NCBI GenBank assembly: GCA_964617045.1
Contig: CAZTVZ010000003.1
Location: 32,257-96,256, forward strand
Reading direction: 5' to 3'
From: an uncultured Gammaproteobacteria bacterium
GTDB lineage: Bacteria > Patescibacteriota > Microgenomatia > UBA8517
Length of the DNA: 64,000 bases
Part shown: positions 1 through 64,000 of the stretch, piece after piece
How positions within the stretch are numbered: the first letter of the stretch is position 1
Layout: the number at the start of each line of letters is the position of its first letter
Translations under genes and position numbers: made by a program
Notes under the pieces: model-generated
Told to the model about the DNA's origin: nothing
Database searches by the model: none
What the model saw: the letters and a program-made list of their open reading frames with translations, nothing else

Positions 1-142
1 AAATTTCGGTTAATTCTTGGGCGATACCTTCACCCAAAAACCAATCCCATGATTCTCGTTGAACCAAGGATAGGTCAAGTTTTGGCAGATTATCTTCCCT
101 TTTTCCAAAATTTATTCGTGGTTTTGAATGATTTTCAGTCAT
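1..142 (-). CDS. rpoB: DNA-directed RNA polymerase beta subunit, N-terminal fragment (gene continues beyond window start)
   Basis: Minus-strand translation from ATG at 140-142 reads MTENHSKPRINFGKREDNLPKLDLSLVQRESWDWFLGEG..., matching the conserved RpoB N-terminus (R-x-x-FGK ... P-x-L-x-x-Q-x-x-S-F). Only 47 codons lie in the window. Confidence 0.65.
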   Translation of the reverse strand, partial: MTENHSKPRINFGKREDNLPKLDLSLVQRESWDWFLGEGIAQELTEI

Positions 143-213
143 CTCGCGATTTAACACACAAAAACCCCTCTGATAGACGAGGAGGGAGCGTACCTTAAGT
201 ACGCCTAAGCAGG

Positions 214-241
214 ATTATATACAGATTACGCTCCATGTCAA
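214..241 (-). promoter_or_regulatory. sigma70-like promoter upstream of rpoB (TTGACA-16-TATAAT) followed by a palindromic 5'UTR hairpin (GCGTAC-TTAAG-GTACGC)
   Basis: On the minus strand the -35 TTGACA is at 236-241 and the -10 TATAAT at 214-219, with a 16-nt spacer. The perfect 6-bp palindrome sits between the promoter and the rpoB ATG. Confidence 0.5.
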
Positions 242-257
242 TATCTATTTTACGAAT

Positions 258-1247
258 TTATCGTAAATATCGATTGATGTTTGCCCCGTGTTCCTCAAGT
301 GTTTTGGCATAATGGATTTCTCCTTTCGGGTCATGCAAATAAAACCAATATTCTGTATTTTGAGCGTTCGCAACGGCTTTCAAAGAAGAAATTCCGGAGC
401 TTGCTATCGCCGAAGGAGGTAATCCAATATTTTTATAACTGTTAAAAGAAGATTTTATCTCCAAGTCTGCTTTAGTTACCGGCTCCCACCATTTACATCC
501 GGAATATTTATTTGCACACCTTAAAGTTCCTGCAGCGTATTGAACCGTGGCGTCAGCCTGTAGCGGCCAATCTGCTTTTAGTCGATTTAAAAGAATACCC
601 GCAACAATAGGTTTTTCGCCTTCACCTAAAGTTTCTCGTTCCAATATTGAAGCGAGTATTACCCCTTCTTCTTTGGTGAGATTGTTTGTTAAAAGACCTT
701 GCTCAATTTCATCAGAATATTTCGATTCGAATATTGACACCATTTTGTTGACAATAGTATTTGCTGTCGCCTCTTTAGGAAAAATGTACGTATCGGGGAA
801 TAGATATCCCTCTTTTCCTTTGGTTAAAGTCATAAATTCCTGGATAAAGGCATCTCTGTCTTCTTTCTCCAGCAAATCGGCAAATTTTTCAGCAACTTCT
901 TCTCTTCTTAGGCCTTCAGGAATAGTAACCCATCGTTCTTCGGGGCCACTCAATAGTTTTGCAACTGTTTTAAGAAGTGAATCGTTCGGGGACAACGTGT
1001 ATTCTCCCGCCTGTATTTTACCTGCAGCTCCGGTTAATTGAATATAAAACTTAAATGCCAAAGAACTTTTTACAAGACCTTTTTCTTCCAACATTGAAGC
1101 AATTTTTGAAGCCGAAGACCCTTTGGTAATCAAAAAGGGAACATTCTTTTCTTCGATATCAACAGGTCCTTTTACGTAATTCCACCACAACAATCCTCCA
1201 CATACAATAATTGCAACGAATAAAAGAGGGATAATAATTTTCTTCAT
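258..1247 (-). CDS. mltG: endolytic murein transglycosylase MltG (YceG-like)
   Basis: 329 aa with an N-terminal TM (IIIPLLFVAIIVCGGLLWW) followed by a YceG-like domain (GEYTLSPNDS, LFPDTYIFPKEAT, LASILERE). It lies in the conserved alaS-ruvX-mltG neighbourhood. Confidence 0.85.
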   Translation of the reverse strand: MKKIIIPLLFVAIIVCGGLLWWNYVKGPVDIEEKNVPFLITKGSSASKIASMLEEKGLVKSSLAFKFYIQLTGAAGKIQAGEYTLSPNDSLLKTVAKLLSGPEERWVTIPEGLRREEVAEKFADLLEKEDRDAFIQEFMTLTKGKEGYLFPDTYIFPKEATANTIVNKMVSIFESKYSDEIEQGLLTNNLTKEEGVILASILERETLGEGEKPIVAGILLNRLKADWPLQADATVQYAAGTLRCANKYSGCKWWEPVTKADLEIKSSFNSYKNIGLPPSAIASSGISSLKAVANAQNTEYWFYLHDPKGEIHYAKTLEEHGANINRYLR

Positions 1248-1256
1248 TAACTTAGC

Positions 1257-1451
1257 TCAAACTTCTTCAAGAAGAGCGCGTCGATATTTGTTGGAGTATT
1301 TAATATAAATACGCCCACAATCACAGGTAACTTTTTCTTTTCCTTCTTTATTTTTGGAAGACTTTCCCAAATGGAGATCTTTTCCGCACCCAACACATCT
1401 ACCCTGCGAAAGTAACCATGCCTGAATTGGTGCAATTACATTTTTAAACAT
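1257..1451 (-). CDS. small zinc-ribbon protein (hypothetical)
   Basis: 64 aa carrying CxxC and CxC pairs (CVGCGK ... CDCG). It sits between ruvX and mltG, where Firmicutes carry a small conserved ORF. The overlapping alternative-frame ORF 1247-1435 is less likely. Confidence 0.4.
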   Translation of the reverse strand: MFKNVIAPIQAWLLSQGRCVGCGKDLHLGKSSKNKEGKEKVTCDCGRIYIKYSNKYRRALLEEV

Positions 1452-1830
1452 TTGTATCTAAGTAGGATTGTAGCATAATTGTTGCAGCAAAAGCATCTTC
1501 CAAAGCTTTTCTTTTTTCCCGACCCATTCCAGCTTCGATTGATTTATCGATGGCTTCCTGAGTAGAAAGTGTCTCGTCCCAAAAATCGACTTCGATAGCT
1601 AATTTGTTCTTAAGAATTTTACCAAAAGCTTCTGAACTTTCGGCGGATTCCCCTTCTGAAACGCCAACGACAATTTTTTCAATACCTTCGTTCTTTACGA
1701 TAAAGGATATTTTTTCTATCGCATCGTTTTCTTCCTGATATCGAATTACTTTATATGGGTCCGCCAAAAAACCCTCAGAAATAGAAACTCCTATTTTACT
1801 GGTTCCATAATCAATTCCTAATATTTTCAT
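1444..1830 (-). CDS. ruvX: Holliday-junction resolvase-like / pre-16S rRNA nuclease RuvX (YqgF)
   Basis: MKILGIDYGTSKIGVSISEG... is the classic YqgF N-terminus. The six-frame ORF extends to 1908, but the conserved start is the internal Met at 1830. Confidence 0.85.
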   Translation of the reverse strand: MKILGIDYGTSKIGVSISEGFLADPYKVIRYQEENDAIEKISFIVKNEGIEKIVVGVSEGESAESSEAFGKILKNKLAIEVDFWDETLSTQEAIDKSIEAGMGREKRKALEDAFAATIMLQSYLDTNV

Positions 1831-1832
1831 CG

Positions 1833-2507
1833 TTATATTCCAGGAGGAACAATTCTTGCCTTTACGATTAATCTTTTTGGCCTTCTTGGATCCCCCGGTG
1901 GGACACATGTTACCAGAGACAAAAAAGAATCGCTACTGTCCTGCTCCAATATTTGGATATCCGTAGGATATACTTCAATAAAACTATCAACCTCATAAAT
2001 AAATTCCACACCATCATAAGAAACAAATATCTCGTCTCCTTTTTTCAAAGAAGGTACTGTTGAAAATATTGAGATGTAATCTTTTGGATTATAAAAAATT
2101 GGTAGAATAGAATGACCGAAAACAACAGCATTTCCCCTTTTCCCCGGCAAGGCTGTTCCGGGATATTGAATTAAATGCTTGGACAAGTCATCTCCCCCAA
2201 TAGCAACCGTTGCGTTTTCAATCTTCAATTTTGGAATACTCAAAGAATAGAAAGTAACATTGGAATTTTGAAAAGAACCGGGAGTTTCTCCTTCAAACCA
2301 GTTGCTTACTTTTGTAAAATCTTGAGGGTTAGATTCCGAAATAGCATTTTCTGTACTTTCGATTACGGGACTTAATAATTTTGAGTATTTGGGACTTACA
2401 CTCCCTTGATATTCGATAATCGGAGCTATTACAATCGTCAGTATCATTACCCCCGCAAACCCGGCAATTCCAGCAATTATTTTTAGCAGAAGCTTTTTTC
2501 GAGACAT
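1833..2507 (-). CDS. sortase (transpeptidase), membrane-anchored
   Basis: 224 aa with an N-terminal TM. Sortase catalytic motifs are present: VVFGHS (His), LSLVTCVPP (TLxTC Cys) and a downstream Arg (PRRPKRLIV). Confidence 0.8.
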   Translation of the reverse strand: MSRKKLLLKIIAGIAGFAGVMILTIVIAPIIEYQGSVSPKYSKLLSPVIESTENAISESNPQDFTKVSNWFEGETPGSFQNSNVTFYSLSIPKLKIENATVAIGGDDLSKHLIQYPGTALPGKRGNAVVFGHSILPIFYNPKDYISIFSTVPSLKKGDEIFVSYDGVEFIYEVDSFIEVYPTDIQILEQDSSDSFLSLVTCVPPGDPRRPKRLIVKARIVPPGI

Positions 2508-2519
2508 CTAACTAGTTAA

Positions 2520-4718
2520 TTATTTTTCGGCGGATAATTCAATATCAATGTTCTTTTCAACGTGGGGTAATCTTTGAATTTTGTCTGGGAACGAAACAGA
2601 AATTCGGATATTCGCGTTTCTGAATCCGGGAATAGTAGAAAAATACTCCGTCGCACTTTGTTTCGTTCTTCCTTTTATCTTTTTTGCCAATTCCTCAGTA
2701 TTTACATCAGGTAAAAGATTTGCCTCCAAAATTGTATCCATTACATATACACCTTCGTCTTCCGAATCAACTTCAAATTTGGCTCCAATTTGTTCGTCTT
2801 TTAGTACATACCCTGAAGGAACTCTTTCTTTCAAAAGCTCTTTTGCAAAATCAAAAAATGTTTTTTTGTCTATGGTTAAGGCAGATGCTTCTACATCCAT
2901 TGTAAGTTTCAATGTTGTTGCCTCATCTCCAACTTTTGCAGAGAAAGTGCTGTTTTTTACATCAACCATAACGCTTCCATCGGCAAGATATTTATCTGAG
3001 GGAAGCTTGTTTTGCAATTTGGTTTTGACTTTATCCGTTAATTCGGACAGCAACTCTTCTTCAAGCGCTTCTTGGTCTTCTTTCGATACAGCGCTAATTT
3101 CCCTACTACTTCCCCCAGTAAAAGCCGAGGTCGAAACCGCTTCCACGTCAGCCTTGGGATAATTACTTACCTTAAACTTTTCGTCCCCTGCTAAATTAAA
3201 CCCGTCTCCGATATCCGATGCAACGACCTCAGCAGTTGCGGATCCCGGTTCTGTTGTCGATACGGCTGCAACAATTGAAACCGCACTTACTATCGAATAT
3301 TTCAGACCTCCGCTTGAAGTGATTGCTGTTCCGGCCGCTAAATTAATATCGTTTTCTGTACCGTTAAGAATCTTTACTGTACCTTTAGCTCTTTCTCCAA
3401 CAAGTTTTGTCCCCGTTGTCGATTTTGTTCTCTCTCCCGTATCTTCTTCTGTAACCAGGTTGCCAGGAATAGTCTTATCCGAAACGCTAACTTTTGAAGA
3501 ATTTGTGTCAATGTCGATCTTAATATTGTCTTCCAATTTTTTCGAAGCAATAATCAGTGTGATGTCTGCTTTGGGAATAAACCACCAGGCTGCAAAAAGG
3601 CCAACAAGAAGTAAAACAAATACTGCTATTCCCGTAATAAATATGTTCTTTGTTGGAGTGAGTTCAACATTCGGAACCCTCACATTCAATTTCTTTGGAA
3701 AAATACCCAAAATTGAATCTTTAATGCTTTTCTTCGGTTCACCATATATCGGGGCTGGAGATTGAACGGTAGGTGGATTATTAACGACAGGGTTGGATAC
3801 CGTCTCCACAGAAGAGCTGACGGGGATATCCCTTTTTTCCGAAATATCTTCGTTTAAAGAAAAACCCAGATCTTCCGGATTAATTGTTTCTTGCGGTACT
3901 TCAACGTTTTCAATTTCTTTTGTTTCCTGTTGATAGTTTTCTATCTCTTCAGATTCCACTTTGGTTACACCACCCATTTCAGAAGCACCTGCCAATGCCG
4001 TTGCCAATACTTTATTTTCCGAGTCGATTATTTCTATCTTTGGTGTGTGTAAAAATTTAATCCGTTCTTCGGATTCCCATGACATTTTAAGCAAGGTTTG
4101 CCTGTCTTCTTCCAGCTCTCCTTCTTTCCCGTCATATAAAATGAATCTCGAAGGTAAATTTTCGGTCGTACCAAATCTGGCTAAACCTTCAACCACGTCA
4201 TCCGAAATTGAAACACTTCTCGCAACTAGTGCATTTCCAACAAGATTCCCCAACCTAAAAACCGAGACCTCAATATTTTCTTCCCCAACGCCAAGCACTA
4301 CAGCATTGAGAGGTGCACCTTCTTGCGATTTTGTTAAATGTGCAATTGCTTCCGGTAATACAACAAACCCTGTTGGTTCAAGGGACAATTCTGTACAAAT
4401 TCGTTTAATTGTTCCCAAATGTTCGGCTTTTATTTCCCCATCGCCCACCCATGAAGGCGGAACTCCAAATACCGTTTTGGATGGTTCCGGTATCTCATCG
4501 GGTAATTTTTGAATTGCAGCAGAAAGCACTGTATCAGCAGCCCCTACAATTTCTTCATTTTCTTTCCATGCTGCAGGAGGACTTACTGATACGACTTTTG
4601 CACTTGTTCCCTCAATAAACCATATGCCTGCCTGAACCCATCCCGGTTCAATGGTTAAAGCCCAGTAGTGTTCTGGGGACGAAGATTTATTTCCCTGTAA
4701 TATGCTTCCTATATCCAT
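2520..4718 (-). CDS. bitopic membrane protein: N-terminal actin-like (FtsA/PilM-type) cytoplasmic domain, one TM, large extracytoplasmic domain
   Basis: 732 aa. The N-terminus has phosphate-1-like (ALTIEPGWVQAGIWFIEG) and phosphate-2-like (NAVVLGVGEENIEVSVFRLG) motifs of the actin/FtsA/PilM fold. A TM lies at about residues 355-378 (IFITGIAVFVLLLVGLFAAWWFI), followed by a ~350-aa Ser/Thr/Val-rich ectodomain. It ends 12 nt upstream of the sortase gene. Confidence 0.45.
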   Translation of the reverse strand: MDIGSILQGNKSSSPEHYWALTIEPGWVQAGIWFIEGTSAKVVSVSPPAAWKENEEIVGAADTVLSAAIQKLPDEIPEPSKTVFGVPPSWVGDGEIKAEHLGTIKRICTELSLEPTGFVVLPEAIAHLTKSQEGAPLNAVVLGVGEENIEVSVFRLGNLVGNALVARSVSISDDVVEGLARFGTTENLPSRFILYDGKEGELEEDRQTLLKMSWESEERIKFLHTPKIEIIDSENKVLATALAGASEMGGVTKVESEEIENYQQETKEIENVEVPQETINPEDLGFSLNEDISEKRDIPVSSSVETVSNPVVNNPPTVQSPAPIYGEPKKSIKDSILGIFPKKLNVRVPNVELTPTKNIFITGIAVFVLLLVGLFAAWWFIPKADITLIIASKKLEDNIKIDIDTNSSKVSVSDKTIPGNLVTEEDTGERTKSTTGTKLVGERAKGTVKILNGTENDINLAAGTAITSSGGLKYSIVSAVSIVAAVSTTEPGSATAEVVASDIGDGFNLAGDEKFKVSNYPKADVEAVSTSAFTGGSSREISAVSKEDQEALEEELLSELTDKVKTKLQNKLPSDKYLADGSVMVDVKNSTFSAKVGDEATTLKLTMDVEASALTIDKKTFFDFAKELLKERVPSGYVLKDEQIGAKFEVDSEDEGVYVMDTILEANLLPDVNTEELAKKIKGRTKQSATEYFSTIPGFRNANIRISVSFPDKIQRLPHVEKNIDIELSAEK

Positions 4719-4725
4719 GAATAAT

Positions 4726-6555
4726 TTACTCGGGTCTGTTTGTTGCGTAAATTCGGATTACACCCGAGCCAACCTTTTCCTGTTTTATTATTCTAACATG
4801 ACCAATTTCTCCGGTGTTGTCGACATGAGGTCCACCACACACTTCTTTAGAAAACGGATCTGTGGGATTAACTGTATACACTTTTACTACTTCTCCGTAT
4901 TTTTCTGCAAAAAAATGCAGTGCTCCTTCTTTAACGGCATCGCTAATTTTTTTATTCTCGCAAGAGACCTCATACTTCTTGTCAATCACGAAATTTATTA
5001 TCTTTTCAATTTCTTTCACTTGTTCCTCAGACAATTTTTGAGTGTGAGAAAAATCAAACCTTAATCTTTCAGCGGTAATGTTTGAGCCTTTTTGGGATAC
5101 ATGATCTCCCAATACTTTTCTTAAAGCCGCATGCAATAAATGTGTCGCTGTATGTAATTTAACAACGTTTTCGGAGTTTTCAGCCAAACCACCCTTAAAC
5201 ATGCCGGCAGAAGCAGTTCGCGATAATTCCTTGTGTTTTTCAAATTCCTCTTCGAAAGACGCTTTGTCTCCATCGCTCAGTTCTTTTCCTTCCTTTTCCA
5301 AAATCTCCAATGTCAGCTCAAGAGGGAAGCCTTCGGTTTGATATAAGTCGAAAGCCATTTTCCCATCAATAACTTTGTCTTTGTTCAGAGCATTCTTGAG
5401 TTTAATTGTTCCCCTTGTAAGCGCATTTTCAAACTTATGAGCTTCTTCAGAAAGAATGTCTGCCACTGTTTTTTCGTCGACAATTTCTTTGACATAGGTT
5501 GAGCGTAAAGCTTTAACAATATCAAAAGCAAAATTTCCAAACACGACTGGCTTAAGGTTTTTCAGATAAAAAACGGCTCTTCTTATCAATCTCCTTAAAA
5601 CATAGCCCTGTAATTTATTGCTGGGATAAGTTCCTTCGGAAATAATCGCAACCGCTGCTCTCATATGATCCGCAATAATTCTGAAGTTTTTGTCTTTTGA
5701 TTCGTCTTCTCCGTAATTGACTTTCGTTAATCCTTCTATTTCCTTAATTACGGGATTGTATATATCGGTTTTAAAAACATCCGGACTCCCCTGCAAAACA
5801 GCTACCGTTCTCTCCAGTCCTCCGCCAAAATCGACATTTTTTTGAGGAAGAGGTGATAAACTCCCGTCACTGTTTTTCTGATACTCCATAAAAACCGAGT
5901 TTCCAATTTCCATAAATCTGCCGCAATCACAATTCGGATGGCATCCTTCGTGCACCGGACTGCCAAAGTCATAGAATATCTCCGAATCCGGTCCTCCAAT
6001 TTCTCCCGCAGGCATATTTTCGGGAACCCCGGATCTGCTCCACCAATTCTTTTTTGCTCCATAATAATGTATTTTTTCATCAGGCAGGCCCAGAGATTTC
6101 CATATTTCATACGATTCGATATCTTTGGGAACCAAATCGTCTCCTTCAAATACCGAAACATGAAGCTTATCTTTCGGTATACCCAATTCTTTGGTAAAAA
6201 AATCCCAAATCCAGGGCAGTTGTTGTTCTTTAAAATAATCTCCCAACGACCAATTACCCAACATTTCGAAAAAAGTTGTATGCCTGTTGTCTCCAACCTC
6301 TTCTATGTCTTGAAGTCTTAAAGAAGGTTGAGTATCGACAAGCCTTTTCCCCTTTGAATGAATCTCGCCTTTTAGATAAGGAATTAACTGTTGCATTCCA
6401 GAAGAGGTAAACAGTGTTGTTGGATCTCCTTCCAAAACCAGAGGGGAAGGTTCAATCTTTTCGTGTTCTTTCGACTGAAAATAATTAAGATACTTTTCGC
6501 GTACTTCACTTGCAAGCATGGCTAAATTATATCTTCTTGGAAGCGCACTATCCAC
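4726..6555 (-). CDS. alaS: alanine--tRNA ligase, short form lacking the C-terminal C-Ala domain
   Basis: LFTSSGMQQ is the AlaRS class II motif. The HTATHLLHAAL editing-domain HxxxH motif is present. The protein is 609 aa, against about 870 in typical bacteria. The likely true start is the Met at 6519 (MLASEVREKYLNYF). Confidence 0.9.
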   Translation of the reverse strand: MDSALPRRYNLAMLASEVREKYLNYFQSKEHEKIEPSPLVLEGDPTTLFTSSGMQQLIPYLKGEIHSKGKRLVDTQPSLRLQDIEEVGDNRHTTFFEMLGNWSLGDYFKEQQLPWIWDFFTKELGIPKDKLHVSVFEGDDLVPKDIESYEIWKSLGLPDEKIHYYGAKKNWWSRSGVPENMPAGEIGGPDSEIFYDFGSPVHEGCHPNCDCGRFMEIGNSVFMEYQKNSDGSLSPLPQKNVDFGGGLERTVAVLQGSPDVFKTDIYNPVIKEIEGLTKVNYGEDESKDKNFRIIADHMRAAVAIISEGTYPSNKLQGYVLRRLIRRAVFYLKNLKPVVFGNFAFDIVKALRSTYVKEIVDEKTVADILSEEAHKFENALTRGTIKLKNALNKDKVIDGKMAFDLYQTEGFPLELTLEILEKEGKELSDGDKASFEEEFEKHKELSRTASAGMFKGGLAENSENVVKLHTATHLLHAALRKVLGDHVSQKGSNITAERLRFDFSHTQKLSEEQVKEIEKIINFVIDKKYEVSCENKKISDAVKEGALHFFAEKYGEVVKVYTVNPTDPFSKEVCGGPHVDNTGEIGHVRIIKQEKVGSGVIRIYATNRPE

Positions 6556-6562
6556 AAGGAGG

Positions 6563-6805
6563 TTATATTTGGGTCTCTCCGTGAGATTCCAGTTTCTTGG
6601 TTTTTTTAAGAATTTCGATTATTCCTGTTAGTTTTTCCGGTCTAATTAATCCTCCGCCCAATATCGCATCCTCCAAAATACTATTCAACCTTTTTATGGC
6701 TTTTCTCAAATCAATAATAATAAGCATTACCTGAATTCCCACAATAACTAATAAAGAAGTTAGAGAGATAACCACTACTACAAGTAATTTTTGTACACCA
6801 TCCAT
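6563..6805 (-). CDS. small membrane protein (hypothetical)
   Basis: 80 aa with a single strongly hydrophobic segment (LLVVVVISLTSLLVIVGIQVMLIII). Confidence 0.35.
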   Translation of the reverse strand: MDGVQKLLVVVVISLTSLLVIVGIQVMLIIIDLRKAIKRLNSILEDAILGGGLIRPEKLTGIIEILKKTKKLESHGETQI

Positions 6806-7428
6806 TAAAGTTCAGGATTAATATTACGACGAATCACCGTCTCTTTACCAGCCCTTGATTTGGCAATTACTACAATTTCTTTTGTGTCCGAGACAATATT
6901 TATTTGAAGTGCAAAATTACCTTCTTCATCAACCAGCACGGGTTGATTGTTTACAATAACGGTTGCATCTTTTTCGGTTTTTCCTAGTACTGTCAATTTT
7001 CTTTCATAAACGGTTTGTCCTTCTGAGGGTTCGATAAGAGAAAGTTCTGGAGGGTTAATATACTTAGCATATTGAACTGATAAATATATAATTGTCGATA
7101 TTATTACCAACGCAATTCCTGTTATAAAAGTAATCTTGGGATTAATGGAGAATTTTTTCTCCACATCAGGTTTGGGATTAATGAATAATTTTTTTGGAGG
7201 ATAGTCTCTTCGTAAAAGCGCAAGTGCGGCGTTTTTATCACACCCTAAAAAATCCGCATAATTTTTTACAAAACCCGATACGACTGGAAATTCCGGCAGC
7301 TTATTCCACTCCTCTTTTTCAAGTGCTTCAATAAATTCTTTCTTTATTTTTATCGCACTTTCAATTCTGCCTAGGGAAAGATCCTTTGACATTCGGGCGG
7401 TTTTTAGAACATATCCGACAGTTTTCAT
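6805..7428 (-). CDS. RodZ-like cytoskeleton protein (HTH-XRE + TM + extracytoplasmic domain)
   Basis: The N-terminal HTH matches RodZ (GYVLKTARMSKDLSLGRIESAIKIKKEFIEALE ... VSGFVKNYADFLGCD). A single TM (ITFITGIALVIISTIIYL) is followed by a C-terminal beta-rich domain. Confidence 0.55.
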   Translation of the reverse strand: MKTVGYVLKTARMSKDLSLGRIESAIKIKKEFIEALEKEEWNKLPEFPVVSGFVKNYADFLGCDKNAALALLRRDYPPKKLFINPKPDVEKKFSINPKITFITGIALVIISTIIYLSVQYAKYINPPELSLIEPSEGQTVYERKLTVLGKTEKDATVIVNNQPVLVDEEGNFALQINIVSDTKEIVVIAKSRAGKETVIRRNINPEL

Positions 7429-7433
7429 TTAAA

Positions 7434-9554
7434 TTATTGTTGAGGTTCTTTTGGCTGTGAGGCAGAAGCTAAAAATTCCTCGGCGTTTTGAATCAGCACT
7501 TCTCTTGGCTTGGATCCTTCGGCAGGCCCGACTACTCCGGCGGCTTCAAGTTGGTCGATTACCCTTGCCGCTCTTGCATAACCGATTGACAATCTTCTTT
7601 GTAATAATGAAGCAGAAGCTCTGTCGTATTGACATACTTCTCTAACCGCATCCGTAAATAATGGATCAGCGTCCCCTTCCAGTCCAGCAATTGGTGCATG
7701 ACCAGACTTTGTCATGGCGGTTACTTCTTCCGAGTATTGAGGTTCAACTCCTTGGTTTCTTATATAGGAAACAAGCGAATTGGTTTCCTTGTCCGAAATA
7801 AACGCTCCCTGAATTCTCATTGGTTTAGCCTGCTCCGGAGGAAGGAATAACATGTCTCCCCTGCCCAATAATTTTTCCGCTCCCTGTGTATCCAAAATTA
7901 CCCTTGAATCAACTTGCGAAGATACTGCAAAAGCAATACGACAAGGAATATTCGCTTTGATAAGACCTGTAATAACATCGACCGATGGCCTTTGTGTTGC
8001 GAGAACCATATGTATACCCGTTGCACGAGCCATTTGGGCAATTCTGGTTATTGAATCTTCAACCTCAACCGGAGAAAAAAGCATAATATCAGCAAGTTCA
8101 TCGATGAAAAGAACAATGTATGGTAAAGCCTGGAAACCGGACAGTTCGTTGTAAGTATCTATATTCCTTGCTCCTGCTTGTGCAAATAATTTATATCTTC
8201 TATCCATTTCCGAAAGAATCCACCTAAGTGCCGAAACAACCTTTTCCGGTTCTACAATAACAGGGGTAAGAAGATGCGGAATATTATTATAATTGGTCAA
8301 TTCAACTCTCTTTGGATCAACCAAGATTAATTTGATTTCGGAAGGAGATGCTCTAAAAAGAAGCGATGAAAGGAAGGCGTTCACACAAACCGATTTACCC
8401 GAGCCTGTTTGTCCAGCAATTAAAACGTGAGGCATTTTCCCAATATCCGCAACGATTGGCTTACCTGAAACATCAAGCCCCAAAGAAACAGCGAGTTTGG
8501 ATCTGGTTGCGTGCATTGCTTCCGACTCCATCATTTTTCTTATCGGAACAAATTCCGGAGATTTATTGGGAAGTTCAATTCCCACCAAACTTCTTCCGGG
8601 AATAGGAGCCTCTATTCTTATCGTTCCTGTCGGAGCCGCAAGAGCAAGGGCAAGGTCTCTCTCCAAAGCGGTTATTTTTGAAAGCTTTGTCCCTAAACCT
8701 ACTTCCAATGCGTATTGGGTAACCGCAGGTCCCAAATTGACCTCGACAACTCTGGCCGTAATTCCAAACGATTCAAGCGTCTTTTCAATTATTGCCGCGT
8801 TGTCTCTAATATCTCCTCTGTCAGCCTTCCCAAGTTCGCTATTACTTAATAAGTCGAGATTCGGATATCTCCAAACTTTATCTTCACCCGGGACATTGGA
8901 AACCAATTTTTGTTCCAAAGGCTCTTTACTAACCGGTACTGTTTCCTTTTTGTTTGCAGGATTAACAATATTAAAAGATGGCGAACTTCCTCCCGACACC
9001 TTCATCGTTCCTTTTCCGAATCCTTTTGCAACAACTCCCTGAGTTTTATCCCCTACAATATATTTTTTGCCTTCTTTGAAAAGCATTATCAAAAATTGAA
9101 CAACTTGATCTACGGACGTGTTGAACATAATAACCAATCCAACAAGTGTTGTTCCCAATAAAACGATAAAAGCACCCGGGGCGGTTATTAAAGTTGCCGT
9201 TCCTCCCCATGCTTCACTACCGAGCACCCCACTTCTCCCTAAGGTTGCAATAGAAATAAAAAATAAAATGCTTCCTATGACAACGTTTGGTTGACCTAGG
9301 GGGTTTTTAACTTTGGAAACAAGAAGAGCACAAGTAAGAAAAATAAAAGGAAGAAAGAGTGTTGACCAAGCAAACATTCTCCAAAGAAAATCATTAATTT
9401 CGATTAGAATCGATCCTCTTCTGGAAAACGAAATCAAAACCAGGGCAGCAAGGGAAAAGAAAATTACCTGAACAATCGAATACGTTGTCCCCTTTTTTAA
9501 TTTGAGATTAAAAGCTCTCTTTGTTGTTTTTGCTCTTCTTAATTTTCTTCCCAT
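7434..9554 (-). CDS. ftsK: DNA translocase FtsK/SpoIIIE
   Basis: Shows N-terminal TM segments, the Walker A motif GQTGSGKSVCVN, the FtsK alpha/beta motor, and a C-terminal gamma winged-helix (LFTDAVREV...LLQRRLSIGYARAARVIDQLE). Confidence 0.9.
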   Translation of the reverse strand: MGRKLRRAKTTKRAFNLKLKKGTTYSIVQVIFFSLAALVLISFSRRGSILIEINDFLWRMFAWSTLFLPFIFLTCALLVSKVKNPLGQPNVVIGSILFFISIATLGRSGVLGSEAWGGTATLITAPGAFIVLLGTTLVGLVIMFNTSVDQVVQFLIMLFKEGKKYIVGDKTQGVVAKGFGKGTMKVSGGSSPSFNIVNPANKKETVPVSKEPLEQKLVSNVPGEDKVWRYPNLDLLSNSELGKADRGDIRDNAAIIEKTLESFGITARVVEVNLGPAVTQYALEVGLGTKLSKITALERDLALALAAPTGTIRIEAPIPGRSLVGIELPNKSPEFVPIRKMMESEAMHATRSKLAVSLGLDVSGKPIVADIGKMPHVLIAGQTGSGKSVCVNAFLSSLLFRASPSEIKLILVDPKRVELTNYNNIPHLLTPVIVEPEKVVSALRWILSEMDRRYKLFAQAGARNIDTYNELSGFQALPYIVLFIDELADIMLFSPVEVEDSITRIAQMARATGIHMVLATQRPSVDVITGLIKANIPCRIAFAVSSQVDSRVILDTQGAEKLLGRGDMLFLPPEQAKPMRIQGAFISDKETNSLVSYIRNQGVEPQYSEEVTAMTKSGHAPIAGLEGDADPLFTDAVREVCQYDRASASLLQRRLSIGYARAARVIDQLEAAGVVGPAEGSKPREVLIQNAEEFLASASQPKEPQQ

Positions 9555-9602
9555 ACTGAATATAATTATATCTAAGTGGTGAAGTAATACTAAAGAGGGA
9601 AA

Positions 9603-11273
9603 CTAAATTTCCACAACTACGGGAACAACCATCGGTCTTCTCCCCGTTTTTTCGTAAAAATACTTCTCCAAAAAGCTTACCGATTTGTCCTTGATAAATT
9701 TGCTGTCAAAGTTTTTACCAATATCCAAATGTTTTTTAAGCTCTATTGCTGTTGAATTAAGAAATGCTTTTTCTTTTTCTTCAAAAACAAACCCTCTCGA
9801 AATGATTTCGGGTACATCATATAGTTTCCTCTGAGTTCCGTCAAAAGGAAGCATGACAATTGCCACTCCATCTTTTGCAAGAACATGTCTATCTCGTAAC
9901 ACAACGTTTCCGACATCCCCAATTCCCAATCCATCAACCAACACATTCCTTGTCTGTACTTTACCCGATATTCTGGCATTTCCGTTTTTAAATTCCACAA
10001 CTTCTCCTGCACCTAACTCAAAAACATCTTTTGCCTGTGCACCCATGTTTTGAGCCATTAGACTATATGCCCGCATATGTCTTTTTGTTCCACCTATCGG
10101 AAGGTAATATTTTGGCCTTAGAAGACCAAAAAGTAGTTCTATATCTTTTTGAGAACCGTGTCCAGAAACATGCAAATCTTCTTGTGTATCGTAGTAATGT
10201 ACTTCAACATCTTCTTCGATAAATTTATCCACAATAAAATCGGTGTTTGTTTTTGATCCTGGCGGTGCGGGATCTGAAGAAAAGATAACAAGATCCGCAG
10301 ATTCGACTTTCAAGAATTTATGTTCTCCTATCGCCAATCTGTATAAGGCACTTCCGGGCTGCCCATAACTTCCGGAAATAATATAGACAATCTGATTTTT
10401 GTTTAATCTTCCGGCTTCTTTCGGAGAAGCAATAACATTATCGGGATACATGAGATATCCCAAGTCTCTTGCGATCTCGGCTTTTCTTTCGATTGATCTT
10501 CCCACAAAAATTACTTTTTTACCCAATCTGACACAAATATTGATGAGCTGCTGCATTCTGGAAATGTTTGAGGATATTGTTGTGAAGAATGTTCTTCCTC
10601 TTGCCTTTCTGATAATCTCCTCCAATCTGTTTTCAATTTCTTTTTCGCTTTCCGTATATCCGGGAGTTGTAGATCCTAGTGCATCCGAAGCAAGGGCAAG
10701 CACCCCTTCAGAAGCCAAAGAAACCATCCTTTTTACATCAAACGGTTTACCGTCCACGGGAGTCCAATCAAATTTGTAATCGGGAACATGGAAAATTTTT
10801 CCTTCAGGAGTATCTATTGCAAAACCAACTCCATCCGGAACAGAATGGGATACCCTAAAAGGGGTCACCCGAAAATTGCCCAGAGTCAAAACATCTCTTT
10901 CAGGATCAAATACATTTACTTTTGGAGGTTTCATTTCATAATCGACGAACTTGTCTTCAATAAAACCTGCAACCAGTTTTGTTGCATAAATGGGAAGATT
11001 TACATCTTTCAACAGGAAAGGAAGTGCACCTAAATGGTCTTCGTGTCCGTGTGATATCAATATTCCTTTTATTTTATTTGCGTTTTCTTTGATATATGTA
11101 AAATCCGGAATAACAAGATCAACCCCAAACATTTCCGGTTCGGGAAAACCTACTCCGCAATCGACAACGATCATATCATTACCGTATTCGTAGATATAAA
11201 AGTTTTCCGTTACGGCAGTCGTACCTGACAGTGCTACAAATTTTAAACCGTTATTGTTTCCTTGATTTTTCAT
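9603..11273 (-). CDS. rnj: ribonuclease J (metallo-beta-lactamase / beta-CASP RNase)
   Basis: The HGHEDHLGALP metallo-beta-lactamase motif lies near the N-terminus. The 556-aa length and domain order are typical of RNase J. Confidence 0.9.
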   Translation of the reverse strand: MKNQGNNNGLKFVALSGTTAVTENFYIYEYGNDMIVVDCGVGFPEPEMFGVDLVIPDFTYIKENANKIKGILISHGHEDHLGALPFLLKDVNLPIYATKLVAGFIEDKFVDYEMKPPKVNVFDPERDVLTLGNFRVTPFRVSHSVPDGVGFAIDTPEGKIFHVPDYKFDWTPVDGKPFDVKRMVSLASEGVLALASDALGSTTPGYTESEKEIENRLEEIIRKARGRTFFTTISSNISRMQQLINICVRLGKKVIFVGRSIERKAEIARDLGYLMYPDNVIASPKEAGRLNKNQIVYIISGSYGQPGSALYRLAIGEHKFLKVESADLVIFSSDPAPPGSKTNTDFIVDKFIEEDVEVHYYDTQEDLHVSGHGSQKDIELLFGLLRPKYYLPIGGTKRHMRAYSLMAQNMGAQAKDVFELGAGEVVEFKNGNARISGKVQTRNVLVDGLGIGDVGNVVLRDRHVLAKDGVAIVMLPFDGTQRKLYDVPEIISRGFVFEEKEKAFLNSTAIELKKHLDIGKNFDSKFIKDKSVSFLEKYFYEKTGRRPMVVPVVVEI

Positions 11274-11902
11274 ACCAGTGACATTTGTTCTATTGATTCT
11301 TTTTGTTCTTCTTTTTTTATTTCTTCCAATTTGGCTATTATCCCGGGAAGGCTTTGAAAATCTTCCTCCAACTGTCGTTTCACTTCGAGTCTCCTTAGCG
11401 CTGCGGCCGGATGATACATTGGAACGACAGCCAAATCTTTACCGTTCCAGTTTACTCTAAAAATTTTTCCATGAATAGCCGATATCTTGGCATTGGGAAT
11501 AAACTTCCCCATCGAAAACCTACCCAAAGTAACAACAATCTTTGGATTTACTATCTCAATAATTTTATCGACGTAAGGACGATAGGCTTCCAATTCTTCA
11601 GGTAGAGGGTCTCTATTATTCGGCGGTCTATGATTAACTACATTTGTAATAAATACATTTTCCCTTTCCAGTTTAATCGGTTGAAGCAATTTGTTTAATA
11701 GTGCTCCCGCATTGCCAATAAACGGTCTTGCTTTTTGATCCTCCCAGTAACCGGGACCTTCTCCTAAAAAGAGGATTTCTGCCTCCGGATTTCCCTCTCC
11801 AAAAACCAGATTTGTTGCTCCTTTTCTCAAAGGCAAACTTTTATCAAGATTCATTTCTTTTTTTAAATCACGAAGAGCTGTAATTTTTTCCTGTCTATCC
11901 AT
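11270..11902 (-). CDS. uracil-DNA glycosylase, family 4
   Basis: Shows the GEGPGYWEDQKARPFIGNAG (GE[AG]PG..E) motif and HPAAALR, both typical of family-4 UDG. Confidence 0.85.
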   Translation of the reverse strand: MDRQEKITALRDLKKEMNLDKSLPLRKGATNLVFGEGNPEAEILFLGEGPGYWEDQKARPFIGNAGALLNKLLQPIKLERENVFITNVVNHRPPNNRDPLPEELEAYRPYVDKIIEIVNPKIVVTLGRFSMGKFIPNAKISAIHGKIFRVNWNGKDLAVVPMYHPAAALRRLEVKRQLEEDFQSLPGIIAKLEEIKKEEQKESIEQMSLV

Positions 11903-12948
11903 TACTGAGGCAAAAATTCCTTAACATTAGCTTGTGTTAAGTGAATCGAACTAACCTTTCCTTCAACTATTCCTCGGGCAACTTTCCTTACTATACCTTC
12001 TATTGTTCTTTCTAGAGTTCTTATGCCCGCATCATAACCTAGCGGTCTTGCAATGTTTGCCCAAACATCAGGATCAATAACCAAGCTTCCCTGAGGTATT
12101 CCGGCTTCTTTTATTACTTTCGGTAAAATGTAATTCATACCAATATTAATTTTTTCCTGGTCAGAATATGATGGCATACTTATCGGCTCTATTCTGTCCA
12201 AAACTGCGGTAGAAATATTGGTGGTATTATTTGCGGTTGCAATAAACAACACCTCCGACAAATCAACCGGATAGTCTATATAGTGGTCAACATACTCGTG
12301 ATTTTGTTCCGGGTCAAGAAGCTCAACCAATACTCCCATTATTGATGCCCTACCTTGATCGGTTACTCTATCAATTTCATCAAGAAGAATAACCGGATTT
12401 TTACTCTGTGTTTGTTTCAAAGCTTTAACAATTTTTCCGGGTTCTGATTCCGGGTGCATTCTGGATTGTCCTCGCAGATCTAATGGATCACCCATACCTC
12501 CAAAGGGAATACGGGCAAACTTTCTACCCAATGCTTCGGCGATAGAACTGGCAATGGTTGTTTTACCAGTACCTACAAGCCCTACAAAACACAGTATTGG
12601 TGCTCTCATAATATCACCTTGTTCTCCTTTTTCTCTTTTTAATTTCATTACTGAAATATATTCAATTATTCTGTCTTTAATTTGATTTAGACCGTGATGA
12701 TTTTTATTCAACACACTGGTTGCATTTGCTATATCCAAATTATCTTCCGTCCTTCTTTCCCAAGGTAATATAGTAATCCAATCGATATATTTGCCGATCC
12801 TGTCGAATTCGGGCAAAAATGAGGGTGAAGCGGTAAGCTTAGCAAGCTGATCAAGTCTTATTAAAACATTCTCAGTAAGCTTTGGGGGTAAAGATGCTTT
12901 TTGCACCCTATCTTTTAATACCTGTATATCTTGGGCAGCTATATCCAT
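11902..12948 (-). CDS. Lon-like AAA+ ATPase module lacking LON-N and protease (S16) domains
   Basis: Carries the Lon-type Walker A motif ILCFVGLVGTGKTTIASSIAEALGRKFARIPFGG. The Walker B motif ILLDEIDR and a sensor/arginine-finger region are also present. The ORF ends after the alpha-helical lid (GIRTLERTIEGIVRK). No protease domain is present downstream. Confidence 0.7.
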   Translation of the reverse strand: MDIAAQDIQVLKDRVQKASLPPKLTENVLIRLDQLAKLTASPSFLPEFDRIGKYIDWITILPWERRTEDNLDIANATSVLNKNHHGLNQIKDRIIEYISVMKLKREKGEQGDIMRAPILCFVGLVGTGKTTIASSIAEALGRKFARIPFGGMGDPLDLRGQSRMHPESEPGKIVKALKQTQSKNPVILLDEIDRVTDQGRASIMGVLVELLDPEQNHEYVDHYIDYPVDLSEVLFIATANNTTNISTAVLDRIEPISMPSYSDQEKINIGMNYILPKVIKEAGIPQGSLVIDPDVWANIARPLGYDAGIRTLERTIEGIVRKVARGIVEGKVSSIHLTQANVKEFLPQ

Positions 12949-12965
12949 TACTTAATTCTACTATA

Positions 12966-15230
12966 TTAGAAGTTGCCTTTATCTCTGTCTTCTATCAACC
13001 TACTGGTTGGAAAATGAGGACCTGAAGGTCTATCTCCACTTCCGCGGCCAAAACTTCTTCTAGGTCCACGGCTATCGTATGATCTTCCTCTTCCACCTCT
13101 ATCGTAACTTCTTCTTTCTCCTCTATCGAAAGATTTTCTTTCTTCTCTTGGTTTATCTTTTGCGGGGTCCATGTTCATGGACAAATTAATTCTTCCCAAA
13201 CTATCCACTTCTCTTACTCTGACTTTGACAATGTCACCGATTTTTACCACTTCTTCCGGATTTTTTATAAACCCTTCGCCCATATCGGAAACATGAACCA
13301 TTCCGTCTTTTCCAGGAAGAATCTCTATAAATGCTCCAAAAGGCTGTATTCTTTTTACTTCGCCTTCGTATATCTCTCCCGGTTGGACCTCTTTAATCAT
13401 TCCTTCAACTGTTGCAACAGCTTTATCGACTGCTGCTTCATCAATTCCGGAAATGTTTACTCTTCCATCGTCCTCCACCTCGACTTGGGCACCGGAATCG
13501 GCAATAATTTTCTTAATCATCTTTCCACCCGGTCCGATTATTTCACCGATTTTCTCAACAGGAATCATTACTGTTTTAATCTTGGGTGCAAAAGCGGATA
13601 CTGTTTTTCTTGGTTCTGGCAATGTCTCCAACATATGCTTTAAGATATGGGCTCTTCCCTCTTTGGCTTGGTCAATAGCTTTTTCCAAAATTTCAGGAGT
13701 TAAATTAAGTGTCTTAACATCCAATTGAAGTGCTGTAATTCCTTTTTCCGTACCGGCAACTTTGAAATCCATATCTCCGTTGAAATCTTCAAGACCCATT
13801 ATGTCCGAAAGAATTGCAACTTCTTTTCCTTCGATAATAAGCCCCATTGCAATACCTGAAACCGGTGAGGTAAGAGGCACTCCTGCATCCATTAAAGACA
13901 AAGTCGAACCACAAACCGATGCCTGAGATGTCGAACCATTGGAACTTGTAACTTCAGACACAACCCTTATTGCATAAGGGAATTTATCAAGTGATGGGAT
14001 AACCGGTTCAATTGCTCTTTCTGCAAGGGCTCCGTGTCCGATTTCTCTTCTGGAAGGTTGTCCAACTCTTCCTGTTTCACCAGAAGCATATGGAGGCATT
14101 GAGTAGTGATGCATGTATCTCTTTTCTGCTTCTCCTTCTGCTGACTCTAAAAGTTGTCCCATTGAAGGGGCACCAAGAGTTACAACTGAAAGAACTTGAG
14201 TTTGACCTCTTTGGAAAAGTGCCGACCCGTGAACTCTGGGCAAAAGCCCTACTTCAGAATAAAGAGGCCTGATTTCTGTATGTTTTCTTCCATCGGGTCT
14301 TTTTCCTTTAAGGATCATTTCTCTGATGTAGTGTTTCTTTTGGTTGTCAATTATTTGAGGGATAAATACTTTCTCTTCAGGGGTAAAGCTTTCGGATACT
14401 GCTGCCACAAGCTCTTCGAATACTGCTGATCTTCCGCCTTCAACATGAAGCATTTCTTCTACCATATCTGCAATTTTTGGTGCTGCCAATTTTTCAACTG
14501 CACTTACGAGTTTGGCGTCAATTTTTGGTTCTACATATACTTCTTTTTCAACTCCGGTCTCTTTAGCAAAATCTTCAATGAATTTAATAATTGTGTCTGC
14601 TTCTTTCTTGGCGTGTTTAATTCCACCCAAAATATCTTTTTCTGAAACTTCTTTTGCTCCTGCTTCAATCATGATCACGGCATCTTTTGTGGATGAAACC
14701 ACAAGATCCATTTCGGAATCTATTCCGTCGGTTGTTGAAGGATTGGTAATATATTTGCCATCCTTTAGTCCAACCTTAACCGATGCGGATGGACCTTTCC
14801 AAGGTATTCCGGATACTGCGATTGCAGCTGAGCTGGCAATGGTTGCCAAGATAGAAGGATCATTTTCCATATCAACCGACATTACCATTACTACTAGTTG
14901 AACTTCTTTTTTGTAATCGTGTGGGAACAAGGGTCTTACGGACCTATCAATAAGCCTTGAGGTTAGAATTTCTTCATCTGTGGGCCTACCTTCTCTTTTA
15001 ACCCAACGTGAACCCTTGATTCTTCCTCCGGCATACAGCCTTTCTTGATAATCAACGGTTAGAGGAAAATATCCCAAGTCCATTTTAAGAGGAGCGGATA
15101 CAACGGTTGCCAGCACTACGGTTTCACCGTATGTAGCCAAAACGGAACCCGTTGCTTGTTGTGCAATTTTTCCCGTAGAGAGGGTTAATTTTCTACCTCC
15201 TAAATCAATAGTTTTTTCTACTTTGTTCAT
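12966..15230 (-). CDS. pnp: polynucleotide phosphorylase (PNPase) with Arg/Gly/Ser-rich C-terminal tail
   Basis: Shows two RNase PH domains plus KH and S1 domains. The N-terminus (MNKVEKTIDLGGRKLTLSTGKIAQQATGSV) is canonical. A ~50-aa C-terminal RGG/RSYD-repeat tail follows. Confidence 0.95.
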   Translation of the reverse strand: MNKVEKTIDLGGRKLTLSTGKIAQQATGSVLATYGETVVLATVVSAPLKMDLGYFPLTVDYQERLYAGGRIKGSRWVKREGRPTDEEILTSRLIDRSVRPLFPHDYKKEVQLVVMVMSVDMENDPSILATIASSAAIAVSGIPWKGPSASVKVGLKDGKYITNPSTTDGIDSEMDLVVSSTKDAVIMIEAGAKEVSEKDILGGIKHAKKEADTIIKFIEDFAKETGVEKEVYVEPKIDAKLVSAVEKLAAPKIADMVEEMLHVEGGRSAVFEELVAAVSESFTPEEKVFIPQIIDNQKKHYIREMILKGKRPDGRKHTEIRPLYSEVGLLPRVHGSALFQRGQTQVLSVVTLGAPSMGQLLESAEGEAEKRYMHHYSMPPYASGETGRVGQPSRREIGHGALAERAIEPVIPSLDKFPYAIRVVSEVTSSNGSTSQASVCGSTLSLMDAGVPLTSPVSGIAMGLIIEGKEVAILSDIMGLEDFNGDMDFKVAGTEKGITALQLDVKTLNLTPEILEKAIDQAKEGRAHILKHMLETLPEPRKTVSAFAPKIKTVMIPVEKIGEIIGPGGKMIKKIIADSGAQVEVEDDGRVNISGIDEAAVDKAVATVEGMIKEVQPGEIYEGEVKRIQPFGAFIEILPGKDGMVHVSDMGEGFIKNPEEVVKIGDIVKVRVREVDSLGRINLSMNMDPAKDKPREERKSFDRGERRSYDRGGRGRSYDSRGPRRSFGRGSGDRPSGPHFPTSRLIEDRDKGNF

Positions 15231-15262
15231 TTTTTAATTGTTAGTTACTTATGTGTGGTGTC

Positions 15263-15532
15263 TTACTTTTCCAATTTAAGTTCTTTTATCAAGTTCTTAT
15301 AGCGCTCTTCGTCGCGCTTTCGAAGATAAGTAAGTAACCTTCTTCTTTTGGCTACCATGGAAAGTAGTCCACGTCTTGAGTGTACATCTTTTCCGTGTGC
15401 TTTTAAATGTTCCGTAAGCTTTCCGATTTGAAGGGAAAGAAGTGCAATTTGCACTTCGGGACTTCCGGTGTCACCAGTTTCTCTGGCGAATTTCTTAATT
15501 ATATCTTGTTTTTCTTCAATTTTTAGTGACAT
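15263..15532 (-). CDS. rpsO: 30S ribosomal protein S15
   Basis: [33 protein letters not shown]...[18 protein letters not shown] matches S15. The six-frame ORF starts 5 codons earlier, at 15547. Confidence 0.9.
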
Positions 15533-15621
15533 AGTCGTGTCGAACAAAGTAGCCGAATTCCACGGTCAGCCTTGTAAGCATCAGAGTGAATAATACCATA
15601 CAACGAGGCTATATGCAAAGG

Positions 15622-16470
15622 TCAACTTACCGAGGTTCCTTTGTATATTTTTGGTTCCTTAAACCACTCTTGAGGAGCTGGTTCTTCTTTCTTTTCCGGC
15701 TCAACAGGAATATCTCCCGGTATTGATCCTTGAGGAAAAGATTCTCTTTTTGGTCTTTCCGGCATTCTTTGGCCACCCGCTCTCAAAAGCACTGCCATTG
15801 TTTGGAAGGTGTCCGCATTAACCTCAGGCGATTTCAAGTCGTGGCTTCCTTCCTCGATTCCCATTAGTAAATTTGTTGCAATTTCTTGATCAAGTTCCAA
15901 TCCGCCTTCCATAAGAAGCATTGCCATAAGCTCCGAGACTGTTGAGGCGGGCCTGGCGAAAGATAGAATTGGTTTTCCACTTTCCATGTTTAAGGCTCTG
16001 GTGCCAATGTGGATTATTTTTACTCCTTCCAGTTCGGGTGAAGACAATATCGGAAAATGGCTTTCATTGGCTCCTCCGATAAGTACAACCGTATCTGCGG
16101 ATATTCCGGAATAATCCATTAGAACCTGTTCCTTGTTGGGTGCCAACAAGCCGGTTTTAGGAATAATTGTAAGATTCAAGTCGCCACCAACAACATCATA
16201 TCTAACTTTTTCGATTTGTTCAGCGTCATATCCTTTGATAATAATGTTGAGGTTTTTATTTCCGACATCCGAAGTAATTTTTTGAACACCGATCAGTCTG
16301 CTAAATTCAACCAACATTGGATTGGGAGAATAGATCATAGACTCTTTATGTCCTTTTAAAGAAAGATAAAGTGCTGTTCCCGCTGCTACCTGATCAAAAT
16401 ACGGTTTCGTCGGAAGAATGACGAGTATACTTTTGGCAGATGATAAAAGAGATCCGAATGAATTTTCCAT
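15622..16470 (-). CDS. NrnA-like DHH-fold protein with degenerate catalytic motifs (DHHA1 domain absent)
   Basis: Collinear similarity to NrnA: motif I region ILPTKPYFDQVAAGTA, motif II region TVVLIGGANESHF, and ASTVSELMAMLLMEGG...IATNLLMGIEEGSHDL. DHH has become IHI, there is no GGGH, and a Pro-rich C-terminal tail is present. It occupies the conserved infB-rbfA-nrnA-truB-rpsO slot. Confidence 0.5.
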   Translation of the reverse strand: MENSFGSLLSSAKSILVILPTKPYFDQVAAGTALYLSLKGHKESMIYSPNPMLVEFSRLIGVQKITSDVGNKNLNIIIKGYDAEQIEKVRYDVVGGDLNLTIIPKTGLLAPNKEQVLMDYSGISADTVVLIGGANESHFPILSSPELEGVKIIHIGTRALNMESGKPILSFARPASTVSELMAMLLMEGGLELDQEIATNLLMGIEEGSHDLKSPEVNADTFQTMAVLLRAGGQRMPERPKRESFPQGSIPGDIPVEPEKKEEPAPQEWFKEPKIYKGTSVS

Positions 16471-16475
16471 TAATC

Positions 16476-17873
16476 TTACTTGGCGACCGATACTACCATA
16501 TCGCCAACCGCGAAATCAAGCTGGGGTTCGGTTAATATTCCAAACTCCTCACCTTGCCCTACTTCATTTACTTCATTCTTTTGTTTTTTCATTGAAATTA
16601 TTTTTGCTTTACCCAATTCTTTTTCTCCTCTTTTGATAATTATCTTTTCGGATTTCAATATTTTTCCGGATAACACCTTGCATCCTGCAACTTTTTTCCC
16701 ATCGAACGGAAACGAAGCAAGAATTTCTGCCGTTCCTTTTATCTCTACTTGCCCGCTTTTCAATATTTCCTCAAGTCGCTGGAACAGTTCGTAGATAATT
16801 GAAAATTGCTCGACTTTTACACCTTCCGTTTCGGACAATCTTATTACTTGCGGTGACACTTTTGATTCAAAGGTAAATATTCTGGGAACATTACTTGATT
16901 TGGCAAGTAAAACATCCGACTCGTTTACGTCTCCTACTCCCGATTCGACAACAACTACTTTTGCAGGAAGATTGGCCATTATCGCCTCTAAAGAACCTTG
17001 ATTTTTTGCTTTAAGTATCAAAGGATACTCATCTTTTTTCAATCGATAACTTATTTCTGCCTTCTTTATTCCCTCAGATATTCTGTTTTCTTTCTGTGAT
17101 TTGATTACAGCTCCAACTGGAGGGGTTTGTTCAAAACCTAATATCTGAACTGGTTCGCCAGGCATAACCGATTTAATTCCTTTTCCGTTTTCATCAAATA
17201 ACCCTTTTATTTTAATTTGAATATCTTCAGCAAAAATCGTATCGCCTATCTTTAAACTTCCCTCTCTTACAACTGCTGACACCAAAAGACCTCTTTTGTC
17301 TTTTTGCGTTTCAATAATTACGGCTTCCAATGAACCCTGGGGATCACCGGATATTTCCGTTACTTCTGATAACAATGTAATAGTTGCCAGGAGATCTTCA
17401 ATTCCTTCTCCTTTTTTGGCAGAAACAGGGATTAGAGGAGTTTCTCCACCACGACCTTCAAAATATATTCCGACATTTTCAAGTTGGCTCCTTACTCCTT
17501 CCATGTCTGCAGAAGGAAGGTCAATCTTGGTTATAGCAACAATCATCGGAATTCCTGCATCTTTAATAATCTCGATCGCCTCACTGGTTTGAGGTTTTAT
17601 ACCGTCTTCAGCTGCGACAACTAGTACTGCGATATCCGCAACTTGTGCCCCTCTTCCTCTCATCTTGGTAAAGGCAGCATGACCAGGAGTATCAATAAAC
17701 GTAATTTTCTTTCCGTCTTTAAGGGTTATCTGTGAAGCTCCTATGCTTTGAGTTATTCCACCGGCTTCTTTTGAGGCAACGTTGGTTTTTCTTATTGAAT
17801 CTAGAAGTGTTGTTTTTCCGTGATCAACATGACCCAGAATACATACAATTGGAGATCTCGATTCTTTTGCCAT
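16476..17873 (-). CDS. infB: translation initiation factor IF-2, short form (G domain + C-terminal domains only)
   Basis: IVCILGHVDHGKTTLLDSIRKT is the G1 motif, and DTPGH the G3 motif. The protein is 465 aa and has no N-terminal extension. Confidence 0.9.
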   Translation of the reverse strand: MAKESRSPIVCILGHVDHGKTTLLDSIRKTNVASKEAGGITQSIGASQITLKDGKKITFIDTPGHAAFTKMRGRGAQVADIAVLVVAAEDGIKPQTSEAIEIIKDAGIPMIVAITKIDLPSADMEGVRSQLENVGIYFEGRGGETPLIPVSAKKGEGIEDLLATITLLSEVTEISGDPQGSLEAVIIETQKDKRGLLVSAVVREGSLKIGDTIFAEDIQIKIKGLFDENGKGIKSVMPGEPVQILGFEQTPPVGAVIKSQKENRISEGIKKAEISYRLKKDEYPLILKAKNQGSLEAIMANLPAKVVVVESGVGDVNESDVLLAKSSNVPRIFTFESKVSPQVIRLSETEGVKVEQFSIIYELFQRLEEILKSGQVEIKGTAEILASFPFDGKKVAGCKVLSGKILKSEKIIIKRGEKELGKAKIISMKKQKNEVNEVGQGEEFGILTEPQLDFAVGDMVVSVAK

Positions 17874-17906
17874 AATATATTTTTGTTATTATTGCCGAAA
17901 TGCTTC

Positions 17907-19028
17907 TCATTCCTGGGTAGTATCGGAATTGTCTACCTCTTCGGTTTGAGGTGTTTCAACCGCTTCTTCGGTTTTTTCTTCTTCAATTATTTCTCGCTTA
18001 CCTTCTTCTTCGATCTTATCTTCCTTTTTCTCTCCCGTACCCTCAACTTCAATTCTCCATCCGGTAAGTTTGGCAGCAAGTCTTACGTTTTGTCCTTCTT
18101 TACCGATTGCCAACGATAATTGATCTTCCGGAGCTTTAACTACAGCGGTCATTTCTTTTTCGTTTAAGGATACTTCCAAGTTTTCTGCAGGTGAAAGTGA
18201 AGCTTTAATTAGTTCTCCAGTGTCTTCATTCCAAGGAATAATATCAACTCTTTCTCCACCCAATTCGTTGGTTACAGCTTGTACCCTCACGCCTTTTTGT
18301 CCAACACAAGAACCTACAGGATCAACGCCAGATTGGCTTGATTCAACGGCAATTTTGGTTCTTGTTCCTGCTTCTCTGGCAATCTCCTTAACTATCACGT
18401 TTCCAGATGCAATTTCAGGAACTTCTCTTGAGAATAATTTTTCTACAAATGCAGGATCAGCCCTTGAAAGGATTATTTCTTTGCCTTTAGGTGTATCTTC
18501 TATGCTTTTGAGAAGGAAGGACATTCTTTGATTAAGAACCAGTCTTTCTGTGGGAATTCTTTCCTCAGCTGGCATTAAAGCTTCAGTTCTTCCCAGATCT
18601 ACTCTGACATTCGGTCCATCAAATCTAAGAACCATTCCCGAAATCAGGTTTCCTACTCTACCCGAAAACTCATCCATTATGGCACCCTTTTCGGCTTCTC
18701 TTATTTTTTGATGAATAACCTGCTTTGCTGTTTGTGCGGCGATTCTTCCGAAACCTGGAGGGGTAACATCATTTCTTTCTTCCGGTTTTTCCAAAGGCCA
18801 AGCGAATACTCTTGCTTCACCATTGCCCGGATTTAATTCGACATCGTATTCGAATTCTTCTGTTTCCTCTCCCCTTTCTTTTGCATCTCTTCTATAGGCA
18901 GCAATGATTGCCTCCTTGATAGTATCGACAATAACATTAGGGTCTAGGCCTCTTTCAGAAGCTATAGCTTTCAATGCTTGGGAGAACTCAGTTCTTGGTT
19001 GTGTTTGCATGTTATTTCTTGGTATCAA
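17907..19028 (-). CDS. nusA: transcription termination/antitermination factor NusA
   Basis: Shows the NusA N-terminal domain (ALKAIASERGLDPNVIVDTIKEAI), S1 and two KH domains, and an acidic C-terminal tail. The likely start is the Met at residue 7. Confidence 0.9.
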   Translation of the reverse strand: MIPRNNMQTQPRTEFSQALKAIASERGLDPNVIVDTIKEAIIAAYRRDAKERGEETEEFEYDVELNPGNGEARVFAWPLEKPEERNDVTPPGFGRIAAQTAKQVIHQKIREAEKGAIMDEFSGRVGNLISGMVLRFDGPNVRVDLGRTEALMPAEERIPTERLVLNQRMSFLLKSIEDTPKGKEIILSRADPAFVEKLFSREVPEIASGNVIVKEIAREAGTRTKIAVESSQSGVDPVGSCVGQKGVRVQAVTNELGGERVDIIPWNEDTGELIKASLSPAENLEVSLNEKEMTAVVKAPEDQLSLAIGKEGQNVRLAAKLTGWRIEVEGTGEKKEDKIEEEGKREIIEEEKTEEAVETPQTEEVDNSDTTQE

Positions 19029-19072
19029 AAAAGGCGGGCATTCGTCCCACCAATATTCTCGATTCCGGTGTA

Positions 19073-19101
19073 ATTTTACCTCAGGAGGCTATTCAAGTCA
19101 A
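19073..19101 (-). promoter_or_regulatory. sigma70-like promoter for nusA-infB operon (TTGACT-17-TAAAAT)
   Basis: On the minus strand the -35 is at 19096-19101 and the -10 at 19073-19078. It lies in the dnaJ-nusA intergenic region. Confidence 0.45.
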
Positions 19102-19106
19102 ACATA

Positions 19107-19958
19107 TCAGAGGTTTACTTCTTTTAACTCTTCAACAATTTTTTTCTGCTCTCTCGAAAGCTTTTCGGGCATTTCAACCAATATTCTTACATATTCGTCT
19201 CCTTTTCCGCTTCCATGCAAATGTTTTATCCCTCTTCCTTTTAACCTTATCATTGTTCCGCTTTGCGTTCCGGGCCTGATTCTGATTTGAACATCTTTGT
19301 CCAAAGTGGGAACTTTAACGTCTCCTCCCAATAGTGCGAGAGAGATTGGAATTGACACCTTCACTACGATATCGCTTCCGTCACGATCAAAAATATCATG
19401 AGGTTTAACGTTGACTGACAACATAAAATCTCCGAAATTAATTCTTGTTCCTTCGTTTATTCCGGCTGGTATTTTTATTTTCCGTTTTTTGCCCTCAATT
19501 TCAATTTCCTTGGCAACACCTTCAACCGCCTCCATAAATTCAATAGTTATGGAATATCTGGGAATTTGTCTTTGCTGTCTAAAGGGATTCCCTCCACCGA
19601 AAAATTGTTCAAAAATATCAAAGGGGTCGCCAAAATCAAATCCACCCACATTGGGATTACCGGTACTACTATATGTATAAGTAAAGGGACCGTATCCTCC
19701 ACCCTGAAAAGGATTTCCTCCACCAGGAGAAAACGCAGAGTGTCCGAATTGGTCGTACGCTGATTTTTTCTGAGGATCGGACAACACTTGATATGCTTCG
19801 TTTATTTCTTTGAATTTTCTTTCGGCATTGTCCTTATCATCCTTGTGTCTGTCGGGATGCCATTCCAAAGCCTGTTTCCGATACGCTTTTTTAATTTCGT
19901 CGGCAGAGGCTCCTTTAGCGACACCCAATATGTCGTAATAATCAGATTTTGCAGTCAT
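19107..19958 (-). CDS. dnaJ: J-domain co-chaperone, DnaJ/CbpA-like (class B, no Zn-finger domain)
   Basis: J domain DYYDILGVAKGASADEIKKAYRKQALEWHPDRH, a G/F-rich region, and C-terminal substrate-binding domains are present. There is no CxxCxGxG repeat. It is the last gene of the hrcA-grpE-dnaK operon. Confidence 0.75.
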   Translation of the reverse strand: MTAKSDYYDILGVAKGASADEIKKAYRKQALEWHPDRHKDDKDNAERKFKEINEAYQVLSDPQKKSAYDQFGHSAFSPGGGNPFQGGGYGPFTYTYSSTGNPNVGGFDFGDPFDIFEQFFGGGNPFRQQRQIPRYSITIEFMEAVEGVAKEIEIEGKKRKIKIPAGINEGTRINFGDFMLSVNVKPHDIFDRDGSDIVVKVSIPISLALLGGDVKVPTLDKDVQIRIRPGTQSGTMIRLKGRGIKHLHGSGKGDEYVRILVEMPEKLSREQKKIVEELKEVNL

Positions 19959-19969
19959 TGAAGATTATC

Positions 19970-21862
19970 TTAGTTGACTACTTCTCCCTCTTCAACTTTT
20001 TCTTCTGAGGATTTCTCTTCCTTTTTCTCTTCTTCTCTGGAATCTTCACTCTTGGGTTCTTCTTTTTGATACATAGCCTGTCCTATTGTTTGCAATGTCT
20101 CGGATAATTCTTTCGATGCGTTGTCAATTTCTTCCTTTGTCGCATTGTCTTTCTTTAATACATCCTTTACTGCGTTAATTTTTTCTTCAACTTTTTTCTT
20201 TACATCTTCTGGAACTTTGTCTCCGGCATCTTTAAGTGATTTTTCTGCTGTTGCAACAAGAGAATCGGCCTGGTTCTTGGCTTGAACCATATCCGCCTTC
20301 TTCTGATCCTCTTCTTTGTGTTTTTCGGCTTCCTCCTGCATTCTTTTTACTTCATCATCAGAAAGCCCTACTGCTCCCGATATGGTGATATTTTGTGTTT
20401 TACCTGTTGCTTTGTCTTTTGCAGTTACTTTTAGTATTCCCGAAGCGTCCAAATCAAACGTTACTTCAACTTGAGGAACACCTCTGGGTGCCGGAGGAAT
20501 TCCATCTAGAATAAACCTGCCCAAAGATTTATTGTCTGCGCTCATTGGTCTTTCTCCTTGGGTAACGTGGATCTCAACTTGTGTTTGATTATCCGCAGCT
20601 GTCGAGAATATTTCGGTCTTGGATGTTGGAACCGTTGTGTTTCTGGGAATCATTGGCGTTGCAACTTGACCCATTGTTTCGATTCCCAAAGTTAAAGGCG
20701 TAACATCCAAAAGAAGAATATCTTTCACTTCTCCTCCCAATACTCCTGCTTGAATAGCAGCCCCTATTGCAACAACTTCATCCGGGTTTACGGATTTATT
20801 GGGTTCCTTGCCGAAAAATTTCTTTACAGCTTCAATTACTTTTGGCATTCTTGTCATCCCTCCAACAAGAATAACCTCATTAATGTCGGATGCTGACAGT
20901 TTGGAATCTTTAAGACAAGCTTCTACCGGTTTCATTGTTTTTTCGATCAAATCTTCAACCAAACTCTCAAGTTTTGCTCTTGTAAGTTTCATTGTTAAAT
21001 GCATCGGCTGTCCATCTTTTTGAGTAATGTAGGGCTGGTTTATCTCCACTTCCTCCGCAGCGGAAAGTTCAATCTTTGCTTTCTCGGCTGCGTCTCTTAC
21101 TCTTTGGAGTGCTTGTTTGTCTGCTTTTAAATCAACCGCGTTTTCTTTTTTGAATTCATCAACAATATAGTCAACAATTCTTTCGTCAAAATCGTCTCCC
21201 CCAAGATGGGTATCTCCATTGGTTGCTTTTACTTCAAAGACTCCATCTCCCAATTCAAGAATAGAAATATCAAAAGTTCCTCCACCCAAATCGTAAACAG
21301 CTATTTTTTCCGACTCTCTTTTATCAAGACCGTAAGCAAGTGCTGCGGCTGTTGGTTCATTAATAATTCTCTCGACCTTAAACCCGGCTATTTCACCAGC
21401 TTGTTTTGTCGCCTGTCGTTGACTGTCATCAAAATATGCAGGAACGGTGATTACTGCTGAATCAACTTTTTCTCCCAAATAATGCTCGGCGTCTTTTTTA
21501 AGTTTCATCAAAGTTCTTGCAGATATTTCTTGGGGGGAATATTCTTTTCCTTCAACTGATACTACAGCCATTCCTTTTTCACCGGATTTAATTTCGTAAG
21601 GAACCATTTTTTTGGTTCTTTCGACTTCGGAATCCGATTCTCTTCTTCCCATCATCCTTTTAACGGAATAGACGGTGTTCTTGGGATTGAGAATCATTTG
21701 TCTTTTTGCAACATCACCGACAAGGTTCTTAACCGGCTCAACAACGGATGGAGTAATATTTCTTCCGGTATCGGCGGCAGGAATAACTTTTGGTCTTCCG
21801 CCTTCCATTACTGCAACAACAGAATTGGTCGTTCCCAGATCTATTCCAACAATTTTAGTCAT
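19970..21862 (-). CDS. dnaK: molecular chaperone DnaK (Hsp70)
   Basis: Canonical Hsp70 motifs: [18 protein letters not shown], and an acidic EEVD-less C-terminal tail. Confidence 0.95.
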
Positions 21863-22304
21863 TTTTGTTTCCTTTCTTTGATACTTTTACTTGGGCGTAT
21901 CTTATTACGTACCCTTCCTTAAATTTCCAACCGGAAGATAATACATCAATTATTTTAGCTCTTCCATCTCCATCTTCAACCACTTCTGTGACTTCCATAA
22001 ATTCCGGATCAAAATCGTCACCCTTTTTAATTTCTATTTCCTCAATCCCCTCCGAAGACAATGCTTTTTTAAACTCTTCTATCGTCATCTCAATCCCTTT
22101 ATCTTTAAGGTGAAGCTGAGCATGCTTAAGAACATCTATTACGGGAAGTAGTTTTATTGCCAATTTAAGGTTTGCCTGCTTTTCGAAAAGTTCTCGCTCT
22201 CTTTCAACTCTTTTTCTCAAATTGTCATAATCGGCCAGAGCTCTTGAAAGCTGAGATTTAACAATATCTATTTCTGAATTTTTCTTTACTGTTATTTTTT
22301 TCAT
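21855..22304 (-). CDS. grpE: nucleotide exchange factor GrpE
   Basis: 149 aa with the [14 protein letters not shown] coiled-coil region and a C-terminal beta domain. It sits between hrcA and dnaK. Confidence 0.85.
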
Positions 22305-23032
22305 TATCTTGAGACCTCCTCTATCATATTTTTAAAATACCTAAGTACGGGAATAATCGTCGGATAGCTAAGCCTTACAGGCCCCATAACTGCAATTGCT
22401 CCATTTTTGCCTTTTGCATTAAAATGAGTTGTTACAACTCCCACCGGATTTAAGTCCGGCCAACCCAACTCTTCTCCAAAAAATACGTCTATTGGACTTC
22501 CAGACAAAGGTCTTTCAAAAAAAAGATTCTGCAATTTGTCTGCTTCTTCAATAAAGGAAAAAAGATTAGCACAAGTTTTCATATTTGCAAACTCCGGATT
22601 TGTAAAAACATTAGAATAACCTGAGTGAAATATTTTTCCCTCGTCTGTTGCTGCAACGGCAAGACTCTTGGTTCTTTCAGCCAATGCGTGAGTTGCCTCT
22701 TTTAGCAGTTCGTCAAGGTCGTCTCTGACGTCCCAAACCTCTTCTTTAGCCTTTACCTCATCCGCCAAACTCATCTCTTTTTCATCCATTAATTGGCTTA
22801 TATAGAATTTCATTGCATTGGGGGTAGGAACTCTTCCGGCTGATGTGTGGAGCTGTTTCAAATATCCAAGTTTGGTCAAAGTCACCATTTCGTTACGTAT
22901 GGTTGCGGGGGAAACACCAAGATTATATTTTTTATCCAAGTTTTCCGAACCAACTGCCTCGGCGGTCGATATATACTCGTCGATAAGAGCTTTCAAAATT
23001 TGTGTTTGTCTTGCTGTCAAACCTTCTTTCAT
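22304..23032 (-). CDS. hrcA: heat-inducible transcription repressor HrcA (short)
   Basis: LTARQTQILKALIDEYISTAEAVGSENL...GVSPATIRNEMVTLTKLGYLKQLHTSAGRVPT is the HrcA winged-helix N-terminus. The protein is 242 aa. Confidence 0.85.
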   Translation of the reverse strand: MKEGLTARQTQILKALIDEYISTAEAVGSENLDKKYNLGVSPATIRNEMVTLTKLGYLKQLHTSAGRVPTPNAMKFYISQLMDEKEMSLADEVKAKEEVWDVRDDLDELLKEATHALAERTKSLAVAATDEGKIFHSGYSNVFTNPEFANMKTCANLFSFIEEADKLQNLFFERPLSGSPIDVFFGEELGWPDLNPVGVVTTHFNAKGKNGAIAVMGPVRLSYPTIIPVLRYFKNMIEEVSR

Positions 23033-23038
23033 ATTTGA

Positions 23039-23088
23039 TTAGCACTAATTTAGCAAGAGTGATAGCACTTGTCAAGAGGGAGTGCTAT
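23039..23088 (-). promoter_or_regulatory. hrcA-operon promoter (TTGACA-17-TAAATT) flanked by two CIRCE-like inverted repeats
   Basis: On the minus strand the -35 is at 23070-23075, overlapping the murJ stop, and the -10 at 23047-23052. CIRCE-like element 1 is ATAGCACTC-N9-AAGTGCTAT (23062-23088). Element 2 is CTATCACTC-N9-TAGTGCTAA (23039-23065). Both are compared with the consensus TTAGCACTC-N9-GAGTGCTAA. The ATG lies about 14 nt after the -10. Confidence 0.65.
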
Positions 23089-24799
23089 CCGTTGGAGAAG
23101 GTGTCAGTGTTTCGGTTTCTCTTTCTGGAATTGCTCCGACTTTTTTCTTGGCAATTCTTTTTAATAAACTTGCGAAATATATTAGTTCTCTCGACTTGAG
23201 AAGCATCGAAATACCAACATAAATTACCCCCCCCACCAAAATAACCATTATCGTAAGTATCAACAAATTGACCGTATATCTTGTGTCAAGAACAAATTTC
23301 TCGAAAGGTATCTGATTGCTCGCATCAATCTTGTTCATAAAAGACAACTGCTTAATCCAGACCGATCGATCGAAAAACTTTAGAAAAAAATACATTGTAA
23401 AACCGGATACTAACGAAGCAAAGAAAGATTTAGCAAAAGGAATAAATGTTCTTATCCCCTCTCCGTCTCCAATTTTCTTTTCCAAAAGAACAAACAATGT
23501 AATGGTTTGCAGAGAAGCGGCAAAAGAAAACGCCGCAGCCAATGCCCATACGGGTAATCCAAAATATTTAATCAAAATTAAATCCAAAATAATATTGATA
23601 GAAAGGGTAATCAGAGATACCGCAACGGGAGTCCTTGTATCGTGAAGGGCATAAAAACTTCTCGCTAAAACAGAGTTCGCGGCTTGGAAAAATACCCCAA
23701 AAGCAAAAGCAGACACAACCATTCCCGTTTGAACGGTCGATTCCCAACTGAAAATATCGGTGCCGAAAATAAGTCTTACAATCGGAATTCTTAAAACAAT
23801 GAGGACCGTAGCGATCGGCATTATTAAGAACGCTATTTGATACAGTGCACCAAAAAGCGTTCTTTTAAATTGGGTTCTGTCATCCGACTGCCTGGCCAAC
23901 GTAGGAAGAGCAGCTTTTGCGATCGATGTTCCAAATAAACCCACCGGAAGAAGTTGCACTGTATTCCCAAACGTAAAGAATGTATAAGAAGCAGTCGAAA
24001 TAATCGATGCTAAAGAGAGCTCGACCGATTTGGCAATCTGCAAAAATGACACCTCGATTATTCTGGGGAGTGCAAGCTTGCCGATCTTTTTAACATCTTC
24101 CGTAATTCTAATAATCGGTTTTATTCTGAATCCAAGTTTAATCGCGAGGGGAAGTTGAACGGCAAAATGGCAAAATGCTCCGAAGGCAACACCGATTGTC
24201 GGACCCATCAGTCCCATTGTCGGTGATAATACAACTGTTCCTAGTATTATCCCCAGGTTGTAAAAAAGTGGGGCTATAGCCGGAACAATAAATCTTCTTG
24301 AAGATTCCAAAACCGCGGTAAGAACATAACTTATTACAAAAAATCCTTGTGCGGCAAACAATATTCTGGTTAAAGATACTATTGTGTCACGGTCTGCTCC
24401 GGTAAAGCCTGGGGCAAGAATTCCATACAAATGTCCGGAGAAAAACGCGATTACCAACGCCATGACCACAAAAATAATCAATCCGATATTGGCAATTGTT
24501 CCCGCGATTTCCCAAGCATCTTTAGATCCTTTTTTTAAAGATTTGGTAAAAACAGGGATAAAAGCAGAAGCAAAAGTACCGAATACCAAAACCTCAAAAA
24601 TTAAATCGGGTAATCTAAAGGCTGCGAAAAAGAGAGATAGCTCGTTTGGTTCGAAAAAGTGCGCCAGAGCTCTTTGTCTGACAAGTCCAAGCACCCTTGA
24701 GGCAATCGTCATAAACATAATGATCGTTGCCGCGGAAAGGACAGAGCTTTGAGGGGAAGAAAATATCTTTTTCCCTTTGTTGATAATGTCGTTCACCAT
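23072..24799 (-). CDS. murJ: lipid II flippase MurJ (MviN)
   Basis: 575 aa and polytopic. The N-terminal sequence SAATIIMFMTIASRVLGLVRQRALAHFF...AFRLPDLIFEVLVFG is the MurJ signature. Confidence 0.85.
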   Translation of the reverse strand: MVNDIINKGKKIFSSPQSSVLSAATIIMFMTIASRVLGLVRQRALAHFFEPNELSLFFAAFRLPDLIFEVLVFGTFASAFIPVFTKSLKKGSKDAWEIAGTIANIGLIIFVVMALVIAFFSGHLYGILAPGFTGADRDTIVSLTRILFAAQGFFVISYVLTAVLESSRRFIVPAIAPLFYNLGIILGTVVLSPTMGLMGPTIGVAFGAFCHFAVQLPLAIKLGFRIKPIIRITEDVKKIGKLALPRIIEVSFLQIAKSVELSLASIISTASYTFFTFGNTVQLLPVGLFGTSIAKAALPTLARQSDDRTQFKRTLFGALYQIAFLIMPIATVLIVLRIPIVRLIFGTDIFSWESTVQTGMVVSAFAFGVFFQAANSVLARSFYALHDTRTPVAVSLITLSINIILDLILIKYFGLPVWALAAAFSFAASLQTITLFVLLEKKIGDGEGIRTFIPFAKSFFASLVSGFTMYFFLKFFDRSVWIKQLSFMNKIDASNQIPFEKFVLDTRYTVNLLILTIMVILVGGVIYVGISMLLKSRELIYFASLLKRIAKKKVGAIPERETETLTPSPTDSTPS

Positions 24800-24800
24800 C

Positions 24801-24829
24801 TTGAGTTTTTAGCCTCATTAGATTATACT
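24801..24829 (+). promoter_or_regulatory. sigma70-like promoter for rpsT (TTGAGT-17-TATACT), leaderless arrangement
   Basis: The -35 is at 24801-24806 and the -10 at 24824-24829. The rpsT ATG lies at 24836, only 6 nt after the -10. Confidence 0.45.
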
Positions 24830-24835
24830 CTCGTC

Positions 24836-25126
24836 ATGCCTGTAACGAAAACAGCCAAAAGAGCCCTTCGTGGTTCCAAACAAAAATTGTCAATCAACAC
24901 TTCCATAAGAGCATCGCTGGAAGCGGCTATTCGTATCGCCAAAAAATCAAAAACCGCAGAAAAAGTAAGAGCGGCAGTAAAACTTGCAGACAGAGCAGCC
25001 AAGAAAAACACAATTCACAAAAATAAAGCATCGAGAATAAAAAGCATGCTTTCGAAATTGGCTCCGACAACAAAATCGGCAGAAAAAAAGACAGTCGCAA
25101 AGAAAACAACCAAGGCTAAAAAATAA
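24836..25126 (+). CDS. rpsT: 30S ribosomal protein S20
   Basis: MPVTKTAKRALRGSKQKLSINTSIRASLEAAIRIAKKS... is Lys/Ala-rich and about 96 aa. The six-frame ORF begins 29 codons upstream, inside murJ. Confidence 0.85.
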   Translation: MPVTKTAKRALRGSKQKLSINTSIRASLEAAIRIAKKSKTAEKVRAAVKLADRAAKKNTIHKNKASRIKSMLSKLAPTTKSAEKKTVAKKTTKAKK

Positions 25127-25188
25127 ACTTCTTCAAGCCATTTTCATATGATATAGTGGGTTTAGACGCCTAGAGCGTTTATGTTGCT

Positions 25189-25752
25189 ATGGCTGCCCAA
25201 AAAGGCTCAAAACTGATAAATCTTCTACCGCAAGAGGAATTTGCCAATTCCACAATTGGTCGTGTGTTTACGTGGGCAATGAGTACCTTCAGAATTATCG
25301 TTATTGGTATGGAGATGGTCGTCATGGTTGCTTTTCTTTCTCGTTTCTGGTTGGATGCCAGAAATGTTGATTTAAACGACATAATCAAACAAAGATCGGC
25401 TGTGATTGCCGCCCAATCCGATTTTGAAAAAGAATTTAGAGATCTTCAAAAAAGAGTTAAGGTTTTTTCCGGAATAACCGGTGTGGAAAAACTTCCTTCC
25501 GAACAAATTACAATTATTACTTCTTATATACCAAACGATGTCCGACTTGAGGCAATTAACCAGTCGGGTGAAAATTTTCAAATCAGAGGAAATTCTTTTA
25601 ACGAAATATCTATAAGCCAATTTATTGTTAACCTTGAAAAAAGCGGAAATTATGACAAGGTTCAGGTTTCAACACTCGATTCGGATCAAGAAGAGGGCGG
25701 ACTGTTTACATTTACTTTGAGTTTATCCCCCAAGAAAGGAGCATCTAAATAA
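25189..25752 (+). CDS. pilN: PilN-like type IV pilus assembly protein
   Basis: The conserved N-terminal INLLP motif (KLINLLPQEEF) is followed by a single TM and a periplasmic-type domain. Length is 187 aa. Confidence 0.6.
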   Translation: MAAQKGSKLINLLPQEEFANSTIGRVFTWAMSTFRIIVIGMEMVVMVAFLSRFWLDARNVDLNDIIKQRSAVIAAQSDFEKEFRDLQKRVKVFSGITGVEKLPSEQITIITSYIPNDVRLEAINQSGENFQIRGNSFNEISISQFIVNLEKSGNYDKVQVSTLDSDQEEGGLFTFTLSLSPKKGASK

Positions 25753-26406
25753 ATGGCACTCGGCTGGAGAAAAGATTACCTAAGATATCGTGAGCAATTT
25801 CTTAACGTTGTAAAACTTTACCAAAAAAGACAGGACTTAAGAATCTATCTTGAAGTAATTTTGTCTTTACTGACAATTATCTTTTTTGCTTTCTTTGCCT
25901 TAAGACCAACCATTCTGACAATATCTCAACTCTACAAAGACATTCAGGCAAAGGAGGAAGTTGTGCAAAAACTGGAAGAAAAAATAAACAATCTCGAATT
26001 GGCACAAGAATTGGTTGCCGAAAAACAAACAGTAATCGAAATTGCCCGACTGTCTGTTCCTGGCGAACCAACACCGGAAAGTTTTGCCAGACAAATTGAA
26101 GGACTATCACAAACAACAGGTATTACTCTATCGGGAATCTCGGTTGGAGAAGTAACAATACTCGGTGAAGCAAGAAAAACCGCTCAGGATAAAGATTTAA
26201 AACCTCTGCCCGAAGGCTCAATGGGAATGCCATTTACGATCAGTATATCGGGAGAATACGGAAATCTGTTTAATTTCCTCAGAAATTTGGAAAACCTGAG
26301 AAGGCCTGCTTCTATTGATAATATTTCCATTTCATCAACGATAAACGATGAGGGTATTGTAAAAATAACAATGATCGTATCGGGAAGGGTACCTTTTCTC
26401 AAATGA
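25753..26406 (+). CDS. pilO: PilO-like type IV pilus assembly protein
   Basis: Starts 1 nt after pilN. It has an N-terminal TM, a coiled-coil (QAKEEVVQKLEEKINNLELAQELVAEKQ), and a C-terminal ferredoxin-like region. Length is 217 aa. Confidence 0.5.
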   Translation: MALGWRKDYLRYREQFLNVVKLYQKRQDLRIYLEVILSLLTIIFFAFFALRPTILTISQLYKDIQAKEEVVQKLEEKINNLELAQELVAEKQTVIEIARLSVPGEPTPESFARQIEGLSQTTGITLSGISVGEVTILGEARKTAQDKDLKPLPEGSMGMPFTISISGEYGNLFNFLRNLENLRRPASIDNISISSTINDEGIVKITMIVSGRVPFLK

Positions 26407-26744
26407 AAAAATTTAAACCGCCAAGCTTTATCACAATATTAATTCTTACTGCAATTACCGTTGTCTTCTGGATATTTTTTGGTGTCGTAAGAATATTTAC
26501 AAAAGCCGATGAGGAAACTGTACCTGCAGCAATTCTTGCACCGCTATCCCCAACACTTGACAAGGATGTTCTGGATAAACTTCCTTCAAGGGTATATTTT
26601 GATGATAGTCAGATTTCAACAAATGTTGTTAGTTCACCCACACCGACGCCTTCAATCCAAATTCCCACTCCGACAGAAATTCTCGAAGCAACAGAGTCTG
26701 CAACACCAACGGCAACAGAAGGAGCAGTTATAGATGAAGAATAA
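26403..26744 (+). CDS. small bitopic membrane protein with acidic Thr/Pro-rich ectodomain (hypothetical)
   Basis: 113 aa. A TM (FITILILTAITVVFWIFFGVV) is followed by PTPTPSIQIPTPTE. It overlaps pilO by 4 nt and the next gene by 11 nt. Confidence 0.4.
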   Translation: MKKFKPPSFITILILTAITVVFWIFFGVVRIFTKADEETVPAAILAPLSPTLDKDVLDKLPSRVYFDDSQISTNVVSSPTPTPSIQIPTPTEILEATESATPTATEGAVIDEE

Positions 26745-28092
26745 GATTCCAACATTGATTGGTTTAGTAGTTCTTATATTTGGTTTAGCCGCCGGTGTTT
26801 TCCTTGTGCAAAACACAACAATTTTCAGATTGGGAGCTTCAGGAGAAAATGCACCTGAAAATGTAAGAATAACCAATATCTCGGATGTATCATTTACAGT
26901 CAGTTGGACAACATCAAAAGAAACCACGGGATTTATCAAATACGGAGAATCCGACAACTTGGGTAAAACCAAAAATGACGAACTTTCCGAAAAAGGATAT
27001 ACACATTACGCGACGATAAGCGGAGTAAAATCCGAATCTAATTACTATTTCAAAATAAATTCGGAGGGAGTCGATTATGACAACAATGGTGTTCCTTGGG
27101 AATTGACTACTGGACCCAATATACCCACAAACACCAGCCAAACGACCATCTCCGGAACGATACTCGAACAAACAGGTAATCCATCAAAAAATGCAATTGT
27201 ATACGTGACCATTGCAGGAAGCTCCCCTCTCTCGTCAACAACGTCTCAAAACGGATCATGGGTAATTCCGCTAAATTTTGCCAGAACACAGGACTTGTCT
27301 GCGTTTATCTTGATACAAGAATCTTCATCATTACTTGAAATATCCGTTAATGCTGGACCGAAAGGAATTGCTTCCGCACAAATATTTCCTCAATCGGCGA
27401 AACCGGTTCCTGCAATTACTCTTGGAACAACAAACGATTTTAGAAGCAACCCCCCGAGCTCTGTCGACGGAATACCTCAAGCTAACTTAACTATTCCAGA
27501 AATAACAGAGAAGAAATCCGGTTTTAATGTTGATGCCACAGTGGCGTCAAACGATAATAAAACGGTTACTTTAGAAAGCGTTGCAGACGGAGAAAAAATT
27601 TCAAGTGAAAAGCCCGAATTTTTCGGAAGTGGACCTTCTGGTACAACTATTACCATTACTGTTGAAAGCGATCCTCAAAGCGGTGAGGTAAAAGTCAACA
27701 ATTCCGGTGATTGGAATTGGACACCACCGGCAGGATTAGAACCCGGAACTCACACCGTTACAATTACATGGCGTGATGCTGCGGGGATATTAAGAAAACT
27801 TACAAGATCTTTTGTTGTTGAGGCATCAGAAAATCCATCTTTTACCGCGACCCCTTCTGCAACAACAACGGTAACACCAACTGCAACAAAAACACCTACA
27901 CCATCTTTAACACCAACTTCTTCGCCAACACCAACAGCATCTGTTTCAGCAACAAAAACACCTACACCATCTGCAGCACCTACAACACCCGAATCGGGCA
28001 GCTTGACCCCAACAATAATTCTATTTATGATGGGTATAGCGATCATTTTGTTCGCAACTGTTGCTTGGAAGAAATCTGAAATAAATGCCTGA
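26734..28092 (+). CDS. cell-surface protein: N-terminal TM anchor, FN3-like + Ig-like domains, Thr/Pro-rich linker, C-terminal sorting-signal-like TM tail
   Basis: Shows an FN3/purple-acid-phosphatase-N-like motif (VSFTVSWTT...TGFIKYGES...HYATISGVKSESNYYFKI). A long Thr/Pro linker (TATPSATTTVTPTATKTPTPSLTPTSSPTPTASVSATKTPTPS) is followed by TPESGSLTPTIILFMMGIAIILFATVAWKKSEINA. Confidence 0.6.
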   Translation: MKNKIPTLIGLVVLIFGLAAGVFLVQNTTIFRLGASGENAPENVRITNISDVSFTVSWTTSKETTGFIKYGESDNLGKTKNDELSEKGYTHYATISGVKSESNYYFKINSEGVDYDNNGVPWELTTGPNIPTNTSQTTISGTILEQTGNPSKNAIVYVTIAGSSPLSSTTSQNGSWVIPLNFARTQDLSAFILIQESSSLLEISVNAGPKGIASAQIFPQSAKPVPAITLGTTNDFRSNPPSSVDGIPQANLTIPEITEKKSGFNVDATVASNDNKTVTLESVADGEKISSEKPEFFGSGPSGTTITITVESDPQSGEVKVNNSGDWNWTPPAGLEPGTHTVTITWRDAAGILRKLTRSFVVEASENPSFTATPSATTTVTPTATKTPTPSLTPTSSPTPTASVSATKTPTPSAAPTTPESGSLTPTIILFMMGIAIILFATVAWKKSEINA

Positions 28093-29590
28093 CCAAAATC
28101 AAACTGACCCAAATGCTAATCCCATAGAACCTGTTTCCCCTCAGGCTCCCCCCCTACCAATGCCAGAAGAAATTCCCCCAATTACACCGGTTGTTGAAGA
28201 AGCAACACCGAATACCGAACCCATAAAAGAGAATGCCCTGTCCGAAGAAAATGTCCAACCGGCTTTTATGGCAACAGATTCTCCCCCTCCCCCTCCAATC
28301 CTTGAAACTGAAAACCCGACAAGAGAAGAAGTTGAAGGAAAAAGGGAAGATGATAATATGCCTGTTCCTGAAAAACCGAAAAAGAAATCTAAAGGTTTGG
28401 TTATTGGGCTTGTTGCAACTCTTCTTTTGATTGCAGGCTTGGGAGCAGGTGTTGTTTTGGTCAGACAACAACAGGACGTCAGGGAAAAAGCAGTCAGTTG
28501 TGGAGGAGCAGGTGCAACATGCCGCTTAAACGGCGATTGTTGTTCCGGAAAATGTAATTTAACCGGATATTCCGGAACTTGTGCAGCCCCAACAGGAACT
28601 CAAACACAATGTGTAAGCTCTGGAGGTGCCTGCACTTCAACTTCCCAATGTTGTGGAAATTTAAGCTGTAAGGGTGGAAAGTGTTTAACCGAAGAAGCAA
28701 GCACTCCCACTAAAACACCTACTGCAGCCGCGTGTATTGCCATAGGTCAAAGGTGTGCATCGGGAGAAACATGTTGTAATAACGGGAAATGTATTGACAA
28801 CAAGTGTTCACTATCTGGAACCAGTACACCGACTGCTCAACCCAACTGTTCCAAGGAGGGAGAGTTCTGTGGAATTGGAAGTGCAAACACAGGTCCGGTA
28901 AATTGTTGTAGCGGATTAAAATGTGACAATGGATATTCCATAGTCCACGCTACAGGATCAACCGGAAAATGTATAAAGGATGCTCCAAGCTGTGTACCTT
29001 TAGGGAAAAGGTGTGCATCAGGAGAAACATGTTGTAATAACGGGGTATGTTCCAATAATGTATGTGTCGCAACCACCCCTCCTCCGACCACAACCTTGTG
29101 TCCCAAATCATGTGTTGCGTCACCTAAATCAAATTGTAAACCCGGCACTTTCTATCCCAACGAAAGTACAAGCTTGGCTTATGGAGATTGTGGAGGAACA
29201 GGATTCAATGAATATTGTTGCGATCCTATTGACGGGGCACCAACAAAAATTCCGACATCAACAACAACTTCTACTCCCAAACCACCATCGGGTGATTACT
29301 GCCAATGTTTAAATGTTGTCGCATATGACACAAACTGGAACCTGCTAACAACAGATGCGTTGAAAAATCTTAAAGCTGGAGACAAAATAAGGTTCACGGT
29401 AAAAGGGCGGGCTTCAAGCGGAAAGTTCGATAAAGCAAAGTTTAAGATAAATGGACAGGAAACTGCCGAAATGACAACAAAGAAGCCAAACACCGAAGAG
29501 TTCTATTACGAATATACAATTCCTGCAAATGTATATTCATTTAAGATTGACGCCAAAATACATCATGATCAGAAAGGATGGTCAAACTAA
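28085..29590 (+). CDS. membrane-anchored secreted protein with five tandem 6-Cys knottin/hevein-like modules
   Basis: A Pro-rich N-terminal tail precedes a TM (LVIGLVATLLLIAGLGAGVVLV). Five modules follow, each C-x6-C-x5(11)-CC-x3-4-C-x4-15-C (for example CGGAGATCRLNGDCCSGKC...C and CIAIGQRCASGETCCNNGKCIDNKC). A C-terminal ~110-aa beta-rich domain ends the protein. There is no C-terminal TM. Confidence 0.6.
   Translation: MPDQNQTDPNANPIEPVSPQAPPLPMPEEIPPITPVVEEATPNTEPIKENALSEENVQPAFMATDSPPPPPILETENPTREEVEGKREDDNMPVPEKPKKKSKGLVIGLVATLLLIAGLGAGVVLVRQQQDVREKAVSCGGAGATCRLNGDCCSGKCNLTGYSGTCAAPTGTQTQCVSSGGACTSTSQCCGNLSCKGGKCLTEEASTPTKTPTAAACIAIGQRCASGETCCNNGKCIDNKCSLSGTSTPTAQPNCSKEGEFCGIGSANTGPVNCCSGLKCDNGYSIVHATGSTGKCIKDAPSCVPLGKRCASGETCCNNGVCSNNVCVATTPPPTTTLCPKSCVASPKSNCKPGTFYPNESTSLAYGDCGGTGFNEYCCDPIDGAPTKIPTSTTTSTPKPPSGDYCQCLNVVAYDTNWNLLTTDALKNLKAGDKIRFTVKGRASSGKFDKAKFKINGQETAEMTTKKPNTEEFYYEYTIPANVYSFKIDAKIHHDQKGWSN
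28750..29044 (+). repeat. internal 36-nt near-identical duplication (28750-28785 and 29009-29044) inside the Cys-module gene
   Basis: aggtgtgcatcgggagaaacatgttgtaataacggg differs from aggtgtgcatcaggagaaacatgttgtaataacggg at a single position. Both encode RCASGETCCNNG in modules 3 and 5. Confidence 0.8.
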
Positions 29591-29592
29591 TT

Positions 29593-30144
29593 ATGAAAAA
29601 TAAAGCCGTATCAATAATAATTTTGGTAATAACTTTACTTTTGGCGGGAGTTGCGATATTCACCGCTGTCAGATTGTACCAACTTAGACAAGAGTCTGTG
29701 GCTCCAACTGCACCAGAAAGTGAACCTGCTGCTGCTGCACCCGAATCATGTAGCTCGCTCTCCTTTACGATTGGTGAACCAACCGGAACACCGACAAACA
29801 CAATTACAACTACGCCAATTGTTAAAGATTGTGCACAGTCGTGTGCAGCCAGTAGTGAATGTAAATCCGGACTTATTTGTTCCAACGGATCATGCAGAAA
29901 TCCTTCTTGTACATCCGAAACAGATTGTGTCTGTCCAACAGCAACAACCACAACAACTTCAACACCTACCGCGACATCGACTGTAACCTCAACAGTAACG
30001 ACAACTGCAACTTCGACATCGACTGTAACCTCAACAATTACGCCAACGGCAACTCTACCAGATGCAGGCATTCCTGCTCCGACAGTATTCGGAATTAGTT
30101 TCGGTGTCCTACTCCTTATTATTGCCGTTGCTCTCGCGCTTTAA
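29593..30144 (+). CDS. small Cys-rich surface protein with Thr-rich linker and LPDAG + C-terminal TM sorting-signal-like tail
   Basis: Has a signal-anchor (MKNKAVSIIILVITLLLAGVAIFTAV) and an 8-Cys module (CAQSCAASSECKSGLICSNGSCRNPSCTSETDCVC). A poly-Thr linker is followed by TLPDAGIPAPTVFGISFGVLLLIIAVALAL. An alternative start at 29578 is possible. Confidence 0.5.
   Translation: MKNKAVSIIILVITLLLAGVAIFTAVRLYQLRQESVAPTAPESEPAAAAPESCSSLSFTIGEPTGTPTNTITTTPIVKDCAQSCAASSECKSGLICSNGSCRNPSCTSETDCVCPTATTTTTSTPTATSTVTSTVTTTATSTSTVTSTITPTATLPDAGIPAPTVFGISFGVLLLIIAVALAL
29930..30060 (+). repeat. low-complexity Thr/Ser codon repeat (linker-coding), including a direct 21-nt repeat acatcgactgtaacctcaaca x2
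   Basis: ACN/TCN-rich. Similar linker-coding tracts occur at about 27850-27990 and about 30740-30900. Confidence 0.7.
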
Positions 30145-30192
30145 TTGTTGATAAAATTTTTTCATAGGGCAAAATGTATTAAGGCTTAATCT

Positions 30193-30981
30193 ATGTTCGA
30201 TCAAAACCAACAAAATCAAATTCCTTTCACCCCACCACCGGTCCCTCAGGGAGAACCGGTTCCTCCACAACCAATGGACATGCCACCCATGCCTCAAATG
30301 GGTATCGCAACTCCTCCTCCCGGAGAAAAGAAAGCCGCCAGCGGAAAAATAATTGCAACCGTGTTTGCAATTTTCATCCTTGTCGGTGGACTTGCGGCAG
30401 GATTGATTCTTGTAAGAAGAAATCAAGACTTAAGAGAGCAAGCAGAAACAACCTGTGTTGAAGAATGCCCGGGTGTCGATTCCGGTGGAAGAAGCGTTTT
30501 AAGAAACTGTACACCGCCAGAAGCCGACGGCACTTCTGACGATCAAATCTGTAACTTGGCTGGCAGAACAGGACAGTGTGGAGGACAACAATATTGTTGT
30601 CCGGCAGCAGGAGGGGTTTGGACAACAAATATGACAGCGTGTACGCCCAAGGAATCTGTGTGCAACGATTCCATAGACAATGACAATGATGGATTAACCG
30701 ATTGTACCGACTCTGATTGTTCGACTTCGACATATTGCCAAGCAACACCTACCGAAACACCTTCCATTACATCGACGCCGTCGGCAACAACAACGATAAG
30801 CCCAACTTCAACCGCAACTTCGACGGCAACAATAACAGCAACAAAAACACCGACTTTGACATCAACTGCAACAGCAACTGTCAGCCCACCCATTCCAGAT
30901 TCAGGTCTTCCACTTCCAACCGTGATAGCATTTGGTTTTGGGGCACTACTTGTAATAATCTCCTTGGTACTTGTCCTTTAA
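30193..30981 (+). CDS. Cys-rich surface protein: Pro-rich N-tail, TM, hevein/knottin-like and TSP3-like Ca-binding Cys motifs, Thr linker, IPDSG + C-terminal TM tail
   Basis: The N-terminus is PFTPPPVPQGEPVPPQPMDMPPMPQ, with a TM (IIATVFAIFILVGGLAAGLILV). It contains CNLAGRTGQCGGQQYCC (C-x8-C-x5-CC) and CNDSIDNDNDGLTDCTDSDC (DxDxDGxxDxxD). It ends PPIPDSGLPLPTVIAFGFGALLVIISLVLVL. Confidence 0.5.
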   Translation: MFDQNQQNQIPFTPPPVPQGEPVPPQPMDMPPMPQMGIATPPPGEKKAASGKIIATVFAIFILVGGLAAGLILVRRNQDLREQAETTCVEECPGVDSGGRSVLRNCTPPEADGTSDDQICNLAGRTGQCGGQQYCCPAAGGVWTTNMTACTPKESVCNDSIDNDNDGLTDCTDSDCSTSTYCQATPTETPSITSTPSATTTISPTSTATSTATITATKTPTLTSTATATVSPPIPDSGLPLPTVIAFGFGALLVIISLVLVL

Positions 30982-31008
30982 ACCTCGTCAAATTATGATT
31001 TCTGTAAT

Positions 31009-33042
31009 ATGGATTATCTGAGCATTTTATATTGGTGGATATTTTTATTTTTACTGGGGCTTATAAACTACCCTTTTTCGTTCATTCTTCTGAGGAAAAA
31101 CTCCGATCGCGGTTACGGATTATCCAAAATTATATCTCTTCTTCTGATTAGCTACATCCTTCTTTTGGGTTCTTCGCTCAAGTTGTTTCCTTTTACGATA
31201 TATTCTTCCCTTTCCGCGTTGCTTCTTCTTGTTTTTGTTAACACACTAATCTTTCTAAAAAATAAAAGGGAAATTATTCGTGACACAAAACTAACTATTC
31301 GATTAATTATCTTTCAGGAAATATTATTTTCCTCCGCATTACTCTTTTGGTCTTTTATTAAAATGCACAACCCTGACATTCGAAGCTTGGAAAAATTTAT
31401 GGATTACGGGTTTATAAACTCGATCTTAAAAAGCCCTTGGCAACCTGCTCAGGACATGTGGTTTGCCGGAGGAAAAATAAATTATTATTATTTCGGACAT
31501 TTCTATACTGCAGTTGCCACAAGATTGTCTTTTCTGCCCAGCTCAATTACTTACAACCTCATGCTGTCCACAATTTTAGGGTTTTTAGTTAACGGAGCCT
31601 ATTCTCTGGTGCACACGATTTTTTCATCTCTCCCTAAAGGGATCAACAAAAAAGCGGTTTCTGCAGGGATAATTTCATTTCTGCTTGTATCTTTCGCGGG
31701 AAATTTCCATACGCCGATATATGCCTTTCAAAAAGGAATCGATAAATATTGGTATCCGGATGCGACAAGATTCATCGGTTATAATCCCGACACCAACGAC
31801 AAAACAATACATGAATTTCCCCTCTACTCTTTCGTCGTGTCTGATCTGCATGCCCACTTATTGGGAATTCCAATCGTAATTCTTTATTTGAGTTTCCTGT
31901 TCATGATTTTCGGCTCTTCCGAAAATATAACATTTCGAAAACGCATCCCGTTCTTGCTGTTCCCAGGATTTTTATTCGGGCTTATGTTTATGACCAACAC
32001 CTGGGATTTTGCCTCATATATGCTAATCACCGGAGTTTGCCTCGTTATGTCACGGATATCTCTATTTAAAGATATTGGCAATATTTCTCAAGCCGTCTAT
32101 GACATTTCTTTAAACATTATTATTCTTCTTGTTATTGGCTTGATTACTGCGCTTCCGTTTATCCTTAATTTCGAATCAATTGCGGAGGGTGTGCAATTTG
32201 TAACTTCACGCTCCCCGGTTTGGCAATTGTTAATCTTATGGGGACTTCCGATACTACTTCTTGTTTTCTTTTCGGCTTTTATTATCGCAAAAAAGAAAGC
32301 CGAAAAATCAGATCTCTTTATTTTGGGACTATTGGTATCCTCTATTCTTCTCATTATCATCCCTGAAATCATATACGTAAAAGACATTTATATTGCATCT
32401 CATTACAGGGCCAATACTATGTTTAAAATTACCTATCAAGCATTTGTAATAGGTTATCTTTCGAGTGGATATGTTGCATTAAGAATAATCACTGGAATAA
32501 AAAATATTCCGTTTCGTATATTGTCCACAACGGTTTTTACTTTGCTATTTTCTGCAATGCTGACGTATCCGTTTTTTGCAGTAAATTCATATTTCGACAA
32601 ACTGGAAAACAAAACTGGCTTAAATGGAGAAACTTGGATTAAAAACACCTATCCCTCAACATATCGTGCTATTGAATATTTAAGGAATACCGTTTCCGAA
32701 CAAAAAATAATTACTGAAGCATCTGGAAACAGCTATACGGACTACAACGTAATTTCCAGCTATACTGGCCTTCCAACAATACAAGGGTGGTTTGTCCACG
32801 AGTGGTTATGGAGAGGAAGTGCAGAATTGCCCTCAGAAAGAGTCTCTGATCTGGAGATTCTATACACATCGAAAAATATTAACGAAGTAAAAAAGATAAT
32901 AGAAAAATATAAAGTTAACTACTTAATATACGGTTTTTTTGAAAAAGAAAAATATCCCAACAACAACGAACTATTAATAGACAGTCTCGGAGAAATAGTA
33001 TTTACCGATGGTGATACTACTATTTATTCAGTTGATTATTAA
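31009..33042 (+). CDS. DUF2298 / 'YYY'-domain polytopic membrane protein (GT-C-type putative glycosyltransferase)
   Basis: 677 aa with more than 12 predicted TMs. The signature Tyr triplet GGKINYYYFGHFYTAV is present. A C-terminal soluble domain follows. Confidence 0.65.
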   Translation: MDYLSILYWWIFLFLLGLINYPFSFILLRKNSDRGYGLSKIISLLLISYILLLGSSLKLFPFTIYSSLSALLLLVFVNTLIFLKNKREIIRDTKLTIRLIIFQEILFSSALLFWSFIKMHNPDIRSLEKFMDYGFINSILKSPWQPAQDMWFAGGKINYYYFGHFYTAVATRLSFLPSSITYNLMLSTILGFLVNGAYSLVHTIFSSLPKGINKKAVSAGIISFLLVSFAGNFHTPIYAFQKGIDKYWYPDATRFIGYNPDTNDKTIHEFPLYSFVVSDLHAHLLGIPIVILYLSFLFMIFGSSENITFRKRIPFLLFPGFLFGLMFMTNTWDFASYMLITGVCLVMSRISLFKDIGNISQAVYDISLNIIILLVIGLITALPFILNFESIAEGVQFVTSRSPVWQLLILWGLPILLLVFFSAFIIAKKKAEKSDLFILGLLVSSILLIIIPEIIYVKDIYIASHYRANTMFKITYQAFVIGYLSSGYVALRIITGIKNIPFRILSTTVFTLLFSAMLTYPFFAVNSYFDKLENKTGLNGETWIKNTYPSTYRAIEYLRNTVSEQKIITEASGNSYTDYNVISSYTGLPTIQGWFVHEWLWRGSAELPSERVSDLEILYTSKNINEVKKIIEKYKVNYLIYGFFEKEKYPNNNELLIDSLGEIVFTDGDTTIYSVDY

Positions 33043-34045
33043 CCCACGATCTTAAATCTTCCCAAGATCCGGAAGCAGGTATAAAAACATATTGATGATC
33101 ATACTTAGAACTAATAGGAGGATTAAAAAGATATTCTTCCGGAATATTATGTTGTCTAATATCATTTCTTGCGTTAACAACAAGTTTTCCTAACACCCCC
33201 AGTGAACCAAATTTGAGATCTGTTTCAATATATTTTTCTGCCACCCTCCATGATTCATACAATTTCACCGGATTTAAAAGAATTTGGTAAGTAAGCATTT
33301 TGTCTTTGATCGAATTTATTACTTTTTGTTGTCTTGCCGAACGAGCCAAGTCAGTTCCTTCATCCCCCTGTGCGTTTCTTGATCTCACAAATTTCAGAGC
33401 AGTATCGCCATTCATTTTCTGGATTCCTTTTTCAAAAACAATCGTTTCGTATCTGCATTTCAATTCTTTGTCGCCGTCACAAAGATCATTCTCTTTACCC
33501 TTGATGGGATACTTCGGATCTGTAAATGCATTTTCCACATCAACATCTATTCCGCCGATCACATCAACTATTTCCGTAAATCCGTCGAAATCAATAACAA
33601 TCCCGTAGTTTATCTTTTCTTGTAACAATTCAGAGGCAATATCTTTTGCAAAGGATAATCCTGTTGTTTCATCTTTTTGCTTTCCCCAATAATAGGCACT
33701 GTTTATTTTCGCTCTAATGGATGGGATCCAAACATCCCTGGGAATAGAAATTGTATCAATCTTGGATTTTTCGGAAGAAATACTTACAAGCATTATGGAA
33801 TCGGTCAAGTCAGATCCATCGTGTCCTGCTCCTGATTTTCCGAGAACCAACAAGTTAACCCTTCCTTCCTGGTTTTCGATTTTTGTCAAATCGGTATTAA
33901 CATAATCCATAGCCAGGGAGAAAAACTTTCCAAAATCCATTTTTGCTAAGAAGAAGTAAAGAAACATAAAGAGTGATATGACAAATAACAAAAACAGCCC
34001 GATTCTTATAGCTTTTCGTGAAGGTATTTTAGATTCTTTTTCCAT
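33020..34045 (-). CDS. LytR-CpsA-Psr (LCP) family cell-wall glycopolymer ligase
   Basis: After an N-terminal TM comes the LCP core VNLLVLGKSGAGHDGSDLTDSIMLVSIS...IPRD. The C-terminal region is extended. It converges on the YYY gene and overlaps it. Confidence 0.85.
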   Translation of the reverse strand: MEKESKIPSRKAIRIGLFLLFVISLFMFLYFFLAKMDFGKFFSLAMDYVNTDLTKIENQEGRVNLLVLGKSGAGHDGSDLTDSIMLVSISSEKSKIDTISIPRDVWIPSIRAKINSAYYWGKQKDETTGLSFAKDIASELLQEKINYGIVIDFDGFTEIVDVIGGIDVDVENAFTDPKYPIKGKENDLCDGDKELKCRYETIVFEKGIQKMNGDTALKFVRSRNAQGDEGTDLARSARQQKVINSIKDKMLTYQILLNPVKLYESWRVAEKYIETDLKFGSLGVLGKLVVNARNDIRQHNIPEEYLFNPPISSKYDHQYVFIPASGSWEDLRSWVNNQLNK

Positions 34046-34090
34046 GCTAGAATTATTCTTCGATAGAGATATATTTTATTCTAGCAGGTA

Positions 34091-35929
34091 ATGACTAACA
34101 AGCTCCTAACAGATTTAAACAAAGAACAAAACGAGGCTGTCTCCTATTTAGGAACTCCCCTCCTTGTTTTGGCCGGTGCCGGAAGCGGTAAAACAAGGGT
34201 ACTTACTTACAGGGTTGCTTATCTTATTTCAGAGGGAGTTGCCAAATCCGAAAACATTCTTCTTCTTACTTTTACCAACAAGGCTGCAGGCGAGATGAAA
34301 GAAAGATGCGTAGATCTTATTGGAGAGGTTCCTTTCTTTGCTGGGACCTTCCATTCATTTTGTGCCAAGGTGTTAAGACAGGACGGAAGTGTAATAGGAA
34401 TTCCAAAGGGCTTTTTGATTTATGACACCCAAGACCAAAAGGACGCAATCAAAGATATACTCGAAAAGTTTAATCTCTCTTCTGACTCTTATAACCCAAA
34501 CGGTATTTTGTCTGCAATAAGCGATGCCAAGAATCAAATGTTGACACCTCTTCAATATGCAGAATACGCCCAGGGTGAATGGCAGGAACAAATATTCAAA
34601 ATCTGGCTGGAGTACGATAAATACCTAAAAGAAGTCGGGGCACTTGATTTTGACGACCTTATTATGAAAACGATGGAACTCTTCAAATACTACCCCGAAA
34701 TTCTTAAAAGATGGCAGGAAAAAATTAAATTTACTTTCGTTGACGAATGGCAAGATACAAATAAAGTTCAATACAATTTAATCAAACTAATTGTCGGTGA
34801 CAGGGGCAGTCTCACAGTAGTCGGTGATGCTTCACAATCGATTTACAGCTGGAGAGGGGCAGATTATCGCAATATCACCTATCTAATGAAAGACTATCCG
34901 AAAATTAAAATCGTCAACCTGGAACAAAACTACAGATCGACACAAAACATCTTAACTGCCGCAAACGCGGTAATTTCCAAAAACACTTCTCATCCGATTC
35001 TAAAGTTGTGGACCAGTAATGCCGTTGGAGAAAGGCTAAAACTCTATACCGCAAGAAACGGAATGGATGAGGCAGAATACGTTGTTAACGAAATAAAAGG
35101 TTTAAATATGTGGGGATATTCGCTCAAAGACATTGCGGTGCTATACAGAACAAATGCCCAATCCCGTGTTCTGGAAGAAGCCCTTCTCCACTCCGGAATA
35201 CCTTATATCCTTGTTGGGGGTACAAGATTCTATGAAAGAAAAGAAATTAAAGACGTTCTCTGTTACCTAAGACTGATTGCCAATCCACGAGATTCCGTTT
35301 CCAAAAAAAGATCTCTTAAACTAGGTAAAAGGAGATTGGAAAGATTTGAGGAATATAAAAAAGAGCTTGTTGATCCGGCTTCATACGCAACTTTGGATTT
35401 AATGGATGGTGTTCTTGCCAAAACAAAGTACTTGGATTTGTTTGAAAAAGAAACCGAAGAAAACTTGGCAAGACTGGAAAACATTAAAGAATTAAGATCG
35501 GTTGCGTCTCAATTTCCGGACATAAACGATTTTTTGGAAAATGTAGCCTTGGTTGAAGCCGAACAGGAAGCCACGATTAAAAACCAGGACAAGTCGGAAA
35601 AAGTTACCTTAATGACACTTCACTCCGCAAAGGGTCTTGAGTTCCCCGTTGTGTTTATCGTTGGTATGGAAGAGGGCATCTTTCCCCATTCTCGCTCCCT
35701 TAACGACAAATCTCAACTTGAAGAAGAACGAAGGTTGGCTTACGTCGGAATTACGAGAGCCAAAGAACTTTTATATCTTTCCTATGCCGCAAGGAGGTTA
35801 TTTTTCGGAGAACAACTCAGCAATCCACCCTCCAGATTTATCATTGAGATACCCGAGAATTTACTCCAGGGGGTCGGAACAAGTAGAATATTAGATAGTT
35901 ACAAAGACGACATAGACTTGGATATATGA
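34091..35929 (+). CDS. ATP-dependent DNA helicase, UvrD/PcrA family (short)
   Basis: Shows LLVLAGAGSGKTRVLTYRVAYLI (motif I), DEWQDTN (II), GDASQSIYSWRGA (III), LEQNYRST (IV), and HSAKGLEFPVVF/YVGITRAK (V/VI). Confidence 0.9.
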   Translation: MTNKLLTDLNKEQNEAVSYLGTPLLVLAGAGSGKTRVLTYRVAYLISEGVAKSENILLLTFTNKAAGEMKERCVDLIGEVPFFAGTFHSFCAKVLRQDGSVIGIPKGFLIYDTQDQKDAIKDILEKFNLSSDSYNPNGILSAISDAKNQMLTPLQYAEYAQGEWQEQIFKIWLEYDKYLKEVGALDFDDLIMKTMELFKYYPEILKRWQEKIKFTFVDEWQDTNKVQYNLIKLIVGDRGSLTVVGDASQSIYSWRGADYRNITYLMKDYPKIKIVNLEQNYRSTQNILTAANAVISKNTSHPILKLWTSNAVGERLKLYTARNGMDEAEYVVNEIKGLNMWGYSLKDIAVLYRTNAQSRVLEEALLHSGIPYILVGGTRFYERKEIKDVLCYLRLIANPRDSVSKKRSLKLGKRRLERFEEYKKELVDPASYATLDLMDGVLAKTKYLDLFEKETEENLARLENIKELRSVASQFPDINDFLENVALVEAEQEATIKNQDKSEKVTLMTLHSAKGLEFPVVFIVGMEEGIFPHSRSLNDKSQLEEERRLAYVGITRAKELLYLSYAARRLFFGEQLSNPPSRFIIEIPENLLQGVGTSRILDSYKDDIDLDI

Positions 35930-36927
35930 TCAGACTGGCAAACGAAAACGATAAAGGTGATTTCAATAAAGTATCTACCCATCCCCTGCAATCATGGGAG
36001 TGGGGAAACTTTCGAAGCAAATGGGGAAATAAAATTGTTAGACTCGTTGAAGAGAAAAACGGAAAAATAACAAAGGCGCTCCAGATAATTTTCTCAGTCA
36101 TTCCGCATACCACTTACACCGTAGGAACTGTTATTAAGGGGCCTGAATTGTCGCAGGAATTAATCGACAAGGTAAAGTCTATAGCCCGAGAATATAATGC
36201 AATATTTATAAAATTTGAACCCAACTTAAAGAAAAACGATAAACAAATAGAAATTTACAAGAAAAATTCTTTCGTTAAAGGTAAAAGGCTGTTTACTCCA
36301 ACTACTTTCGAAATAGATCTTACAAAATCCGAAGATGAACTATTGAAAGGTTTTTCCCAAAAAACCAGATATAACATTCGGTTGGCACAACGTTACGGGG
36401 TAATAGTAAAAGAAGACTCTTCGCAAAAAGCTTTTAACAAATATCTCGAACTTACAAAAGAGACAGTTTCCAGGCAAGGATTCTATGCACATACGCAGAA
36501 ATATCACAAGCTCATGTGGGAAGAACTAAACTCCGGTAAAAACAAAATTGCCCATTTACTAACAGCCAATTACAAAGGGGAGATTATCACCACGTGGATT
36601 CTTTTTGCTTGGAACAATTGTCTATATTATCCTTACGGAGCTTCAACAGAAAAATTCAAAAACGTAATGGCCAACAACTTAATGATGTGGGAGGCAATTA
36701 AGTATGGTAAAAAATTACATTTGAAAACGTTTGATCTTTGGGGAAGAGAAGAGGGAAAGGGTTTTACCAAGTTTAAAGAAGGATATAATCCGCAGGTTGT
36801 TGAGTTCTCCGGATCATGGGATATGCCGACATCTAATCTGTATAATTTTTACAACATCCTCGATGGGCTAAGATGGATCGTCTTAAAACTCAGGTCCAGA
36901 GTGTTGAAGATAAAACCATCTTTTTAA
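35926..36927 (+). CDS. FemAB-family peptidoglycan interpeptide-bridge aminoacyltransferase (FemX-like)
   Basis: 333 aa. QKTRYNIRLAQRYGV is the FemAB signature region. The length and secondary-structure pattern are consistent with tRNA-dependent lipid II aminoacyltransferases. Confidence 0.65.
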   Translation: MIRLANENDKGDFNKVSTHPLQSWEWGNFRSKWGNKIVRLVEEKNGKITKALQIIFSVIPHTTYTVGTVIKGPELSQELIDKVKSIAREYNAIFIKFEPNLKKNDKQIEIYKKNSFVKGKRLFTPTTFEIDLTKSEDELLKGFSQKTRYNIRLAQRYGVIVKEDSSQKAFNKYLELTKETVSRQGFYAHTQKYHKLMWEELNSGKNKIAHLLTANYKGEIITTWILFAWNNCLYYPYGASTEKFKNVMANNLMMWEAIKYGKKLHLKTFDLWGREEGKGFTKFKEGYNPQVVEFSGSWDMPTSNLYNFYNILDGLRWIVLKLRSRVLKIKPSF

Positions 36928-39827
36928 GACATTTCTCTGCAAAATAAACTGAATTCGCAATTTCGACAGAATATATGTCCCGAGCATTTGAAATCCGATT
37001 TTTCAATTTCTTCTCTAACTCTGAATATTTCTTCTTCTGCCTGAATAAGTTGTTCCTTTGTTCTCATCGTAGATAATTTTTCTTGTTCATCCAGAAAATA
37101 CAATGATAGTTTAACTTTCTCCGGAGACACACCAAATGGTTTTTCGGTAATTTTGGATGCAGCGAGAGCATAAAATGAAAGCTGCAAATTATTATCAACT
37201 TCTTTTTGAGTGGGAATATTGGCACCCGTTTTGTAGTCAACAATTTCTATCGAACCGTCCGGAAGAATGTCCACCCTGTCAATTTTTCCACCTATTCTTA
37301 TACTTCTCCCCTTTCTGTCTCTTGGCAACAAAGGGATATTGAACATTTGTTCCATTGCGACCGGTTTGATTTTTGGATTAAAACCTGACTTTAAATATCC
37401 ACTCAAATACATACACCCTTTCATATAAAATTTTTCTCCGTGAGCTTTGTTGAGATACCCTTCGTTAATCCAGTTTTCTTTAAAAATATTATGAAGTAAT
37501 TCTTCGGTCGGCTTTTCCCCAATCAAAGTTTTTTCGTAAAATGCTTTCATTGTTAAGTGAATTGATGTTCCAAAACTTTGACTCGCTGTCTGGGGTGTTG
37601 GAAGACCATAAATATATTTCAACTTATAATGAAGCGGGCATATATTAAATGTTTCAATCTGGGAATATGACAAGTAATCAATTTTTAATTTCCTGGGTTC
37701 TTCTTCAACTTCACTTTCTGATTTCTTGTAATCTAGAAAACTTAATTGTGTAACAGAACCTTCATAATCTTTAATCTCTGCTTCGTCGCCCAAAGCTTCA
37801 AAGATAAAAGGAGACAATTTCTTTTCTCTTTTCCCTTCTCCATAGTAGTCTGCTGCGGTAAAAAACAATTTGTCTTTTGCCCTGGTCATACCCACATAAA
37901 AAAGCCTTCTTTCTTCCTGGATATGATAATCGCCTATTGGCAATATTTCTTTTATCATTCTTTCCGGAATGGGAATTTGCTCCGATCTTTGGCGAGAAGG
38001 AAAACGTTCGCCAACTAAATTGACCAAAAATACAACCGGGAATTCGAGACCTTTGGATGAATGAACAGTTAGTATATTTACGGCATTTACTTCGGTCCAA
38101 TCCGTATCAGCCGCCAGAGGTGACTCGCCCATCTCCGAAGATAACTCTAAATAATCGACCACAACGGGAACGGTGGAATCTTCATGATCTACTTCATAGC
38201 TTTTCAACTTATTAAAAAATTTGGAAATATTAGTGGCAATTTTCTCTGCGGCAGGGGTATCCGGAGACATCAATTTTTGCAGTAAACCAGTGTCTTCCAA
38301 ATAATCATAGAGAATTTGTCCCGCACTTTCTTTTTTTACTTCATATAGATGTTTTTTTATTATCCCGACAATCTTGGTTATCTTTTCTTTCGTGTCGGAT
38401 GAAACGTATATTTCATCTACTTTTTCGCAAGCTTCAAAAAGAGAAAGGTTTTTCCTTTTTGCATAATTCCCCAATGCGGCAATATCTCTGGGCAATATGT
38501 CGAAATAATCATTCCCAATAACCCTATATAGGGCAACTGAGTCTTCAAAATTATTTATTACTTTTAAATAGGATATTAAATCTATTATTTCCGATTGTTT
38601 GTAAAGTTTTCCGGGTCCTAAAAACTGAACCGGGATACCCTTCCTGTTTAACGCCCGGATAAATGGTTCTGCGTGGTCGTTTGCTCGAACAAGTATGGCA
38701 AAATCTTTGTATTGGTATCCCTCGTCGGATAGTTCCTTTATTTTCGTTGCAACCATTTCCGCTTCGTTTTCGACCCTCTTGGCATGCAGAAAAATTACTC
38801 TTTCTCCATCTTTTGATATCTGCGATATCAATTTTTTATTAATTTTTTCAACCGCTTCCAATCGATCCGGATTATTATTTTGAATGAGTTTATAGCTCTT
38901 ATTCAATATTTCCTGTGTGCTACGATAGTTCTTGGTTAATACAACAATTTTGGCTTTAGGAAAATGTTTCCGAAATTCAATAATATTTGAGACAGCTGCT
39001 CCTCTAAATCTATAAATCGACTGATCGTCATCTCCACAAACAGTAATGTTTTTGTCATCCCCGGCAAGAAGTATCGCTAGTTCATTTTGTGCATAGTTTG
39101 TATCCTGAAATTCGTCAATCAATATATATCTGAATTTTTTCTGATACTCCTTTAGTACATTTTTTCTTTTTTTGAAAAGCTGTAAAGTCTTGACGATTAG
39201 ATCTCCAAAGTCCATAAATCCGTTTTCGATTTTTATTTGGTCGTATGCTTTATAAGCTTCGGCCAATTCTTTGAATTTTTTGTAATCTTCTTTTTCTAGT
39301 TTCTCTTTGTTTTTATTTACCCATTCTAGATACTCTTCCGGACTAATATCTTCGTCTTGAAGTCTGGAAAAATGTTGCAACATCCCTTCAATAAATTTGT
39401 TGGGGTTTCCAAGAGGTCTAAAATAATCCAGTTTTAGTTTGAAAAGGTTATCTCTCAACAGTTGTGTTGCGGTTGCTTCTGAAAGAAGTGTGTATTTGGG
39501 GCTTATCCCAATCTGCAGTGCTTCTTGCCTGAGAATTCTGTCGCAAAAGGAGTGAAATGTTGATATCCACATTTGGGTGTATCCATACGGCATTGCAGTA
39601 TCCACTCTCTCTTCCATTTCTCTCGATGCTTTTTCAGTAAAGGTAAGTGCAAGCACTTCACAAGGTTTTGCGTATTTACCAAGAATTAAATATTTGATTC
39701 TTTCAGTGATAACGGTTGTCTTCCCCGTTCCCGCACCGGCAATAATCAATAAGGGTCCGTTTTTATGCTTAATGGCTTCTTCCTGTTCTTTGTTTAATCT
39801 TTTTCCTTCAACTATTTTTTTGATCAT
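36924..39827 (-). CDS. UvrD-like helicase fused to C-terminal Fe-S (Cas4/AddB-type) PD-(D/E)xK nuclease
   Basis: A full set of SF1A motifs is present: IIAGAGTGKTT, IDEFQDTN, GDDDQSIYRFRGA, NYRST, HSSKGLEFPVVF and YVGMTRAK. The C-terminal nuclease has ICPLHY, then D...EIVDYKTG, LQLSFYALAA, and C-x5-C-x2-C-x5-C at the extreme C-terminus. Confidence 0.8.
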   Translation of the reverse strand: MIKKIVEGKRLNKEQEEAIKHKNGPLLIIAGAGTGKTTVITERIKYLILGKYAKPCEVLALTFTEKASREMEERVDTAMPYGYTQMWISTFHSFCDRILRQEALQIGISPKYTLLSEATATQLLRDNLFKLKLDYFRPLGNPNKFIEGMLQHFSRLQDEDISPEEYLEWVNKNKEKLEKEDYKKFKELAEAYKAYDQIKIENGFMDFGDLIVKTLQLFKKRKNVLKEYQKKFRYILIDEFQDTNYAQNELAILLAGDDKNITVCGDDDQSIYRFRGAAVSNIIEFRKHFPKAKIVVLTKNYRSTQEILNKSYKLIQNNNPDRLEAVEKINKKLISQISKDGERVIFLHAKRVENEAEMVATKIKELSDEGYQYKDFAILVRANDHAEPFIRALNRKGIPVQFLGPGKLYKQSEIIDLISYLKVINNFEDSVALYRVIGNDYFDILPRDIAALGNYAKRKNLSLFEACEKVDEIYVSSDTKEKITKIVGIIKKHLYEVKKESAGQILYDYLEDTGLLQKLMSPDTPAAEKIATNISKFFNKLKSYEVDHEDSTVPVVVDYLELSSEMGESPLAADTDWTEVNAVNILTVHSSKGLEFPVVFLVNLVGERFPSRQRSEQIPIPERMIKEILPIGDYHIQEERRLFYVGMTRAKDKLFFTAADYYGEGKREKKLSPFIFEALGDEAEIKDYEGSVTQLSFLDYKKSESEVEEEPRKLKIDYLSYSQIETFNICPLHYKLKYIYGLPTPQTASQSFGTSIHLTMKAFYEKTLIGEKPTEELLHNIFKENWINEGYLNKAHGEKFYMKGCMYLSGYLKSGFNPKIKPVAMEQMFNIPLLPRDRKGRSIRIGGKIDRVDILPDGSIEIVDYKTGANIPTQKEVDNNLQLSFYALAASKITEKPFGVSPEKVKLSLYFLDEQEKLSTMRTKEQLIQAEEEIFRVREEIEKSDFKCSGHIFCRNCEFSLFCREMS

Positions 39828-40843
39828 CAGAAGTCCTCATTCTTGGATATCTTCTTTACGCCATCACCCAAATTTTGGGTTGAAGCAATTTTTTGTCCCA
39901 ATTGGGAAAAAGTACTGAATACATTTCCCATCATGTTATAAGCATTATTTAAATGTTTTTGTAAAACACCCAAGTTGTCACCGACTTTTTCGTAATCTTT
40001 GTGAATTGCCCTTAGTGCAGACAGTATTTCTCTTGCCTGTGCTTCTATCTTCTGGCCTTCAAAACTCATTAAAATGGCTCTTATGTATGCATAAAAAGTC
40101 GTGGGAGAAACAGGGAGTACTCTTTTAGAACTTGCGTATTCAAATAGTTCCTGATTGTTAGCAACTTCGTAATATACAGCTTCCGAAGGGATATACATCA
40201 GAGCATAATCAATAGTTCCTTCCTCGGTTAAAATATATTTTTTGGAAATAGCATCAATATGTGATTTAACATCTCTTACAAATTCTTTTTCGTAAACTTT
40301 TTTCTCCGCACCGGTTCCGTCACCACTCATTTTTCGAAAATTTTCCAAAGGGAACTTGGAATCTATCGGGATAATTCCGGCCTGGGTTTTGATTGCTGCG
40401 TCAACCTTCTCTCCCGATTTGAAAGTGTACTGTAAATTGAAGGAGCTTTTAGGAAGCATCTGACCCAAAAGTTCTTTGAGAACTTGTTCTCCGATATTTC
40501 CTCTTAATTTTGGGCTGCTTAAAAATTCTTGTAATTCTTTCATCCCTCGTCCTATCTCACTCATTTCACCGATATTTCTTTGCACGGAAGAGATTACTTT
40601 TGCGGCATTATCAAGTCGTTCATTCAGAGATCTTGTCGATTCGTTTAACGATCTGCTGATATTTTTATTTTGCTCATCAAGCCTTGTATTTGTTGTTCTT
40701 AAGTATTCCAGAAGTTCCTCTGAGGGCTTTTGAGAATCTTTTATCTCGGATAGTTTTTTATTAATAAGAAGGCCAACTATTACGACAACTGCAAGTATAA
40801 TAACAAGTATTAGGGTTGGGTCCATTGCAAGACATAATAACAC
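39827..40843 (-). CDS. rmuC: DNA recombination protein RmuC
   Basis: An N-terminal TM and coiled-coil are followed by the RmuC core (KLRGNIGEQVLKELL, then the nuclease-like C-terminus). Confidence 0.7.
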   Translation of the reverse strand: MLLCLAMDPTLILVIILAVVVIVGLLINKKLSEIKDSQKPSEELLEYLRTTNTRLDEQNKNISRSLNESTRSLNERLDNAAKVISSVQRNIGEMSEIGRGMKELQEFLSSPKLRGNIGEQVLKELLGQMLPKSSFNLQYTFKSGEKVDAAIKTQAGIIPIDSKFPLENFRKMSGDGTGAEKKVYEKEFVRDVKSHIDAISKKYILTEEGTIDYALMYIPSEAVYYEVANNQELFEYASSKRVLPVSPTTFYAYIRAILMSFEGQKIEAQAREILSALRAIHKDYEKVGDNLGVLQKHLNNAYNMMGNVFSTFSQLGQKIASTQNLGDGVKKISKNEDF

Positions 40844-40864
40844 TAACCTAAACTAAATAAAACG

Positions 40865-41203
40865 ATGAAGAATTCGCTAAGAAAAAAAGAAATTATTAAA
40901 AGAAAAAACTTTTTTCCAACCTTAATCGTAACAATCCTTGTGTGGTTGTCTTTAGGTTTCCTGATATATTTTGTCGAACCTGATTTTATGTTTGCTATTC
41001 CCCTATTTTTTATCCTGGTATTCTTTGCTTTATTGTTTACTTTTTCAACAATTCTTGTAAACAGTCGACAAGGTTTAATTGTCAGCTTAACTTTGACAAC
41101 ATTTTTAATTCTTCGATATTTTGGAGTGGGAAACATTATTAACTTTCTTCTCCTGATGGGGCTAGCAATTACACTGGAATTATTTATTCAAAAAAGAAAA
41201 TAG
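40865..41203 (+). CDS. small polytopic membrane protein (hypothetical)
   Basis: 112 aa with 3 hydrophobic helices. Confidence 0.35.
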   Translation: MKNSLRKKEIIKRKNFFPTLIVTILVWLSLGFLIYFVEPDFMFAIPLFFILVFFALLFTFSTILVNSRQGLIVSLTLTTFLILRYFGVGNIINFLLLMGLAITLELFIQKRK

Positions 41204-41208
41204 TTTAC

Positions 41209-41236
41209 TTGACTCATTCTCCAATCTTGATATACT
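41209..41236 (+). promoter_or_regulatory. sigma70-like promoter (TTGACT-16-TATACT) upstream of yerC-like/metG
   Basis: The -35 is at 41209-41214 and the -10 at 41231-41236. The downstream ATG is at 41254. Confidence 0.45.
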
Positions 41237-41253
41237 GCCCTTACATTTTTAAA

Positions 41254-41616
41254 ATGCGTATTTCCGAACAAAAAATCAATAAAATATTAAGAAACCAAAT
41301 TATTCGTACTCTTGCTCAAACCCTTGCTGACTTCAACAAAACCGATCAAATGGAAGTATTCCTCAAAGATTTTTTTAACGACAGTGAATTGGAAACATTT
41401 GCCAAAAGACTCGCCGTTGCATATTGGCTAAGAAAAAAGAGAAGTTATGTGAATATCAAGGAAAATTTGAAAGTATCTTCCGCAACAATTGCATCAATTC
41501 AAGATACGCTGGAAAGACCCGGAATGAAATTGGCCATAAAGGACATGGAGGCAGAGGAATGGGCGAACGTATGGAGCGAAAAAATAAAGGGCTTTATCAA
41601 TCACAAAAACGCATAA
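41254..41616 (+). CDS. TrpR/YerC-YecD-like small DNA-binding protein
   Basis: About 120 aa, all-helical, with an HTH around LKVSSATIASIQDTLERPG. The six-frame ORF starts at 41209, but the Met at 41254 follows the promoter. Confidence 0.45.
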   Translation: MRISEQKINKILRNQIIRTLAQTLADFNKTDQMEVFLKDFFNDSELETFAKRLAVAYWLRKKRSYVNIKENLKVSSATIASIQDTLERPGMKLAIKDMEAEEWANVWSEKIKGFINHKNA

Positions 41617-41670
41617 AGCAATAATCCCCTTGTAGTAGCTTCGAACCTGATTTCGCGATAAAATACGCTT

Positions 41671-43062
41671 ATGGGAAACAAATTTTTTGTCACAACAGCA
41701 ATCGACTACACTAACGATGTAATCCATATTGGACACGCTTATCAAAAAATAATTGCCGACATATTTGCCAGATATCATCGACAAAAAGGCGAGGATGTCT
41801 TTTTTTTGACAGGAACGGACGAACACGGAGGAACAAGTGAACAGGCCGCAAAAAAAGAGGGCATAACCCCAAGTGAATATGTAAACAGGATATCCGAGAA
41901 AGACAGGCTTGAACTTGATTCTTTAAATATTTCATACGACCGATTTATAAGGACAACGGATTTAGACCATAAAGAGCTGGTCAAAGAGTTTTATGAAAAA
42001 GTCAAATCCCAAGGAGATATATACAAAGGAGAATATGAAGGATTCTACTGTACAGGTTGCGAATCAGCAAAAAGAAATAACGAAATAGTAGACGGCAAGT
42101 GCCCTCTTCATCCAACAAAAGATTTGGAAACAATTAAAGAAGAAAACTATTTTTTCAAATGGTCAAAATACAAAGATTTTTTGATAGATCTGATTCAAAA
42201 CAATCCCGAATTTGTACAACCTGAATCCCAAAGAAAAAATATGTTGGGATTTTTAAAAGAAGGTCTGGAAGATATTGCAATATCAAGACCAACATCAAAA
42301 GTCTCTTGGGGAATTCCGGTTCCCGATGACCCCGACCAAGTTATCTATGTTTGGTTTGATGCACTAATAAACTATATTACCGGAGCTCCCGAATGTTGGC
42401 CTGCAGATATTCATATTTTGGGAAAAGATAACGTCAGGTGGCATGCTCTTCTGTGGCCGGCAATGCTTAAATCAGCAGGCTTTGAATTGCCAAAAACAAT
42501 TTATGGGCACGGTTTTATTACACTCAATGGAGAAAAGATCAGTAAAAGCAGGGGTAATGTTATTAGACCATCTGAACTTACCGAAAAATATGGAGTAGAT
42601 TCCGTAAGATATTACTTCGCAAAATTTGGGCCTTGGCTTGAAGATACCGATCTTTCAATTTCGAAATTGGAAGAAGCATACAATTCCGACCTTGCAAACG
42701 GATTAGGGAACTTGGTGGCAAGAGTAGCCAAACTCTGCGAAAAAAGCGGATTAAAATTTGAAACAATAGAGGAATGTTTTTATCCGGAATTGGAAAAACA
42801 TTTAGATAATCTTTCACCCCAACTTGCTTTGGAATATATTTGGAATACAAAAATTCAAGAAGCCAACAAATATGTTGACGAAAAGCAACCCTGGGCATTA
42901 AGCGGAGATCAATTAAAAGAAGTGCTCGAAAACCTAGTCAATGCAGTCAGACAAATTGCTTTTAACATTAAACCCTATTTACCCGAAACATCTGATAAAA
43001 TAAGCGAGCAGTTTAATCGGGGCAGGATCTCCGCAGAAGACCCGCTCTTCCCAAGAATTTAA
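41671..43062 (+). CDS. metG: methionine--tRNA ligase, minimal form
   Basis: Shows VIHIGHAY (HIGH), GTDEHG, a Zn knuckle (CTGC...CPLH), and KISKSRGN (KMSKS). At 463 aa it has no C-terminal tRNA-binding extension. Confidence 0.9.
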   Translation: MGNKFFVTTAIDYTNDVIHIGHAYQKIIADIFARYHRQKGEDVFFLTGTDEHGGTSEQAAKKEGITPSEYVNRISEKDRLELDSLNISYDRFIRTTDLDHKELVKEFYEKVKSQGDIYKGEYEGFYCTGCESAKRNNEIVDGKCPLHPTKDLETIKEENYFFKWSKYKDFLIDLIQNNPEFVQPESQRKNMLGFLKEGLEDIAISRPTSKVSWGIPVPDDPDQVIYVWFDALINYITGAPECWPADIHILGKDNVRWHALLWPAMLKSAGFELPKTIYGHGFITLNGEKISKSRGNVIRPSELTEKYGVDSVRYYFAKFGPWLEDTDLSISKLEEAYNSDLANGLGNLVARVAKLCEKSGLKFETIEECFYPELEKHLDNLSPQLALEYIWNTKIQEANKYVDEKQPWALSGDQLKEVLENLVNAVRQIAFNIKPYLPETSDKISEQFNRGRISAEDPLFPRI

Positions 43063-44553
43063 ATGAAAAATTTTATCGTTAAACATGACAGGTTTTTTCA
43101 AAGATTGCTGGAAATTCTTCCCGGCTTTTTTTCTTGGAATGTAATACTTTTCCCTTACTGGGGTATTTTCGTAATACCGGACGTTGTCGCCTACTTCGTT
43201 CTTCTCTATAACATTTACTGGTTTTATCAGTCGGTCCAAATAGCAGGATCGGCAATTATTTCCCATCTTAGGATTCAGGCTTCAATGAATTACGATTGGA
43301 TAGGAGATTTAAAAAATTTTCCAGATTACAAGAAGGTTCACCATGTAGTAATTATTCCAACCTACAAAGAGCCTCTGCACATCTTGCAAAGAACTCTTAA
43401 TTCACTTGCCGGACAGACACTGTCAACAAAACAGATTACTGCAGTTCTGGCAATGGAAAAGAAAGAACCGGAAGAGGACAGACTTGCAAAAGTAAAGGTT
43501 TTGAAAAAAGAGTTCGGTAAAGTCTTTGCAAACCTAATTATTACGGTACACGAATTACAGGTCGGAGAAGTTGTTGGTAAAGCATCAAACGAAAGATACG
43601 CTGCTATTGAAGTAAAAAAACAACTAGTCGACAAGGAGGGTATGAATATCGACTACATGACGGTTACATCCTGTGATGCAGACCACAAATACCATCCTCA
43701 ACATTTTGCAGTACTTACCTATCGATTCCTTGATAATCCAAACAGATATAAATTCTTCTGGCAACCGGCAGTCATGTTTTACAACAATATCTGGGAGCTT
43801 CCGGCGATAACAAGAGTTCCCAATACTTTTGGTTCTATATGGAACTTATCTCAACTTCCTCGAAAAGACAGATTGATAAATGCTCAGAACTATTCTTTGT
43901 CGTTCAAGCTTCTTGATAGAGTTGGATATTGGGATGCAAGCATTATCCCTGAAGACTGGAACATATTTTTCAAAGCTTTTTATAAAGCAGGAGGAGGAAT
44001 AGAAGTCGAACCGATTTATCTTCCCTTGCATGCAGACGCAGCTCAATCAACATCTTTCTGGAAAACAGTTAAGAATCAGTATGAACAATTTAAACGATGG
44101 GCTTGGGGCGTATCCGACGATCCCTGGATAATCAAAAATTATTTGTCCACACCCGAAATTCCATTTTGGGATAAAACAATGAGACTTCTTACAGCACTGT
44201 GGGCACATTTCTTGTGGCCTGTAAACTGGTTCATCATCACCTTGGGTATTACAATTCCCACCCTCCTTAATCCTGCATTTGGAAGAACAACATTGGGCTA
44301 TACGGTTCCCAAGTTGTCATCCTTTATCCTAACCGTAGCTTTAGCTTTCCTTGTTGTCACTCTGATAATCGACTATATCTACAAGCCGAAAAGACCGCAG
44401 GGATTCCCTTTGTGGAGAGCGATTCTTGTGCCTTTTGAATTTGTATTGATGCCCATCGCCGGATTTTTCTTTTCGGCTCTTCCCGGTCTTGATGCTCACA
44501 CAAGACTTATGCTTGGAAAATACATTGAATACAAAGTTACTGAAAAAGTATAA
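43063..44553 (+). CDS. processive family-2 glycosyltransferase (membrane-embedded, cellulose/hyaluronan-synthase-like)
   Basis: Shows VVIIPTYKEP, SCDADH (a DxD-like motif) and QYEQFKRWAWG (QxxRW). There are N-terminal TMs and a C-terminal TM bundle. Confidence 0.75.
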   Translation: MKNFIVKHDRFFQRLLEILPGFFSWNVILFPYWGIFVIPDVVAYFVLLYNIYWFYQSVQIAGSAIISHLRIQASMNYDWIGDLKNFPDYKKVHHVVIIPTYKEPLHILQRTLNSLAGQTLSTKQITAVLAMEKKEPEEDRLAKVKVLKKEFGKVFANLIITVHELQVGEVVGKASNERYAAIEVKKQLVDKEGMNIDYMTVTSCDADHKYHPQHFAVLTYRFLDNPNRYKFFWQPAVMFYNNIWELPAITRVPNTFGSIWNLSQLPRKDRLINAQNYSLSFKLLDRVGYWDASIIPEDWNIFFKAFYKAGGGIEVEPIYLPLHADAAQSTSFWKTVKNQYEQFKRWAWGVSDDPWIIKNYLSTPEIPFWDKTMRLLTALWAHFLWPVNWFIITLGITIPTLLNPAFGRTTLGYTVPKLSSFILTVALAFLVVTLIIDYIYKPKRPQGFPLWRAILVPFEFVLMPIAGFFFSALPGLDAHTRLMLGKYIEYKVTEKV

Positions 44554-44596
44554 TTTATATTTTCCTCACAACTAAGTTATACTAATTAAGAATCCC

Positions 44597-46099
44597 ATGA
44601 ATAAACTTCGGGAACACTTGAATTTAATAATTGGAAAAACACAAATACCAAAGTGGTTGGCCATACTGCTTGGAATAATAATTGTTCTTAGAATCCCCTC
44701 TCTTTTTGAACCTTTTTACTATGGTGACGAAACAATATATCTGACTTTGGGAAACGGAATAAAAAAAGGGCTAGTCCTCTATCAACAAATATATGACAAC
44801 AAACCTCCCCTTCTTTATCTGACTGCGGCAATCGCAGGGAATGTTTTTTGGTTTAAAGCAATCCTTCTTCTTTGGAATATGATTACGGTAACTATCTTCT
44901 GGCATTTATCTAAGTTATTCTTTTCGGGTAAAGAAAAAATTATAAAAATAGCAACAATAATTTTCGGCGTTCTAACATCCATACCTATGTTTGAAGGAAA
45001 TATTGCCAATGCCGAATTATTCATGATTGGTCCAATTATTTTAGCCATATTTCTTCTTTTTAAAGAAAAATCTTCCTGGATTAACAAATTAATTGCGGGT
45101 GTTCTTTTTGCAATTGCAGCACTTTATAAAATGCCCGCAGCATTTGATTTACCTGCAATCATTGTCTTTTGGCTTATCACGAACGGTTTTACAAAGGAAG
45201 GTATTAAAAAATCCTTAAAGGACACCTTACTACTGCTGATTGGGTTTGCTATTCCGCTGATCGGTTCCTTTATTTATTTCTTCTTCAAAGGTGCAGTTTT
45301 GGATTATTTGTTTGCTGCCTATTTGCAAAACTTCGGTTATTTATCCAGCTGGAGAGAGGGTTCACAAGGCGGATCACTTCTTAATAATCTTCCTCTTATT
45401 ATTAGAGGTTCAATTGTTATTGCTGGAATCTTAGTTTTGTATATTAAAAGAAAAATTTTATCCAAAGAATTTCTGTTTATTTGTATTTGGCTGCTATTCG
45501 GACTTTTTGCCGTTGCTCTTTCCGAAAGACCATATCCGCATTACTTAATTCAAGTTGTTCCGGAAATATCTCTCCTTTTGGGAATCCTTATTGCCGATAA
45601 AACAATAAAACAAAGTCTTGTTGTTATTCCCTTACTCTTAGCGTTTTCCGTACCGGTAATCTACAAGTTCTGGTATTATCCCTCAACTTCCTACTATGCC
45701 AAGTTTATTAAATTTTCTTTAGGAATAAAAAACAGAGCCGAATACTTTTCTTCATTTGGGAAATATGTTAATCATAATTACGAGCTAGCCGATTTTATTG
45801 GAAATGCCACAGCCCCTGACGAAAAGATATTTGTTTGGGGTCCAGAAAGTCCAAACATCTATTCTCTCTCCAGAAGACTTCCGCCATCGAAATACGTTGC
45901 CGATTATCACTTTTTCGATTATGCCGACATGAAGAAAGAAGCAGACATCATAATCAATGCAAAGCCTTCATTTATTATCGTTCTTTCCAACTCCAGACCC
46001 TATCCAGAACTTACTTCCCAAATAAAGAAACATTATTATCAAATATCCGACACTAACGGTTCGGAAATATGGAGAATAAGAAGAATACCTCTAAAATAA
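44597..46099 (+). CDS. GT-C family glycosyltransferase (PMT/ArnT-like, GT39/GT83-type)
   Basis: 500 aa and polytopic. The first-loop motif FEPFYYGDETIYL is a DE motif. A C-terminal soluble domain is present. Confidence 0.6.
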   Translation: MNKLREHLNLIIGKTQIPKWLAILLGIIIVLRIPSLFEPFYYGDETIYLTLGNGIKKGLVLYQQIYDNKPPLLYLTAAIAGNVFWFKAILLLWNMITVTIFWHLSKLFFSGKEKIIKIATIIFGVLTSIPMFEGNIANAELFMIGPIILAIFLLFKEKSSWINKLIAGVLFAIAALYKMPAAFDLPAIIVFWLITNGFTKEGIKKSLKDTLLLLIGFAIPLIGSFIYFFFKGAVLDYLFAAYLQNFGYLSSWREGSQGGSLLNNLPLIIRGSIVIAGILVLYIKRKILSKEFLFICIWLLFGLFAVALSERPYPHYLIQVVPEISLLLGILIADKTIKQSLVVIPLLLAFSVPVIYKFWYYPSTSYYAKFIKFSLGIKNRAEYFSSFGKYVNHNYELADFIGNATAPDEKIFVWGPESPNIYSLSRRLPPSKYVADYHFFDYADMKKEADIIINAKPSFIIVLSNSRPYPELTSQIKKHYYQISDTNGSEIWRIRRIPLK

Positions 46100-46136
46100 T
46101 TGTCAGTCGAACTCACTTAGAGTAAAATTACGCAAG

Positions 46137-46496
46137 ATGAAGTTTCCTTCTAAACAATTTATTGATACAAAAAAGCTACCCTTTTTGACTTACATCTATG
46201 CCGCATCGATTATTAATATTTTAATTATCGGAACTACTTTTCTCATCCAGAATTTACTTCCTCCAGAAATACCTCTCTATTACGGACTAGCCGAAGGGCA
46301 AGAACAAATAGCTAAATCCATATTTCTGTTTGTTCCCAATTCGATTTCTCTGTTGATATTAATAATAAATTCCGCAATAGCCTCTTATATTAAACAGGAT
46401 TATTATAAAAAAATACTAATTGTCGCGGGATTAATATCAACCTTTTTCGCATCAATCACAGTATTTAAAATAGTGTTTTTGGTCGGAAGTTTCTAA
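46137..46496 (+). CDS. small polytopic membrane protein (hypothetical; possible accessory subunit of the glycosylation cluster)
   Basis: 119 aa with 3-4 TMs. Confidence 0.35.
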   Translation: MKFPSKQFIDTKKLPFLTYIYAASIINILIIGTTFLIQNLLPPEIPLYYGLAEGQEQIAKSIFLFVPNSISLLILIINSAIASYIKQDYYKKILIVAGLISTFFASITVFKIVFLVGSF

Positions 46497-46498
46497 AC

Positions 46499-47575
46499 AT
46501 GGACAACTTTAAAATATTATCTTTCTGGCCGGGTATTGTTGGTGCTGCTATCTCTTTCGCACTTACCCCTATTGCAATAAAAATTGCGAACAAGTTCGGC
46601 TTGATTGACGATCCAAATAAAAACAAGCATGAAAAAGTGATCCATACTTATCCAATTCCAAGAGGAGGAGGAATGGCCATTTTTGCTTCAATTTTAATTG
46701 CTTCCATCATCTTCCTTCCCTTAGATAAACACATGCAGGGGATTCTTCTTGGAGCAACAATTATTGCAATCATGGGTTTTCTGGATGATAAATACAATTT
46801 GAACCCTTATCTGCGTTTGGGATTGGGAGCGTTGGCCGCATTAATGCCAATCGCTTCCGGAATCGGAATAGCTTTTCTTTCAAATCCATTAGGCGGAATA
46901 ATCGATCTTTCTCAACCCCAACTGACATTTAATCTATTGGGTGAAACAAGAAGCCTTTGGTTACTGTCAGATTTGTTTGCCTTACTCTGGATTGTATTTA
47001 TGATGAACATGCTCAACATGGGGGCCAAAGGTATAGATGGACAGCTGACTGGGGTTGTTGTTGTTGCAGCCGCAACAATTGCCGCTCTTTCCATGAAATT
47101 TTCGGCAGACATCACTCAATGGCCCGTAATAATTCTCGCTTCCATTATGTCGGGTGCATATTTGGGGTTTTTACCTTGGCACGTATACCCTCAAAAAATA
47201 ATGCCCAGTTATGGTGGTGCCACGCTTGCCGGGTATCTTCTGGCGGTTCTTTCTATTCTATCCACCACCAAAGTAGGCACTCTTATCATTGTCCTGGGGG
47301 TTCCCCTTGTGGACACGGGTTATGTAATAGTCAGGAGAATATTATCAGGCAAATCCCCTGTTTGGGGAGACAGAGGCCATTTGCATCATAAATTGTTGGA
47401 TATTGGTTGGAGCAAGCCTATGGTTGCAATATTTTATTGGACCATTACATTAATCCTTGGAGTGATTGCTTTATATTTGAATACCCCAAATAAGTTATAT
47501 ACAATTGTCGGAGTAGCAATATTTGTAGGAGGATTAATTTTGTGGCTAACTTACCATCCCAAATCATCAAAATAA
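46499..47575 (+). CDS. polyprenol-phosphate N-acetylhexosamine-1-phosphate transferase (GT4, WecA/TagO-like)
   Basis: Shows GLIDDPNKNKHEKVIHTYPIPRGGGMAI, the DDKYNL and NMxNxxDGxDGQ regions, and a C-terminal GHLHHKLL. Confidence 0.8.
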   Translation: MDNFKILSFWPGIVGAAISFALTPIAIKIANKFGLIDDPNKNKHEKVIHTYPIPRGGGMAIFASILIASIIFLPLDKHMQGILLGATIIAIMGFLDDKYNLNPYLRLGLGALAALMPIASGIGIAFLSNPLGGIIDLSQPQLTFNLLGETRSLWLLSDLFALLWIVFMMNMLNMGAKGIDGQLTGVVVVAAATIAALSMKFSADITQWPVIILASIMSGAYLGFLPWHVYPQKIMPSYGGATLAGYLLAVLSILSTTKVGTLIIVLGVPLVDTGYVIVRRILSGKSPVWGDRGHLHHKLLDIGWSKPMVAIFYWTITLILGVIALYLNTPNKLYTIVGVAIFVGGLILWLTYHPKSSK

Positions 47576-48477
47576 CAAGACCTCTTCACTGGATAAAAAA
47601 TTTGTCGCTATTTGCGGCAATTCTATTTACGGGTGAATTGTATAACCCGATTCTTTTTTGGAAAGTATTTTGGGCTTTTATAGCCTTCAACTTTGCAACA
47701 TCCGCAACATATGTTTTTAATGACATACTGGATGTAAAGGTTGATAGACTTCATCCGATTAAAAAGAACAGACCAATCGCTTCAGGAAAAATGTCTATTC
47801 CCGTTGCAATCGCACTATCTCTCGGATTATCTTTGGCTTCTCTTTATCTTGCTGTTAATTTAAATTCCTTATTCTTTTTTATGGTTCTTTCTTATCTTGC
47901 AATTCAAATCCTATACAGCTTGGGTCTTAAAAAAGTACCTATCGTAGATATTCTTATCATTGCTTTCGGCTTTATTATGAGAGTATATTCAGGAGCTTTC
48001 GTTATTGATGCCCATCTTTCCGTTTGGTTTTTGCTGTGTGTAATTTCCGTAGCTCTGTTTTTGGCTTCAGGAAAAAGAAGAGCTGAACTTAATATTATTC
48101 AAAAAACAACAGTTGTCACAAGAGAAAGTTTAACAAAATACGACACCGAGCTTCTGAATTCTTTCGTCACGATGTTTGGAAGTGCAGCATGGTTGTCCTG
48201 GTCTCTTTTTTCATTTTTTGAATCACCAACAGCATCAACTCCCCTTTGGCTGTTGCTTTCGGAAATTTCGAAAACAACAACAATAAATAAATTAATGATG
48301 ATTACTATTCCAATTGTTATTTTTGGAATAATGAGATATCAAAGCCTTATCTTTAGAGGAAAAAGCGAAGCACCCGAAAAAGTACTCCTTACGGACAAAT
48401 CTCTTGTTATTTCTGTTCTCCTATGGCTTGGTTTGGTTATCTTCGTTCTATATGGCGGCATTGCCGCAGATTTTTAA
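47542..48477 (+). CDS. UbiA-family prenyltransferase, decaprenyl-phosphate 5-phosphoribosyltransferase-like
   Basis: The N-terminus is RPLHWIKNLSLFAAI. FNDILDVKVDRLHPIKKNRPIASG is the NDxxDxxxD motif. It overlaps the GT4 gene by 34 nt. Confidence 0.75.
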   Translation: MANLPSQIIKITRPLHWIKNLSLFAAILFTGELYNPILFWKVFWAFIAFNFATSATYVFNDILDVKVDRLHPIKKNRPIASGKMSIPVAIALSLGLSLASLYLAVNLNSLFFFMVLSYLAIQILYSLGLKKVPIVDILIIAFGFIMRVYSGAFVIDAHLSVWFLLCVISVALFLASGKRRAELNIIQKTTVVTRESLTKYDTELLNSFVTMFGSAAWLSWSLFSFFESPTASTPLWLLLSEISKTTTINKLMMITIPIVIFGIMRYQSLIFRGKSEAPEKVLLTDKSLVISVLLWLGLVIFVLYGGIAADF

Positions 48478-49394
48478 TTCGTTTCCGAGGTAATCGAAGG
48501 GGTAGGAGAAATCAATACGTCTTCAATGATTCTACTATAAAGATTTGATACCCAACCTTCTTTCCCATCCATGTATTCAATTCTATACCAACCCGTTCCC
48601 GAATCTGTTTCCAAATATCGGAATCTTTCTCCAGGTTTTGCTTCTGCCAATAATTCTCCCGAAGCGGATGGCGTAGCCCTTATTCTCAGATATCCTGTTG
48701 GTGTTTCTTGTATCTCGACAACCGTAACTTTTACTTCCTCTGTAACCGTAGGTGTGGGAGTAGCAAGAACATCTCCGGTTGGAGCAAGTTTAATAACAGC
48801 GGTCAATTTATACCCCTCAATCAAGTTAATTTCCATTACTCTTTCCGTATATCCAGGAGAGAACACTTTCAGTTCATGCTTACCGGGTCCAAAAAGAGTA
48901 CTTTTGTGGGGGGAAAAACCTACCGACTTTCCGTCTACAAATACGGGCACGTTGTTGGGTCTTGAGATAACTGCTAGGCTTGTTTCTTTTCCCGGCGCTT
49001 TTTCAAATGAAATAATTGCTCCTTCAGAGGATTCTTCTGTTTCACCAAACTTGTATTCAATTATTGTTTGGATTTTCGAGCTCAGTCGAACCCTTGTTTC
49101 ATACGGAACAAGAAGTTTATCAGTCGTTTGTGGCACTAACTTAACAATCAAATCTCCACTTTTCAATTCAGCCTTATATGGTGTTTGCCCAACCATTTCA
49201 CCATTTATATATACAGTCGAAATAGGTTCGGAATTAACACTGATTCCGGCATTGGGTTTTCTGGCGGATGAACCCATTATATAAAGGCCGATTGAAGAAA
49301 GAATCAAAAAGGTGCCTATACCAATAAGGATGGGTTTAAGTTTATTCATCAGCAGGGGAAGTTTATCATGGCCATATTTACCTAGGCAAGGCAA
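48474..49394 (-). CDS. membrane-anchored PEGA-domain + SH3b-domain protein
   Basis: Has two PEGA-like units (VYINGEMVGQTPY, VFVDGKSVGFSP). The C-terminal domain GYLRIRATPSASGELLAEAKPGERFRYL...GWYRIEY is a bacterial SH3. The likely start is the Met at residue 16. Confidence 0.55.
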   Translation of the reverse strand: MPCLGKYGHDKLPLLMNKLKPILIGIGTFLILSSIGLYIMGSSARKPNAGISVNSEPISTVYINGEMVGQTPYKAELKSGDLIVKLVPQTTDKLLVPYETRVRLSSKIQTIIEYKFGETEESSEGAIISFEKAPGKETSLAVISRPNNVPVFVDGKSVGFSPHKSTLFGPGKHELKVFSPGYTERVMEINLIEGYKLTAVIKLAPTGDVLATPTPTVTEEVKVTVVEIQETPTGYLRIRATPSASGELLAEAKPGERFRYLETDSGTGWYRIEYMDGKEGWVSNLYSRIIEDVLISPTPSITSETN

Positions 49395-49446
49395 CCTCTT
49401 TTGAAGATTAGGTTCAAATGATTTAAAATAAGCCTTACCAAGTTGT

Positions 49447-49518
49447 GGCCTGGTGGTGAAGTGGAAACACGGCTGTCTGCAAAACAGCTATGCGCGGGTT
49501 CGATTCCCGCCCAGGCCT
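49447..49518 (+). tRNA. tRNA-Cys (anticodon GCA)
   Basis: The sequence is GGCCTGGTGGTGAAGTGGAAACACGGCTGTCTGCAAAACAGCTATGCGCGGGTTCGATTCCCGCCCAGGCCT. The acceptor stem is a 7-bp GGCCTGG/CCAGGCC pair. The anticodon stem-loop is GCTGT-CTGCAAA-ACAGC and the T arm GCGGG-TTCGATT-CCCGC. CCA is not encoded. Confidence 0.85.
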
Positions 49519-50389
49519 CACAGATTTAACCTTTTTTTAAGCTCCAATCCGTATTCTTTGCTTTTCAAGGCAAATTGCATTATTGCTTCCAGGTATCCAA
49601 TTTTACTCCCCGTGTCATAATACTTGGCGTTGGATAATTCCAAAGCATAGCACTTCCCTTTGCCTGCCATTAGCATTCTGTCAATTGCATCCAGATAGCA
49701 AGGCTCTCTTCCTTCAACCTCTTTTATGGCCTTGGCAAAAAAGGGTTTAGCTTCCGGTGTAATCAAAAATCCAGACACTGTTGCGAGCTCACTCGGAGCC
49801 TTGCCCGGACCGGGTTTCTCAATAACGCTCTCGACATCCATTACATGCCCTGACACCATCTTGCCCTTAGCATATCCGTACTTGAGAGTATCTTCTTCTT
49901 TGCTGGTTCTGATTGCACCTAGAACGACGCCTCTATATTTGTCGTAAGCCTTGATTAATTGCTTAGCCCTGGAAGGTGAGGCTACAACGAAATCATCTCC
50001 CCAGAAGACCAAAAAAGGCTCGTTTCCAATATACTTGAGGCTGTTGTGGATAGGGACAGCATTACCGCTTTTACCTTTCTGTTTTATAAACCGAAAAGAG
50101 GCCAATTTCTCAATCTTTTTAAGGCTGTCCGCAATATCGGATTTCCCAGAATCTCTCAGAAGCTTGTCAAGCCTGGGGTTAGGCTTAAAATAGTTCTCCA
50201 GCACTTTTTTGTCTCCCTTTGTAACAATTATTATTTCTTCTATTCCTGCGTCAACCAATTCCTCGACAACAATCTGAATAATAGGCTTGTCTAAAACCGG
50301 GAGCATTTCTTTGGGTATTGTTTTTGTGATAGGAAGAAATCTGGTGCCAAAACCGGCTGCAGGGATAACTGCTTTTTTGACTTTCATTA
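49518..50389 (-). CDS. galU: UTP--glucose-1-phosphate uridylyltransferase (GalU)
   Basis: MKVKKAVIPAAGFGTRFLPITKTIPKEMLPVLDKPIIQ is the canonical GalU N-terminus. The six-frame ORF extends to 50630, but the conserved start is 50389, 9 nt after a TAAAAT -10 element. Confidence 0.9.
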
Positions 50390-50394
50390 GGCAC

Positions 50395-50423
50395 ATTTTA
50401 GCCTGAAAAGAGTCGTTTGCCAA
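50395..50423 (-). promoter_or_regulatory. sigma70-like promoter for galU (TTGGCA-17-TAAAAT), leaderless arrangement
   Basis: On the minus strand the -35 is at 50418-50423 and the -10 at 50395-50400. The ATG lies 6-9 nt downstream. Confidence 0.45.
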
Positions 50424-50435
50424 GACCCTCCAAAC

Positions 50436-50465
50436 TTGACTTTTCGGGTTTTTGTAGGGTATAAT
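50436..50465 (+). promoter_or_regulatory. sigma70-like promoter (TTGACT-18-TATAAT), divergent from the galU promoter
   Basis: The -35 is at 50436-50441 and the -10 at 50460-50465. Confidence 0.45.
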
Positions 50466-50471
50466 CGGCCA

Positions 50472-50612
50472 CTCGCTAAAAAGCGAGTTTTTTGTGCTTA
50501 GCCTTAAACTAGGCTCAAAAGTATAGGCCTTGCCCAAGCTTAAAACTTGGGCATTGTTTTTCTTTGGATTTCCATTGAAAAGCCCCCCTTGCGGGCTGCC
50601 GAGGCAAGGGAT
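50472..50612 (+). ncRNA. structured leader RNA upstream of the M23 peptidase gene (four successive hairpins, two with U-tracts)
   Basis: Four stem-loops are visible by eye. The first is CTCGCT-AAAA-AGCGAG followed by TTTTTTG (50472-50494). The second is AGCCT-TAAACT-AGGCT (about 50499-50514). The third is GCCCAAG-CTTAAAA-CTTGGGC followed by ATTGTTTTT (about 50532-50561). The fourth is CCTTGC-GGGCTGCCGAG-GCAAGG (50587-50609), directly before the ATG at 50614. Confidence 0.4.
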
Positions 50613-50613
50613 T

Positions 50614-51279
50614 ATGACTAAATTCAACATAAATCTGCCTAAATATCGCCTTCAAATCAATTTGATCAAGAGGCGAGCTTCCAATGAAGACAAACCTTTA
50701 CTTCCCGATCTTGATGAGATCAAAAATACGAAATCCGGAAGCAAGGTTTCTCGTTATTTCAGGCACATCTTTGAGCACAAAAACATTAAAAAAGTGCTTG
50801 GGGCAAACTTGGCTGTAGCCTTAATTGCCACATCTTTTGTACCTGGGAAAATTGACGTCGAGGCAAGTTCCGAAGCCTTTGTTATTGCCGAATCAAACGG
50901 ACCTTTCACCACAGAAAAGGTTGTACAGTATCCTGTGGAAAAAATCTCTATTACCCAAGGATTTAAAGTATTCCATCCCGGAATCGATCTTGACGGAATA
51001 ACCGGAGATCCGATCAAACCCATCAAAAAGGGTGTTGTTGAGGCTATAAGCAGATCTAAATATGCCTACGGAAACGCCATTATTATTAATCACGGAGGAA
51101 ATGTTACATCTTTATATGCTCATTTGAGCAAAATTTTGGTTGCCGAAGGTGACGAGGTCAATACCAACACAATTATTGGTGAAATGGGTGCCACTGGTAG
51201 ATCCTTTGGAGACCATTTGCACTTGGAAATCAGAGATAACGGCATTCCTGTTAATCCACTGTTGATTTTGCCTCGTTAA
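50614..51279 (+). CDS. M23 family metallopeptidase (LytM-domain peptidoglycan endopeptidase), membrane-anchored
   Basis: Shows HPGIDL, GNAIIINHGGNVTSLYAHL and GDHLHLEI (the HxxxD/HxH zinc motifs), with a TM at residues 60-77. The six-frame ORF starts at 50530, but that region is taken up by leader hairpins. Confidence 0.8.
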   Translation: MTKFNINLPKYRLQINLIKRRASNEDKPLLPDLDEIKNTKSGSKVSRYFRHIFEHKNIKKVLGANLAVALIATSFVPGKIDVEASSEAFVIAESNGPFTTEKVVQYPVEKISITQGFKVFHPGIDLDGITGDPIKPIKKGVVEAISRSKYAYGNAIIINHGGNVTSLYAHLSKILVAEGDEVNTNTIIGEMGATGRSFGDHLHLEIRDNGIPVNPLLILPR

Positions 51280-51281
51280 GA

Positions 51282-51299
51282 AACCTGTTAACCCAGGTT
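51282..51299. terminator. hairpin AACCTG-TTAACC-CAGGTT between convergent M23-peptidase and groEL genes (possible bidirectional terminator)
   Basis: A 6-bp perfect stem. There is no strong U-tract on either side. Confidence 0.25.
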
Positions 51300-51303
51300 A
51301 AGC

Positions 51304-52905
51304 TTACTGTTCGGGAAGTGTTTCTTTCTTCTCTTGGGGTATTTCGGTAACTAAGCCCTCAGTCGTTAAAACCATCATTGCTACGCTTGCGGCATTTTGA
51401 AGTGCTGATCTGGTTACTTTTAGTGGGTCCAAAATTCCGAACTTTGTCATTGAACCAAAATCGCCAGTTAAAGCATTATATCCATAATCCAAATCTTTGC
51501 TTTCCTCAATCTTTCTCAAAACATATCCATCATCTTCCCCTGCGTTTTTTGCCAACCATCTGATAGGTTGCTCAAGAGAGTATCTGACAATTTCAATCCC
51601 AATCTTTTCGTCTTCGTTCTCGGCCTTAACTTTTTCCAAAGCTTTCTTTGCCCTAAGAAGAGCCACTCCTCCGCCGGGAAGTATACCCTCTTCTATAGCT
51701 GCCTGCGTTGCCCCTACAGCATCTTTTACTCTTTCTTTTTTCTCGTTTAATTCAACTTCCGTTGCCGCTCCGACATTAATTTGTGCTACACCTCCTGTAA
51801 GTTTTGCCAATCTCTCCTGCAATTTTTCCCTATCGAAATCCGATTTTATTTCCTTAATCTGCGACTTAATTGCTGCAATTCTGGCATTTATTAAGTTCTT
51901 CTTTCCCATTCCCCCTACAATCCTTGCCCTCTCTTTATCGGCCCATACTTTATCGGCTCTTCCAAGTTCTTCGACCTCAACATCCTCAAATGTTTTACCC
52001 GCATCTTTGCTGACAATAACCCCTCCGGTTAGTATGGCTACATCCTCCAAAATTCCTCTTCTGGTGTCTCCAAACCCCGGAGCTTTTATCGCAAGAACAT
52101 TCAAAGTTCCTCTGAGTTTATTAACCACCAGGGTAGCAAGCGCTTCACCCTCAATTTCCTCTGCTATAATTACCAAGTTTTTACCTACTTTTACAAATTT
52201 CTCCAAAAAAGGAAGTATTTCACTGATGGCTGTTATGTTTTTATCGGTTATTAATATATAAGGATTGTCAATTTCCGCCTCCATTTTGTCAGGATTGGTA
52301 ACGAAATATGGAGAAAAATATCCTTTATCGAATTCCATTCCTTCTTTGTATTCGATATCGATCGTTAGTCCTTTTCCGTCTTCAACGGTAACAACCCTGT
52401 CTTCTTTTCCTAAAGCTTCTGCGATCTTTGCTCCTATCTCGGAATCACCCGCAGAAACAGTGGCAACCTGTGTTATTTCTTCTCTGTTCTTAATGGGTTT
52501 TCCGATTCTTTTAAGTTCTTCCACAACCGCAGAAACAGCTTTTTCCATTCCTTTTTTCAATATCATTGGATTTGCTCCAGCAGTAACATTTTTCATTCCC
52601 ATTTCGGTCATTTCTCTGGCCAAAAGAGTGGCCGTTGTCGTTCCGTCACCGGCATTGTCATTGGTTTTGCTGGCAGCTTCCTTAACAATTTGTGCCCCCA
52701 TGTTTTCAAAAGGGTCGGGGAGTTCAATTTCTTTTGCAACAGAAACTCCATCATGTACTATTGTTGGAGCTCCCCATTTTCTATCCAAAGCAATATTTCT
52801 TCCTTTAGGTCCAAGGGTTGTTACAACTGCTTTGGCAACAACCTGAATACCATTTAAGAGAGCTTGCCTTGCATCTTCCGAAAATTTAAGCTGTTTTGGT
52901 GTCAT
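51304..52905 (-). CDS. groL: chaperonin GroEL (Hsp60)
   Basis: MTPKQLKFSEDARQALLNGIQVVAKAVVTTLGPKGRNIALDRKWGAPTIVHDGVSVAKEIEL. The protein is 533 aa. Confidence 0.95.
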   Translation of the reverse strand: MTPKQLKFSEDARQALLNGIQVVAKAVVTTLGPKGRNIALDRKWGAPTIVHDGVSVAKEIELPDPFENMGAQIVKEAASKTNDNAGDGTTTATLLAREMTEMGMKNVTAGANPMILKKGMEKAVSAVVEELKRIGKPIKNREEITQVATVSAGDSEIGAKIAEALGKEDRVVTVEDGKGLTIDIEYKEGMEFDKGYFSPYFVTNPDKMEAEIDNPYILITDKNITAISEILPFLEKFVKVGKNLVIIAEEIEGEALATLVVNKLRGTLNVLAIKAPGFGDTRRGILEDVAILTGGVIVSKDAGKTFEDVEVEELGRADKVWADKERARIVGGMGKKNLINARIAAIKSQIKEIKSDFDREKLQERLAKLTGGVAQINVGAATEVELNEKKERVKDAVGATQAAIEEGILPGGGVALLRAKKALEKVKAENEDEKIGIEIVRYSLEQPIRWLAKNAGEDDGYVLRKIEESKDLDYGYNALTGDFGSMTKFGILDPLKVTRSALQNAASVAMMVLTTEGLVTEIPQEKKETLPEQ

Positions 52906-53210
52906 TTTATTACTCCTAATATTTCCTCAAACTTTGCAAAAAGATATTCTTTTCCTTCAAACTTGATCTTATTTCCGCTCCATTCTTTGTAAAAGACCTT
53001 ATCACCTTTTTTTACGGGAGATTTGTTTTCGTTCCCGTCTTCTCTTGAAGAATCTCCAACTTCAATAACAAGTCCCATTGTGGGTTTTTCTTTTGCATTG
53101 TCGGGGAGATATATTCCTGATGAGGTTTTTGTTTGCGCTTCAAGAGGTTCCAAAAGCACATATCCCGGAGTGGGAATAATATTTATTTTATTTTCTTTTT
53201 TGCTTTTCAT
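52902..53210 (-). CDS. groS: co-chaperonin GroES (Hsp10)
   Basis: INIIPTPGYVLLEPLEAQTKTSSGIYLPD...GDKVFYKEWSGNKIKFEGKEYLFAKFEEILGVI. It overlaps the groEL start by 4 nt. Confidence 0.9.
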   Translation of the reverse strand: MKSKKENKINIIPTPGYVLLEPLEAQTKTSSGIYLPDNAKEKPTMGLVIEVGDSSREDGNENKSPVKKGDKVFYKEWSGNKIKFEGKEYLFAKFEEILGVIK

Positions 53211-53214
53211 CTGG

Positions 53215-53268
53215 TTAGCAAATTAGCTTAGTGAGTGCTATTTTAGCCAGGGTTTTTTCAATTGTCAA
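53215..53268 (-). promoter_or_regulatory. groESL promoter (TTGACA-17-TAAAAT) with a CIRCE-like operator immediately downstream
   Basis: On the minus strand the -35 is at 53263-53268 and the -10 at 53240-53245. The CIRCE-like ATAGCACTC-N9-ATTTGCTAA lies at 53215-53241 and ends 4 nt before the groES ATG. Confidence 0.6.
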
Positions 53269-53285
53269 TAGTTTTAATTAAGAAG

Positions 53286-54140
53286 TTATAACTTAAATCC
53301 TTTTCCCCTAAGCTGACGCAATATTTCCGGCCATAAATCTGTGGGGTGAAATATTGCCCTGTCTTCCCTGACAATTTCTTTGGTAATTTTATCTTTCATA
53401 TATTTATGCTGCAGATTAAAAAGCATTTTTTCTATTCTCCCCGCCTGTACCCTTATCGCTGTGTTTTCTCTTTTGTTAATGGAAATCGAACTGGGCCAAT
53501 AATCTTTTACCCAAATGTTTTCTGACAAAAACCTTTCATATACATTCCTTCTGTTAAGTAGTGGTTTGACCTGTATTATTTCGTGGGCAGAAAAAATATT
53601 TCTTTCTTTCTCCGGCCAAACCAGACTAGATTCATCCAACCACATGTTCATGCAAAGCCTGTCTTTCTGGTCCACAATTCCGTGTCTTCTCATTTTAAAT
53701 CCACTTGCTGTTAATAAAAGGAAAGACAAAAGACGGGAAGTCCACAGTCTTCCACTTTTAACGATAATCATCAAATCAATATCTCCTTCTTCTTTTGCAT
53801 TACCCATTGCTACAGATCCGGTTAAAAAGACCCCTGTAATCCAAGGAATAAGAGATAGTATTCGGACAGATTTCTTCGCAATTAATTGTTTTTTCTCGGA
53901 TAATCTTTTCCTTAAAGCTCTTTTAAGAAGAAGTCCTTCCTGGCCATTAATAAAATAGAATCCTTTTTGATAACCGATGTCCTTCGGTAAATGGTATGGT
54001 TTAATCAGTTTTGGAGAAACCTCCCATTTGATTAACTCCCCGGAACTTAACGGATATTCGAAAATGTTGTGATAGACGATAGAAGCAAGCGTTGTTGGAG
54101 AAACAATATCTCCAATTTTACTGACCTGTTGCAAAACCAT
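53286..54140 (-). CDS. nucleotidyltransferase-domain protein (Pol-beta-like NT fold; hypothetical)
   Basis: GSVAMGNAKEEGDIDLMIIV is a minimal NTase motif (GS...D.D). The start is uncertain. The six-frame ORF extends to 54182 and overlaps the next gene. Confidence 0.45.
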   Translation of the reverse strand: MVLQQVSKIGDIVSPTTLASIVYHNIFEYPLSSGELIKWEVSPKLIKPYHLPKDIGYQKGFYFINGQEGLLLKRALRKRLSEKKQLIAKKSVRILSLIPWITGVFLTGSVAMGNAKEEGDIDLMIIVKSGRLWTSRLLSFLLLTASGFKMRRHGIVDQKDRLCMNMWLDESSLVWPEKERNIFSAHEIIQVKPLLNRRNVYERFLSENIWVKDYWPSSISINKRENTAIRVQAGRIEKMLFNLQHKYMKDKITKEIVREDRAIFHPTDLWPEILRQLRGKGFKL

Positions 54141-55530
54141 ATTGAGATAATACCTGTTTGACTCCCTGGGCAACAGTCTCAAGTGCTTTGTTTGTTGGAT
54201 TATTGGTATTAACAGAATTTATTGCATCTTCGAAATATTTCGAGATTAAACTGTTTATTCCCGTGTTCCCATCAAAAGTCCTGGATACCAAATACCAGCT
54301 CTGTGCATCAACCGCTGTTTCAACAATGCCACCAAGCACAGGGTCATTTTTCAACATTTCTTGCATGTCTCTTCTTGGATATGCCTCACCAAATTGTCTG
54401 GTTTTTGCTGCACTTAGATACATTTTTTCCATTGTTTCTTTTTGTGAAAGAAACTTAACAAACTTCCAGGCTTCTTCTTTGTTTTTACTTCTACTCCAGA
54501 CTCCCTCAGCCCAATAAGTTGCATAACCCGTGTCGGGTTCCGTTGGGGACTGTTTTGCAATTTGAGGAATTTTTACTACTCTGAATTTTAAACTAGGATT
54601 TTGTTCTCGTATTTCAAACGCTCTCCACGAGGGTCCAATATACATTGCCACCTTCCCTGCAGCAAAAGCAACAGTTGAGGGAGGCATCGCGGAATCCCAC
54701 ACTCCATCCGTTTTAGAAAAAACGGTGAAGTAATTCAAAGCATCTTCTGCGAGTTTTCCTGTTGGATTATTCAAATTAACCCCGTTTTGAATCATCAAAA
54801 GCGCGATTATTTCCTGCCAATGATCTACATTTTCGGTTCTTCCCATTGCTATCCCTGACCTTACAATGAGATCTTGGTCATCTTTTTGGGTTAGTTCAAC
54901 TGCCAAGGCCCTCAGATCATCCCATGTTGCAGGAGGATTTTTCCCTTCCTGAGAAAAAATATCTTCGTTAATATATAAACCCAAACCGTCATACATCAAA
55001 GGAACTCCCACGATTCCACTGTTGCCGGTCAAATCGGATGTTGCGATCGGATAATAATTTGTTGCAAATTCCGAAGCCGACATAACGGAAGCAGGCATAG
55101 TATCCAATTCTCCCCTAAACATAGGCACCCAAGAGTTGTGGAATCTAAAGATATCCGGGCCCGTTCCTTTGGCAAAAGAGTTTGTTAGTCTCTCGCGGTA
55201 GTCCTGATGAGACTGTTTTACATAATTTATTTTAATTTTCGGATTTTCATTTTCATATTCGGCAATAATTGGAGCAACAATGGATTGATCTTCCCATAAA
55301 CCCCACCAAGTTATTGTTGTTTCCGAACCGGGGACTCCCTTTCCCAGCAAAAATATTCCCGCGATTATCACTCCAAGAGCGGCAAGAACGGCAATTAGAA
55401 TAATTACAAACTTGGAATTATTTTTCTTGGGTGGAGGTGGAGTGTTAATACCCACACTTGACTGAACAGTGACCGGACTCGGTATTTGTTGTTGCACAAT
55501 CGGTGGATTTTGAGGTGCTTGATTTTCCAT
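54118..55530 (-). CDS. extracellular solute-binding protein (ABC sugar-transporter SBP family 1), TM-anchored, orphan
   Basis: A Pro/Gln-rich N-terminal tail precedes a TM (FVIILIAVLAALGVIIAGIFLL). An SBP-1 fold follows (TWWGLWEDQ..., GPDIFRFHNSWVP). No permease or ATPase gene is nearby. Confidence 0.65.
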   Translation of the reverse strand: MENQAPQNPPIVQQQIPSPVTVQSSVGINTPPPPKKNNSKFVIILIAVLAALGVIIAGIFLLGKGVPGSETTITWWGLWEDQSIVAPIIAEYENENPKIKINYVKQSHQDYRERLTNSFAKGTGPDIFRFHNSWVPMFRGELDTMPASVMSASEFATNYYPIATSDLTGNSGIVGVPLMYDGLGLYINEDIFSQEGKNPPATWDDLRALAVELTQKDDQDLIVRSGIAMGRTENVDHWQEIIALLMIQNGVNLNNPTGKLAEDALNYFTVFSKTDGVWDSAMPPSTVAFAAGKVAMYIGPSWRAFEIREQNPSLKFRVVKIPQIAKQSPTEPDTGYATYWAEGVWSRSKNKEEAWKFVKFLSQKETMEKMYLSAAKTRQFGEAYPRRDMQEMLKNDPVLGGIVETAVDAQSWYLVSRTFDGNTGINSLISKYFEDAINSVNTNNPTNKALETVAQGVKQVLSQYGFATGQ

Positions 55531-55587
55531 AATGTTGATAGAGATTTAGCTCAATTCTACAATATAAATGTTATCATACAGACATAC

Positions 55588-57351
55588 ATGTTTAAACTTA
55601 AAAAACCGAAAATTAAGCTTAAAGGAATTTTTAAAAAAATGCTTCCCTATTTGACGATAATTACATTATTCATCGCAACCCTCTCGGGATACTTTTTATA
55701 CTATTCCGGGAAAATATACCCCAACATATTTGTAGCAGGAATTTCCGTTGGAGGACTCTCCCCTCAAGAAGCGATAGAAAAGCTTGGATACTCGATTAAA
55801 CCTTTGGACAAAGTAGTACTTGTTCATGAAGAAACAGTTACAGATATCCCCCTGAAAGAAATTGATACCGAATATGATTTTCCGGAAACGATAAGGGCGG
55901 CATATGAATATACCAGGACAGGAAATTTTATTTATGACATTGGAACAAGAATAAATATTCTACAAAATAAACCTAATCTGGGCTTAAGAGTATCGGTTAA
56001 CGAGGAAAAGCTACAAAAAATAATTGATGATTTTTCAGAGAAGATTGGAAGCGAACCGATATACCCAATTGCTACTGTTGAAAATAAGTCAGTGGTAATT
56101 GTTCAAGGAAAAGACGGAACAATTGTTGACAAGGAGAAAGCGCGTCTGGAAATAGGCCAAAATATAACGTATCTGTCCAACTCTCCAATAAATATCGAGA
56201 CAAGGCTCATTAGTACCAAGCTTAATGAAGAAGAAGAACAGTCTCTCAGATCAAGAGCAGAAAAACTAATAAACAAAGCCATCAATTTAAAATTCGAGTA
56301 TTCGAATTATTCCATCAAGGGGAATCTCCTTCTTTCATTCCTTGACGCAAGAAAAATACACGATCAGGAAAAAATAATTGCATATATTGAAGAGGTATCT
56401 TCGGGGATAGACAGGGATCCTCAAGAACCTGTTTTTGTTTTTGAAGAAGGACGAGTAAAGGATTTTGCCGCCAGCAGAGATGGTGTGTCCGTTAAAAAAG
56501 AATCCCTTTTTGACTTAATTATTGGAAATATTACCTTACTGGAAACAGGAGAAGATTCTTCCGTTGAAGTTGAAATACCTGTCAAAAGAACATCTCCAAA
56601 AGTTGGAACGGACAGTGTTAACAATCTTGGAATTAATGAGCTAATTGGAAGAGGAACTTCAAAATATGTTGGGTCTATTCCCAACAGGGTTCACAATATA
56701 AACCTGGCAACTTCCAGATTTAAGGGGATTCTTATTGCTCCCGGAGAAACTTTTTCCTTTAACGAAAAACTGGGAGATGTTTCCGAAATGACAGGATACA
56801 AACAGGCATATGTGATAAAAGAAGGAAAAACAGTGCTTGGAGACGGAGGTGGAGTTTGCCAAGTATCTTCAACTTTGTTCAGGGCAATACTCGATGCAGG
56901 CCTTCCGGTTGTTGAAAGACAAGCACATGCCTACAGGGTTGGTTATTATGAACAAGGTTCTGCACCGGGTTTTGACGCTACCGTTTATTCTCCACATCCC
57001 GATTTGAAGTTTCAAAACGATACTCCTGGTCACATTTTGATACAACCAATAATCGATTTGAAAAACTATTCTTTAATATTTGAAATTTATGGAACAGATG
57101 ACGGAAGAATATCGGAAATAGGCAAGCCGGTAATAACAAACCAGTCGGCTCCAGCAGAAGACTTATATATTGACGACCCCACGCTCCCTGCCGGAACAGT
57201 AAAACAGATTGAACATAAGGCTTGGGGCGCAAAAGTTACTTTTACCTATAAGGTCACAAGAAACGGAGAAAAGCTAATAGACAGAACTTTCATATCCAAT
57301 TATCGACCCTGGCAGGCGGTATATCTCAGAGGGACCGGACCTGCAATTTAA
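55588..57351 (+). CDS. VanW-family protein (cell-wall associated)
   Basis: The VanW core is YKQAYVIKEGKTVLGDGGGVCQVSSTLFRAILDAGLPVVERQAHAYRVGYY, with an N-terminal TM. The six-frame ORF starts at 55486, but the likely start is 55588 (MFKLKKPKIK). Confidence 0.75.
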   Translation: MFKLKKPKIKLKGIFKKMLPYLTIITLFIATLSGYFLYYSGKIYPNIFVAGISVGGLSPQEAIEKLGYSIKPLDKVVLVHEETVTDIPLKEIDTEYDFPETIRAAYEYTRTGNFIYDIGTRINILQNKPNLGLRVSVNEEKLQKIIDDFSEKIGSEPIYPIATVENKSVVIVQGKDGTIVDKEKARLEIGQNITYLSNSPINIETRLISTKLNEEEEQSLRSRAEKLINKAINLKFEYSNYSIKGNLLLSFLDARKIHDQEKIIAYIEEVSSGIDRDPQEPVFVFEEGRVKDFAASRDGVSVKKESLFDLIIGNITLLETGEDSSVEVEIPVKRTSPKVGTDSVNNLGINELIGRGTSKYVGSIPNRVHNINLATSRFKGILIAPGETFSFNEKLGDVSEMTGYKQAYVIKEGKTVLGDGGGVCQVSSTLFRAILDAGLPVVERQAHAYRVGYYEQGSAPGFDATVYSPHPDLKFQNDTPGHILIQPIIDLKNYSLIFEIYGTDDGRISEIGKPVITNQSAPAEDLYIDDPTLPAGTVKQIEHKAWGAKVTFTYKVTRNGEKLIDRTFISNYRPWQAVYLRGTGPAI

Positions 57352-57366
57352 GATATAATTCGCTTT

Positions 57367-58380
57367 ATGAAAATACTCGCAATAGAAACCAGTTGTGATG
57401 AAACATCCGTCGCTATTGTTGAAAACGGAAGAAAGATTCTTGCAAATATCGTTGCCAGCTCTGCTGATATGCATGCCAAAACAGGAGGCATTATTCCCGA
57501 ACAGGCAGCAAGACAGCAAGTTGTCAGCATCATACCTGTCCTTTCGGAAGCACTAAAATCGGCAGGTCTTGACCATAATCAAATAGACAAAATTGCTGTT
57601 ACCACAGGTCCAGGATTAATTGGGAGTCTTCTTGTGGGTATCGAAACTGCCAGAACTCTTTCTCTAATCTGGAATAAACCGATCATCCCCGTAAACCATT
57701 TAATAGCGCACCTTTACGCAAATTGGCTGATGGAAGGAGAGGAACCACAGTTCCCTGCAGTTGCGATGGTTGTATCAGGAGGTCACACAGACATCATTAT
57801 GATGAATTACCATAATGACATCGAGTGGATCGGTGGAACAAGAGACGATGCTGCGGGAGAAGCGTTCGACAAAACGGCAAGATTGCTGGGACTTCCCTAT
57901 CCAGGAGGACCGGCAATAGGGAAATCTGCCCAAGAATATATTGATAATAACCCCAATGACAAATTGAACTATTTTCCCCGCCCATTGCTGGGAGACAATA
58001 ACTATGACTTAAGTTTTTCAGGATTAAAAACAGCCGTTTTAAGAGAATCAGAGAAAAAAATAATGGATAATAGGAAGTTGGCAGCAGAAGTTCAGGAAGC
58101 AATAATTGATGTTCTTGTCGGAAAAACAATTAAAGCTGTTGAAGAATACAAACCTAAAAGTTTGTTGTTGGCAGGAGGAGTATCAGCCAACGGAAGACTT
58201 GCCGACAGGTTTAGAAAAGAAACCGAAAATATTAAATCCACCAATTTCTTCATTCCTCCTCCTAAGCTTTGTACGGACAATGCCGCATATATTGCATCCT
58301 GTGCTTTTTACAATCAAAGAGAAACAGATCCTTTCGAAATAGACGCAACCGCCGACCTGAGTATAACCGGGCAAGTTTAA
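57367..58380 (+). CDS. tsaD: tRNA N6-adenosine threonylcarbamoyltransferase TsaD (Kae1/YgjD)
   Basis: MKILAIETSCDETSVAIVENGRKILANIVASS...VSGGHT...GGVSANGRL. Confidence 0.9.
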   Translation: MKILAIETSCDETSVAIVENGRKILANIVASSADMHAKTGGIIPEQAARQQVVSIIPVLSEALKSAGLDHNQIDKIAVTTGPGLIGSLLVGIETARTLSLIWNKPIIPVNHLIAHLYANWLMEGEEPQFPAVAMVVSGGHTDIIMMNYHNDIEWIGGTRDDAAGEAFDKTARLLGLPYPGGPAIGKSAQEYIDNNPNDKLNYFPRPLLGDNNYDLSFSGLKTAVLRESEKKIMDNRKLAAEVQEAIIDVLVGKTIKAVEEYKPKSLLLAGGVSANGRLADRFRKETENIKSTNFFIPPPKLCTDNAAYIASCAFYNQRETDPFEIDATADLSITGQV

Positions 58381-58410
58381 TTAAGCTCGATTGTTAGATA
58401 TAATCAAGCC

Positions 58411-60480
58411 ATGGAGAAATTTTACGATCATATAAAATTTGAAAAAGATATTTATACCCTTTGGGAAAAAAGCGGAGCGTTAACACCAGAAATCGAAAAG
58501 GGTAAAAGGCCATACACAATAATAATGCCTCCCCCCAACGCCAACGACAATCTTCACATCGGCCATGCAAGATTTATAACTATCGAGGATACTCTCGCAA
58601 GATATTTTAGATTAAAAGGGTTTCCAACTCTCTGGCTTCCCGGCGCAGACCATGCCGGAATTGAAACACAATTTGTTTTTGAGAAAAAACTTAAGAAGGA
58701 AGGCAAGTCTAGGTTTGATTTCGGAAGAGAGGAATTATATCGAATGATTTGGAAATATGTTTTCGAAAACAAGGACAACATGGAAGGGCAGCTAAAAGCA
58801 TTGGGGGCATCCTGTGATTGGACAAGAAACAGATTTACTTTAGATCCAGATATAGTAAATATTGTGTACGATACCTTTTATAAACTCCATAAAGATGGCC
58901 TTATATACCGTGGAGAAAGAATCGTAAATTATTGTCCCAGATGCGGAACGGCATTCTCACAACTTGAAGTTGAATCAGAAGAAAGAACTGACAACTTGTA
59001 TTATTTAGACTACGGTTCAGTCAAAATAGCAACAAGCAGACCTGAAACAATTTTTGCTGACGTGGCAATTGCTGTTAATCCCGAGGACTCAAAATATAAA
59101 ACACTGGTTGGTTCAAGTGCGACTATTCCCCTAATCGGTCGCCAAATACCAATCATCGCGGATAAAATGGTTGAAAAAGAATTTGGTACCGGAGCTTTAA
59201 AAATTACTCCAGGTCATGACCAGGCTGATTTTGAAATAGGACAAAGACATAACCTTCCAATCATTTCTCTTATTGATGAAACAGGAAGAATGATTAACAC
59301 TCCCGAAAAATACATCGGAATGAAGGTGGAAAAAGCCAGAGAAGAAATTGTTCAAGATTTGGAAAAAGCTGGAGTGTTGGTCAAAATCGAACCATTAAAA
59401 CACGTCGTCGGCGTGTGTTACAGAGACAGGGGGATACTGGAACCCATGATTTCCAAACAATGGTTTATTAAAGTCGAGCCTCTTGCAAAAAGAGCTTTAA
59501 AAGCAATTGCTGACAAAGAAGTAAGGTTTGCCAGCAAAAGATACGAAAAAATTGCAAAACATTGGTTAAACAATCTTCGGGATTGGAACATCAGTAGACA
59601 AATCGTTTGGGGAATAAGAATACCTGCATATAGGTGCGAAAAATGTATGGAATGGATAATTACCAAAGGAGAAAAACCAAACAAATGCGGTTGTGGAGGA
59701 ACCGAATTTATTCAAGATGCTGACACGTTTGATACATGGTTCTCTTCGGGACAGTGGCCATTTGCCACGTTAAAATCGTGGAGCGAAAAAGATTTTGAGT
59801 ATTTTTACCCCACAAGCGTAATGGAAACTGGATATGACATTCTCCCCTTCTGGGTACTTAGGATGTTAATGTTGGGACTTTACGTTACAGGAAAAGTTCC
59901 TTTTGAAAACATTCTTCTTCACGGACTTGTTCGAGACAAAGAAGGCCAAAAAATCAGCAAATCTAAAGGTAATGTGATTGACCCTCAAGACATGGCAAAT
60001 AAATACGGCGCAGATGCCGTAAGAATGAGTCTGGTTTGGGGAACTCTTATAGAAAACGATATTGCATTATCCGAAGACAATATAAGAGGTCAAAGAAATT
60101 TCGCTAATAAAATATGGAATATTTCCCGATTTGTGTTTATGAATGAGCGGGGTAAAAAAACAATTCAAAATGAGGACGATAAATGGATATTATCGGAATT
60201 TAAAAAAACAGCCAGGAAAGTATCGTCATTAATTGAAAAATATCGACTAAACGAAGCAGCCGAACTTCTCTACGATTTTACATGGAAAAAATTGGCCGAC
60301 CAATATTTGGAAAAGATTAAAGACAGAAAGGAAGAGGCCCAATACACATTGGAAAAAGTGCTGGAAAGTACTTTAATAATTCTTCATCCTTTTATGCCTT
60401 TCGTTACCGAGGCAATATGGCAACAAGGAAAAGAAAGATTCAGTTCTCCCCAGCTTATAACCGCCAAGTGGCCGAAATAA
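58411..60480 (+). CDS. valS: valine--tRNA ligase, short form
   Basis: Shows PPPNANDNLHIGHA (HIGH), PGADHAGIETQ and KISKSKGN (KMSKS). At 689 aa it lacks the usual C-terminal coiled-coil. Confidence 0.85.
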   Translation: MEKFYDHIKFEKDIYTLWEKSGALTPEIEKGKRPYTIIMPPPNANDNLHIGHARFITIEDTLARYFRLKGFPTLWLPGADHAGIETQFVFEKKLKKEGKSRFDFGREELYRMIWKYVFENKDNMEGQLKALGASCDWTRNRFTLDPDIVNIVYDTFYKLHKDGLIYRGERIVNYCPRCGTAFSQLEVESEERTDNLYYLDYGSVKIATSRPETIFADVAIAVNPEDSKYKTLVGSSATIPLIGRQIPIIADKMVEKEFGTGALKITPGHDQADFEIGQRHNLPIISLIDETGRMINTPEKYIGMKVEKAREEIVQDLEKAGVLVKIEPLKHVVGVCYRDRGILEPMISKQWFIKVEPLAKRALKAIADKEVRFASKRYEKIAKHWLNNLRDWNISRQIVWGIRIPAYRCEKCMEWIITKGEKPNKCGCGGTEFIQDADTFDTWFSSGQWPFATLKSWSEKDFEYFYPTSVMETGYDILPFWVLRMLMLGLYVTGKVPFENILLHGLVRDKEGQKISKSKGNVIDPQDMANKYGADAVRMSLVWGTLIENDIALSEDNIRGQRNFANKIWNISRFVFMNERGKKTIQNEDDKWILSEFKKTARKVSSLIEKYRLNEAAELLYDFTWKKLADQYLEKIKDRKEEAQYTLEKVLESTLIILHPFMPFVTEAIWQQGKERFSSPQLITAKWPK

Positions 60481-60529
60481 TTGGCTTGATAAACCAAGAG
60501 GCTTAATTCATAATCTTATTAGATTTCTT

Positions 60530-60910
60530 ATGCCCAAAAAATCTAAGAATAAAAAAGTCAGTAAAAAAATATCCTTTAGAAAAGAGATCGTCTATTTATG
60601 CTCTTGTTGTGCAGTAATCCTAATTGCACTTCTCACAACAGCAAACATGAATCAGTTTGTAAAAACAAACAATGTCTTGGGAGCAAACAACAAAATAATT
60701 GACGAGACACCGCAAATGCTTCAAAACCAAAAGGAATATTGGTTATCATTTTTGGATGAACATCCCGGATATTTGGACGGGTGGATTGAACTAACTCGCA
60801 TAAGTCTTGAACAAGGGGATACGGTCCAAGCAAGAATATATTTCGACAAAGCCAATGAAATATCTCCCAACTCCAGTAAAATAATGCCTTATAAAGAAGT
60901 GTTTAAATAA
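60530..60910 (+). CDS. small membrane-anchored protein with one TPR-like repeat (hypothetical)
   Basis: A basic N-terminus precedes a TM (IVYLCSCCAVILIALLTTA), followed by YLDGWIELTRISLEQGDTVQARIYFDKANEISP. Confidence 0.3.
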   Translation: MPKKSKNKKVSKKISFRKEIVYLCSCCAVILIALLTTANMNQFVKTNNVLGANNKIIDETPQMLQNQKEYWLSFLDEHPGYLDGWIELTRISLEQGDTVQARIYFDKANEISPNSSKIMPYKEVFK

Positions 60911-60912
60911 TA

Positions 60913-61587
60913 TTATTCTTGAGGTGTTTCTTCAGAGGCTGTTTCGGATACTTCTCCCTCTTTTTTCTCACCTTCTGCTTCAGTTTCTTCACCTTCAGCA
61001 GGAATTGGTGCTTCTTCTTCTTTTTGAGGTGGTTCTACTTTTGCAAGAACAGCTTCAACATCTGTTAAAATTGTAACTTTTGAGGAATCGTAAGAAAGAT
61101 CTTTTACAAATATCGTTTGTTCGACTTCGGCCATATTAGAAATATCTACAACAAATTTTTCCGGAAGGTCTGCAGGCAATGCTTCCACTTCTACTTCGTC
61201 AAAATACAATACAACTGTTCCAATACCCTGCTGTTCGGCCGGGGATTCTCCTGATATTTCAACAGGTACGTTTGCTGAAATCTTCTCTGTCAAATCAACA
61301 GCTCTAAAATCAACATGCATGGGCTCATCGGAAAGCGGATCGCTTTGAAGATTAGATATTAGAACAACTTTGTTTGTTTCTTTTCCGTTTTCTATGGAAA
61401 GATCAATAAGTCCTGTTTCTCCTACCTTTTCGAATATACTTTTAAAAGAATCTAAAGGAAGTTCAATCGCAATTGAATCCATATTCTTTCCGAAAACATT
61501 TCCCGGAAGAATTCCTTGTTTTCGAAGGTTTTTGACTTTCCTTCCTGCAACTGTCCTTGCTTTAGCTGTAAGTTTTACTTTATCCAT
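60913..61587 (-). CDS. rplY: 50S ribosomal protein L25 / general stress protein Ctc, with acidic C-terminal tail
   Basis: KLTAKARTVAGRKVKNLRKQGILPGNVFGK... matches L25/Ctc. The C-terminus is Glu-rich. Confidence 0.85.
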   Translation of the reverse strand: MDKVKLTAKARTVAGRKVKNLRKQGILPGNVFGKNMDSIAIELPLDSFKSIFEKVGETGLIDLSIENGKETNKVVLISNLQSDPLSDEPMHVDFRAVDLTEKISANVPVEISGESPAEQQGIGTVVLYFDEVEVEALPADLPEKFVVDISNMAEVEQTIFVKDLSYDSSKVTILTDVEAVLAKVEPPQKEEEAPIPAEGEETEAEGEKKEGEVSETASEETPQE

Positions 61588-61589
61588 TT

Positions 61590-63977
61590 TTACCAGCCGA
61601 GTCTGACAAAAAGATCTCGTGCTAGGTTCGTATTATATACGTAGAACCCACTTCGGGTCAAGGCAAATGAAGGCCAGGTGTTTACTTTCAGTCCATAAGG
61701 AGGCGAATATGTAAGATTTATTGTATCCTCATCGGTTCCAGACTGCTTGCGTACATATAAACGATATTCCCCTTGCGATGTGAAATCGAGCACTGAAGGC
61801 AATCTCCAGGATACAACTACTGTTTTTTTCTGTGAAGGGAGAACTTCCAGCAAAAGTCCAAGCTCCTCTCTTTCGGACATTTCATCAATTTGTACATCAA
61901 GGGGCATTCGCGTTTCACCACTAAGCTGGTATGCTTCCACGGACACAGCATCTTTGGGGACAATTATTCTTAAGAAATTCTTATATACACCCGTTAATCC
62001 CATTCCTTGACCAGCATTATTCTTGTATACGATCGATAGTTTTTTATCAATAAAACCTTGGTCAAATTTTGTGTCCAGCCCCACACTTCTTTCAACAAAA
62101 TAGTTAGATTTATTTACACCCAAGTTTGCGTCTACAAGTCCAAAAAAATCTGCCTGACAATTTCCTGTGCATTTTGGAATATACACCTCACCGGAATATC
62201 CCTGAGAAGATATTACTTTCTGCACTTCCCTGTCATGAACAAACAGCTGAATATGCTTTTCTCCAAGAAGAGATAAAAGGGTTTCGCCAAGCGGGTAAAT
62301 ATTTTTTCCTTCCAAAGATGTAATTTCGGTTATTAGTTGTTGTGTAAGTGCACTTAAAAAATTTGCCTTTTTGTACGATCCGGGGAAAAAGTTGTTTTCA
62401 ACTTCGAGTTGGGTTTTTTCGTACAAGTTGTCGTAATTTATCTGGGTATTAAAATCCGTCAGAGTAACTGGCCCCGTTATCTTAACCAACTCTTTTGCCA
62501 CAGCAAGGTCTATCGATATTACTCCGTCTACTTTGACATCTATCTCTTTTTCCAAAAACCATTCTATCCTTTTTGCGGAAGTCGGGAAATCGGGATCCCA
62601 ATTCGAATCCCTCAGATACCAGTTGGCCTCTCCCAAGACCTCTCTAATTGGCTTTGGCGGCTCCACGTGGCCTTTTAATTGTCCGTCTGCGGCATATACA
62701 TCTTGTACATCAATATTGGTCATTCTACCCTTCTCAAAATGAACAATCGCAAACGAGCCGATAAACCCCCCTGTTGGTCTTAACTCCATATTATTTTGAA
62801 AAACAATCAGATACTTCTTCTGTTCCCTGTCTCCCAACAATTCCGGCATTCTGTCCACCACCGTCTTACCAGAAAGCAACCCTTCTTTTACGGAGTCTAT
62901 ATCAACGCTTTCAATGTATCTTTTAAACAAATCGACCTTAAATACTTTAGATGCTTTTATTTCCCCTTCCAAAAATGAAATTCGTCTATACAGATCATCA
63001 AGTCCAAGTGAAAGTTCCGAGGTGTAAGGTTTTATGTCGTATGGTGAATCTCCAAACACTTTATCAAAAAGATCTGTTGCATTTTGAAAAACAACGTGCA
63101 TTTCCGAACCAATTTCAGATCCAGAGAATACAGCTGAAGAAATATCATAGGAGGGAGAATAGACAAATCCCAAAAGAGGAATTGCAGATAACGGTTGGGA
63201 AATGTTTTTACCGGACAAAGCAATACTTCGGCTTACCTTAAATGAATTATTTGCTGATTCAAAATGTTGATCTTTAATATTCGTTACACCGGACTTGAAA
63301 GCAATAAGTGAAATTCCAGCAATCAAATATGGGAATATAAATATCAATGTTACAGGCAATAACACTTTTAGATATTTTCTAAAACCACCTTGCCATGCAA
63401 CCTTTGGTTTATTGATTCGGGGAAAATCGATGTTCGGGAATGCCCACTCTCTTTTCTTAATAGGCATTTGTACTTTTGGCTTTACTTCTACAGGGCCTTC
63501 AATTGTTGGTGTATTAATTATTTCTTTTTGTTTATTTTCAAAAGAAGGAGGATGAGCAGCAAACCAGCCGAATGTTTCATTTAATGCACCATCAATAATT
63601 TTTTGTGTTTTTAGTACAACCTCGTTTTGATTTTCTTGAACCTTTTTCCCGTCTTTTAAGACAAATACTCTGTTTGGGAACTTTTGTAATAATAACTTAT
63701 GAATATCCAAGGCGCTCAATTTTTCAGAATATATGGAAATGTTTTCTGCAGGTGGACCAAAAGAAAACATTATCTTAACAATTTCTTTCGAAAGGTCAGG
63801 AATAAATGTTGGATAATAATTTTCGTTGGTATTAATACTTATGGTTTTTGTTGTGAGAATGTCTTTGATAATGGAAGAAAGGCCTTCTCTAAAATCCATT
63901 CTGGGTCCCAACAAATCACCATAATAAATGTTTAAAGAGGAAGTCCCTTTATTATTAGTGTTTTTAATAGGCAACAA
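61590..63977 (-). CDS. large membrane-anchored DUF4012-like protein (cell-envelope associated; hypothetical)
   Basis: A TM lies at about residue 200 (YLKVLLPVTLIFIFPYLIAGISLIAF). The conserved core is ELRPTGGFIGSFAIVHFEKGRMTNIDVQDVYAADGQL. The true start may be internal. The six-frame ORF gives 795 aa and begins 23 nt before the window end. Confidence 0.45.
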   Translation of the reverse strand: MLPIKNTNNKGTSSLNIYYGDLLGPRMDFREGLSSIIKDILTTKTISINTNENYYPTFIPDLSKEIVKIMFSFGPPAENISIYSEKLSALDIHKLLLQKFPNRVFVLKDGKKVQENQNEVVLKTQKIIDGALNETFGWFAAHPPSFENKQKEIINTPTIEGPVEVKPKVQMPIKKREWAFPNIDFPRINKPKVAWQGGFRKYLKVLLPVTLIFIFPYLIAGISLIAFKSGVTNIKDQHFESANNSFKVSRSIALSGKNISQPLSAIPLLGFVYSPSYDISSAVFSGSEIGSEMHVVFQNATDLFDKVFGDSPYDIKPYTSELSLGLDDLYRRISFLEGEIKASKVFKVDLFKRYIESVDIDSVKEGLLSGKTVVDRMPELLGDREQKKYLIVFQNNMELRPTGGFIGSFAIVHFEKGRMTNIDVQDVYAADGQLKGHVEPPKPIREVLGEANWYLRDSNWDPDFPTSAKRIEWFLEKEIDVKVDGVISIDLAVAKELVKITGPVTLTDFNTQINYDNLYEKTQLEVENNFFPGSYKKANFLSALTQQLITEITSLEGKNIYPLGETLLSLLGEKHIQLFVHDREVQKVISSQGYSGEVYIPKCTGNCQADFFGLVDANLGVNKSNYFVERSVGLDTKFDQGFIDKKLSIVYKNNAGQGMGLTGVYKNFLRIIVPKDAVSVEAYQLSGETRMPLDVQIDEMSEREELGLLLEVLPSQKKTVVVSWRLPSVLDFTSQGEYRLYVRKQSGTDEDTINLTYSPPYGLKVNTWPSFALTRSGFYVYNTNLARDLFVRLGW

Positions 63978-64000
63978 GGTAATAGTTTTTGAGTTATTAA

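Follow-up and report, generated by a model that had tools for sequence, protein, structure and literature searches.

A conserved Microgenomates membrane protein with a minimal actin-like domain and a Baseplate_J-like ectodomain is encoded next to a sortase

Introduction

[quoted passage not shown] The soluble PilM (COG4972; approximately 350 aa; PDB 5EOY, 5EOX, and 5EOU), the alignment protein of type IV pili, comprises subdomains 1A, 1C, 2A, and 2B, binds ATP and the INLLP peptide of PilN, and is encoded beside pilN/pilO; solved PilM structures (e.g., 5EOU) show this peptide at a site formed by 1A and 1C. FtsA shares the actin-like fold and carries a 1C/SHS2 subdomain and a C-terminal amphipathic helix. 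Gram-positive housekeeping sortases such as SrtA have a membrane anchor, an intact H-C-R triad, and LPXTG substrates, and to our knowledge no characterized sortase has an obligate membrane neighbor of actin-fold/baseplate-like type.

Much of bacterial diversity falls within the CPR/Patescibacteria, and how they build their envelope and surface structures is almost unknown. The window analyzed here, a stretch of 64,000 nucleotides from contig CAZTVZ010000003.1, encodes a 732-aa protein (X732) that combines features of these systems immediately upstream of a sortase gene.

Gene Order and Pairing With the Sortase

The minus strand of the window carries the following genes in order of transcription:

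4726-6555, minus strand: alaS, short form of approximately 600 aa, directly upstream of X732 (NCBIfam PRK01584, 681 bits)
2520-4718, minus strand: X732, 732-aa ORF, bitopic membrane protein (ORF calling, homologues, and AF2)
1833-2507, minus strand: 224-aa sortase anchored in the membrane by an N-terminal hydrophobic segment, 12 nt downstream of X732 (Pfam Sortase, PF04203)
1444-1830, minus strand: ruvX, YqgF-type (Pfam RuvX, 103 bits)
between ruvX and mltG, minus strand: ORF of 64 aa
258-1247, minus strand: mltG (YceG), final gene of the conserved block (Pfam YceG, 247 bits; TIGR00247, 212 bits)

Direct reading of the junctions confirmed the gene order and the 12-nt spacing given in the initial annotation: the alaS stop is followed after 7 nt by the X732 ATG, the X732 stop (TAA) after 12 nt by the sortase ATG, and the sortase stop after 2 nt by the ruvX ATG at 1830, which is the real start of that gene (the Pfam RuvX match begins at aa 27 of the longer ORF). 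No terminator-like sites were found between the alaS, X732, sortase, ruvX, and mltG genes.

The sortase scored 77 bits against the Pfam model (cut-off 26.6), and across 118 distinct orthologues the H-C-R triad motifs FGHS, TC.PPG, and RL.V.A showed conservation of at least 95%, so that its sequence predicts a catalytically intact enzyme. It resembles the Gram-positive housekeeping sortases in its membrane anchor, triad, and LPXTG-like candidate substrates but fell below every class-specific NCBIfam threshold for classes A-F (best scores: class C, 46 bits against 160; SrtD, 44 against 140; class E, 39 against 160) and is thus unclassified.

The pairing with X732 that had been noticed in this one locus held across related genomes: the sortase was present in all of the 130 X732 loci and directly downstream of X732 in 127, with only unrelated inserted ORFs separating the two genes in the remaining three. 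X732 and the sortase had been interpreted as a local insertion into an alaS-ruvX-mltG cluster, which does not agree with the conservation of the X732-sortase-ruvX-mltG order throughout the Woesebacteria and in the Daviesbacteria at approximately 30% identity; given the constancy of the pair in the 130 loci, any such “insertion” is ancient. Nearly all Microgenomates have a sortase, and in other CPR groups its occurrence is patchy (PMC6744442); a partnership spanning the whole lineage would fit this distribution.

Conservation and Architecture of X732

The X732 ORF is a real gene, since 776 homologues were identified, of which the 120 listed were 45-54% identical and nearly all full length. The profile of its N-terminal domain matched 1,418 clusters (50% identity clustering), of which the best 150 were covered here. 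Named members belonged to the Woesebacteria and Daviesbacteria (Microgenomates), with proteins of the latter approximately 30% identical to those of the former, and were annotated merely as “hypothetical” or “baseplate J/gp47 family.” Conservation extends over at least two Microgenomates (CPR) classes, and the protein is under strong constraint. The AF2 model had a mean pLDDT of 83, exceeding 90 in the folded domains, and X732 was divided as follows:

3948-4676, minus strand: minimal ASKHA/actin-like domain, aa 15-257, presumably cytoplasmic (AF2, Foldseek)
3660-3947, minus strand: disordered, acidic, Pro-rich cytoplasmic linker, aa 258-353 (pLDDT below 50)
3843-3878, minus strand: conserved short linear motif (P)EDLGFxxGEDV in the linker, aa 281-292 (alignment)
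3579-3656, minus strand: single TM helix ending in a WWFxPKA motif, aa 355-380 (AF2, alignment)
2523-3569, minus strand: ectodomain, a complete Baseplate_J module (P2 gpJ/Mu gp47/T4 gp6-like wedge), aa 384-732 (Pfam, Foldseek)

The AF2 model thus bore out the single TM helix and the ectodomain of approximately 350 aa that the initial annotation had placed after the N-terminal domain. Such a fusion is rare, as had also been claimed, but it is not unprecedented, with GspL/EpsL-type proteins as the precedent. The topology is probably N-in/C-out, because ASKHA folds are cytoplasmic by nature and X732 has no signal peptide; the charge bias flanking the TM helix was weak. X732 lacks a sorting signal and is no sortase substrate itself.

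Within the linker, mean pairwise identity rose from 0.30 overall to 0.64 in the EDLGFxxGEDV motif. Residues G285 and F286 were invariant in 56 Woesebacteria sequences and, when the Daviesbacteria were added, F286 was still invariant and G285 nearly so, making the motif a candidate partner-binding peptide.

Candidate Sortase Substrates and a Proposed Scaffold Function

Three predicted sortase substrates were identified by reading C-termini:

26734-28092, plus strand: predicted sortase substrate, 452 aa, Ig/fn3, ending in TPESG plus a TM helix
29578-30144, plus strand: predicted sortase substrate, 188 aa, ending in LPDAG plus a TM helix
30193-30981, plus strand: predicted sortase substrate, 262 aa, ending in IPDSG plus a TM helix

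These Ig-like and Cys-rich proteins share the pattern xPx[ST/A]G followed by a C-terminal helix, and were the only matches in a C-terminal-signal scan over 0.95 Mb. Their orthologues end in IPETG, QPVSG, or TPEAG and then a TM helix. Compared with Gram-positive LPXTG substrates, the basic tail was missing in two of the three. A FemAB-family gene (35926-36927) points to a peptide cross-bridge, the acceptor that sortases usually use.

The position of the X732 gene almost always directly before the sortase gene suggests that X732 functions as a sortase-linked scaffold for the attachment of surface proteins. The explanation that we favor, tentatively, is that X732 is a GspL-like, non-enzymatic transmembrane scaffold working with the housekeeping sortase in at least two Microgenomates classes. 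Its topology would work like that of GspL/EpsL or of a PilM-PilN fusion, with the actin-fold domain and the linker motif recruiting a cytoplasmic partner while the baseplate-like ectodomain would, by analogy with wedge proteins, assemble with itself into an oligomeric platform on the external face of the membrane. Positioned or regulated by this platform, the sortase would anchor xPx[S/T/A]G-CTERM surface proteins, such as the Ig-like and Cys-rich ones encoded at 26.7-31 kb, to nascent peptidoglycan. The adjacency of X732 and the sortase could instead reflect only co-expression in a housekeeping operon with alaS, ruvX, and mltG.

The likeness to GspL/EpsL and the BfpC-type proteins lies in the probable N-in/C-out topology, in an actin-like domain with nucleotide-binding motifs that are degenerate in X732, and, for GspL/EpsL, in the single TM helix linking the actin-fold and extracytoplasmic domains. 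X732 differs from GspL in lacking the inserted SHS2/1C-like domain and a match to the GspL Pfam family (PF05134), in having a 350-aa Baseplate_J module where GspL has a small ferredoxin-like ectodomain, and in its partner gene, which is the sortase rather than GspE/GspM; no T2SS genes were found in the X732 neighborhood.

If X732 is a sortase scaffold, we know of no earlier sortase partner of this type. It would also mean that a core protein of the cell envelope has taken up a phage baseplate module and that a nucleotide-free actin fold has been put to use once more, independently, to couple the two sides of the membrane, in the manner of GspL. Concrete targets are the EDLGF motif, the FLHxPK/AGASE surface of the N-terminal domain, the putative ectodomain oligomer, and the IPETG/TPESG/LPDAG candidate substrates.

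The Actin-Like Domain and a Possible Role in Growth or Division

The N-terminal domain of X732 is actin-like, as the initial annotation had proposed, albeit shorter than the approximately 300-330 aa assigned to it there, its real extent being aa ~15-257. AF2 predicted two uninterrupted RNase-H-like beta-beta-beta-alpha-beta-alpha-beta-alpha halves (domain modeled alone: pLDDT 89.5, pTM 0.86), and in the predicted secondary structure the 245-aa core had neither the 1C nor the 2B insertion and no room for either. Foldseek against the PDB gave the ASKHA core with PilM as the nearest solved structure (best match 5eoy, E 2.9e-9, TMq 0.59-0.61) and FtsA second (TMq 0.44-0.58), whereas GspL was absent from the 50 matches listed. 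Sequence profiles returned none of these families: neither 56 family members (E <= 0.01) nor the X732 of the window matched PilM_2 (PF11104), FtsA, SHS2_FTSA, or GspL in Pfam, and the X732 profile found no PilM among PDB sequences.

The FtsA likeness raises the alternative that X732 is a scaffold of envelope growth or division, FtsA- or RodZ-like, with a sortase that is merely co-transcribed; FtsZ, FtsA, or MreB would be the docking partner of its actin-fold domain, and its ectodomain would read or organize peptidoglycan synthesis with MltG. This alternative, which we regard as unlikely, is consistent with FtsA being among the best structural matches (TMq 0.55-0.58), with the genes for FtsK, a RodZ-like HTH-TM protein, and MltG in the conserved neighborhood and MurJ nearby, and with the persistence of the X732-sortase-ruvX-mltG order into the Daviesbacteria. 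However, X732 lacks the 1C (SHS2) subdomain, the C-terminal amphipathic helix, and the Pfam signature of FtsA, is attached to the membrane by a true TM helix, and bears a large ectodomain that is not POTRA/FtsQ-like. Moreover, many bacteria have alaS, ruvX, and mltG linked as a general housekeeping arrangement, which makes this linkage weak functional evidence, and the tightest and most constant neighbor of X732 is the sortase.

The Orphan PilN/PilO Pair

A PilN/PilO pair is encoded approximately 20 kb from X732 and is directly followed by the predicted sortase substrates:

25189-25752, plus strand: PilN with an N-terminal INLLP motif (Pfam PilN, E 4.5e-10)
25753-26406, plus strand: PilO-like gene (Pfam PilO, E 3.4e-5)

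The cluster rpsT-PilN-PilO recurred in two related loci (L149 and L150) with X732 not beside it, and a pilM gene beside the pair was found neither in the window nor in these loci. The pair is a possible partner module of X732, and X732 had been suggested to be its PilM. In that case it would bind the INLLP N-terminus of PilN from the orphan pair (25.2-26.4 kb), either in a type IV pilus or in a hybrid machine of which the sortase is part. PilM is indeed the top structural match, with the PilM:PilN(1-12) complex 5eou included, PilN has kept its INLLP motif yet has no adjacent PilM, and there is a reciprocal association in which PilN/PilO precede sortase substrates and the PilM-like X732 precedes a sortase. 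We nevertheless consider a PilM role improbable, as the claim found no direct support. In solved PilM the PilN peptide sits in a groove between 1A and 1C, of which X732 lacks 1C, having only the core 1A and 2A halves of the four PilM subdomains; X732 has a TM helix and an ectodomain of its own, in contrast to the soluble PilM encoded beside pilN/pilO; and the two loci are linked by general synteny only. In addition, a canonical pilM has been reported for the type IV pilus locus in a genome of the Microgenomates group (PMC7143001), such genes are likewise reported for type IV pilus loci in other CPR genomes, and most Patescibacteria phyla have homologues of pilM (PMC11623550), so that the expected partner would be available.

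A broader view, to which we give similarly little credence, is that X732, the sortase, the orphan PilN/PilO, and the adjacent xPx[ST/A]G-CTERM proteins form one undescribed Microgenomates machine for the assembly of a surface structure. Such a machine would combine a PilM/N/O-like alignment complex with an extracellular ring derived from baseplate wedges and with anchoring or polymerization by the sortase, and its product would be an attachment appendage or a wall-anchored layer used in episymbiosis.

The Baseplate_J-Like Ectodomain

Pfam Baseplate_J (PF04865) matched 55 of the 56 X732 family members (E <= 0.01; best E 1.2e-7), several homologues carried a precomputed match to it, and the X732 of the window fell just below the gathering threshold (19.8 bits; GA 21.1). 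Foldseek aligned the ectodomain with solved baseplate wedge proteins over approximately 310-360 columns (probability 1.0, E about 1e-6), including 7kh1_A5, 8kea_b, 9euf_I, 8v3w_0, and 9ki1_O from the sources XM1, A-1(L), phi812, diffocin, and Mu, and with “Baseplate J like” proteins of BFVD (E 1e-8 to 1e-6). The rmsd of 25-35 Å in the wedge alignments indicates a sub-domain arrangement different from that in phage baseplates, which also accounts for the low global TM-scores. A common POTRA/FtsQ domain, which the initial annotation had allowed for, was ruled out by these matches and by the lack of any POTRA or FtsQ Pfam match in the window protein and the 56 members.

The ectodomain thus shares its HMM family and wedge fold with P2 gpJ, Mu gp47, T4 gp6, and T6SS TssF, but unlike these it is fused via a TM helix to a cytoplasmic domain and is encoded by a gene of the core chromosome in a bacterial lineage, with no other baseplate, tail, or sheath genes present. 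This homology over the whole length of the ectodomain, together with the dependence of the episymbiotic CPR bacteria on surface contact (PMC6744442; PMC11623550), would agree with X732 being a domesticated phage baseplate protein that acts at the surface independently of the sortase, e.g., as an adhesin or the base of an attachment organelle, a phage decoy, or a receptor-blocking protein. That possibility appears very slight: no phage, tailocin, or T6SS genes were found in the X732 neighborhood, and no gp25/W, gpI/TssG, hub, spike, tube, or sheath genes in the window or 148 related loci; tblastn gave no BLAST-level similarity to 50,697 phage genomes and there was no PHROG match; the base composition of X732 equals that of its flanks; and such a role would not account for the cytoplasmic actin-fold domain, which is highly conserved.

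Degenerate Nucleotide-Binding Motifs

The phosphate-1 and phosphate-2 motifs reported for X732 turned out to be degenerate remnants (IEPG and LGVGEEN in the window) of the canonical DxG and DxGGGT. Mapped by motif order and by hhalign, which placed LGVGEEN on the DLGGGT of DnaK in a very weak alignment, phosphate-1 read IEPG or LNIG across the family, its acidic residue being E24 in the Woesebacteria and N in the Daviesbacteria, and phosphate-2 read LGVGEEN, VIAAREEN, or VLEVGSEN. The connect-1 Glu was not invariant. The nucleotide-binding loops are thus, from the alignments, degenerate with residues that are not invariant across classes, and the actin-like domain is probably a non-catalytic scaffold.

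It is accordingly highly doubtful that the N-terminal domain still works as a nucleotide-dependent ASKHA enzyme or switch that signals across the membrane (e.g., a kinase, a PPX/GppA-like phosphatase, or an ATP-gated polymer): PPX/GppA, ROK, and HgdC-type enzymes were also strong Foldseek matches (with YeaZ among the further PDB hits), connect-1 (PEAIAH) and connect-2 (LAGASE) are recognizable, and E24 and E150 were invariant within the Woesebacteria in the alignment of 56 sequences, but the Gly-rich loop of phosphate-2 is missing and its sequence varies, the Daviesbacteria have not kept E24 and E123, and no enzyme-family HMM matched the domain. The N-terminal domain was nonetheless the most conserved segment of X732 (mean pairwise identity 0.64), and this conservation and that of the linker motif both fit protein-protein interaction.

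Organization and Conservation of the X732-Sortase Locus

The first 9.5 kb of the window encoded all of its genes on the minus strand, with the gene for X732 (the 732-aa protein) placed between alaS and a sortase gene. In transcription order, the features were:

7434-9554, minus: FtsK, first in transcription order (Pfam/NCBIfam)
6805-7428, minus: RodZ-like protein with HTH_25, TM, and Glucodextran_B/Ig domain, between FtsK and alaS (Pfam/NCBIfam)
6563-6805, minus: 80-aa single-TM protein with no Pfam match, between FtsK and alaS
4726-6555, minus: alaS, short form of ~600 aa (best NCBIfam model PRK01584, 595 positions)
2520-4718, minus: X732, 732 aa, downstream of alaS
1833-2507, minus: sortase, 224 aa (Pfam/NCBIfam)
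real start ATG at 1830, minus: ruvX (Pfam/NCBIfam)
1257-1451, minus: 64-aa CxxC protein, between ruvX and mltG
258-1247, minus: mltG (Pfam/NCBIfam)

The gene order described in the initial annotation was correct, with directly read spacers of 7 nt (alaS/X732), 12 nt (X732/sortase), and 2 nt (sortase/ruvX), a uniform base composition, and no terminator-like sites between the genes of the alaS-X732-sortase-ruvX run. A prophage origin of the locus was rejected in view of the uniform composition and the lack of phage genes. The alaS ORF as listed opens with GTG and an internal ATG (MLASEV…) may be the true start, because the Pfam match begins only at aa 17.

Conservation was evaluated in 148 related loci from 64 GTDB species genomes, 80 metagenome contigs, and four look-ups, of which 130 could be judged downstream of X732. 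The sortase followed immediately in 127 of these 130 loci, which bore out the tight pairing proposed initially, and was still found downstream, past an insertion, in the remaining three. Furthermore, alaS lay directly upstream of X732 in 114/118 loci, ruvX within 2 kb in 118/122, and mltG within 3 kb in 98/109. The X732-sortase-ruvX-mltG unit was intact in the Daviesbacteria even with alaS inverted, and the supposed insertion of X732 and the sortase into an alaS-ruvX-mltG cluster is therefore ancient and stable rather than a local event. The sortase itself scored below all class-specific NCBIfam thresholds and its His-Cys-Arg triad was kept in at least 95% of 118 distinct orthologues. Sortases have been reported as near-ubiquitous in Microgenomates and patchy in other CPR (Méheust et al., PMC6744442), a distribution matching that of X732 in this study.

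Of the three insertions separating X732 from the sortase, two were read and consisted of unrelated large ORFs, coding for a 1,440-aa coiled-coil-rich protein in locus L035 (8207-12529) and, on the opposite strand, a 597-aa protein in locus L066 (2625-4418). They may be mobile or selfish and, being large and unrelated, were dismissed as functional clues. The 80-aa TM protein and the RodZ-like protein were both kept in Woesebacteria loci. The 64-aa protein is zinc-ribbon-like (CxxC…CxC) and was conserved in nearly all Woesebacteria loci, while it was absent from the ruvX-mltG gap of Daviesbacteria loci L067 and L068; in Firmicutes the corresponding position is occupied by an unrelated small gene.

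Distribution of the X732 Family

A total of 776 X732 homologues were identified, with the 120 listed being 45-54% identical, almost all across the full length. The named homologues among those listed were Candidatus Woesebacteria, Microgenomates, or Patescibacteria MAGs, and a few were annotated as 'baseplate J/gp47 family protein'. An N-terminal-domain profile scored against 1.84 billion representative proteins matched 1,418 clusters (50% identity) at E <= 1e-3 and 676 at E <= 1e-30. In all of the best 150 of these 1,418 matches the domain occupied the N-terminus of proteins of mostly 670-820 aa, the shorter ones looking like fragments. A divergent Daviesbacteria clade shared ~30% identity with X732 and an identical architecture, and conservation of the family therefore extends across at least two Microgenomates classes. 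In a metagenome scan with a mixed Woesebacteria and Daviesbacteria alignment, the best 80 loci were all close Woesebacteria relatives. Literature on baseplate J/PF04865, sortase, and PilM in Patescibacteria/Woesebacteria yielded no description of X732. The family is large and completely uncharacterized. Many GTDB species-representative MAGs with a Woesebacteria-type locus (L009, L010, L015, L016, and others) are titled 'uncultured Gammaproteobacteria bacterium', which looks like a submitter mislabel.

Domain Architecture of X732

The aligned sequences of 56 members, together with an AlphaFold2 model of the whole protein (mean pLDDT 83; >90 in the folded parts), defined five segments, with one conserved motif within the linker:

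aa 1-14: N-terminal peptide, partly conserved start (consensus MDLKxFLS), low-confidence prediction
aa 15-257: compact alpha/beta domain of two beta-beta-beta-alpha-beta-alpha-beta-alpha halves
aa 258-353: disordered linker, acidic and Pro-rich, poorly conserved outside one motif
aa 281-292 (window 3843-3878, minus): linker motif (P)EDLGFxxGEDV, from the alignment
aa 355-380: single TM helix (AlphaFold2 model)
aa 384-732: 350-aa ectodomain, outside the membrane

The N-terminal domain had a mean pairwise identity of 0.64, compared with 0.54 in the ectodomain, 0.38 in the TM helix, and 0.30 in the linker (0.64 for its motif). G285 and F286 of the motif were invariant in Woesebacteria; with Daviesbacteria added, F286 was still invariant and G285 nearly so. 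The motif persists there as GFVxGD[IV] within an otherwise disordered, fast-evolving linker and looks like a candidate short linear interaction motif. A terminator-like hairpin reported at 3881-3863 overlaps its coding sequence and is probably incidental.

The N-terminal domain modeled alone with AlphaFold2 (pLDDT 89.5, pTM 0.86) had as its top Foldseek matches in the PDB Pseudomonas aeruginosa PilM (5eoy/5eox/5eq6/5eou; E 2.9e-9 to 1e-7; query-normalized TM-score 0.57-0.61), followed by PPX/GppA, FtsA (TMq 0.44-0.58), HgdC/BcrAD-type activators, ROK, and YeaZ. These matches identify it as an ASKHA/actin-like fold nearest to PilM and FtsA, in agreement with the initial annotation; the phosphate-1 and phosphate-2 motifs also claimed there proved to be degenerate loops. 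At the phosphate-1 position Woesebacteria have IEPG and Daviesbacteria LNIG, at phosphate-2 the sequence LGVGEEN, VIAAREEN, or VLEVGSEN takes the place of DxGGGT, and the connect-1 Glu is not invariant between the two classes. Alignment of the domain profile to the nucleotide-binding domain of the DnaK in the window was non-significant (hhalign probability 0.4%) and served only as a consistency check on the phosphate-2 loop position. Residues invariant across both classes were W33, F84-G85, W90, K97, E99, R167, P189-S190, and W214 plus FLHxPK at 222-227 and AGAxE at 243-247, and look structural or interface-related rather than catalytic. With ~245 residues the domain is a minimal core, too small to accommodate the 1C (SHS2) or 2B subdomains by which PilM and FtsA are defined. 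By sequence it belonged to no known family in Pfam, NCBIfam, PHROGs, or a profile comparison with PDB sequences; phmmer and profile searches against PDB sequences returned only chance gp41 matches. It is most simply read as an actin-fold scaffold without catalytic activity, for which the GspL/EpsL cytoplasmic domain is an established precedent.

The ectodomain is of the Baseplate_J type by both Pfam and Foldseek. Pfam Baseplate_J matched 55 of 56 family members (best E 1.2e-7), X732 itself scoring 19.8 bits, slightly below the 21.1-bit gathering score. Foldseek aligned ~310-360 columns, nearly the whole ectodomain, at probability 1.0 to solved baseplate wedge proteins of phage XM1, cyanophage A-1(L), phi812, diffocin, and Mu, along with many BFVD 'Baseplate J like' models. 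The rmsd was 25-35 A and the sub-domains are therefore arranged otherwise than in phage assemblies. The ectodomain had no tblastn match in 50,697 phage genomes, a PHROGs search gave no match either, and the relationship to phage baseplates is remote. No further baseplate, tail, or T6SS gene was found near X732, which is a cellular protein displaying a baseplate-wedge-like module outside the membrane and not a prophage gene. The common POTRA/FtsQ domain that the initial annotation had named as a refuting outcome does not apply, and an FtsA-FtsQ fusion was excluded since the ectodomain is not POTRA. A lysine in an ectodomain 'NYPK' was rejected as a pilin-motif lysine, being Q, R, or S in some Woesebacteria and missing in Daviesbacteria.

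Candidate Sortase Substrates and Proposed Role

In a scan for C-terminal signals, the window yielded three proteins, and 0.9 Mb of related loci yielded none:

26734-28092, plus: Ig/fn3-like candidate substrate, C-terminus ...TPESG-SLTPT-hydrophobic helix-KK
29578-30144, plus: candidate substrate, C-terminus ...LPDAG...
30193-30981, plus: candidate substrate, C-terminus ...IPDSG...

Orthologues in two other Woesebacteria ended in IPETG, QPVSG, and TPEAG followed by a helix, and the three are likely sortase substrates. The second and third end in a hydrophobic helix (…AVALAL, …SLVLVL) without a basic tail, atypical of LPXTG-type signals. X732 has no C-terminal sorting signal, its C-terminus being a well-folded strand, and was rejected as a substrate itself. 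Directly upstream of the candidates and following rpsT lie PilN (25189-25752; N-terminus ...KLINLLPQ...) and a PilO-like gene. This cluster is conserved in Woesebacteria and runs rpsT, PilN (INLLP N-terminus kept), PilO-like, a ~110-aa TM protein, an Ig/fn3 surface protein, a ~450-500-aa Cys-rich protein, and small Thr-rich proteins (window 24840-31000, plus; relatives L149 8560-14034 and L150 8680-13154). Several of its surface proteins carry xPx[S/T/A]G and a hydrophobic helix at the C-terminus, likely as sorting signals for the sortase.

X732 is tentatively proposed, at somewhat under even chances, as a GspL-like transmembrane coupler. The actin-fold domain and linker motif would bind a cytoplasmic partner or each other, and the ectodomain would oligomerize as wedge proteins do, forming a platform that may position or regulate the sortase while surface proteins are anchored to the nascent wall. 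A FemAB-family peptidyl-transferase gene (35926-36927) implies that the peptidoglycan has a cross-bridge, which is where sortases usually attach their substrates, and together with the nearby MltG and MurJ genes fits the classical lipid-II-linked anchoring route. In its proposed mode of working, X732 comes closest to GspL/EpsL or to a PilM-PilN fusion. It belongs to none of the PilM, FtsA, and GspL families: it matches none of their HMMs, lacks the 1C/2B subdomains and conserved P-loops, and differs from expectation in both its partners and its ectodomain. Bitopic scaffolds with a nucleotide-free actin fold are already known; the ectodomain, a distant Baseplate_J superfamily member outside a phage setting, and the sortase partnership are new. 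The family points toward an undescribed component of CPR envelope biology, the function given here being a proposal.

X732 could instead be a divisome or elongasome scaffold with a merely co-transcribed sortase; FtsA is among its nearest folds, the sortase is its closest and most constant neighbor, and this reading is considered unlikely. More doubtful still is X732 as the PilM-equivalent of the orphan PilN/PilO, as suggested initially. A PilM-like protein adjoining the sortase and PilN/PilO adjoining its substrates form a reciprocal arrangement that keeps this idea alive, and no PilM was found beside PilN/PilO in the window, L149, or L150. The evidence against it is stronger: the 1C subdomain that X732 lacks makes half of the PilN-binding groove of PilM, X732 carries its own membrane anchor, and the two loci are joined by general synteny alone. 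In addition, a Microgenomates-group genome is reported to carry canonical pilM in its T4P locus (PMC7143001), and the gene is reported from most Patescibacteria phyla as well (PMC11623550). A domesticated baseplate protein with an independent surface role would fit the ectodomain fold and leave the conserved actin-fold domain unexplained, and is improbable; equally so is an active nucleotide-dependent ASKHA switch, which the fold would allow and the degenerate loops oppose.

The window was rich in envelope genes, including MurJ, a LytR_cpsA_psr ligase, the FemAB-family protein, and a VanW/PG_binding_4/G5 protein (23072-24799, 33020-34045, 35926-36927, 55486-57351).

Follow-up and report, generated by a model that had tools for sequence, protein, structure and literature searches.

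What do PilN-like and PilO-like proteins do in a gene cluster that continues with surface proteins? In every well-studied system, Saccharibacteria (PMC11623550) included, pilN and pilO adjoin pilM. In the window (the whole stretch of DNA analysed, 64 kb), genes for such proteins open a cluster on the plus strand at 25189-33042, which the initial annotation described as a nine-gene overlapping operon and took for a scaffold repurposed for the display of surface proteins. Nearly all the elements it listed were found where it had placed them, but the cluster has eight genes, g1 to g8; the count of nine is reached only when rpsT (24749-25126), 62 nt upstream of g1, is included. The genes considered here, in ORF coordinates of the window, are as follows.

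1833-2507, minus strand: sortase, 224 aa (Pfam Sortase, 77 bits)
2520-4718, minus strand: 732-aa membrane protein with an FtsA/PilM-like actin fold, candidate partner of PilN/PilO
25189-25752, plus strand: g1, PilN-family bitopic protein, 187 aa (Pfam PilN)
25753-26406, plus strand: g2, PilO-family bitopic protein, 217 aa (Pfam PilO)
26403-26744, plus strand: g3, small bitopic protein, 113 aa (no Pfam or PDB relative)
26734-28092, plus strand: g4, Ig-like surface protein, 452 aa (Pfam FN3, CarboxypepD_reg-like, Big_13)
28085-29590, plus strand: g5, N-terminally anchored Cys protein, 501 aa (Cys pattern)
29578-30144, plus strand: g6, small Cys-rich protein, 188 aa, or 183 aa if the start is 29593 (ortholog sorting signals)
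30193-30981, plus strand: g7, Cys-rich protein, 262 aa (BLAST and sorting signal)
31009-33042, plus strand: g8, DUF2298/Chlor_Arch_YYY polytopic membrane protein, 677 aa (Pfam, TIGR03662)
33020-34045, minus strand: LCP (LytR-CpsA-Psr) glycopolymer transferase, 341 aa (Pfam LytR_cpsA_psr, 109.7 bits)

Layout and conservation of the cluster

The junctions from g1 to g8 are 0, -4, -11, -8, -13, +48 and +27 nt. The gaps thus stay below 50 nt, as first described, but the overlaps are not confined to 1-11 nt, the exception being g5/g6 (-13 nt); with the ATG at 29593 as the start of g6, a choice that fits its orthologs, this junction would be +2 nt. Such packing is nothing special in this genome; the unrelated genes uvrD and femAB, for example, share 4 nt as well. 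In a scan for consensus promoters and terminators, the cluster did not exceed shuffled sequence in number of matches, which is weak evidence. The LCP gene does converge on the end of the cluster, where it overlaps g8 by 23 nt, and its position is unchanged in relatives. Wall and division genes abound in the neighbourhood (murJ, LCP, femAB, ftsK and mltG).

Synteny was compared in 80 species-level genomes, and gene presence was counted on the 61 loci with enough sequence. The cluster was found in all Woesebacteria sampled, a group of very small bacteria known from uncultured members. PilN, PilO and g3 are present in 61/61 loci, g3 always directly after PilO, and all six core genes in 50/61. Median core junctions are 1, -4, -4, 4 and 4.5 nt, and insertions occur in no locus at the first three, which join PilN, PilO, g3 and g4. 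On the other side, g4 is absent in 6 of the 61 loci, and in five loci the g4/g5 junction is interrupted by unrelated genes. The gene set keeps its synteny across the 80 genomes, in agreement with the operon first proposed. However, the order nusA, infB, dnaJ, dnaK, grpE, hrcA, murJ, rpsT, cluster, LCP, uvrD is kept in nearly all 80 loci. Because the dnaK-to-uvrD neighbourhood is conserved as a whole, synteny alone is no proof of functional coupling, and the conserved order of the cluster may reflect genome stability.

PilN, PilO and the pilus genes around them

In the g1 protein, the INLLP motif (nt 25216-25230, within KLINLLPQEEF) is cytoplasmic, the TM helix contains an invariant Glu, and the PilN domain is extracytoplasmic. 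The protein matches Pfam PilN with 39.9 bits (cut-off 22.8), its ortholog profile matches M. xanthus PilN (3jc8_N, E = 6.8e-7), and 26 orthologs show no variation at residues N11, L12, L13, P14 and E42. In the g2 protein, a conserved cytoplasmic N-terminus leads into a TM helix, followed by a coiled coil and then a ferredoxin-like domain. The protein matches Pfam PilO with 24.4 bits (cut-off 22), a model matched by 29 of 40 orthologs (best 1.9e-11), and the 40-ortholog profile matches M. xanthus PilO (3jc8_O, E = 1.8e-8). E. coli HofN also finds the PilN/PilO genes in tblastn, although weakly. Judged by the Pfam thresholds and the Myxococcus 3jc8 profiles, g1 and g2 are a genuine PilN-PilO family pair, as initially assigned, and the invariant INLLP N-terminus of PilN implies a PilM-type partner.

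The pair closely recalls the alignment subcomplex PilM-PilN-PilO(-PilP) of the type IVa pilus (P. aeruginosa, M. xanthus 3jc8, T. thermophilus 2ych). Both have adjacent bitopic PilN and PilO paralogs of the same topology, a PilM-docking INLLP N-terminus on PilN and, in the PilP position, a third small membrane protein; the homology to the Myxococcus proteins is at profile level. The third protein here, g3, has an N-terminal TM helix, a conserved membrane-adjacent segment of ~35 aa and a Pro/Thr-rich tail, and searches of Pfam and PDB, profile search included, found no relative. Unlike the type IVa subcomplex, the cluster has no upstream pilM, PilP beta-domain, lipobox or PilQ, its PilO has the conserved cytoplasmic N-terminus and its PilN the invariant TM Glu, and its downstream genes encode sortase substrates instead of a secretin.

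The absence of pilM, pilin, ATPase and secretin genes alongside was confirmed. A Pfam scan of 54 of the larger ORFs of the window found no pilM, pilB/T, pilC, pilD, pilin or secretin, a prepilin motif scan was negative, and tblastn with E. coli HofB, HofC, PpdD, HofM and HofQ gave a best E of 0.63. No pil core gene was found in the ~10 kb past the end of the window or within ±10 kb in the 80 relatives either, and PilN/PilO stand alone beside rpsT in 80/80 genomes, never adjacent to pilM, pilB or pilC. The cluster resembles the T4P loci of monoderm and CPR bacteria (Clostridium, Streptococcus sanguinis, Saccharibacteria TM7x loci 1 and 2; PMC11623550) in having proteins of the PilM/N/O set without a secretin and in a host without an outer membrane, which like TM7x belongs to the Patescibacteria; those loci, however, combine pilM, pilN and pilO with pilB, pilC, pilT, pilD and pilins. 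PilB, PilT, PilC and PilM of T4P are present in most Patescibacteria phyla (PMC11623550), these genes are enriched in CPR (PMC6744442), about 88% of small-celled Patescibacteria MAGs have them (PMC8672522), and for a Microgenomates T4P locus PilM is listed but PilN and PilO are not (PMC7143001). Given these reports of T4P core genes in most Patescibacteria, a conventional partner probably exists.

Within the window, the PilM-like candidate is the 732-aa protein, whose actin-fold domain (residues 13-256) is connected by a disordered linker to a TM helix, with a baseplate-J/gp47-like ectodomain after it. Its gene always adjoins the sortase gene, also in relatives; the fusion and the pairing noticed at first both hold. 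The actin-fold domain (~240 residues) looks like a minimal ASKHA core and probably has no 1C subdomain, which in PilM forms half of the PilN-binding groove.

Surface proteins, sortase and the glycosylation slot

Sortase-type signals (xPx[T/S/A]G followed by a hydrophobic tail) stand at the C-termini of three downstream proteins, g4, g6 and g7, and no other ORF of the window has one. In g4, a Thr/Ser/Pro stalk (residues 361-430) precedes TPESG (nt 27985-27999), a TM helix and WKK, and 55 of 65 orthologs have xPx[TSAV]G with a hydrophobic tail. In g6 the N-terminal TM helix is near-invariant; a Thr-rich stalk and LPDAG (nt 30055-30069) with a TM helix follow, and LPx[S/A/V]G with a hydrophobic tail is found in 63/63 of its orthologs. 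The g5 protein is built of a Pro-rich cytoplasmic head, a TM helix, exactly five knottin-like C-C-CC-C-C modules (nt 28499-29065), the number originally reported, and a C-terminal beta-sandwich (nt 29267-29587); it contains 38 Cys. This last domain is conserved among orthologs and is predicted by AlphaFold (pLDDT 88.6) as a generic Ig/FN3-like sandwich (best PDB E = 0.019). There is no C-terminal anchor in g5 and no sorting signal in any of 68 orthologs. The N-terminus of g7 has a g5-like Pro-rich cytoplasmic head and TM helix, by which BLAST ties it to g5 orthologs; then follow an acidic double-disulfide repeat (NCBIfam acid_disulf_rpt, 36.7 bits, under the cut-off of 41), a Thr-rich stalk and IPDSG (nt 30892-30906) with a TM helix. 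The gene is an extra copy that varies among lineages; ORFs resembling g7 were labelled by BLAST in just a dozen loci or so. The TM segments of PilN, g3, g4, g5 and g6 are unusually conserved.

The only sortase of the window matches TIGR01076 with 51.5 bits and reaches the cut-off of no class model. It keeps the VVFGHS and LVTC motifs with the expected catalytic His and Cys, and an Arg-rich stretch directly after the Cys; from these motifs it is apparently intact, and it is likely the processing enzyme for g4, g6 and g7. These three as substrates fit the display part of the initial proposal. Its pilus-independent part fits less well, given the implied PilM-type partner and the widespread T4P genes. 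The tails of g6 and g7 lack the positive charge of classic LPXTG signals, and NCBIfam LPXTG-anchor models gave no match, which counts against the sortase step.

The slot after g6 holds PMT in 45 and YYY in 14 of 55 loci, and PMT and/or DUF2298 in all 55, with PMT_2, STT3-like, TMEM260-like and YfhO genes alongside; its content and strand differ among loci. Here it is occupied by g8, which matches Pfam DUF2298 with 344 bits and TIGR03662 with 477 bits and has the motif NYYYFG at nt 31480-31497. The YYY assignment is therefore secure, but the GT-C assignment is not: hhalign against the PMT family of the relatives gave 1.2% probability and no profile similarity, and a PDB search found no sequence relative of DUF2298. 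As in PMT/GT39 O-mannosylation (Actinobacteria, eukaryotes), the PMT gene of most relatives directly follows genes for proteins with Thr/Ser/Pro stalks, whereas the DUF2298 protein in this slot showed no profile similarity to the PMT genes. With their Thr/Ser/Pro-rich stalks and a PMT or DUF2298 gene alongside, the surface proteins are probably sugar-coated.

In Actinomyces oris (GspA, LcpA), there is likewise a C-terminal xPxTG-like pentapeptide with a hydrophobic segment, Thr/Ser/Pro stalks, a sortase in the genome and an LCP protein, whose gene here lies at the cluster end. The cluster differs in its motifs (LPx[S/A]G and xPx[T/S]G, then conserved TxWPT or xLTPT), in the missing basic tail of g6 and g7, in having no pilin motif or class C sortase at the locus, and in the PilN/O linkage, which is without counterpart there. 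The Pam pili, a CPR-specific appendage with homologs reported in Microgenomatia, share Ig-like proteins and membrane-anchored accessory proteins with the cluster; their operon, compared by description only, has donor-strand pilins and PapD-like chaperones beside ATP synthase genes and is reported without PilN/PilO or sortase signals (bioRxiv 10.64898/2026.03.03.709456).

Machine part, neighbours or separate scaffold

We tentatively prefer, at somewhat less than an even chance, to read the cluster as a Woesebacteria-wide envelope operon with PilN-PilO-g3 as invariant core, which supplies the platform and wall proteins of a type IV filament machine. PilN and PilO, assisted by g3 in the manner of PilP, would form its heterodimeric membrane platform, docked through the INLLP N-terminus of PilN onto a PilM-type actin-fold protein encoded elsewhere in the genome, as the ATPase, PilC and pilins would be. 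The g4-g7 proteins would be co-transcribed with the platform genes and exported; the adjacent polytopic enzyme (DUF2298 here, a PMT-family O-mannosyltransferase in most relatives) would glycosylate their stalks, and the sortase would cut g4, g6 and g7 at xPx[T/S/A]G for wall attachment while g5 stays membrane-anchored. In a cell without outer membrane, PilP and PilQ, the four would together make up the wall-proximal or outer portion of the filament machine, as a collar, an anchor or an adhesin. We infer the physical interactions, the glycosylation, the sortase processing and the distant pil core alike. The wide occurrence of T4P PilB/T/C/M in Patescibacteria speaks for this filament-machine reading. 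Against it count the lack of pil core genes nearby in this genome and the 80 relatives, and the separation from pilM, which pilN and pilO adjoin elsewhere. The tie of PilN/O to g4-g8 is one of gene order, shared with dnaK, grpE, hrcA, murJ, rpsT and uvrD; the losses of g4 and the g4/g5 insertions weigh against one operon, and the unproven GT-C nature of DUF2298 against the glycosylation step.

A possible, somewhat less probable explanation is that PilN, PilO and perhaps g3 are split-off T4P alignment proteins, and that g4-g8 with LCP form a cassette of their own, unrelated to the pilus, for wall glycoproteins anchored by sortase, kept downstream by frozen gene order. Conservation is not specific to the cluster, because the whole nusA-to-uvrD region keeps its order, and the uvrD/femAB overlap, the breaks at g4 and the variable GT-C slot agree with mere neighbourhood. 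The analogous sortase, LCP and glycoprotein pathway of Actinomyces oris reportedly works without PilN/O. On the other hand, the PilN-PilO-g3-g4 junctions are tight and free of insertions, the window's three sortase substrates all lie in this operon, and the promoter and terminator scan gives weak evidence for its unity.

It is rather unlikely that PilN, PilO and g3 dock via INLLP to the 732-aa protein as a scaffold without type IV pilin or ATPase, and that this platform, with the 732-aa protein and the sortase, organises the export and glycosylation of g4-g7 and their sortase-mediated wall attachment, or polymerisation, into a surface structure. Such a scaffold would suit the symmetry by which the FtsA/PilM-like fold adjoins the sortase and PilN/O adjoin the window's only sortase substrates, the 0/80 genomes with PilN/O next to pilM, pilB or pilC, and the conserved TM segments. 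Helicobacter pylori offers a precedent for platform reuse by another envelope machine: its flagellar cage uses PilM, PilN and PilO with no other pilus genes near, although H. pylori keeps pilM, absent here, in the same operon and the partner machine, the flagellum, is known (PMC10823254). Against the scaffold stand the short actin-fold domain, probably lacking the 1C part of the PilN groove, the conventional partner made probable by T4P genes in most Patescibacteria, and sortase systems elsewhere that work without PilN/O. Finally, that g1 and g2 are generic coiled-coil bitopic proteins, such as DivIC/FtsB-like divisome components, is very improbable and disfavoured by the profile evidence: g2 and 16 of 40 orthologs do match Pfam DivIC below its cut-off (24.4 against 28.9 bits for g2) amid wall and division genes, but this match is confined to the TM helix and coiled coil, whereas the globular domains specifically match PilN and PilO, INLLP is without variation in orthologs, and HofN weakly finds the genes.

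For the organism, PilN and PilO are probably parts of a type IV pilus machine whose other genes lie elsewhere, which the wall proteins either assist or merely adjoin in gene order, and the cluster may be just the missing piece of an ordinary machine of this kind. Its linkage of PilN/PilO to wall-anchored surface proteins is one without earlier description.

The cluster and its PilN and PilO proteins

The cluster consists of eight ORFs on the forward strand between 25189 and 33042; the initial annotation counted nine genes, and its own list also comes to eight.

Genes of the cluster and the convergent LCP gene (window positions, strand, product)
25189-25752, +, g1, PilN-like protein, 187 aa
25753-26406, +, g2, PilO-like protein, 217 aa
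26403-26744, +, g3, small bitopic protein, 113 aa
26734-28092, +, g4, FN3/Ig-like surface protein, 452 aa
28085-29590, +, g5, Cys-rich protein of five modules, 501 aa
29578-30144, +, g6, small Cys-rich protein, 188 aa (orthologs favour a start at 29593)
30193-30981, +, g7, small Cys-rich protein, 262 aa
31009-33042, +, g8, DUF2298/YYY membrane protein, 677 aa
33020-34045, -, LCP gene, convergent, overlapping g8 by 23 nt

The successive junctions from g1 to g8 are 0, -4, -11, -8, -13 (or +2), +48 and +27 nt, and the end of the upstream rpsT lies 62 nt from the cluster. Overlaps are also common among functionally unrelated genes of this genome, and promoter and terminator scans of the cluster returned promoter-like and terminator-like sites in numbers no higher than in shuffled sequence. 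The LCP catalytic domain encoded at 33020-34045 is above threshold (109.7 bits in Pfam and 94.3 bits with TIGR00350).

Judged by their sequences, PilN and PilO are genuine members of their families, and the earlier assignment of both survives profile searches. The g1 product scores 39.9 bits against PilN (PF05137, cut-off 22.8), and the profile of 26 g1 orthologs matches the Myxococcus PilN chain of the pilus-machine structure 3jc8 (3jc8_N, E = 6.8e-7). The g2 product passes PilO (PF04350) narrowly, with 24.4 bits at a cut-off of 22; a Pfam PilO match is found in 29 of 40 g2 orthologs, and the profile of these 40 matches the PilO chain of the same structure (3jc8_O, E = 1.8e-8). The protein is bitopic with a coiled-coil topology, and its gene lies 3' of pilN. 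A sub-threshold DivIC match to g2 spans the TM helix and the coiled coil only, and an identity as DivIC was rejected.

The N-terminus of g1, KLINLLPQEEF, carries the (I/V)NLLP PilM-binding motif in a short cytoplasmic segment that is followed by one TM helix, and N11, L12, L13 and P14 are invariant among the 26 orthologs. PilN is thus predicted from this motif to be built to dock a PilM-type protein. Also invariant among the orthologs are a glutamate within the TM helix (E42) and the membrane-adjacent stretch AFLSRFWLDA. The g2 orthologs share a conserved cytoplasmic N-terminus of ~30 aa, in which Y23 is invariant and W5, Y9, R11, Y12 and F16 occur in at least 90%. To our knowledge, neither these PilN features nor the conservation of the PilO N-terminus has a counterpart in canonical PilN or PilO. 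An exhaustive profile search at E <= 1e-30 delimits a PilN subfamily of 294 clusters at 50% identity, the best 150 of which are all 111-211 aa long, lengths that fit a PilN standing alone or part of one.

Gene order in relatives and the search for other pilus genes

A scan at one genome per species found 165 relatives, and the best 80 of them, all Woesebacteria/Microgenomates MAGs, were read. Many MAG records with Woesebacteria-type synteny (e.g. the relatives' loci L006, L007, L012 and L018) are titled "uncultured Gammaproteobacteria" and are evidently mislabelled. Synteny of the gene set is found across related genomes, the cluster order being kept in the 80 best of the 165 relatives. Complete Woesebacteria genomes that carry the cluster include CP011214.1, CP066686.1 and OY970314.1, and it is also present on the 685-kb contig Ga0395805_0000004. 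The shared order, with arrowheads for gene direction, is dnaK<, grpE<, hrcA<, murJ<, rpsT>, PilN>, PilO>, g3>, g4>, g5>, g6>, the polytopic protein(s), LCP< and uvrD>. Among these best 80 of 165, 61 loci have enough sequence for counts of gene content: PilN-PilO-g3 is present in 61/61 and the full set of six core genes in 50/61, and g4 is missing in 6/61. The median junctions across relatives are 1, -4, -4, 4 and 4.5 nt, and PilN-PilO-g3(-g4) is the tightest unit and is never interrupted. Between g4 and g5, two unrelated genes are inserted in five loci (L016, L027, L058, L063 and L071). Those of L016 encode a 325-aa membrane protein of unknown type and a 211-aa protein with a PEP-utilising-enzyme mobile domain, and the ORFs inserted in the other four are similar in size. 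Conserved order alone is no proof that PilN and PilO act with g4-g8, because the flanking housekeeping genes are also conserved in order; the clade simply has a stable gene order.

The slot after g6 holds a PMT-family gene in 45/55 loci, usually on the opposite strand, and DUF2298 in 14/55, with both in four. More broadly, the g6-LCP interval, 4-9 kb downstream of PilN in L001-L084, is a variable island: it encodes large polytopic proteins (PMT, PMT_2, STT3-like, TMEM260-like, YfhO and DUF2298) whose number and strand vary by species. The g8 product in this slot had been described as a YYY GT-C membrane protein. Its family membership stands: it exceeds the family cut-offs (344 bits in Pfam; 477 bits for TIGR03662, Chlor_Arch_YYY, cut-off 300) and has the YYYxG motif as NYYYFG at residues 158-163. 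The GT-C relationship did not receive the same backing, since hhalign of DUF2298 orthologs against the relatives' PMT orthologs gave a probability of 1.2% with thin profiles, and no PDB sequence match was found for g8. The GT-C label draws on the Pfam clan membership that we take DUF2298 to have, and on the slot that it shares with PMT, STT3-like and TMEM260-like genes in relatives. A second envelope-glycan cluster lies at 43063-49394, with a GT2, a weakly PMT_2-like polytopic protein, a GT4 (MraY/WecA-type), a UbiA prenyltransferase and a PEGA+SH3 protein.

The reported absence of pilM, pilin, ATPase and secretin genes was confirmed in the window, in 89 related loci (1.57 Mb) and in ~10 kb past the window end. 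Neither the window nor the ±10 kb sampled in the 80 loci yielded a PilM, and rpsT occupies the upstream side of pilN. The window and the 89 related loci contain no prepilin subunit, PilB-type ATPase, PilC or PilD; the lowest E in a tblastn search of the 1.57 Mb with E. coli HofB, HofC, PpdD, HofM and HofQ was 0.63, and a motif scan found no prepilin motif. The ~10 kb beyond the window end hold housekeeping genes, dnaA and dnaN, and no pilus genes. The window lies near the replication origin region (window end at about 61600-64000, and 1-10000 of the downstream locus L087), with dnaA and dnaN ~7 kb past its end on a contig of this organism that is 147 kb long; between the window end and this pair lie a Wzy_C gene and a DUF4012 envelope gene. 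Genes occasionally inserted beside PilN in relatives were considered as PilM and rejected; they are regulators or toxin-type genes, among them one for a winged-helix regulator, one for a PIN protein and several for Fic proteins. In one relative, locus L076, an OmpR-type winged-helix (Trans_reg_C) protein is encoded at 6492-7493, immediately 5' of PilN and in the same orientation, and may be a local operon regulator.

Sortase-type surface proteins and the actin-fold protein beside the sortase

A feature beyond the initial description is the sortase-type ending of g4, g6 and g7, which are the only ORFs of the 64-kb window to have one. Their signals (TPESG in g4, LPDAG in g6 and IPDSG in g7) have Pro as the second and Gly as the fifth residue; a Thr/Ser/Pro-rich stalk of ~70 residues leads up to each, and a hydrophobic segment comes after it. 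The signal is present in 63/63 g6 orthologs and 55/65 g4 orthologs, and in none of the PilN, PilO, g3 and g5 orthologs. By its sequence it is an atypical sorting signal: the positions that follow the Gly are conserved, as TxWPT in g6 and xLTPT in g4, and g4 has a basic tail (WKK), whereas g6 and g7 have none and end in ...LAL or ...LVL. No NCBIfam LPXTG-anchor model matched at E <= 1. A type IV pilin identity was rejected for g3-g6, which have neither a G|FTLxE-type signal nor Glu5.

No relatives of g3 were found in Pfam or PDB, profile search included. The g4 product contains FN3, CarboxypepD_reg-like and Big_13 domains. The 38 Cys of g5 make exactly five C-C-CC-C-C modules, and its conserved C-terminal domain gives a confident AlphaFold model (pLDDT 88.6) of a generic Ig/FN3-like sandwich for which no PDB entry is a significant neighbour, a fold that points to no function. 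A homolog search with this domain returned 5 short proteins only; these metagenomic predicted proteins of 110-154 aa (P0241-P0245) carry the g5-type C-terminal beta-sandwich and may be fragments or stand-alone versions. Both g4 and g5 show the pattern GxxAGVxL...Q...A after the TM helix. The N-terminal TM region of g6, LAGVAIFTAIRLYQLRQxxVAP (window 29578-29700), is almost invariant over ~60 species (L001-L084), a conservation far above that of an ordinary signal peptide.

The motifs in which the catalytic His and Cys are expected are present in the sole sortase encoded in the window (1833-2507, -), which reaches no class model cut-off and matches no defined sortase class. The clusters of Gram-positive sortase-assembled pili include a pilus-specific class C sortase, and their subunits have a pilin-motif Lys, whereas the operon here lacks a sortase, the only one being 23 kb away, and by direct reading g4 lacks a YPKN-type motif. 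Membership in the recently described CPR Pam pili (bioRxiv 10.64898/2026.03.03.709456) was also rejected, as operon content and genomic context differ from that paper's description.

Adjoining the sortase gene is the gene for a 732-aa protein (2520-4718, -), in which the initial annotation had placed a PilM-like actin-fold domain. This description holds at the level of the fold, on the basis of a structural model and its Foldseek match to PilM, and fails at the level of sequence: no Pfam match to PilM_2 or T2SSL was found at E <= 10, nor any PDB sequence match. The AlphaFold model of the N-domain (40 sequences) has a confidence of ~90 over most of residues 13-256, and its top structural neighbour is P. 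aeruginosa PilM (E = 3.9e-8). The domain is predicted to be an FtsA/PilM-type ASKHA fold reduced to a minimal two-lobe core, with only ~240 residues in the modelled core 1A+2A secondary-structure pattern. In PilM a 1A/1C groove binds the N-terminus of PilN; for the 732-aa protein, such a groove and a specific identity as PilM are at most putative. C-terminal to the domain come ~100 aa of disordered linker, a TM helix and an ectodomain resembling phage baseplate J/gp47, an architecture that appears undescribed. The gene always has alaS on one side and the sortase gene on the other, both in Woesebacteria and in one Curtissbacteria genome. The pair itself sits between alaS and ruvX-mltG, at 1833-4718 (-) in the window, 10001-12871 in the related locus L085 and 4408-7072 in L086.

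Possible roles of PilN and PilO

The simplest reading is that PilN and PilO are the type IV filament alignment proteins of this lineage, encoded away from the remaining pilus genes. Against the local absence of such genes, the literature points the other way, to type IV pilus (T4P) core genes being common in Patescibacteria. Reports of PilB, PilT, PilC and PilM cover most Patescibacteria phyla (PMC11623550), CPR show an enrichment in T4P components (PMC6744442, in whose supplementary tables no pilus family identifiers were found), and ~88% of small-celled Patescibacteria MAGs have T4P components (PMC8672522). The single T4P locus of one complete Microgenomates genome is listed with PilM and with neither PilN nor PilO (PMC7143001). 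In Saccharibacteria pilM, pilN and pilO occur together (PMC11623550), whereas here pilN and pilO have no pilM nearby. The partners of PilN and PilO in the operon would be wall-anchored and probably glycosylated proteins, and we tentatively favour, at somewhat less than an even chance, that PilN and PilO are alignment proteins whose operon partners form a wall-side part of the machine. That they are alignment proteins and the operon partners mere neighbours, as a clade of stable gene order would allow, is somewhat unlikely.

It is unlikely that PilN and PilO instead form a pilin-free platform working with the actin-fold protein and the sortase, a reading for which the two parallel gene pairings and a precedent in Helicobacter (PMC10823254) speak. 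We regard as rather doubtful the specific proposal that PilN, PilO, g3, the membrane-tethered FtsA/PilM-like protein and the adjoining sortase constitute an undescribed pilin-free envelope machine. It is similarly doubtful that this machine would assemble or anchor the glycosylated LPXTG-type g4, g6 and g7 and the knottin-repeat g5 into a Woesebacteria-specific surface structure. If true, the pilin-free machine would be the second takeover of a PilMNO platform by another system, after the Helicobacter flagellar cage. That g1 and g2 are not PilN and PilO at all is very improbable given their profile matches, and was rejected.

The searchable literature yielded no description of a linkage between PilN/O and sortase substrates, nor of sortase substrates in CPR. 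The lifestyle of CPR/Patescibacteria is one of attachment to other cells, with a surface machinery of which little is known. If PilN and PilO are pilus alignment proteins, the cluster names wall-side T4P partners in a cell that lacks an outer membrane; we know of nothing that replaces PilP and PilQ in such cells. If they act with the sortase and the actin-fold protein, this would be a new way to organise sortase-dependent surface display. Either reading yields candidates: a sortase-substrate family with an unusual signal, a conserved pair of a sortase and an FtsA/PilM-like protein, and a variable glycosyltransferase slot.

Follow-up and report, generated by a model that had tools for sequence, protein, structure and literature searches.

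The question raised by this locus is what function is served by the C-terminal tail shared by three neighbouring surface proteins, and which enzyme, if any, acts upon it. An earlier note on this DNA had described the tails as a sorting signal distinct from LPXTG, which either resembled the VPDSG-CTERM class or was a divergent substrate motif for a sortase encoded elsewhere in the window (i.e. the whole 64 kb stretch of DNA that was analysed). The results presented here indicate that these tails are probably sortase (LPXTG)-type cell-wall sorting signals, in a form specific to the Patescibacteria/Microgenomates, and that they are presumably cut by a sortase.

The three tailed proteins

An ORF and six-frame check of the 64 kb confirmed the three ORFs and their shared tails as these had been quoted. 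The first of them, T1 (26734-28092, plus strand), is a 452-aa surface protein in which fn3, CarboxypepD_reg and Big_13 Ig-like domains lie behind an N-terminal hydrophobic anchor and are followed by a T/P linker and the tail. Its C-terminal end reads ...TPESGSLTPTIILFMMGIAIILFATVAWKKSEINA, where the tail (27985-28089) consists of TPESG, SLTPT, the helix and a basic end (WKKSEINA). In T2 (29593-30144, plus strand; 183 aa), a type-B N-terminal anchor (LAGVAIFTAVRLYQLRQESVAP) is followed by a small Cys-rich module and a T-rich linker, and the 29-aa tail, LPDAGIPAPTVFGISFGVLLLIIAVALAL, lies at 30055-30141, with the motif LPDAG. The ORF for this protein as listed spans 29578-30144, and translation probably begins at M6 (29593), because the homologue P0034 (183 aa, LPEAG) begins at the equivalent of M6. 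T3 (30193-30981, plus strand; 262 aa) has a Pro-rich N-terminus and then a type-A anchor (...GLAAGLILVRRNQDLREQA); its middle part comprises a CPGxDGVLRNCTPPEADG...CGGQQYCCP domain, an acidic double-disulfide repeat and a T/P linker, and its 29-aa tail, IPDSGLPLPTVIAFGFGALLVIISLVLVL, is found at 30892-30978 with the motif IPDSG. Between T1 and T2 lies a Cys-rich ORF (28085-29590, plus strand; 501 aa, 38 Cys) with a type-A N-terminal anchor. The tail is absent from the C-terminus of this protein, which ends in ...HHDQKGWSN, and its counterparts in two related loci end similarly (...HHSTLGWF in L111 and ...YHSEYGWF in L112); it is thus a member of the conserved locus and no bearer of the tail.

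In all three tailed proteins, the motif (TPESG, LPDAG or IPDSG) is followed by xxxPT and then by a hydrophobic helix. The long Thr/Pro linker that had been described ahead of each tail is also present, T+S+P+A accounting for 80-88% of the 50 residues upstream of the motif. A hydrophobic N-terminal segment with conserved flanks, of either type A or type B, is found in each of T1, T2 and T3, and the 29-aa tail co-varies with these two conserved anchor types. In a six-frame scan of the whole 64 kb, a Px[TSA]G-type motif combined with a C-terminal hydrophobic stretch was seen only in T1, T2 and T3. At the DNA level the mean column identity of the three tails is 65%, and the tails of T2 and T3 differ at many third-codon positions. 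Therefore, the likeness of the tails is maintained at the protein level and, as judged from these differences, is not due to recent duplication.

A family of C-terminal tails with a constant geometry

A profile of 32 positions, built from 13 tails, was searched against 1.84e9 (1.84 billion) proteins, and it retrieved 105 cluster representatives at E <= 1e-3 (best 4e-9). All 105 matches end on the last residue of the protein, and the likeness of the tails exceeds what is expected by chance. Among 103 family tails, position 1 of the motif is occupied by L (60%), I (29%) or V (11%), positions 2 and 5 are Pro and Gly in 100% of cases, position 3 is variable (E 29%, V 26%, Q 18%, D 18%), so that Asp is not conserved, and position 4 is T in 39%, S in 34% and A in 24%, or one of these three residues in 97%. 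For the Leu-type motifs, Ser and Ala together make up 54 of the 61 tails that have T, S or A at position 4. The length of the tail is constant at 29 residues on unrelated passenger proteins, and its extended signature includes G-[TIV]-[SD]-W-P-T, GxGxG and a terminal S-L-L-L-A-L-COOH. The WPT is followed by 19 hydrophobic residues, Asp and Glu do not occur in the last 20 positions of the family tails, and K, R or H is found downstream of the motif in only two of the 103 (a basic tail is absent in 101/103). T2 and T3 likewise have no charged residue C-terminal of the motif.

The sequences found at the site of the motif in related proteins are informative in this regard. The orthologues of T3 carry IPVSG, IPESG, IPVTG, LPATG, IPETG and IPATG, and those of T1, all of which have a basic end, carry IPDSG (P0012), LPQSG (L111), VPVTG (L112) and LTDAG (L019/L028). 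In one Collierbacteria locus, near-identical tails carry the motifs LPETG and LPDAG. As IPVTG, IPETG, LPETG, LPQSG and LPDAG all occur at the same site in orthologues or paralogues, the motif can be written as [LIV]Px[TSA]G and so resembles LPXTG, and the earlier description of these tails as not LPXTG is not supported. T1 departs from this consensus, with Thr at position 1 (TPESG) rather than Leu or Ile, and its Collierbacteria orthologue (LTDAG) lacks the Pro.

A variety of passenger domains is found in the tailed proteins (8 have DUF11, 7 Cohesin and 4 fn3, and Cyt-b5, SLH and Big_7 also occur), and the tails are present at several unrelated loci, viz. L113-L115 as opposed to the PilN/PilO locus described below. 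The relatives bearing them are Pacebacteria, Collierbacteria and Shapirobacteria, i.e. members of OP11/Microgenomates. The occurrence on different passengers and at unrelated loci supports the view that the tail is a modular, sorting-type C-terminal signal borne by unrelated proteins, and the sorting-signal architecture that had been proposed from the window is upheld by it.

Searches with sorting-signal models

The sorting-signal models were searched with the three window tails and 66 family tails at E <= 10, where it should be noted that the filters of HMMER may discard very weak matches. Neither the window proteins nor their three tails matched any of these models. Among the 66 family tails, TIGR01167 (LPXTG_anchor) was the sole sorting-signal model to match recurrently, though weakly (24 tails at E <= 10, best 9.6e-4); the other matches were to EF0750_LPXTG (6), LAVTG (1), Vip_LPXTG (1) and the archaeosortase signal PGF_CTERM (1, E 0.27), and none was to the rhombosortase signal GlyGly-CTERM. 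The VPDSG and PEP-CTERM models gave no match with any of the 3 window and 66 family tails. Two full-length homologues of T3 scored 10.1 and 11.6 bits with TIGR01167, below its cutoff of 15.9, and most family tails, like those in the window, also lie under this cutoff. The check by such models that had been suggested thus gave nothing for the window tails themselves or for the VPDSG and PEP-CTERM classes, while for the family it pointed, weakly, to LPXTG_anchor.

The candidate sortase

The sortase in the window (1833-2507, minus strand) consists of an N-terminal TM helix and a catalytic domain, which matches PF04203 at 77.1 bits (cutoff 26.6). The only NCBIfam sortase model that it passes is the generic sortase_fam, TIGR01076 (51.5 bits, cutoff 39.35). 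No class A-F model was matched at its cutoff, the scores for classes C, D, E and F being 46.2, 39.4, 39.3 and 23.8 against cutoffs of 160, 165, 160 and 166, respectively. The family alignment shows the residues of the triad, viz. His131, Cys200 (in LVTCVPPGDP) and Arg217, to be invariant. Its 1934 homologues are named Patescibacteria or Woesebacteria sortases, and this family has been described as "near ubiquitous in Microgenomates" (PMC6744442). The sortase gene is on the same contig as the tailed genes, about 24 kb from them. In 26 genome loci no sortase was encoded 10 kb or less from a tailed gene, and 80 metagenome loci with a sortase (832 kb in total), which represent one syntenic region, had no tailed gene within that distance of it; hence there is no gene-neighbourhood link between tail and sortase in either survey. 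The absence of linkage to substrates is typical of housekeeping sortases. Of the suggestions made earlier, that of a divergent substrate motif for this sortase is the best supported, and the protein may be the enzyme that processes the tails.

Conserved genes surrounding the tailed proteins

The left border of the conserved locus is formed by a MurJ lipid II flippase (23072-24799, minus strand; PF03023, 242.7 bits). In this locus T1 is always directly preceded by PilN (25189-25752, plus strand; 4.5e-10), PilO (25753-26406, plus strand; 3.4e-5) and a 113-aa ORF with a TM segment and a T/P-rich part (26403-26744, plus strand). Immediately 3' of T3 is a polytopic membrane protein of the DUF2298/chlor_Arch_YYY type (31009-33042, plus strand), whose position is unchanged in L002, L019 and L028. 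In L111 this position is occupied by PMT (PF02366) and PMT_2 proteins, and DUF2298 is not present at other tail loci. On the basis of position only, the DUF2298 protein is a probable glycosyltransferase of the GT-C type, with the T/P linkers as its substrate. It is followed by an LCP (LytR-CpsA-Psr) family glycopolymer transferase (33020-34045, minus strand; TIGR00350, 94 bits), whose membership in the locus is conserved by synteny, and by a FemAB-family protein (35926-36927, plus strand; PF02388, 98.7 bits), which is conserved in L002, L019, L028 and L111 and may build the peptidoglycan interpeptide bridge, the usual acceptor of sortases. MurJ, LCP and FemAB give the locus a cell-wall context, and the window further contains VanW/PG_binding and GT-C genes.

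Alternative interpretations

If the tail were a plain stop-transfer anchor, then both ends of these proteins would be held in the membrane, cleavage would never occur, and the motif would be structural, e.g. a turn before the helix. However, the invariant Pro and Gly at LPXTG spacing, the restriction of position 4 to T, S or A and the fixed length on unrelated passengers amount to more constraint than membrane anchoring requires; the recurring models are those of sortase signals only, and the conserved sortase would be left without evident substrates in these genomes. It is thus unlikely that the tails are anchors of this kind, as the extension of the helix to the final residue with no basic tail, the lack of model matches for the window tails, the drift of the T1 motif to TPESG and LTDAG and the lack of a gene-neighbourhood tie to the sortase could otherwise be taken to suggest.

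The tail could also be read by a different sorting enzyme, or by a sortase using a non-peptidoglycan acceptor (a lipid or glycolipid), in which case this would be a system of the Patescibacteria's own that merely resembles LPXTG. The extended signature, the fixed 29 aa and the lack of charge set the tails apart from classical signals, and the small residues at positions 4 and 5, the short polar spacer and the hydrophobic end without a cytoplasmic tail recall signals of the GPI and archaeosortase types. The polytopic DUF2298 protein is also conserved beside the tailed genes, but its replacement by PMT-type glycosyltransferases in L111 and its absence from other tail loci do not favour it as the enzyme. 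As the exosortase, archaeosortase and rhombosortase families were not detected in the window, and as the same motif is accompanied by an ordinary basic tail in the orthologues of T1, we regard such a system as quite improbable.

The remaining possibility, of a VPDSG-CTERM/PEP-CTERM-type signal with its exosortase encoded elsewhere in the genome, is very improbable and largely refuted: the likeness of IPDSG and LPDAG, each followed by a helix, to VPDSG (a short motif with Pro, Asp/Glu, Ser and Gly) is only literal and appears coincidental in view of the unmatched models, the variable Asp and the absence, in T2 and T3 among others, of an Arg-rich or other basic cluster downstream of the helix, and a scan of the window ORFs with Pfam and NCBIfam revealed no exosortase (EpsH-family) gene, none having been noticed earlier either. 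VPDSG-CTERM, which had been associated with XrtD, is probably the partner of XrtC, and exosortase systems are known mainly from diderm bacteria. For the organisms considered here, the absence of an outer membrane has been reported (PMC6744442), which also counts against this interpretation.

Comparison with known sorting systems

One of the closest parallels to the tails, as sortase signals, is the classical LPXTG system with its class A-like housekeeping sortase (TIGR01167/PF00746; PF04203). The two are alike in Pro2, Gly5 and L/I/V at position 1, in the hydrophobic helix at the extreme C-terminus, in their use on many unrelated surface proteins and in an unlinked sortase with a His-Cys-Arg triad, and the orthologues of T1 retain the basic tail. 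However, Ser or Ala occupies position 4 in 58% of the tails, and Thr is absent from it in T1-T3; the length is fixed at 29 residues with G-x-x-W-P-T and GxGxG...SLLLAL-COOH; the basic part of the tripartite signal is missing in 101/103; the TIGR01167 cutoff is not reached by the window tails or by most of the family; and the sortase scores below the cutoff with every class A-F model.

In regard to position 4, S. aureus has 2 LPxAG proteins (PMC3436756), S. haemolyticus displays LPXSG and LPXAG proteins (PMC7137321), and the laboratory-evolved sortase eSrtA(4S-9) prefers LPXSG (PMC9782347). Due to these natural staphylococcal proteins, Ser or Ala in place of Thr at the scissile position has a precedent, although in staphylococci they are rare beside a Thr majority, whereas in the tail family they form the majority for Leu-type motifs. 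The pilin signals of class C sortases (IPxTG/VPxTG) are similar in having Ile or Val at position 1, as do 40% of the tails, and a class C pilus sortase is the solved sequence nearest to the sortase described here (E 4e-10). However, a YPKN-type pilin motif was not found in T1-T3, unlike in sortase-assembled pilins, the sortase is not beside its putative substrates, and its score with the class C model (46 bits) lies under the cutoff of 160. Lastly, in the GspA pathway of Actinomyces oris an LPXTG glycoprotein is reportedly glycosylated via an LCP enzyme ahead of sortase anchoring. The locus described here similarly combines sortase-type substrates and likely glycosylated linkers with a nearby LCP-family enzyme and a putative membrane glycosyltransferase, but in this case the parallel is one of gene neighbourhood only.

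Proposed mechanism

If these tails are indeed sortase signals, then each tailed protein would be exported via its N-terminal hydrophobic anchor, and its C-terminal helix would retain it in the membrane. The housekeeping sortase would then cut [LIV]-P-x-[T/S/A]-G between position 4 and the Gly, forming a thioacyl intermediate on Cys200, and would transfer the protein to a lipid II or peptidoglycan amine, with a bridge made by the FemAB-like enzyme of the same locus as a possible acceptor. The Thr/Pro linkers would serve as stalks across the wall, which are probably O-glycosylated by the adjoining GT-C-like DUF2298 protein, whose place is taken by PMT in a relative.

Distribution and sequence features of the C-terminal tails

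The genome of this region has a G+C content of ~39%, and the relatives of the region (Pacebacteria, Collierbacteria and Shapirobacteria) belong to the OP11/Microgenomates of the CPR/Patescibacteria, which NCBI now places under Minisyncoccota. Three ORFs on the + strand, viz. T1 (26734-28092), T2 (29578/29593-30144) and T3 (30193-30981), were confirmed in the sequence to bear the C-terminal tails described in the earlier note, their ends being TPESG-SLTPT-helix-WKKSEINA, LPDAG-IPAPT-helix and IPDSG-LPLPT-helix, respectively, and no other ORF in a six-frame scan of the whole 64 kb has such an end. The long Thr/Pro linker reported before each tail is likewise present, with Thr, Ser, Pro and Ala accounting for 80-88% of the 50 residues preceding the motif. 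Many synonymous sites differ in the DNA of the three tails, due to which recent duplication or gene conversion is ruled out as the source of their likeness, and this likeness can therefore be taken as selected at the protein level. Between T1 and T2 lies an untailed ORF of 501 aa (28085-29590) containing 38 Cys. The listed start of T2, an ATG at 29578, overlaps the 3' end of this ORF; a second ATG (29593) comes directly after its stop codon, and P0034, a homologous protein of 183 aa, begins at the equivalent of this second ATG.

The homologues of T3 retain the tail, with the pentapeptide reading IPDSG, IPVSG, IPESG, LPESG, IPVTG, LPATG, IPETG or IPATG; further variants, from relatives in 26 species-representative genomes, are LPETG, LPQTG, LPASG, LPNSG, LPNAG, LPQSG, LPDAG, LPEAG and LPRTG. 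In one Collierbacteria locus, two paralogues with nearly identical tails have LPETG in one case and LPDAG in the other. The orthologues of T1 read IPDSG, LPQSG, VPVTG and LTDAG, and the basic end is present in every one of them. Due to this variation, the conserved residues are Pro and Gly, and not the Asp and Ser that had suggested the VPDSG class; the view that the motif is not LPXTG is also not supported, since homologues or paralogues read IPVTG, IPETG, LPETG and LPATG at the same place. Judged by its sequence, the tail motif is thus LPXTG-like.

An exhaustive search of 1.84e9 cluster representatives with a profile built from 13 tails gave 105 matches at E <= 1e-3, all of which run to the very end of their protein. 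Counted from motif position 1 to the C-terminus, 102 of 103 tails are exactly 29 residues long, a constancy that is partly a selection effect because this search favours ungapped matches. The consensus of the 103 tails (numbers are percentages) is [L60 I29 V11]-P100-x-[T39 S34 A24]-G100-[T/I/V]-[S/D]-W75-P95-T97-x-x-G99-x-G84-x-G99-...-S82-L-L-L94-A91-L78, and any basic residue after the motif is found in just 2/103. Positions 1 and 4 vary together, [IV] occurring with T and L with S or A (39/11 vs 7/54; Fisher p 4.5e-13, with shared ancestry ignored). The passenger domains of the tail proteins include DUF11, Cohesin, fn3, Cyt-b5, SLH and Big_7, the majority being without any Pfam match, and tail-bearing genes are also found at unrelated loci, beside VKOR, Fic and ABC/RND genes among others. 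In view of these differing passengers and loci, the tail is not confined to the paralogs of the window, and its sequence features are those of a defined terminal module.

Comparison with known sorting signals

The window tails are missed by current NCBIfam and Pfam models, and the search of the window proteins and the isolated T1-T3 tails against NCBIfam gave no sorting-signal match. When 66 family tails were compared with sorting-signal models at E <= 10, the recurrent match was LPXTG_anchor (24/66, best E 9.6e-4); the other sortase-signal matches were to EF0750_LPXTG (6), LAVTG (1) and Vip_LPXTG (1), and there was a single match to PGF_CTERM (E 0.27). The VPDSG-CTERM, PEP-CTERM and GlyGly-CTERM models matched none of the 66 tails at this threshold. 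As Asp and Ser are in addition not conserved, and no member of the exosortase, archaeosortase or rhombosortase families is present among the window proteins scanned, the reading of these tails as a VPDSG-CTERM-like signal for an exosortase, one of two offered in the earlier note, is rejected. The identity of T1-T3 as sortase-assembled pilins is rejected in view of the absence of a YPK-type pilin motif.

The tail differs from a textbook LPXTG signal in that Ser or Ala is common at position 4, its length is fixed and accompanied by an extended conserved signature, and the basic tail is absent from T2, T3 and nearly all of the family members. Staphylococci do have natural substrates of the LPXAG and LPXSG types, but these are rare (PMC3436756; PMC7137321). 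A sortase acting with an LPXTG-like signal is a well-known kind of system, but the form of the signal seen here appears to be undescribed: the literature searched contained no description of a sorting signal on the sortase substrates of CPR/Patescibacteria, and those publications in which sortase, Patescibacteria and LPXTG all occur deal with different topics and refer to sortase just in passing.

The sortase encoded at 1833-2507

The sortase gene on the - strand (1833-2507) encodes a protein matching PF04203 (77 bits) and TIGR01076 (51.5 bits), on which none of the class A-F sortase models reaches its cutoff. An alignment of 14 members of its family shows no variation at His131, Cys200 and Arg217; the family is large (1934 matches at E <= 1e-10), and its named members are Patescibacteria or Woesebacteria sortases. 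By sequence, the solved protein most similar to the enzyme is a class C pilus sortase, with an E of just 4e-10. Meheust et al. (2019) have described the sortase family as "near ubiquitous in Microgenomates" and sortase as enriched in CPR (PMC6744442). Because the gene order FtsK-RodZ-AlaRS-orf732-sortase-RuvX-YceG is found in 42/43 metagenome loci of >= 8 kb, the enzyme looks, from its gene neighbourhood, like a core, housekeeping-type sortase. Around T3 relatives at 26 genome loci, no sortase is present within 10 kb on either side, and 80 sortase-centred metagenome loci (832 kb) contain neither a tailed ORF nor any LPXTG-like C-terminus within 10 kb of the sortase, although the latter result says little, as all 80 represent one syntenic region. 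Such an absence of linkage between the genes for enzyme and substrate is consistent with a housekeeping-type sortase. Thus, the link between enzyme and tail rests on the LPXTG-like motif, the occurrence of both on the same contig and their phylum-level distribution, and on these grounds the other reading offered earlier, viz. that the tails carry a divergent substrate motif for this sortase, is favoured and is in our judgement probably correct. The candidate substrate sequences for this enzyme are TATLPDAGIPAPT, PPIPDSGLPLPT, LPQSGTDWPT, IPVTGTDWPT and LPETG.

The soluble domain of the sortase comprises residues ~80-224. After the N-terminal TM helix and ahead of the catalytic domain, residues 62-70 form an invariant segment, D62-x-T64-x-x-S67-x-W69-F70. 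By analogy with class C sortases this segment might be a lid-like element; the AlphaFold2 model from a 14-sequence alignment (mean pLDDT 44) is too poor to judge a lid. In the 732-aa protein encoded by orf732 (2520-4718, - strand), the N-terminal half is cytoplasmic, a single TM helix is present, and the outer domain gave a weak Baseplate_J-like match (E 5e-4). The protein bears no sorting tail, and its gene, directly upstream of the sortase in 42/43 metagenome loci, may encode a partner of this enzyme.

A conserved surface and cell-wall locus

Microgenomates share a conserved surface/cell-wall locus, which is found in the window (23072-36927) and in the relatives' loci L019 (2600-19400), L028, L111 and L112. 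Its order is MurJ (- strand), S20, PilN, PilO, a small ORF of ~110 aa and T1 (fn3/Ig), followed by the untailed Cys-rich protein, a variable group of tailed proteins, a GT-C-like membrane protein, LCP (- strand), UvrD and FemAB. This setting fits a wall-anchoring role of the tails. PilN and PilO invariably lie just upstream of T1, an arrangement that hints at a link of these wall proteins to the type IV pilus platform. The gene directly after the tailed genes (31009-33042) encodes a DUF2298/chlor_Arch_YYY protein, for which a PDB sequence search gave no significant match. Since its position in L111 is held by a PMT protein O-mannosyltransferase and a PMT_2 protein (6497-8947 and 10016-11134), the comparison suggests that DUF2298 is a GT-C glycosyltransferase acting on the Thr/Pro linkers.

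If the sortase reading is correct, the tailed proteins would be exported and then held by the C-terminal helix, after which the sortase would cut after Thr, Ser or Ala and join the cut protein to the wall. The FemAB enzyme could provide the acceptor bridge, and the linkers are possible substrates for glycosylation by the GT-C and LCP enzymes. Such a combination of linker glycosylation by GT-C/LCP with sortase anchoring, proposed here from gene neighbourhood, would be similar to the GspA/LcpA/SrtA pathway of Actinomyces.

The Cys-rich untailed 501-aa protein has counterparts in L111 (4316-5002), L112 (8825-9997) and L019 (8364-9848). It contains repeated CxxGxxCCxxxxC modules and matched no family; its C-terminal beta-rich domain is conserved and ends in HHxxxGW[SF] in 3/4 loci, the L019 counterpart ending in ...VSTKP. 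At another locus (L113, 3618-6252), the gene for a Cohesin-domain tail protein (P0035, IPVTG) is separated from a VKOR gene by one small ORF. This proximity fits with Cys-rich passenger domains and with the MdbA/VKOR disulfide system, which Meheust et al. have found to be enriched in CPR (PMC6744442). The window is also rich in envelope genes at 41671-50630 and 55486-57351, viz. those for GT2, PMT_2-like GT-C, GT4 (MraY/WecA-like), UbiA prenyltransferase, a PEGA+SH3 protein, nucleotidyl transferase and a VanW + PG_binding_4 + G5 protein.

N-terminal anchors of the tailed proteins

Two conserved N-terminal anchors are seen among the tail-bearing proteins (P0013-P0115), which carry either type A (...LVRQQQDIREKA; pattern ...GxxAGxxLV[RK]QQQ[DN]I[RQ]EKA) or type B (...LAGVAIFTAxRLYQLRQxxVAPxxPxSxP). 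Neither matched a Pfam or NCBIfam family, and their conservation extends well beyond hydrophobicity. In the window the anchors lie at 29593-29700 (T2), 30330-30450 (T3) and 28360-28480 (501-aa ORF), the anchor of the untailed 501-aa protein being of type A. Type A occurs with [IV]Px[TS]G tails in 40/45 cases and type B with LPx[SA]G tails in 36/38, counts that ignore shared ancestry. A bolder and rather doubtful proposal is that Patescibacteria have a two-ended sorting system of their own, with a fixed, charge-free C-terminal domain of 29 residues ([LIV]Px[TSA]G-xxWPT-GxGxG-SLLLAL-COOH), a sortase that naturally accepts or even prefers Ser/Ala at the scissile position, and two anchor/tail classes, which could represent two separate sorting routes or destinations.

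Significance

For LPXSG or LPXAG specificity, protein engineers at present depend on laboratory-evolved enzymes (PMC9782347). If the above proposal is true, the sortase described here would be a natural LPXSG/LPXAG enzyme, useful for orthogonal protein ligation and of interest to protein engineers. A life attached to other microbes is assumed for the CPR/Patescibacteria, and their surface proteins, most of which are unannotated, are therefore central to their biology. With a profile dedicated to the 29-residue tail, the wall-anchored surface proteins of Microgenomates could be annotated systematically.
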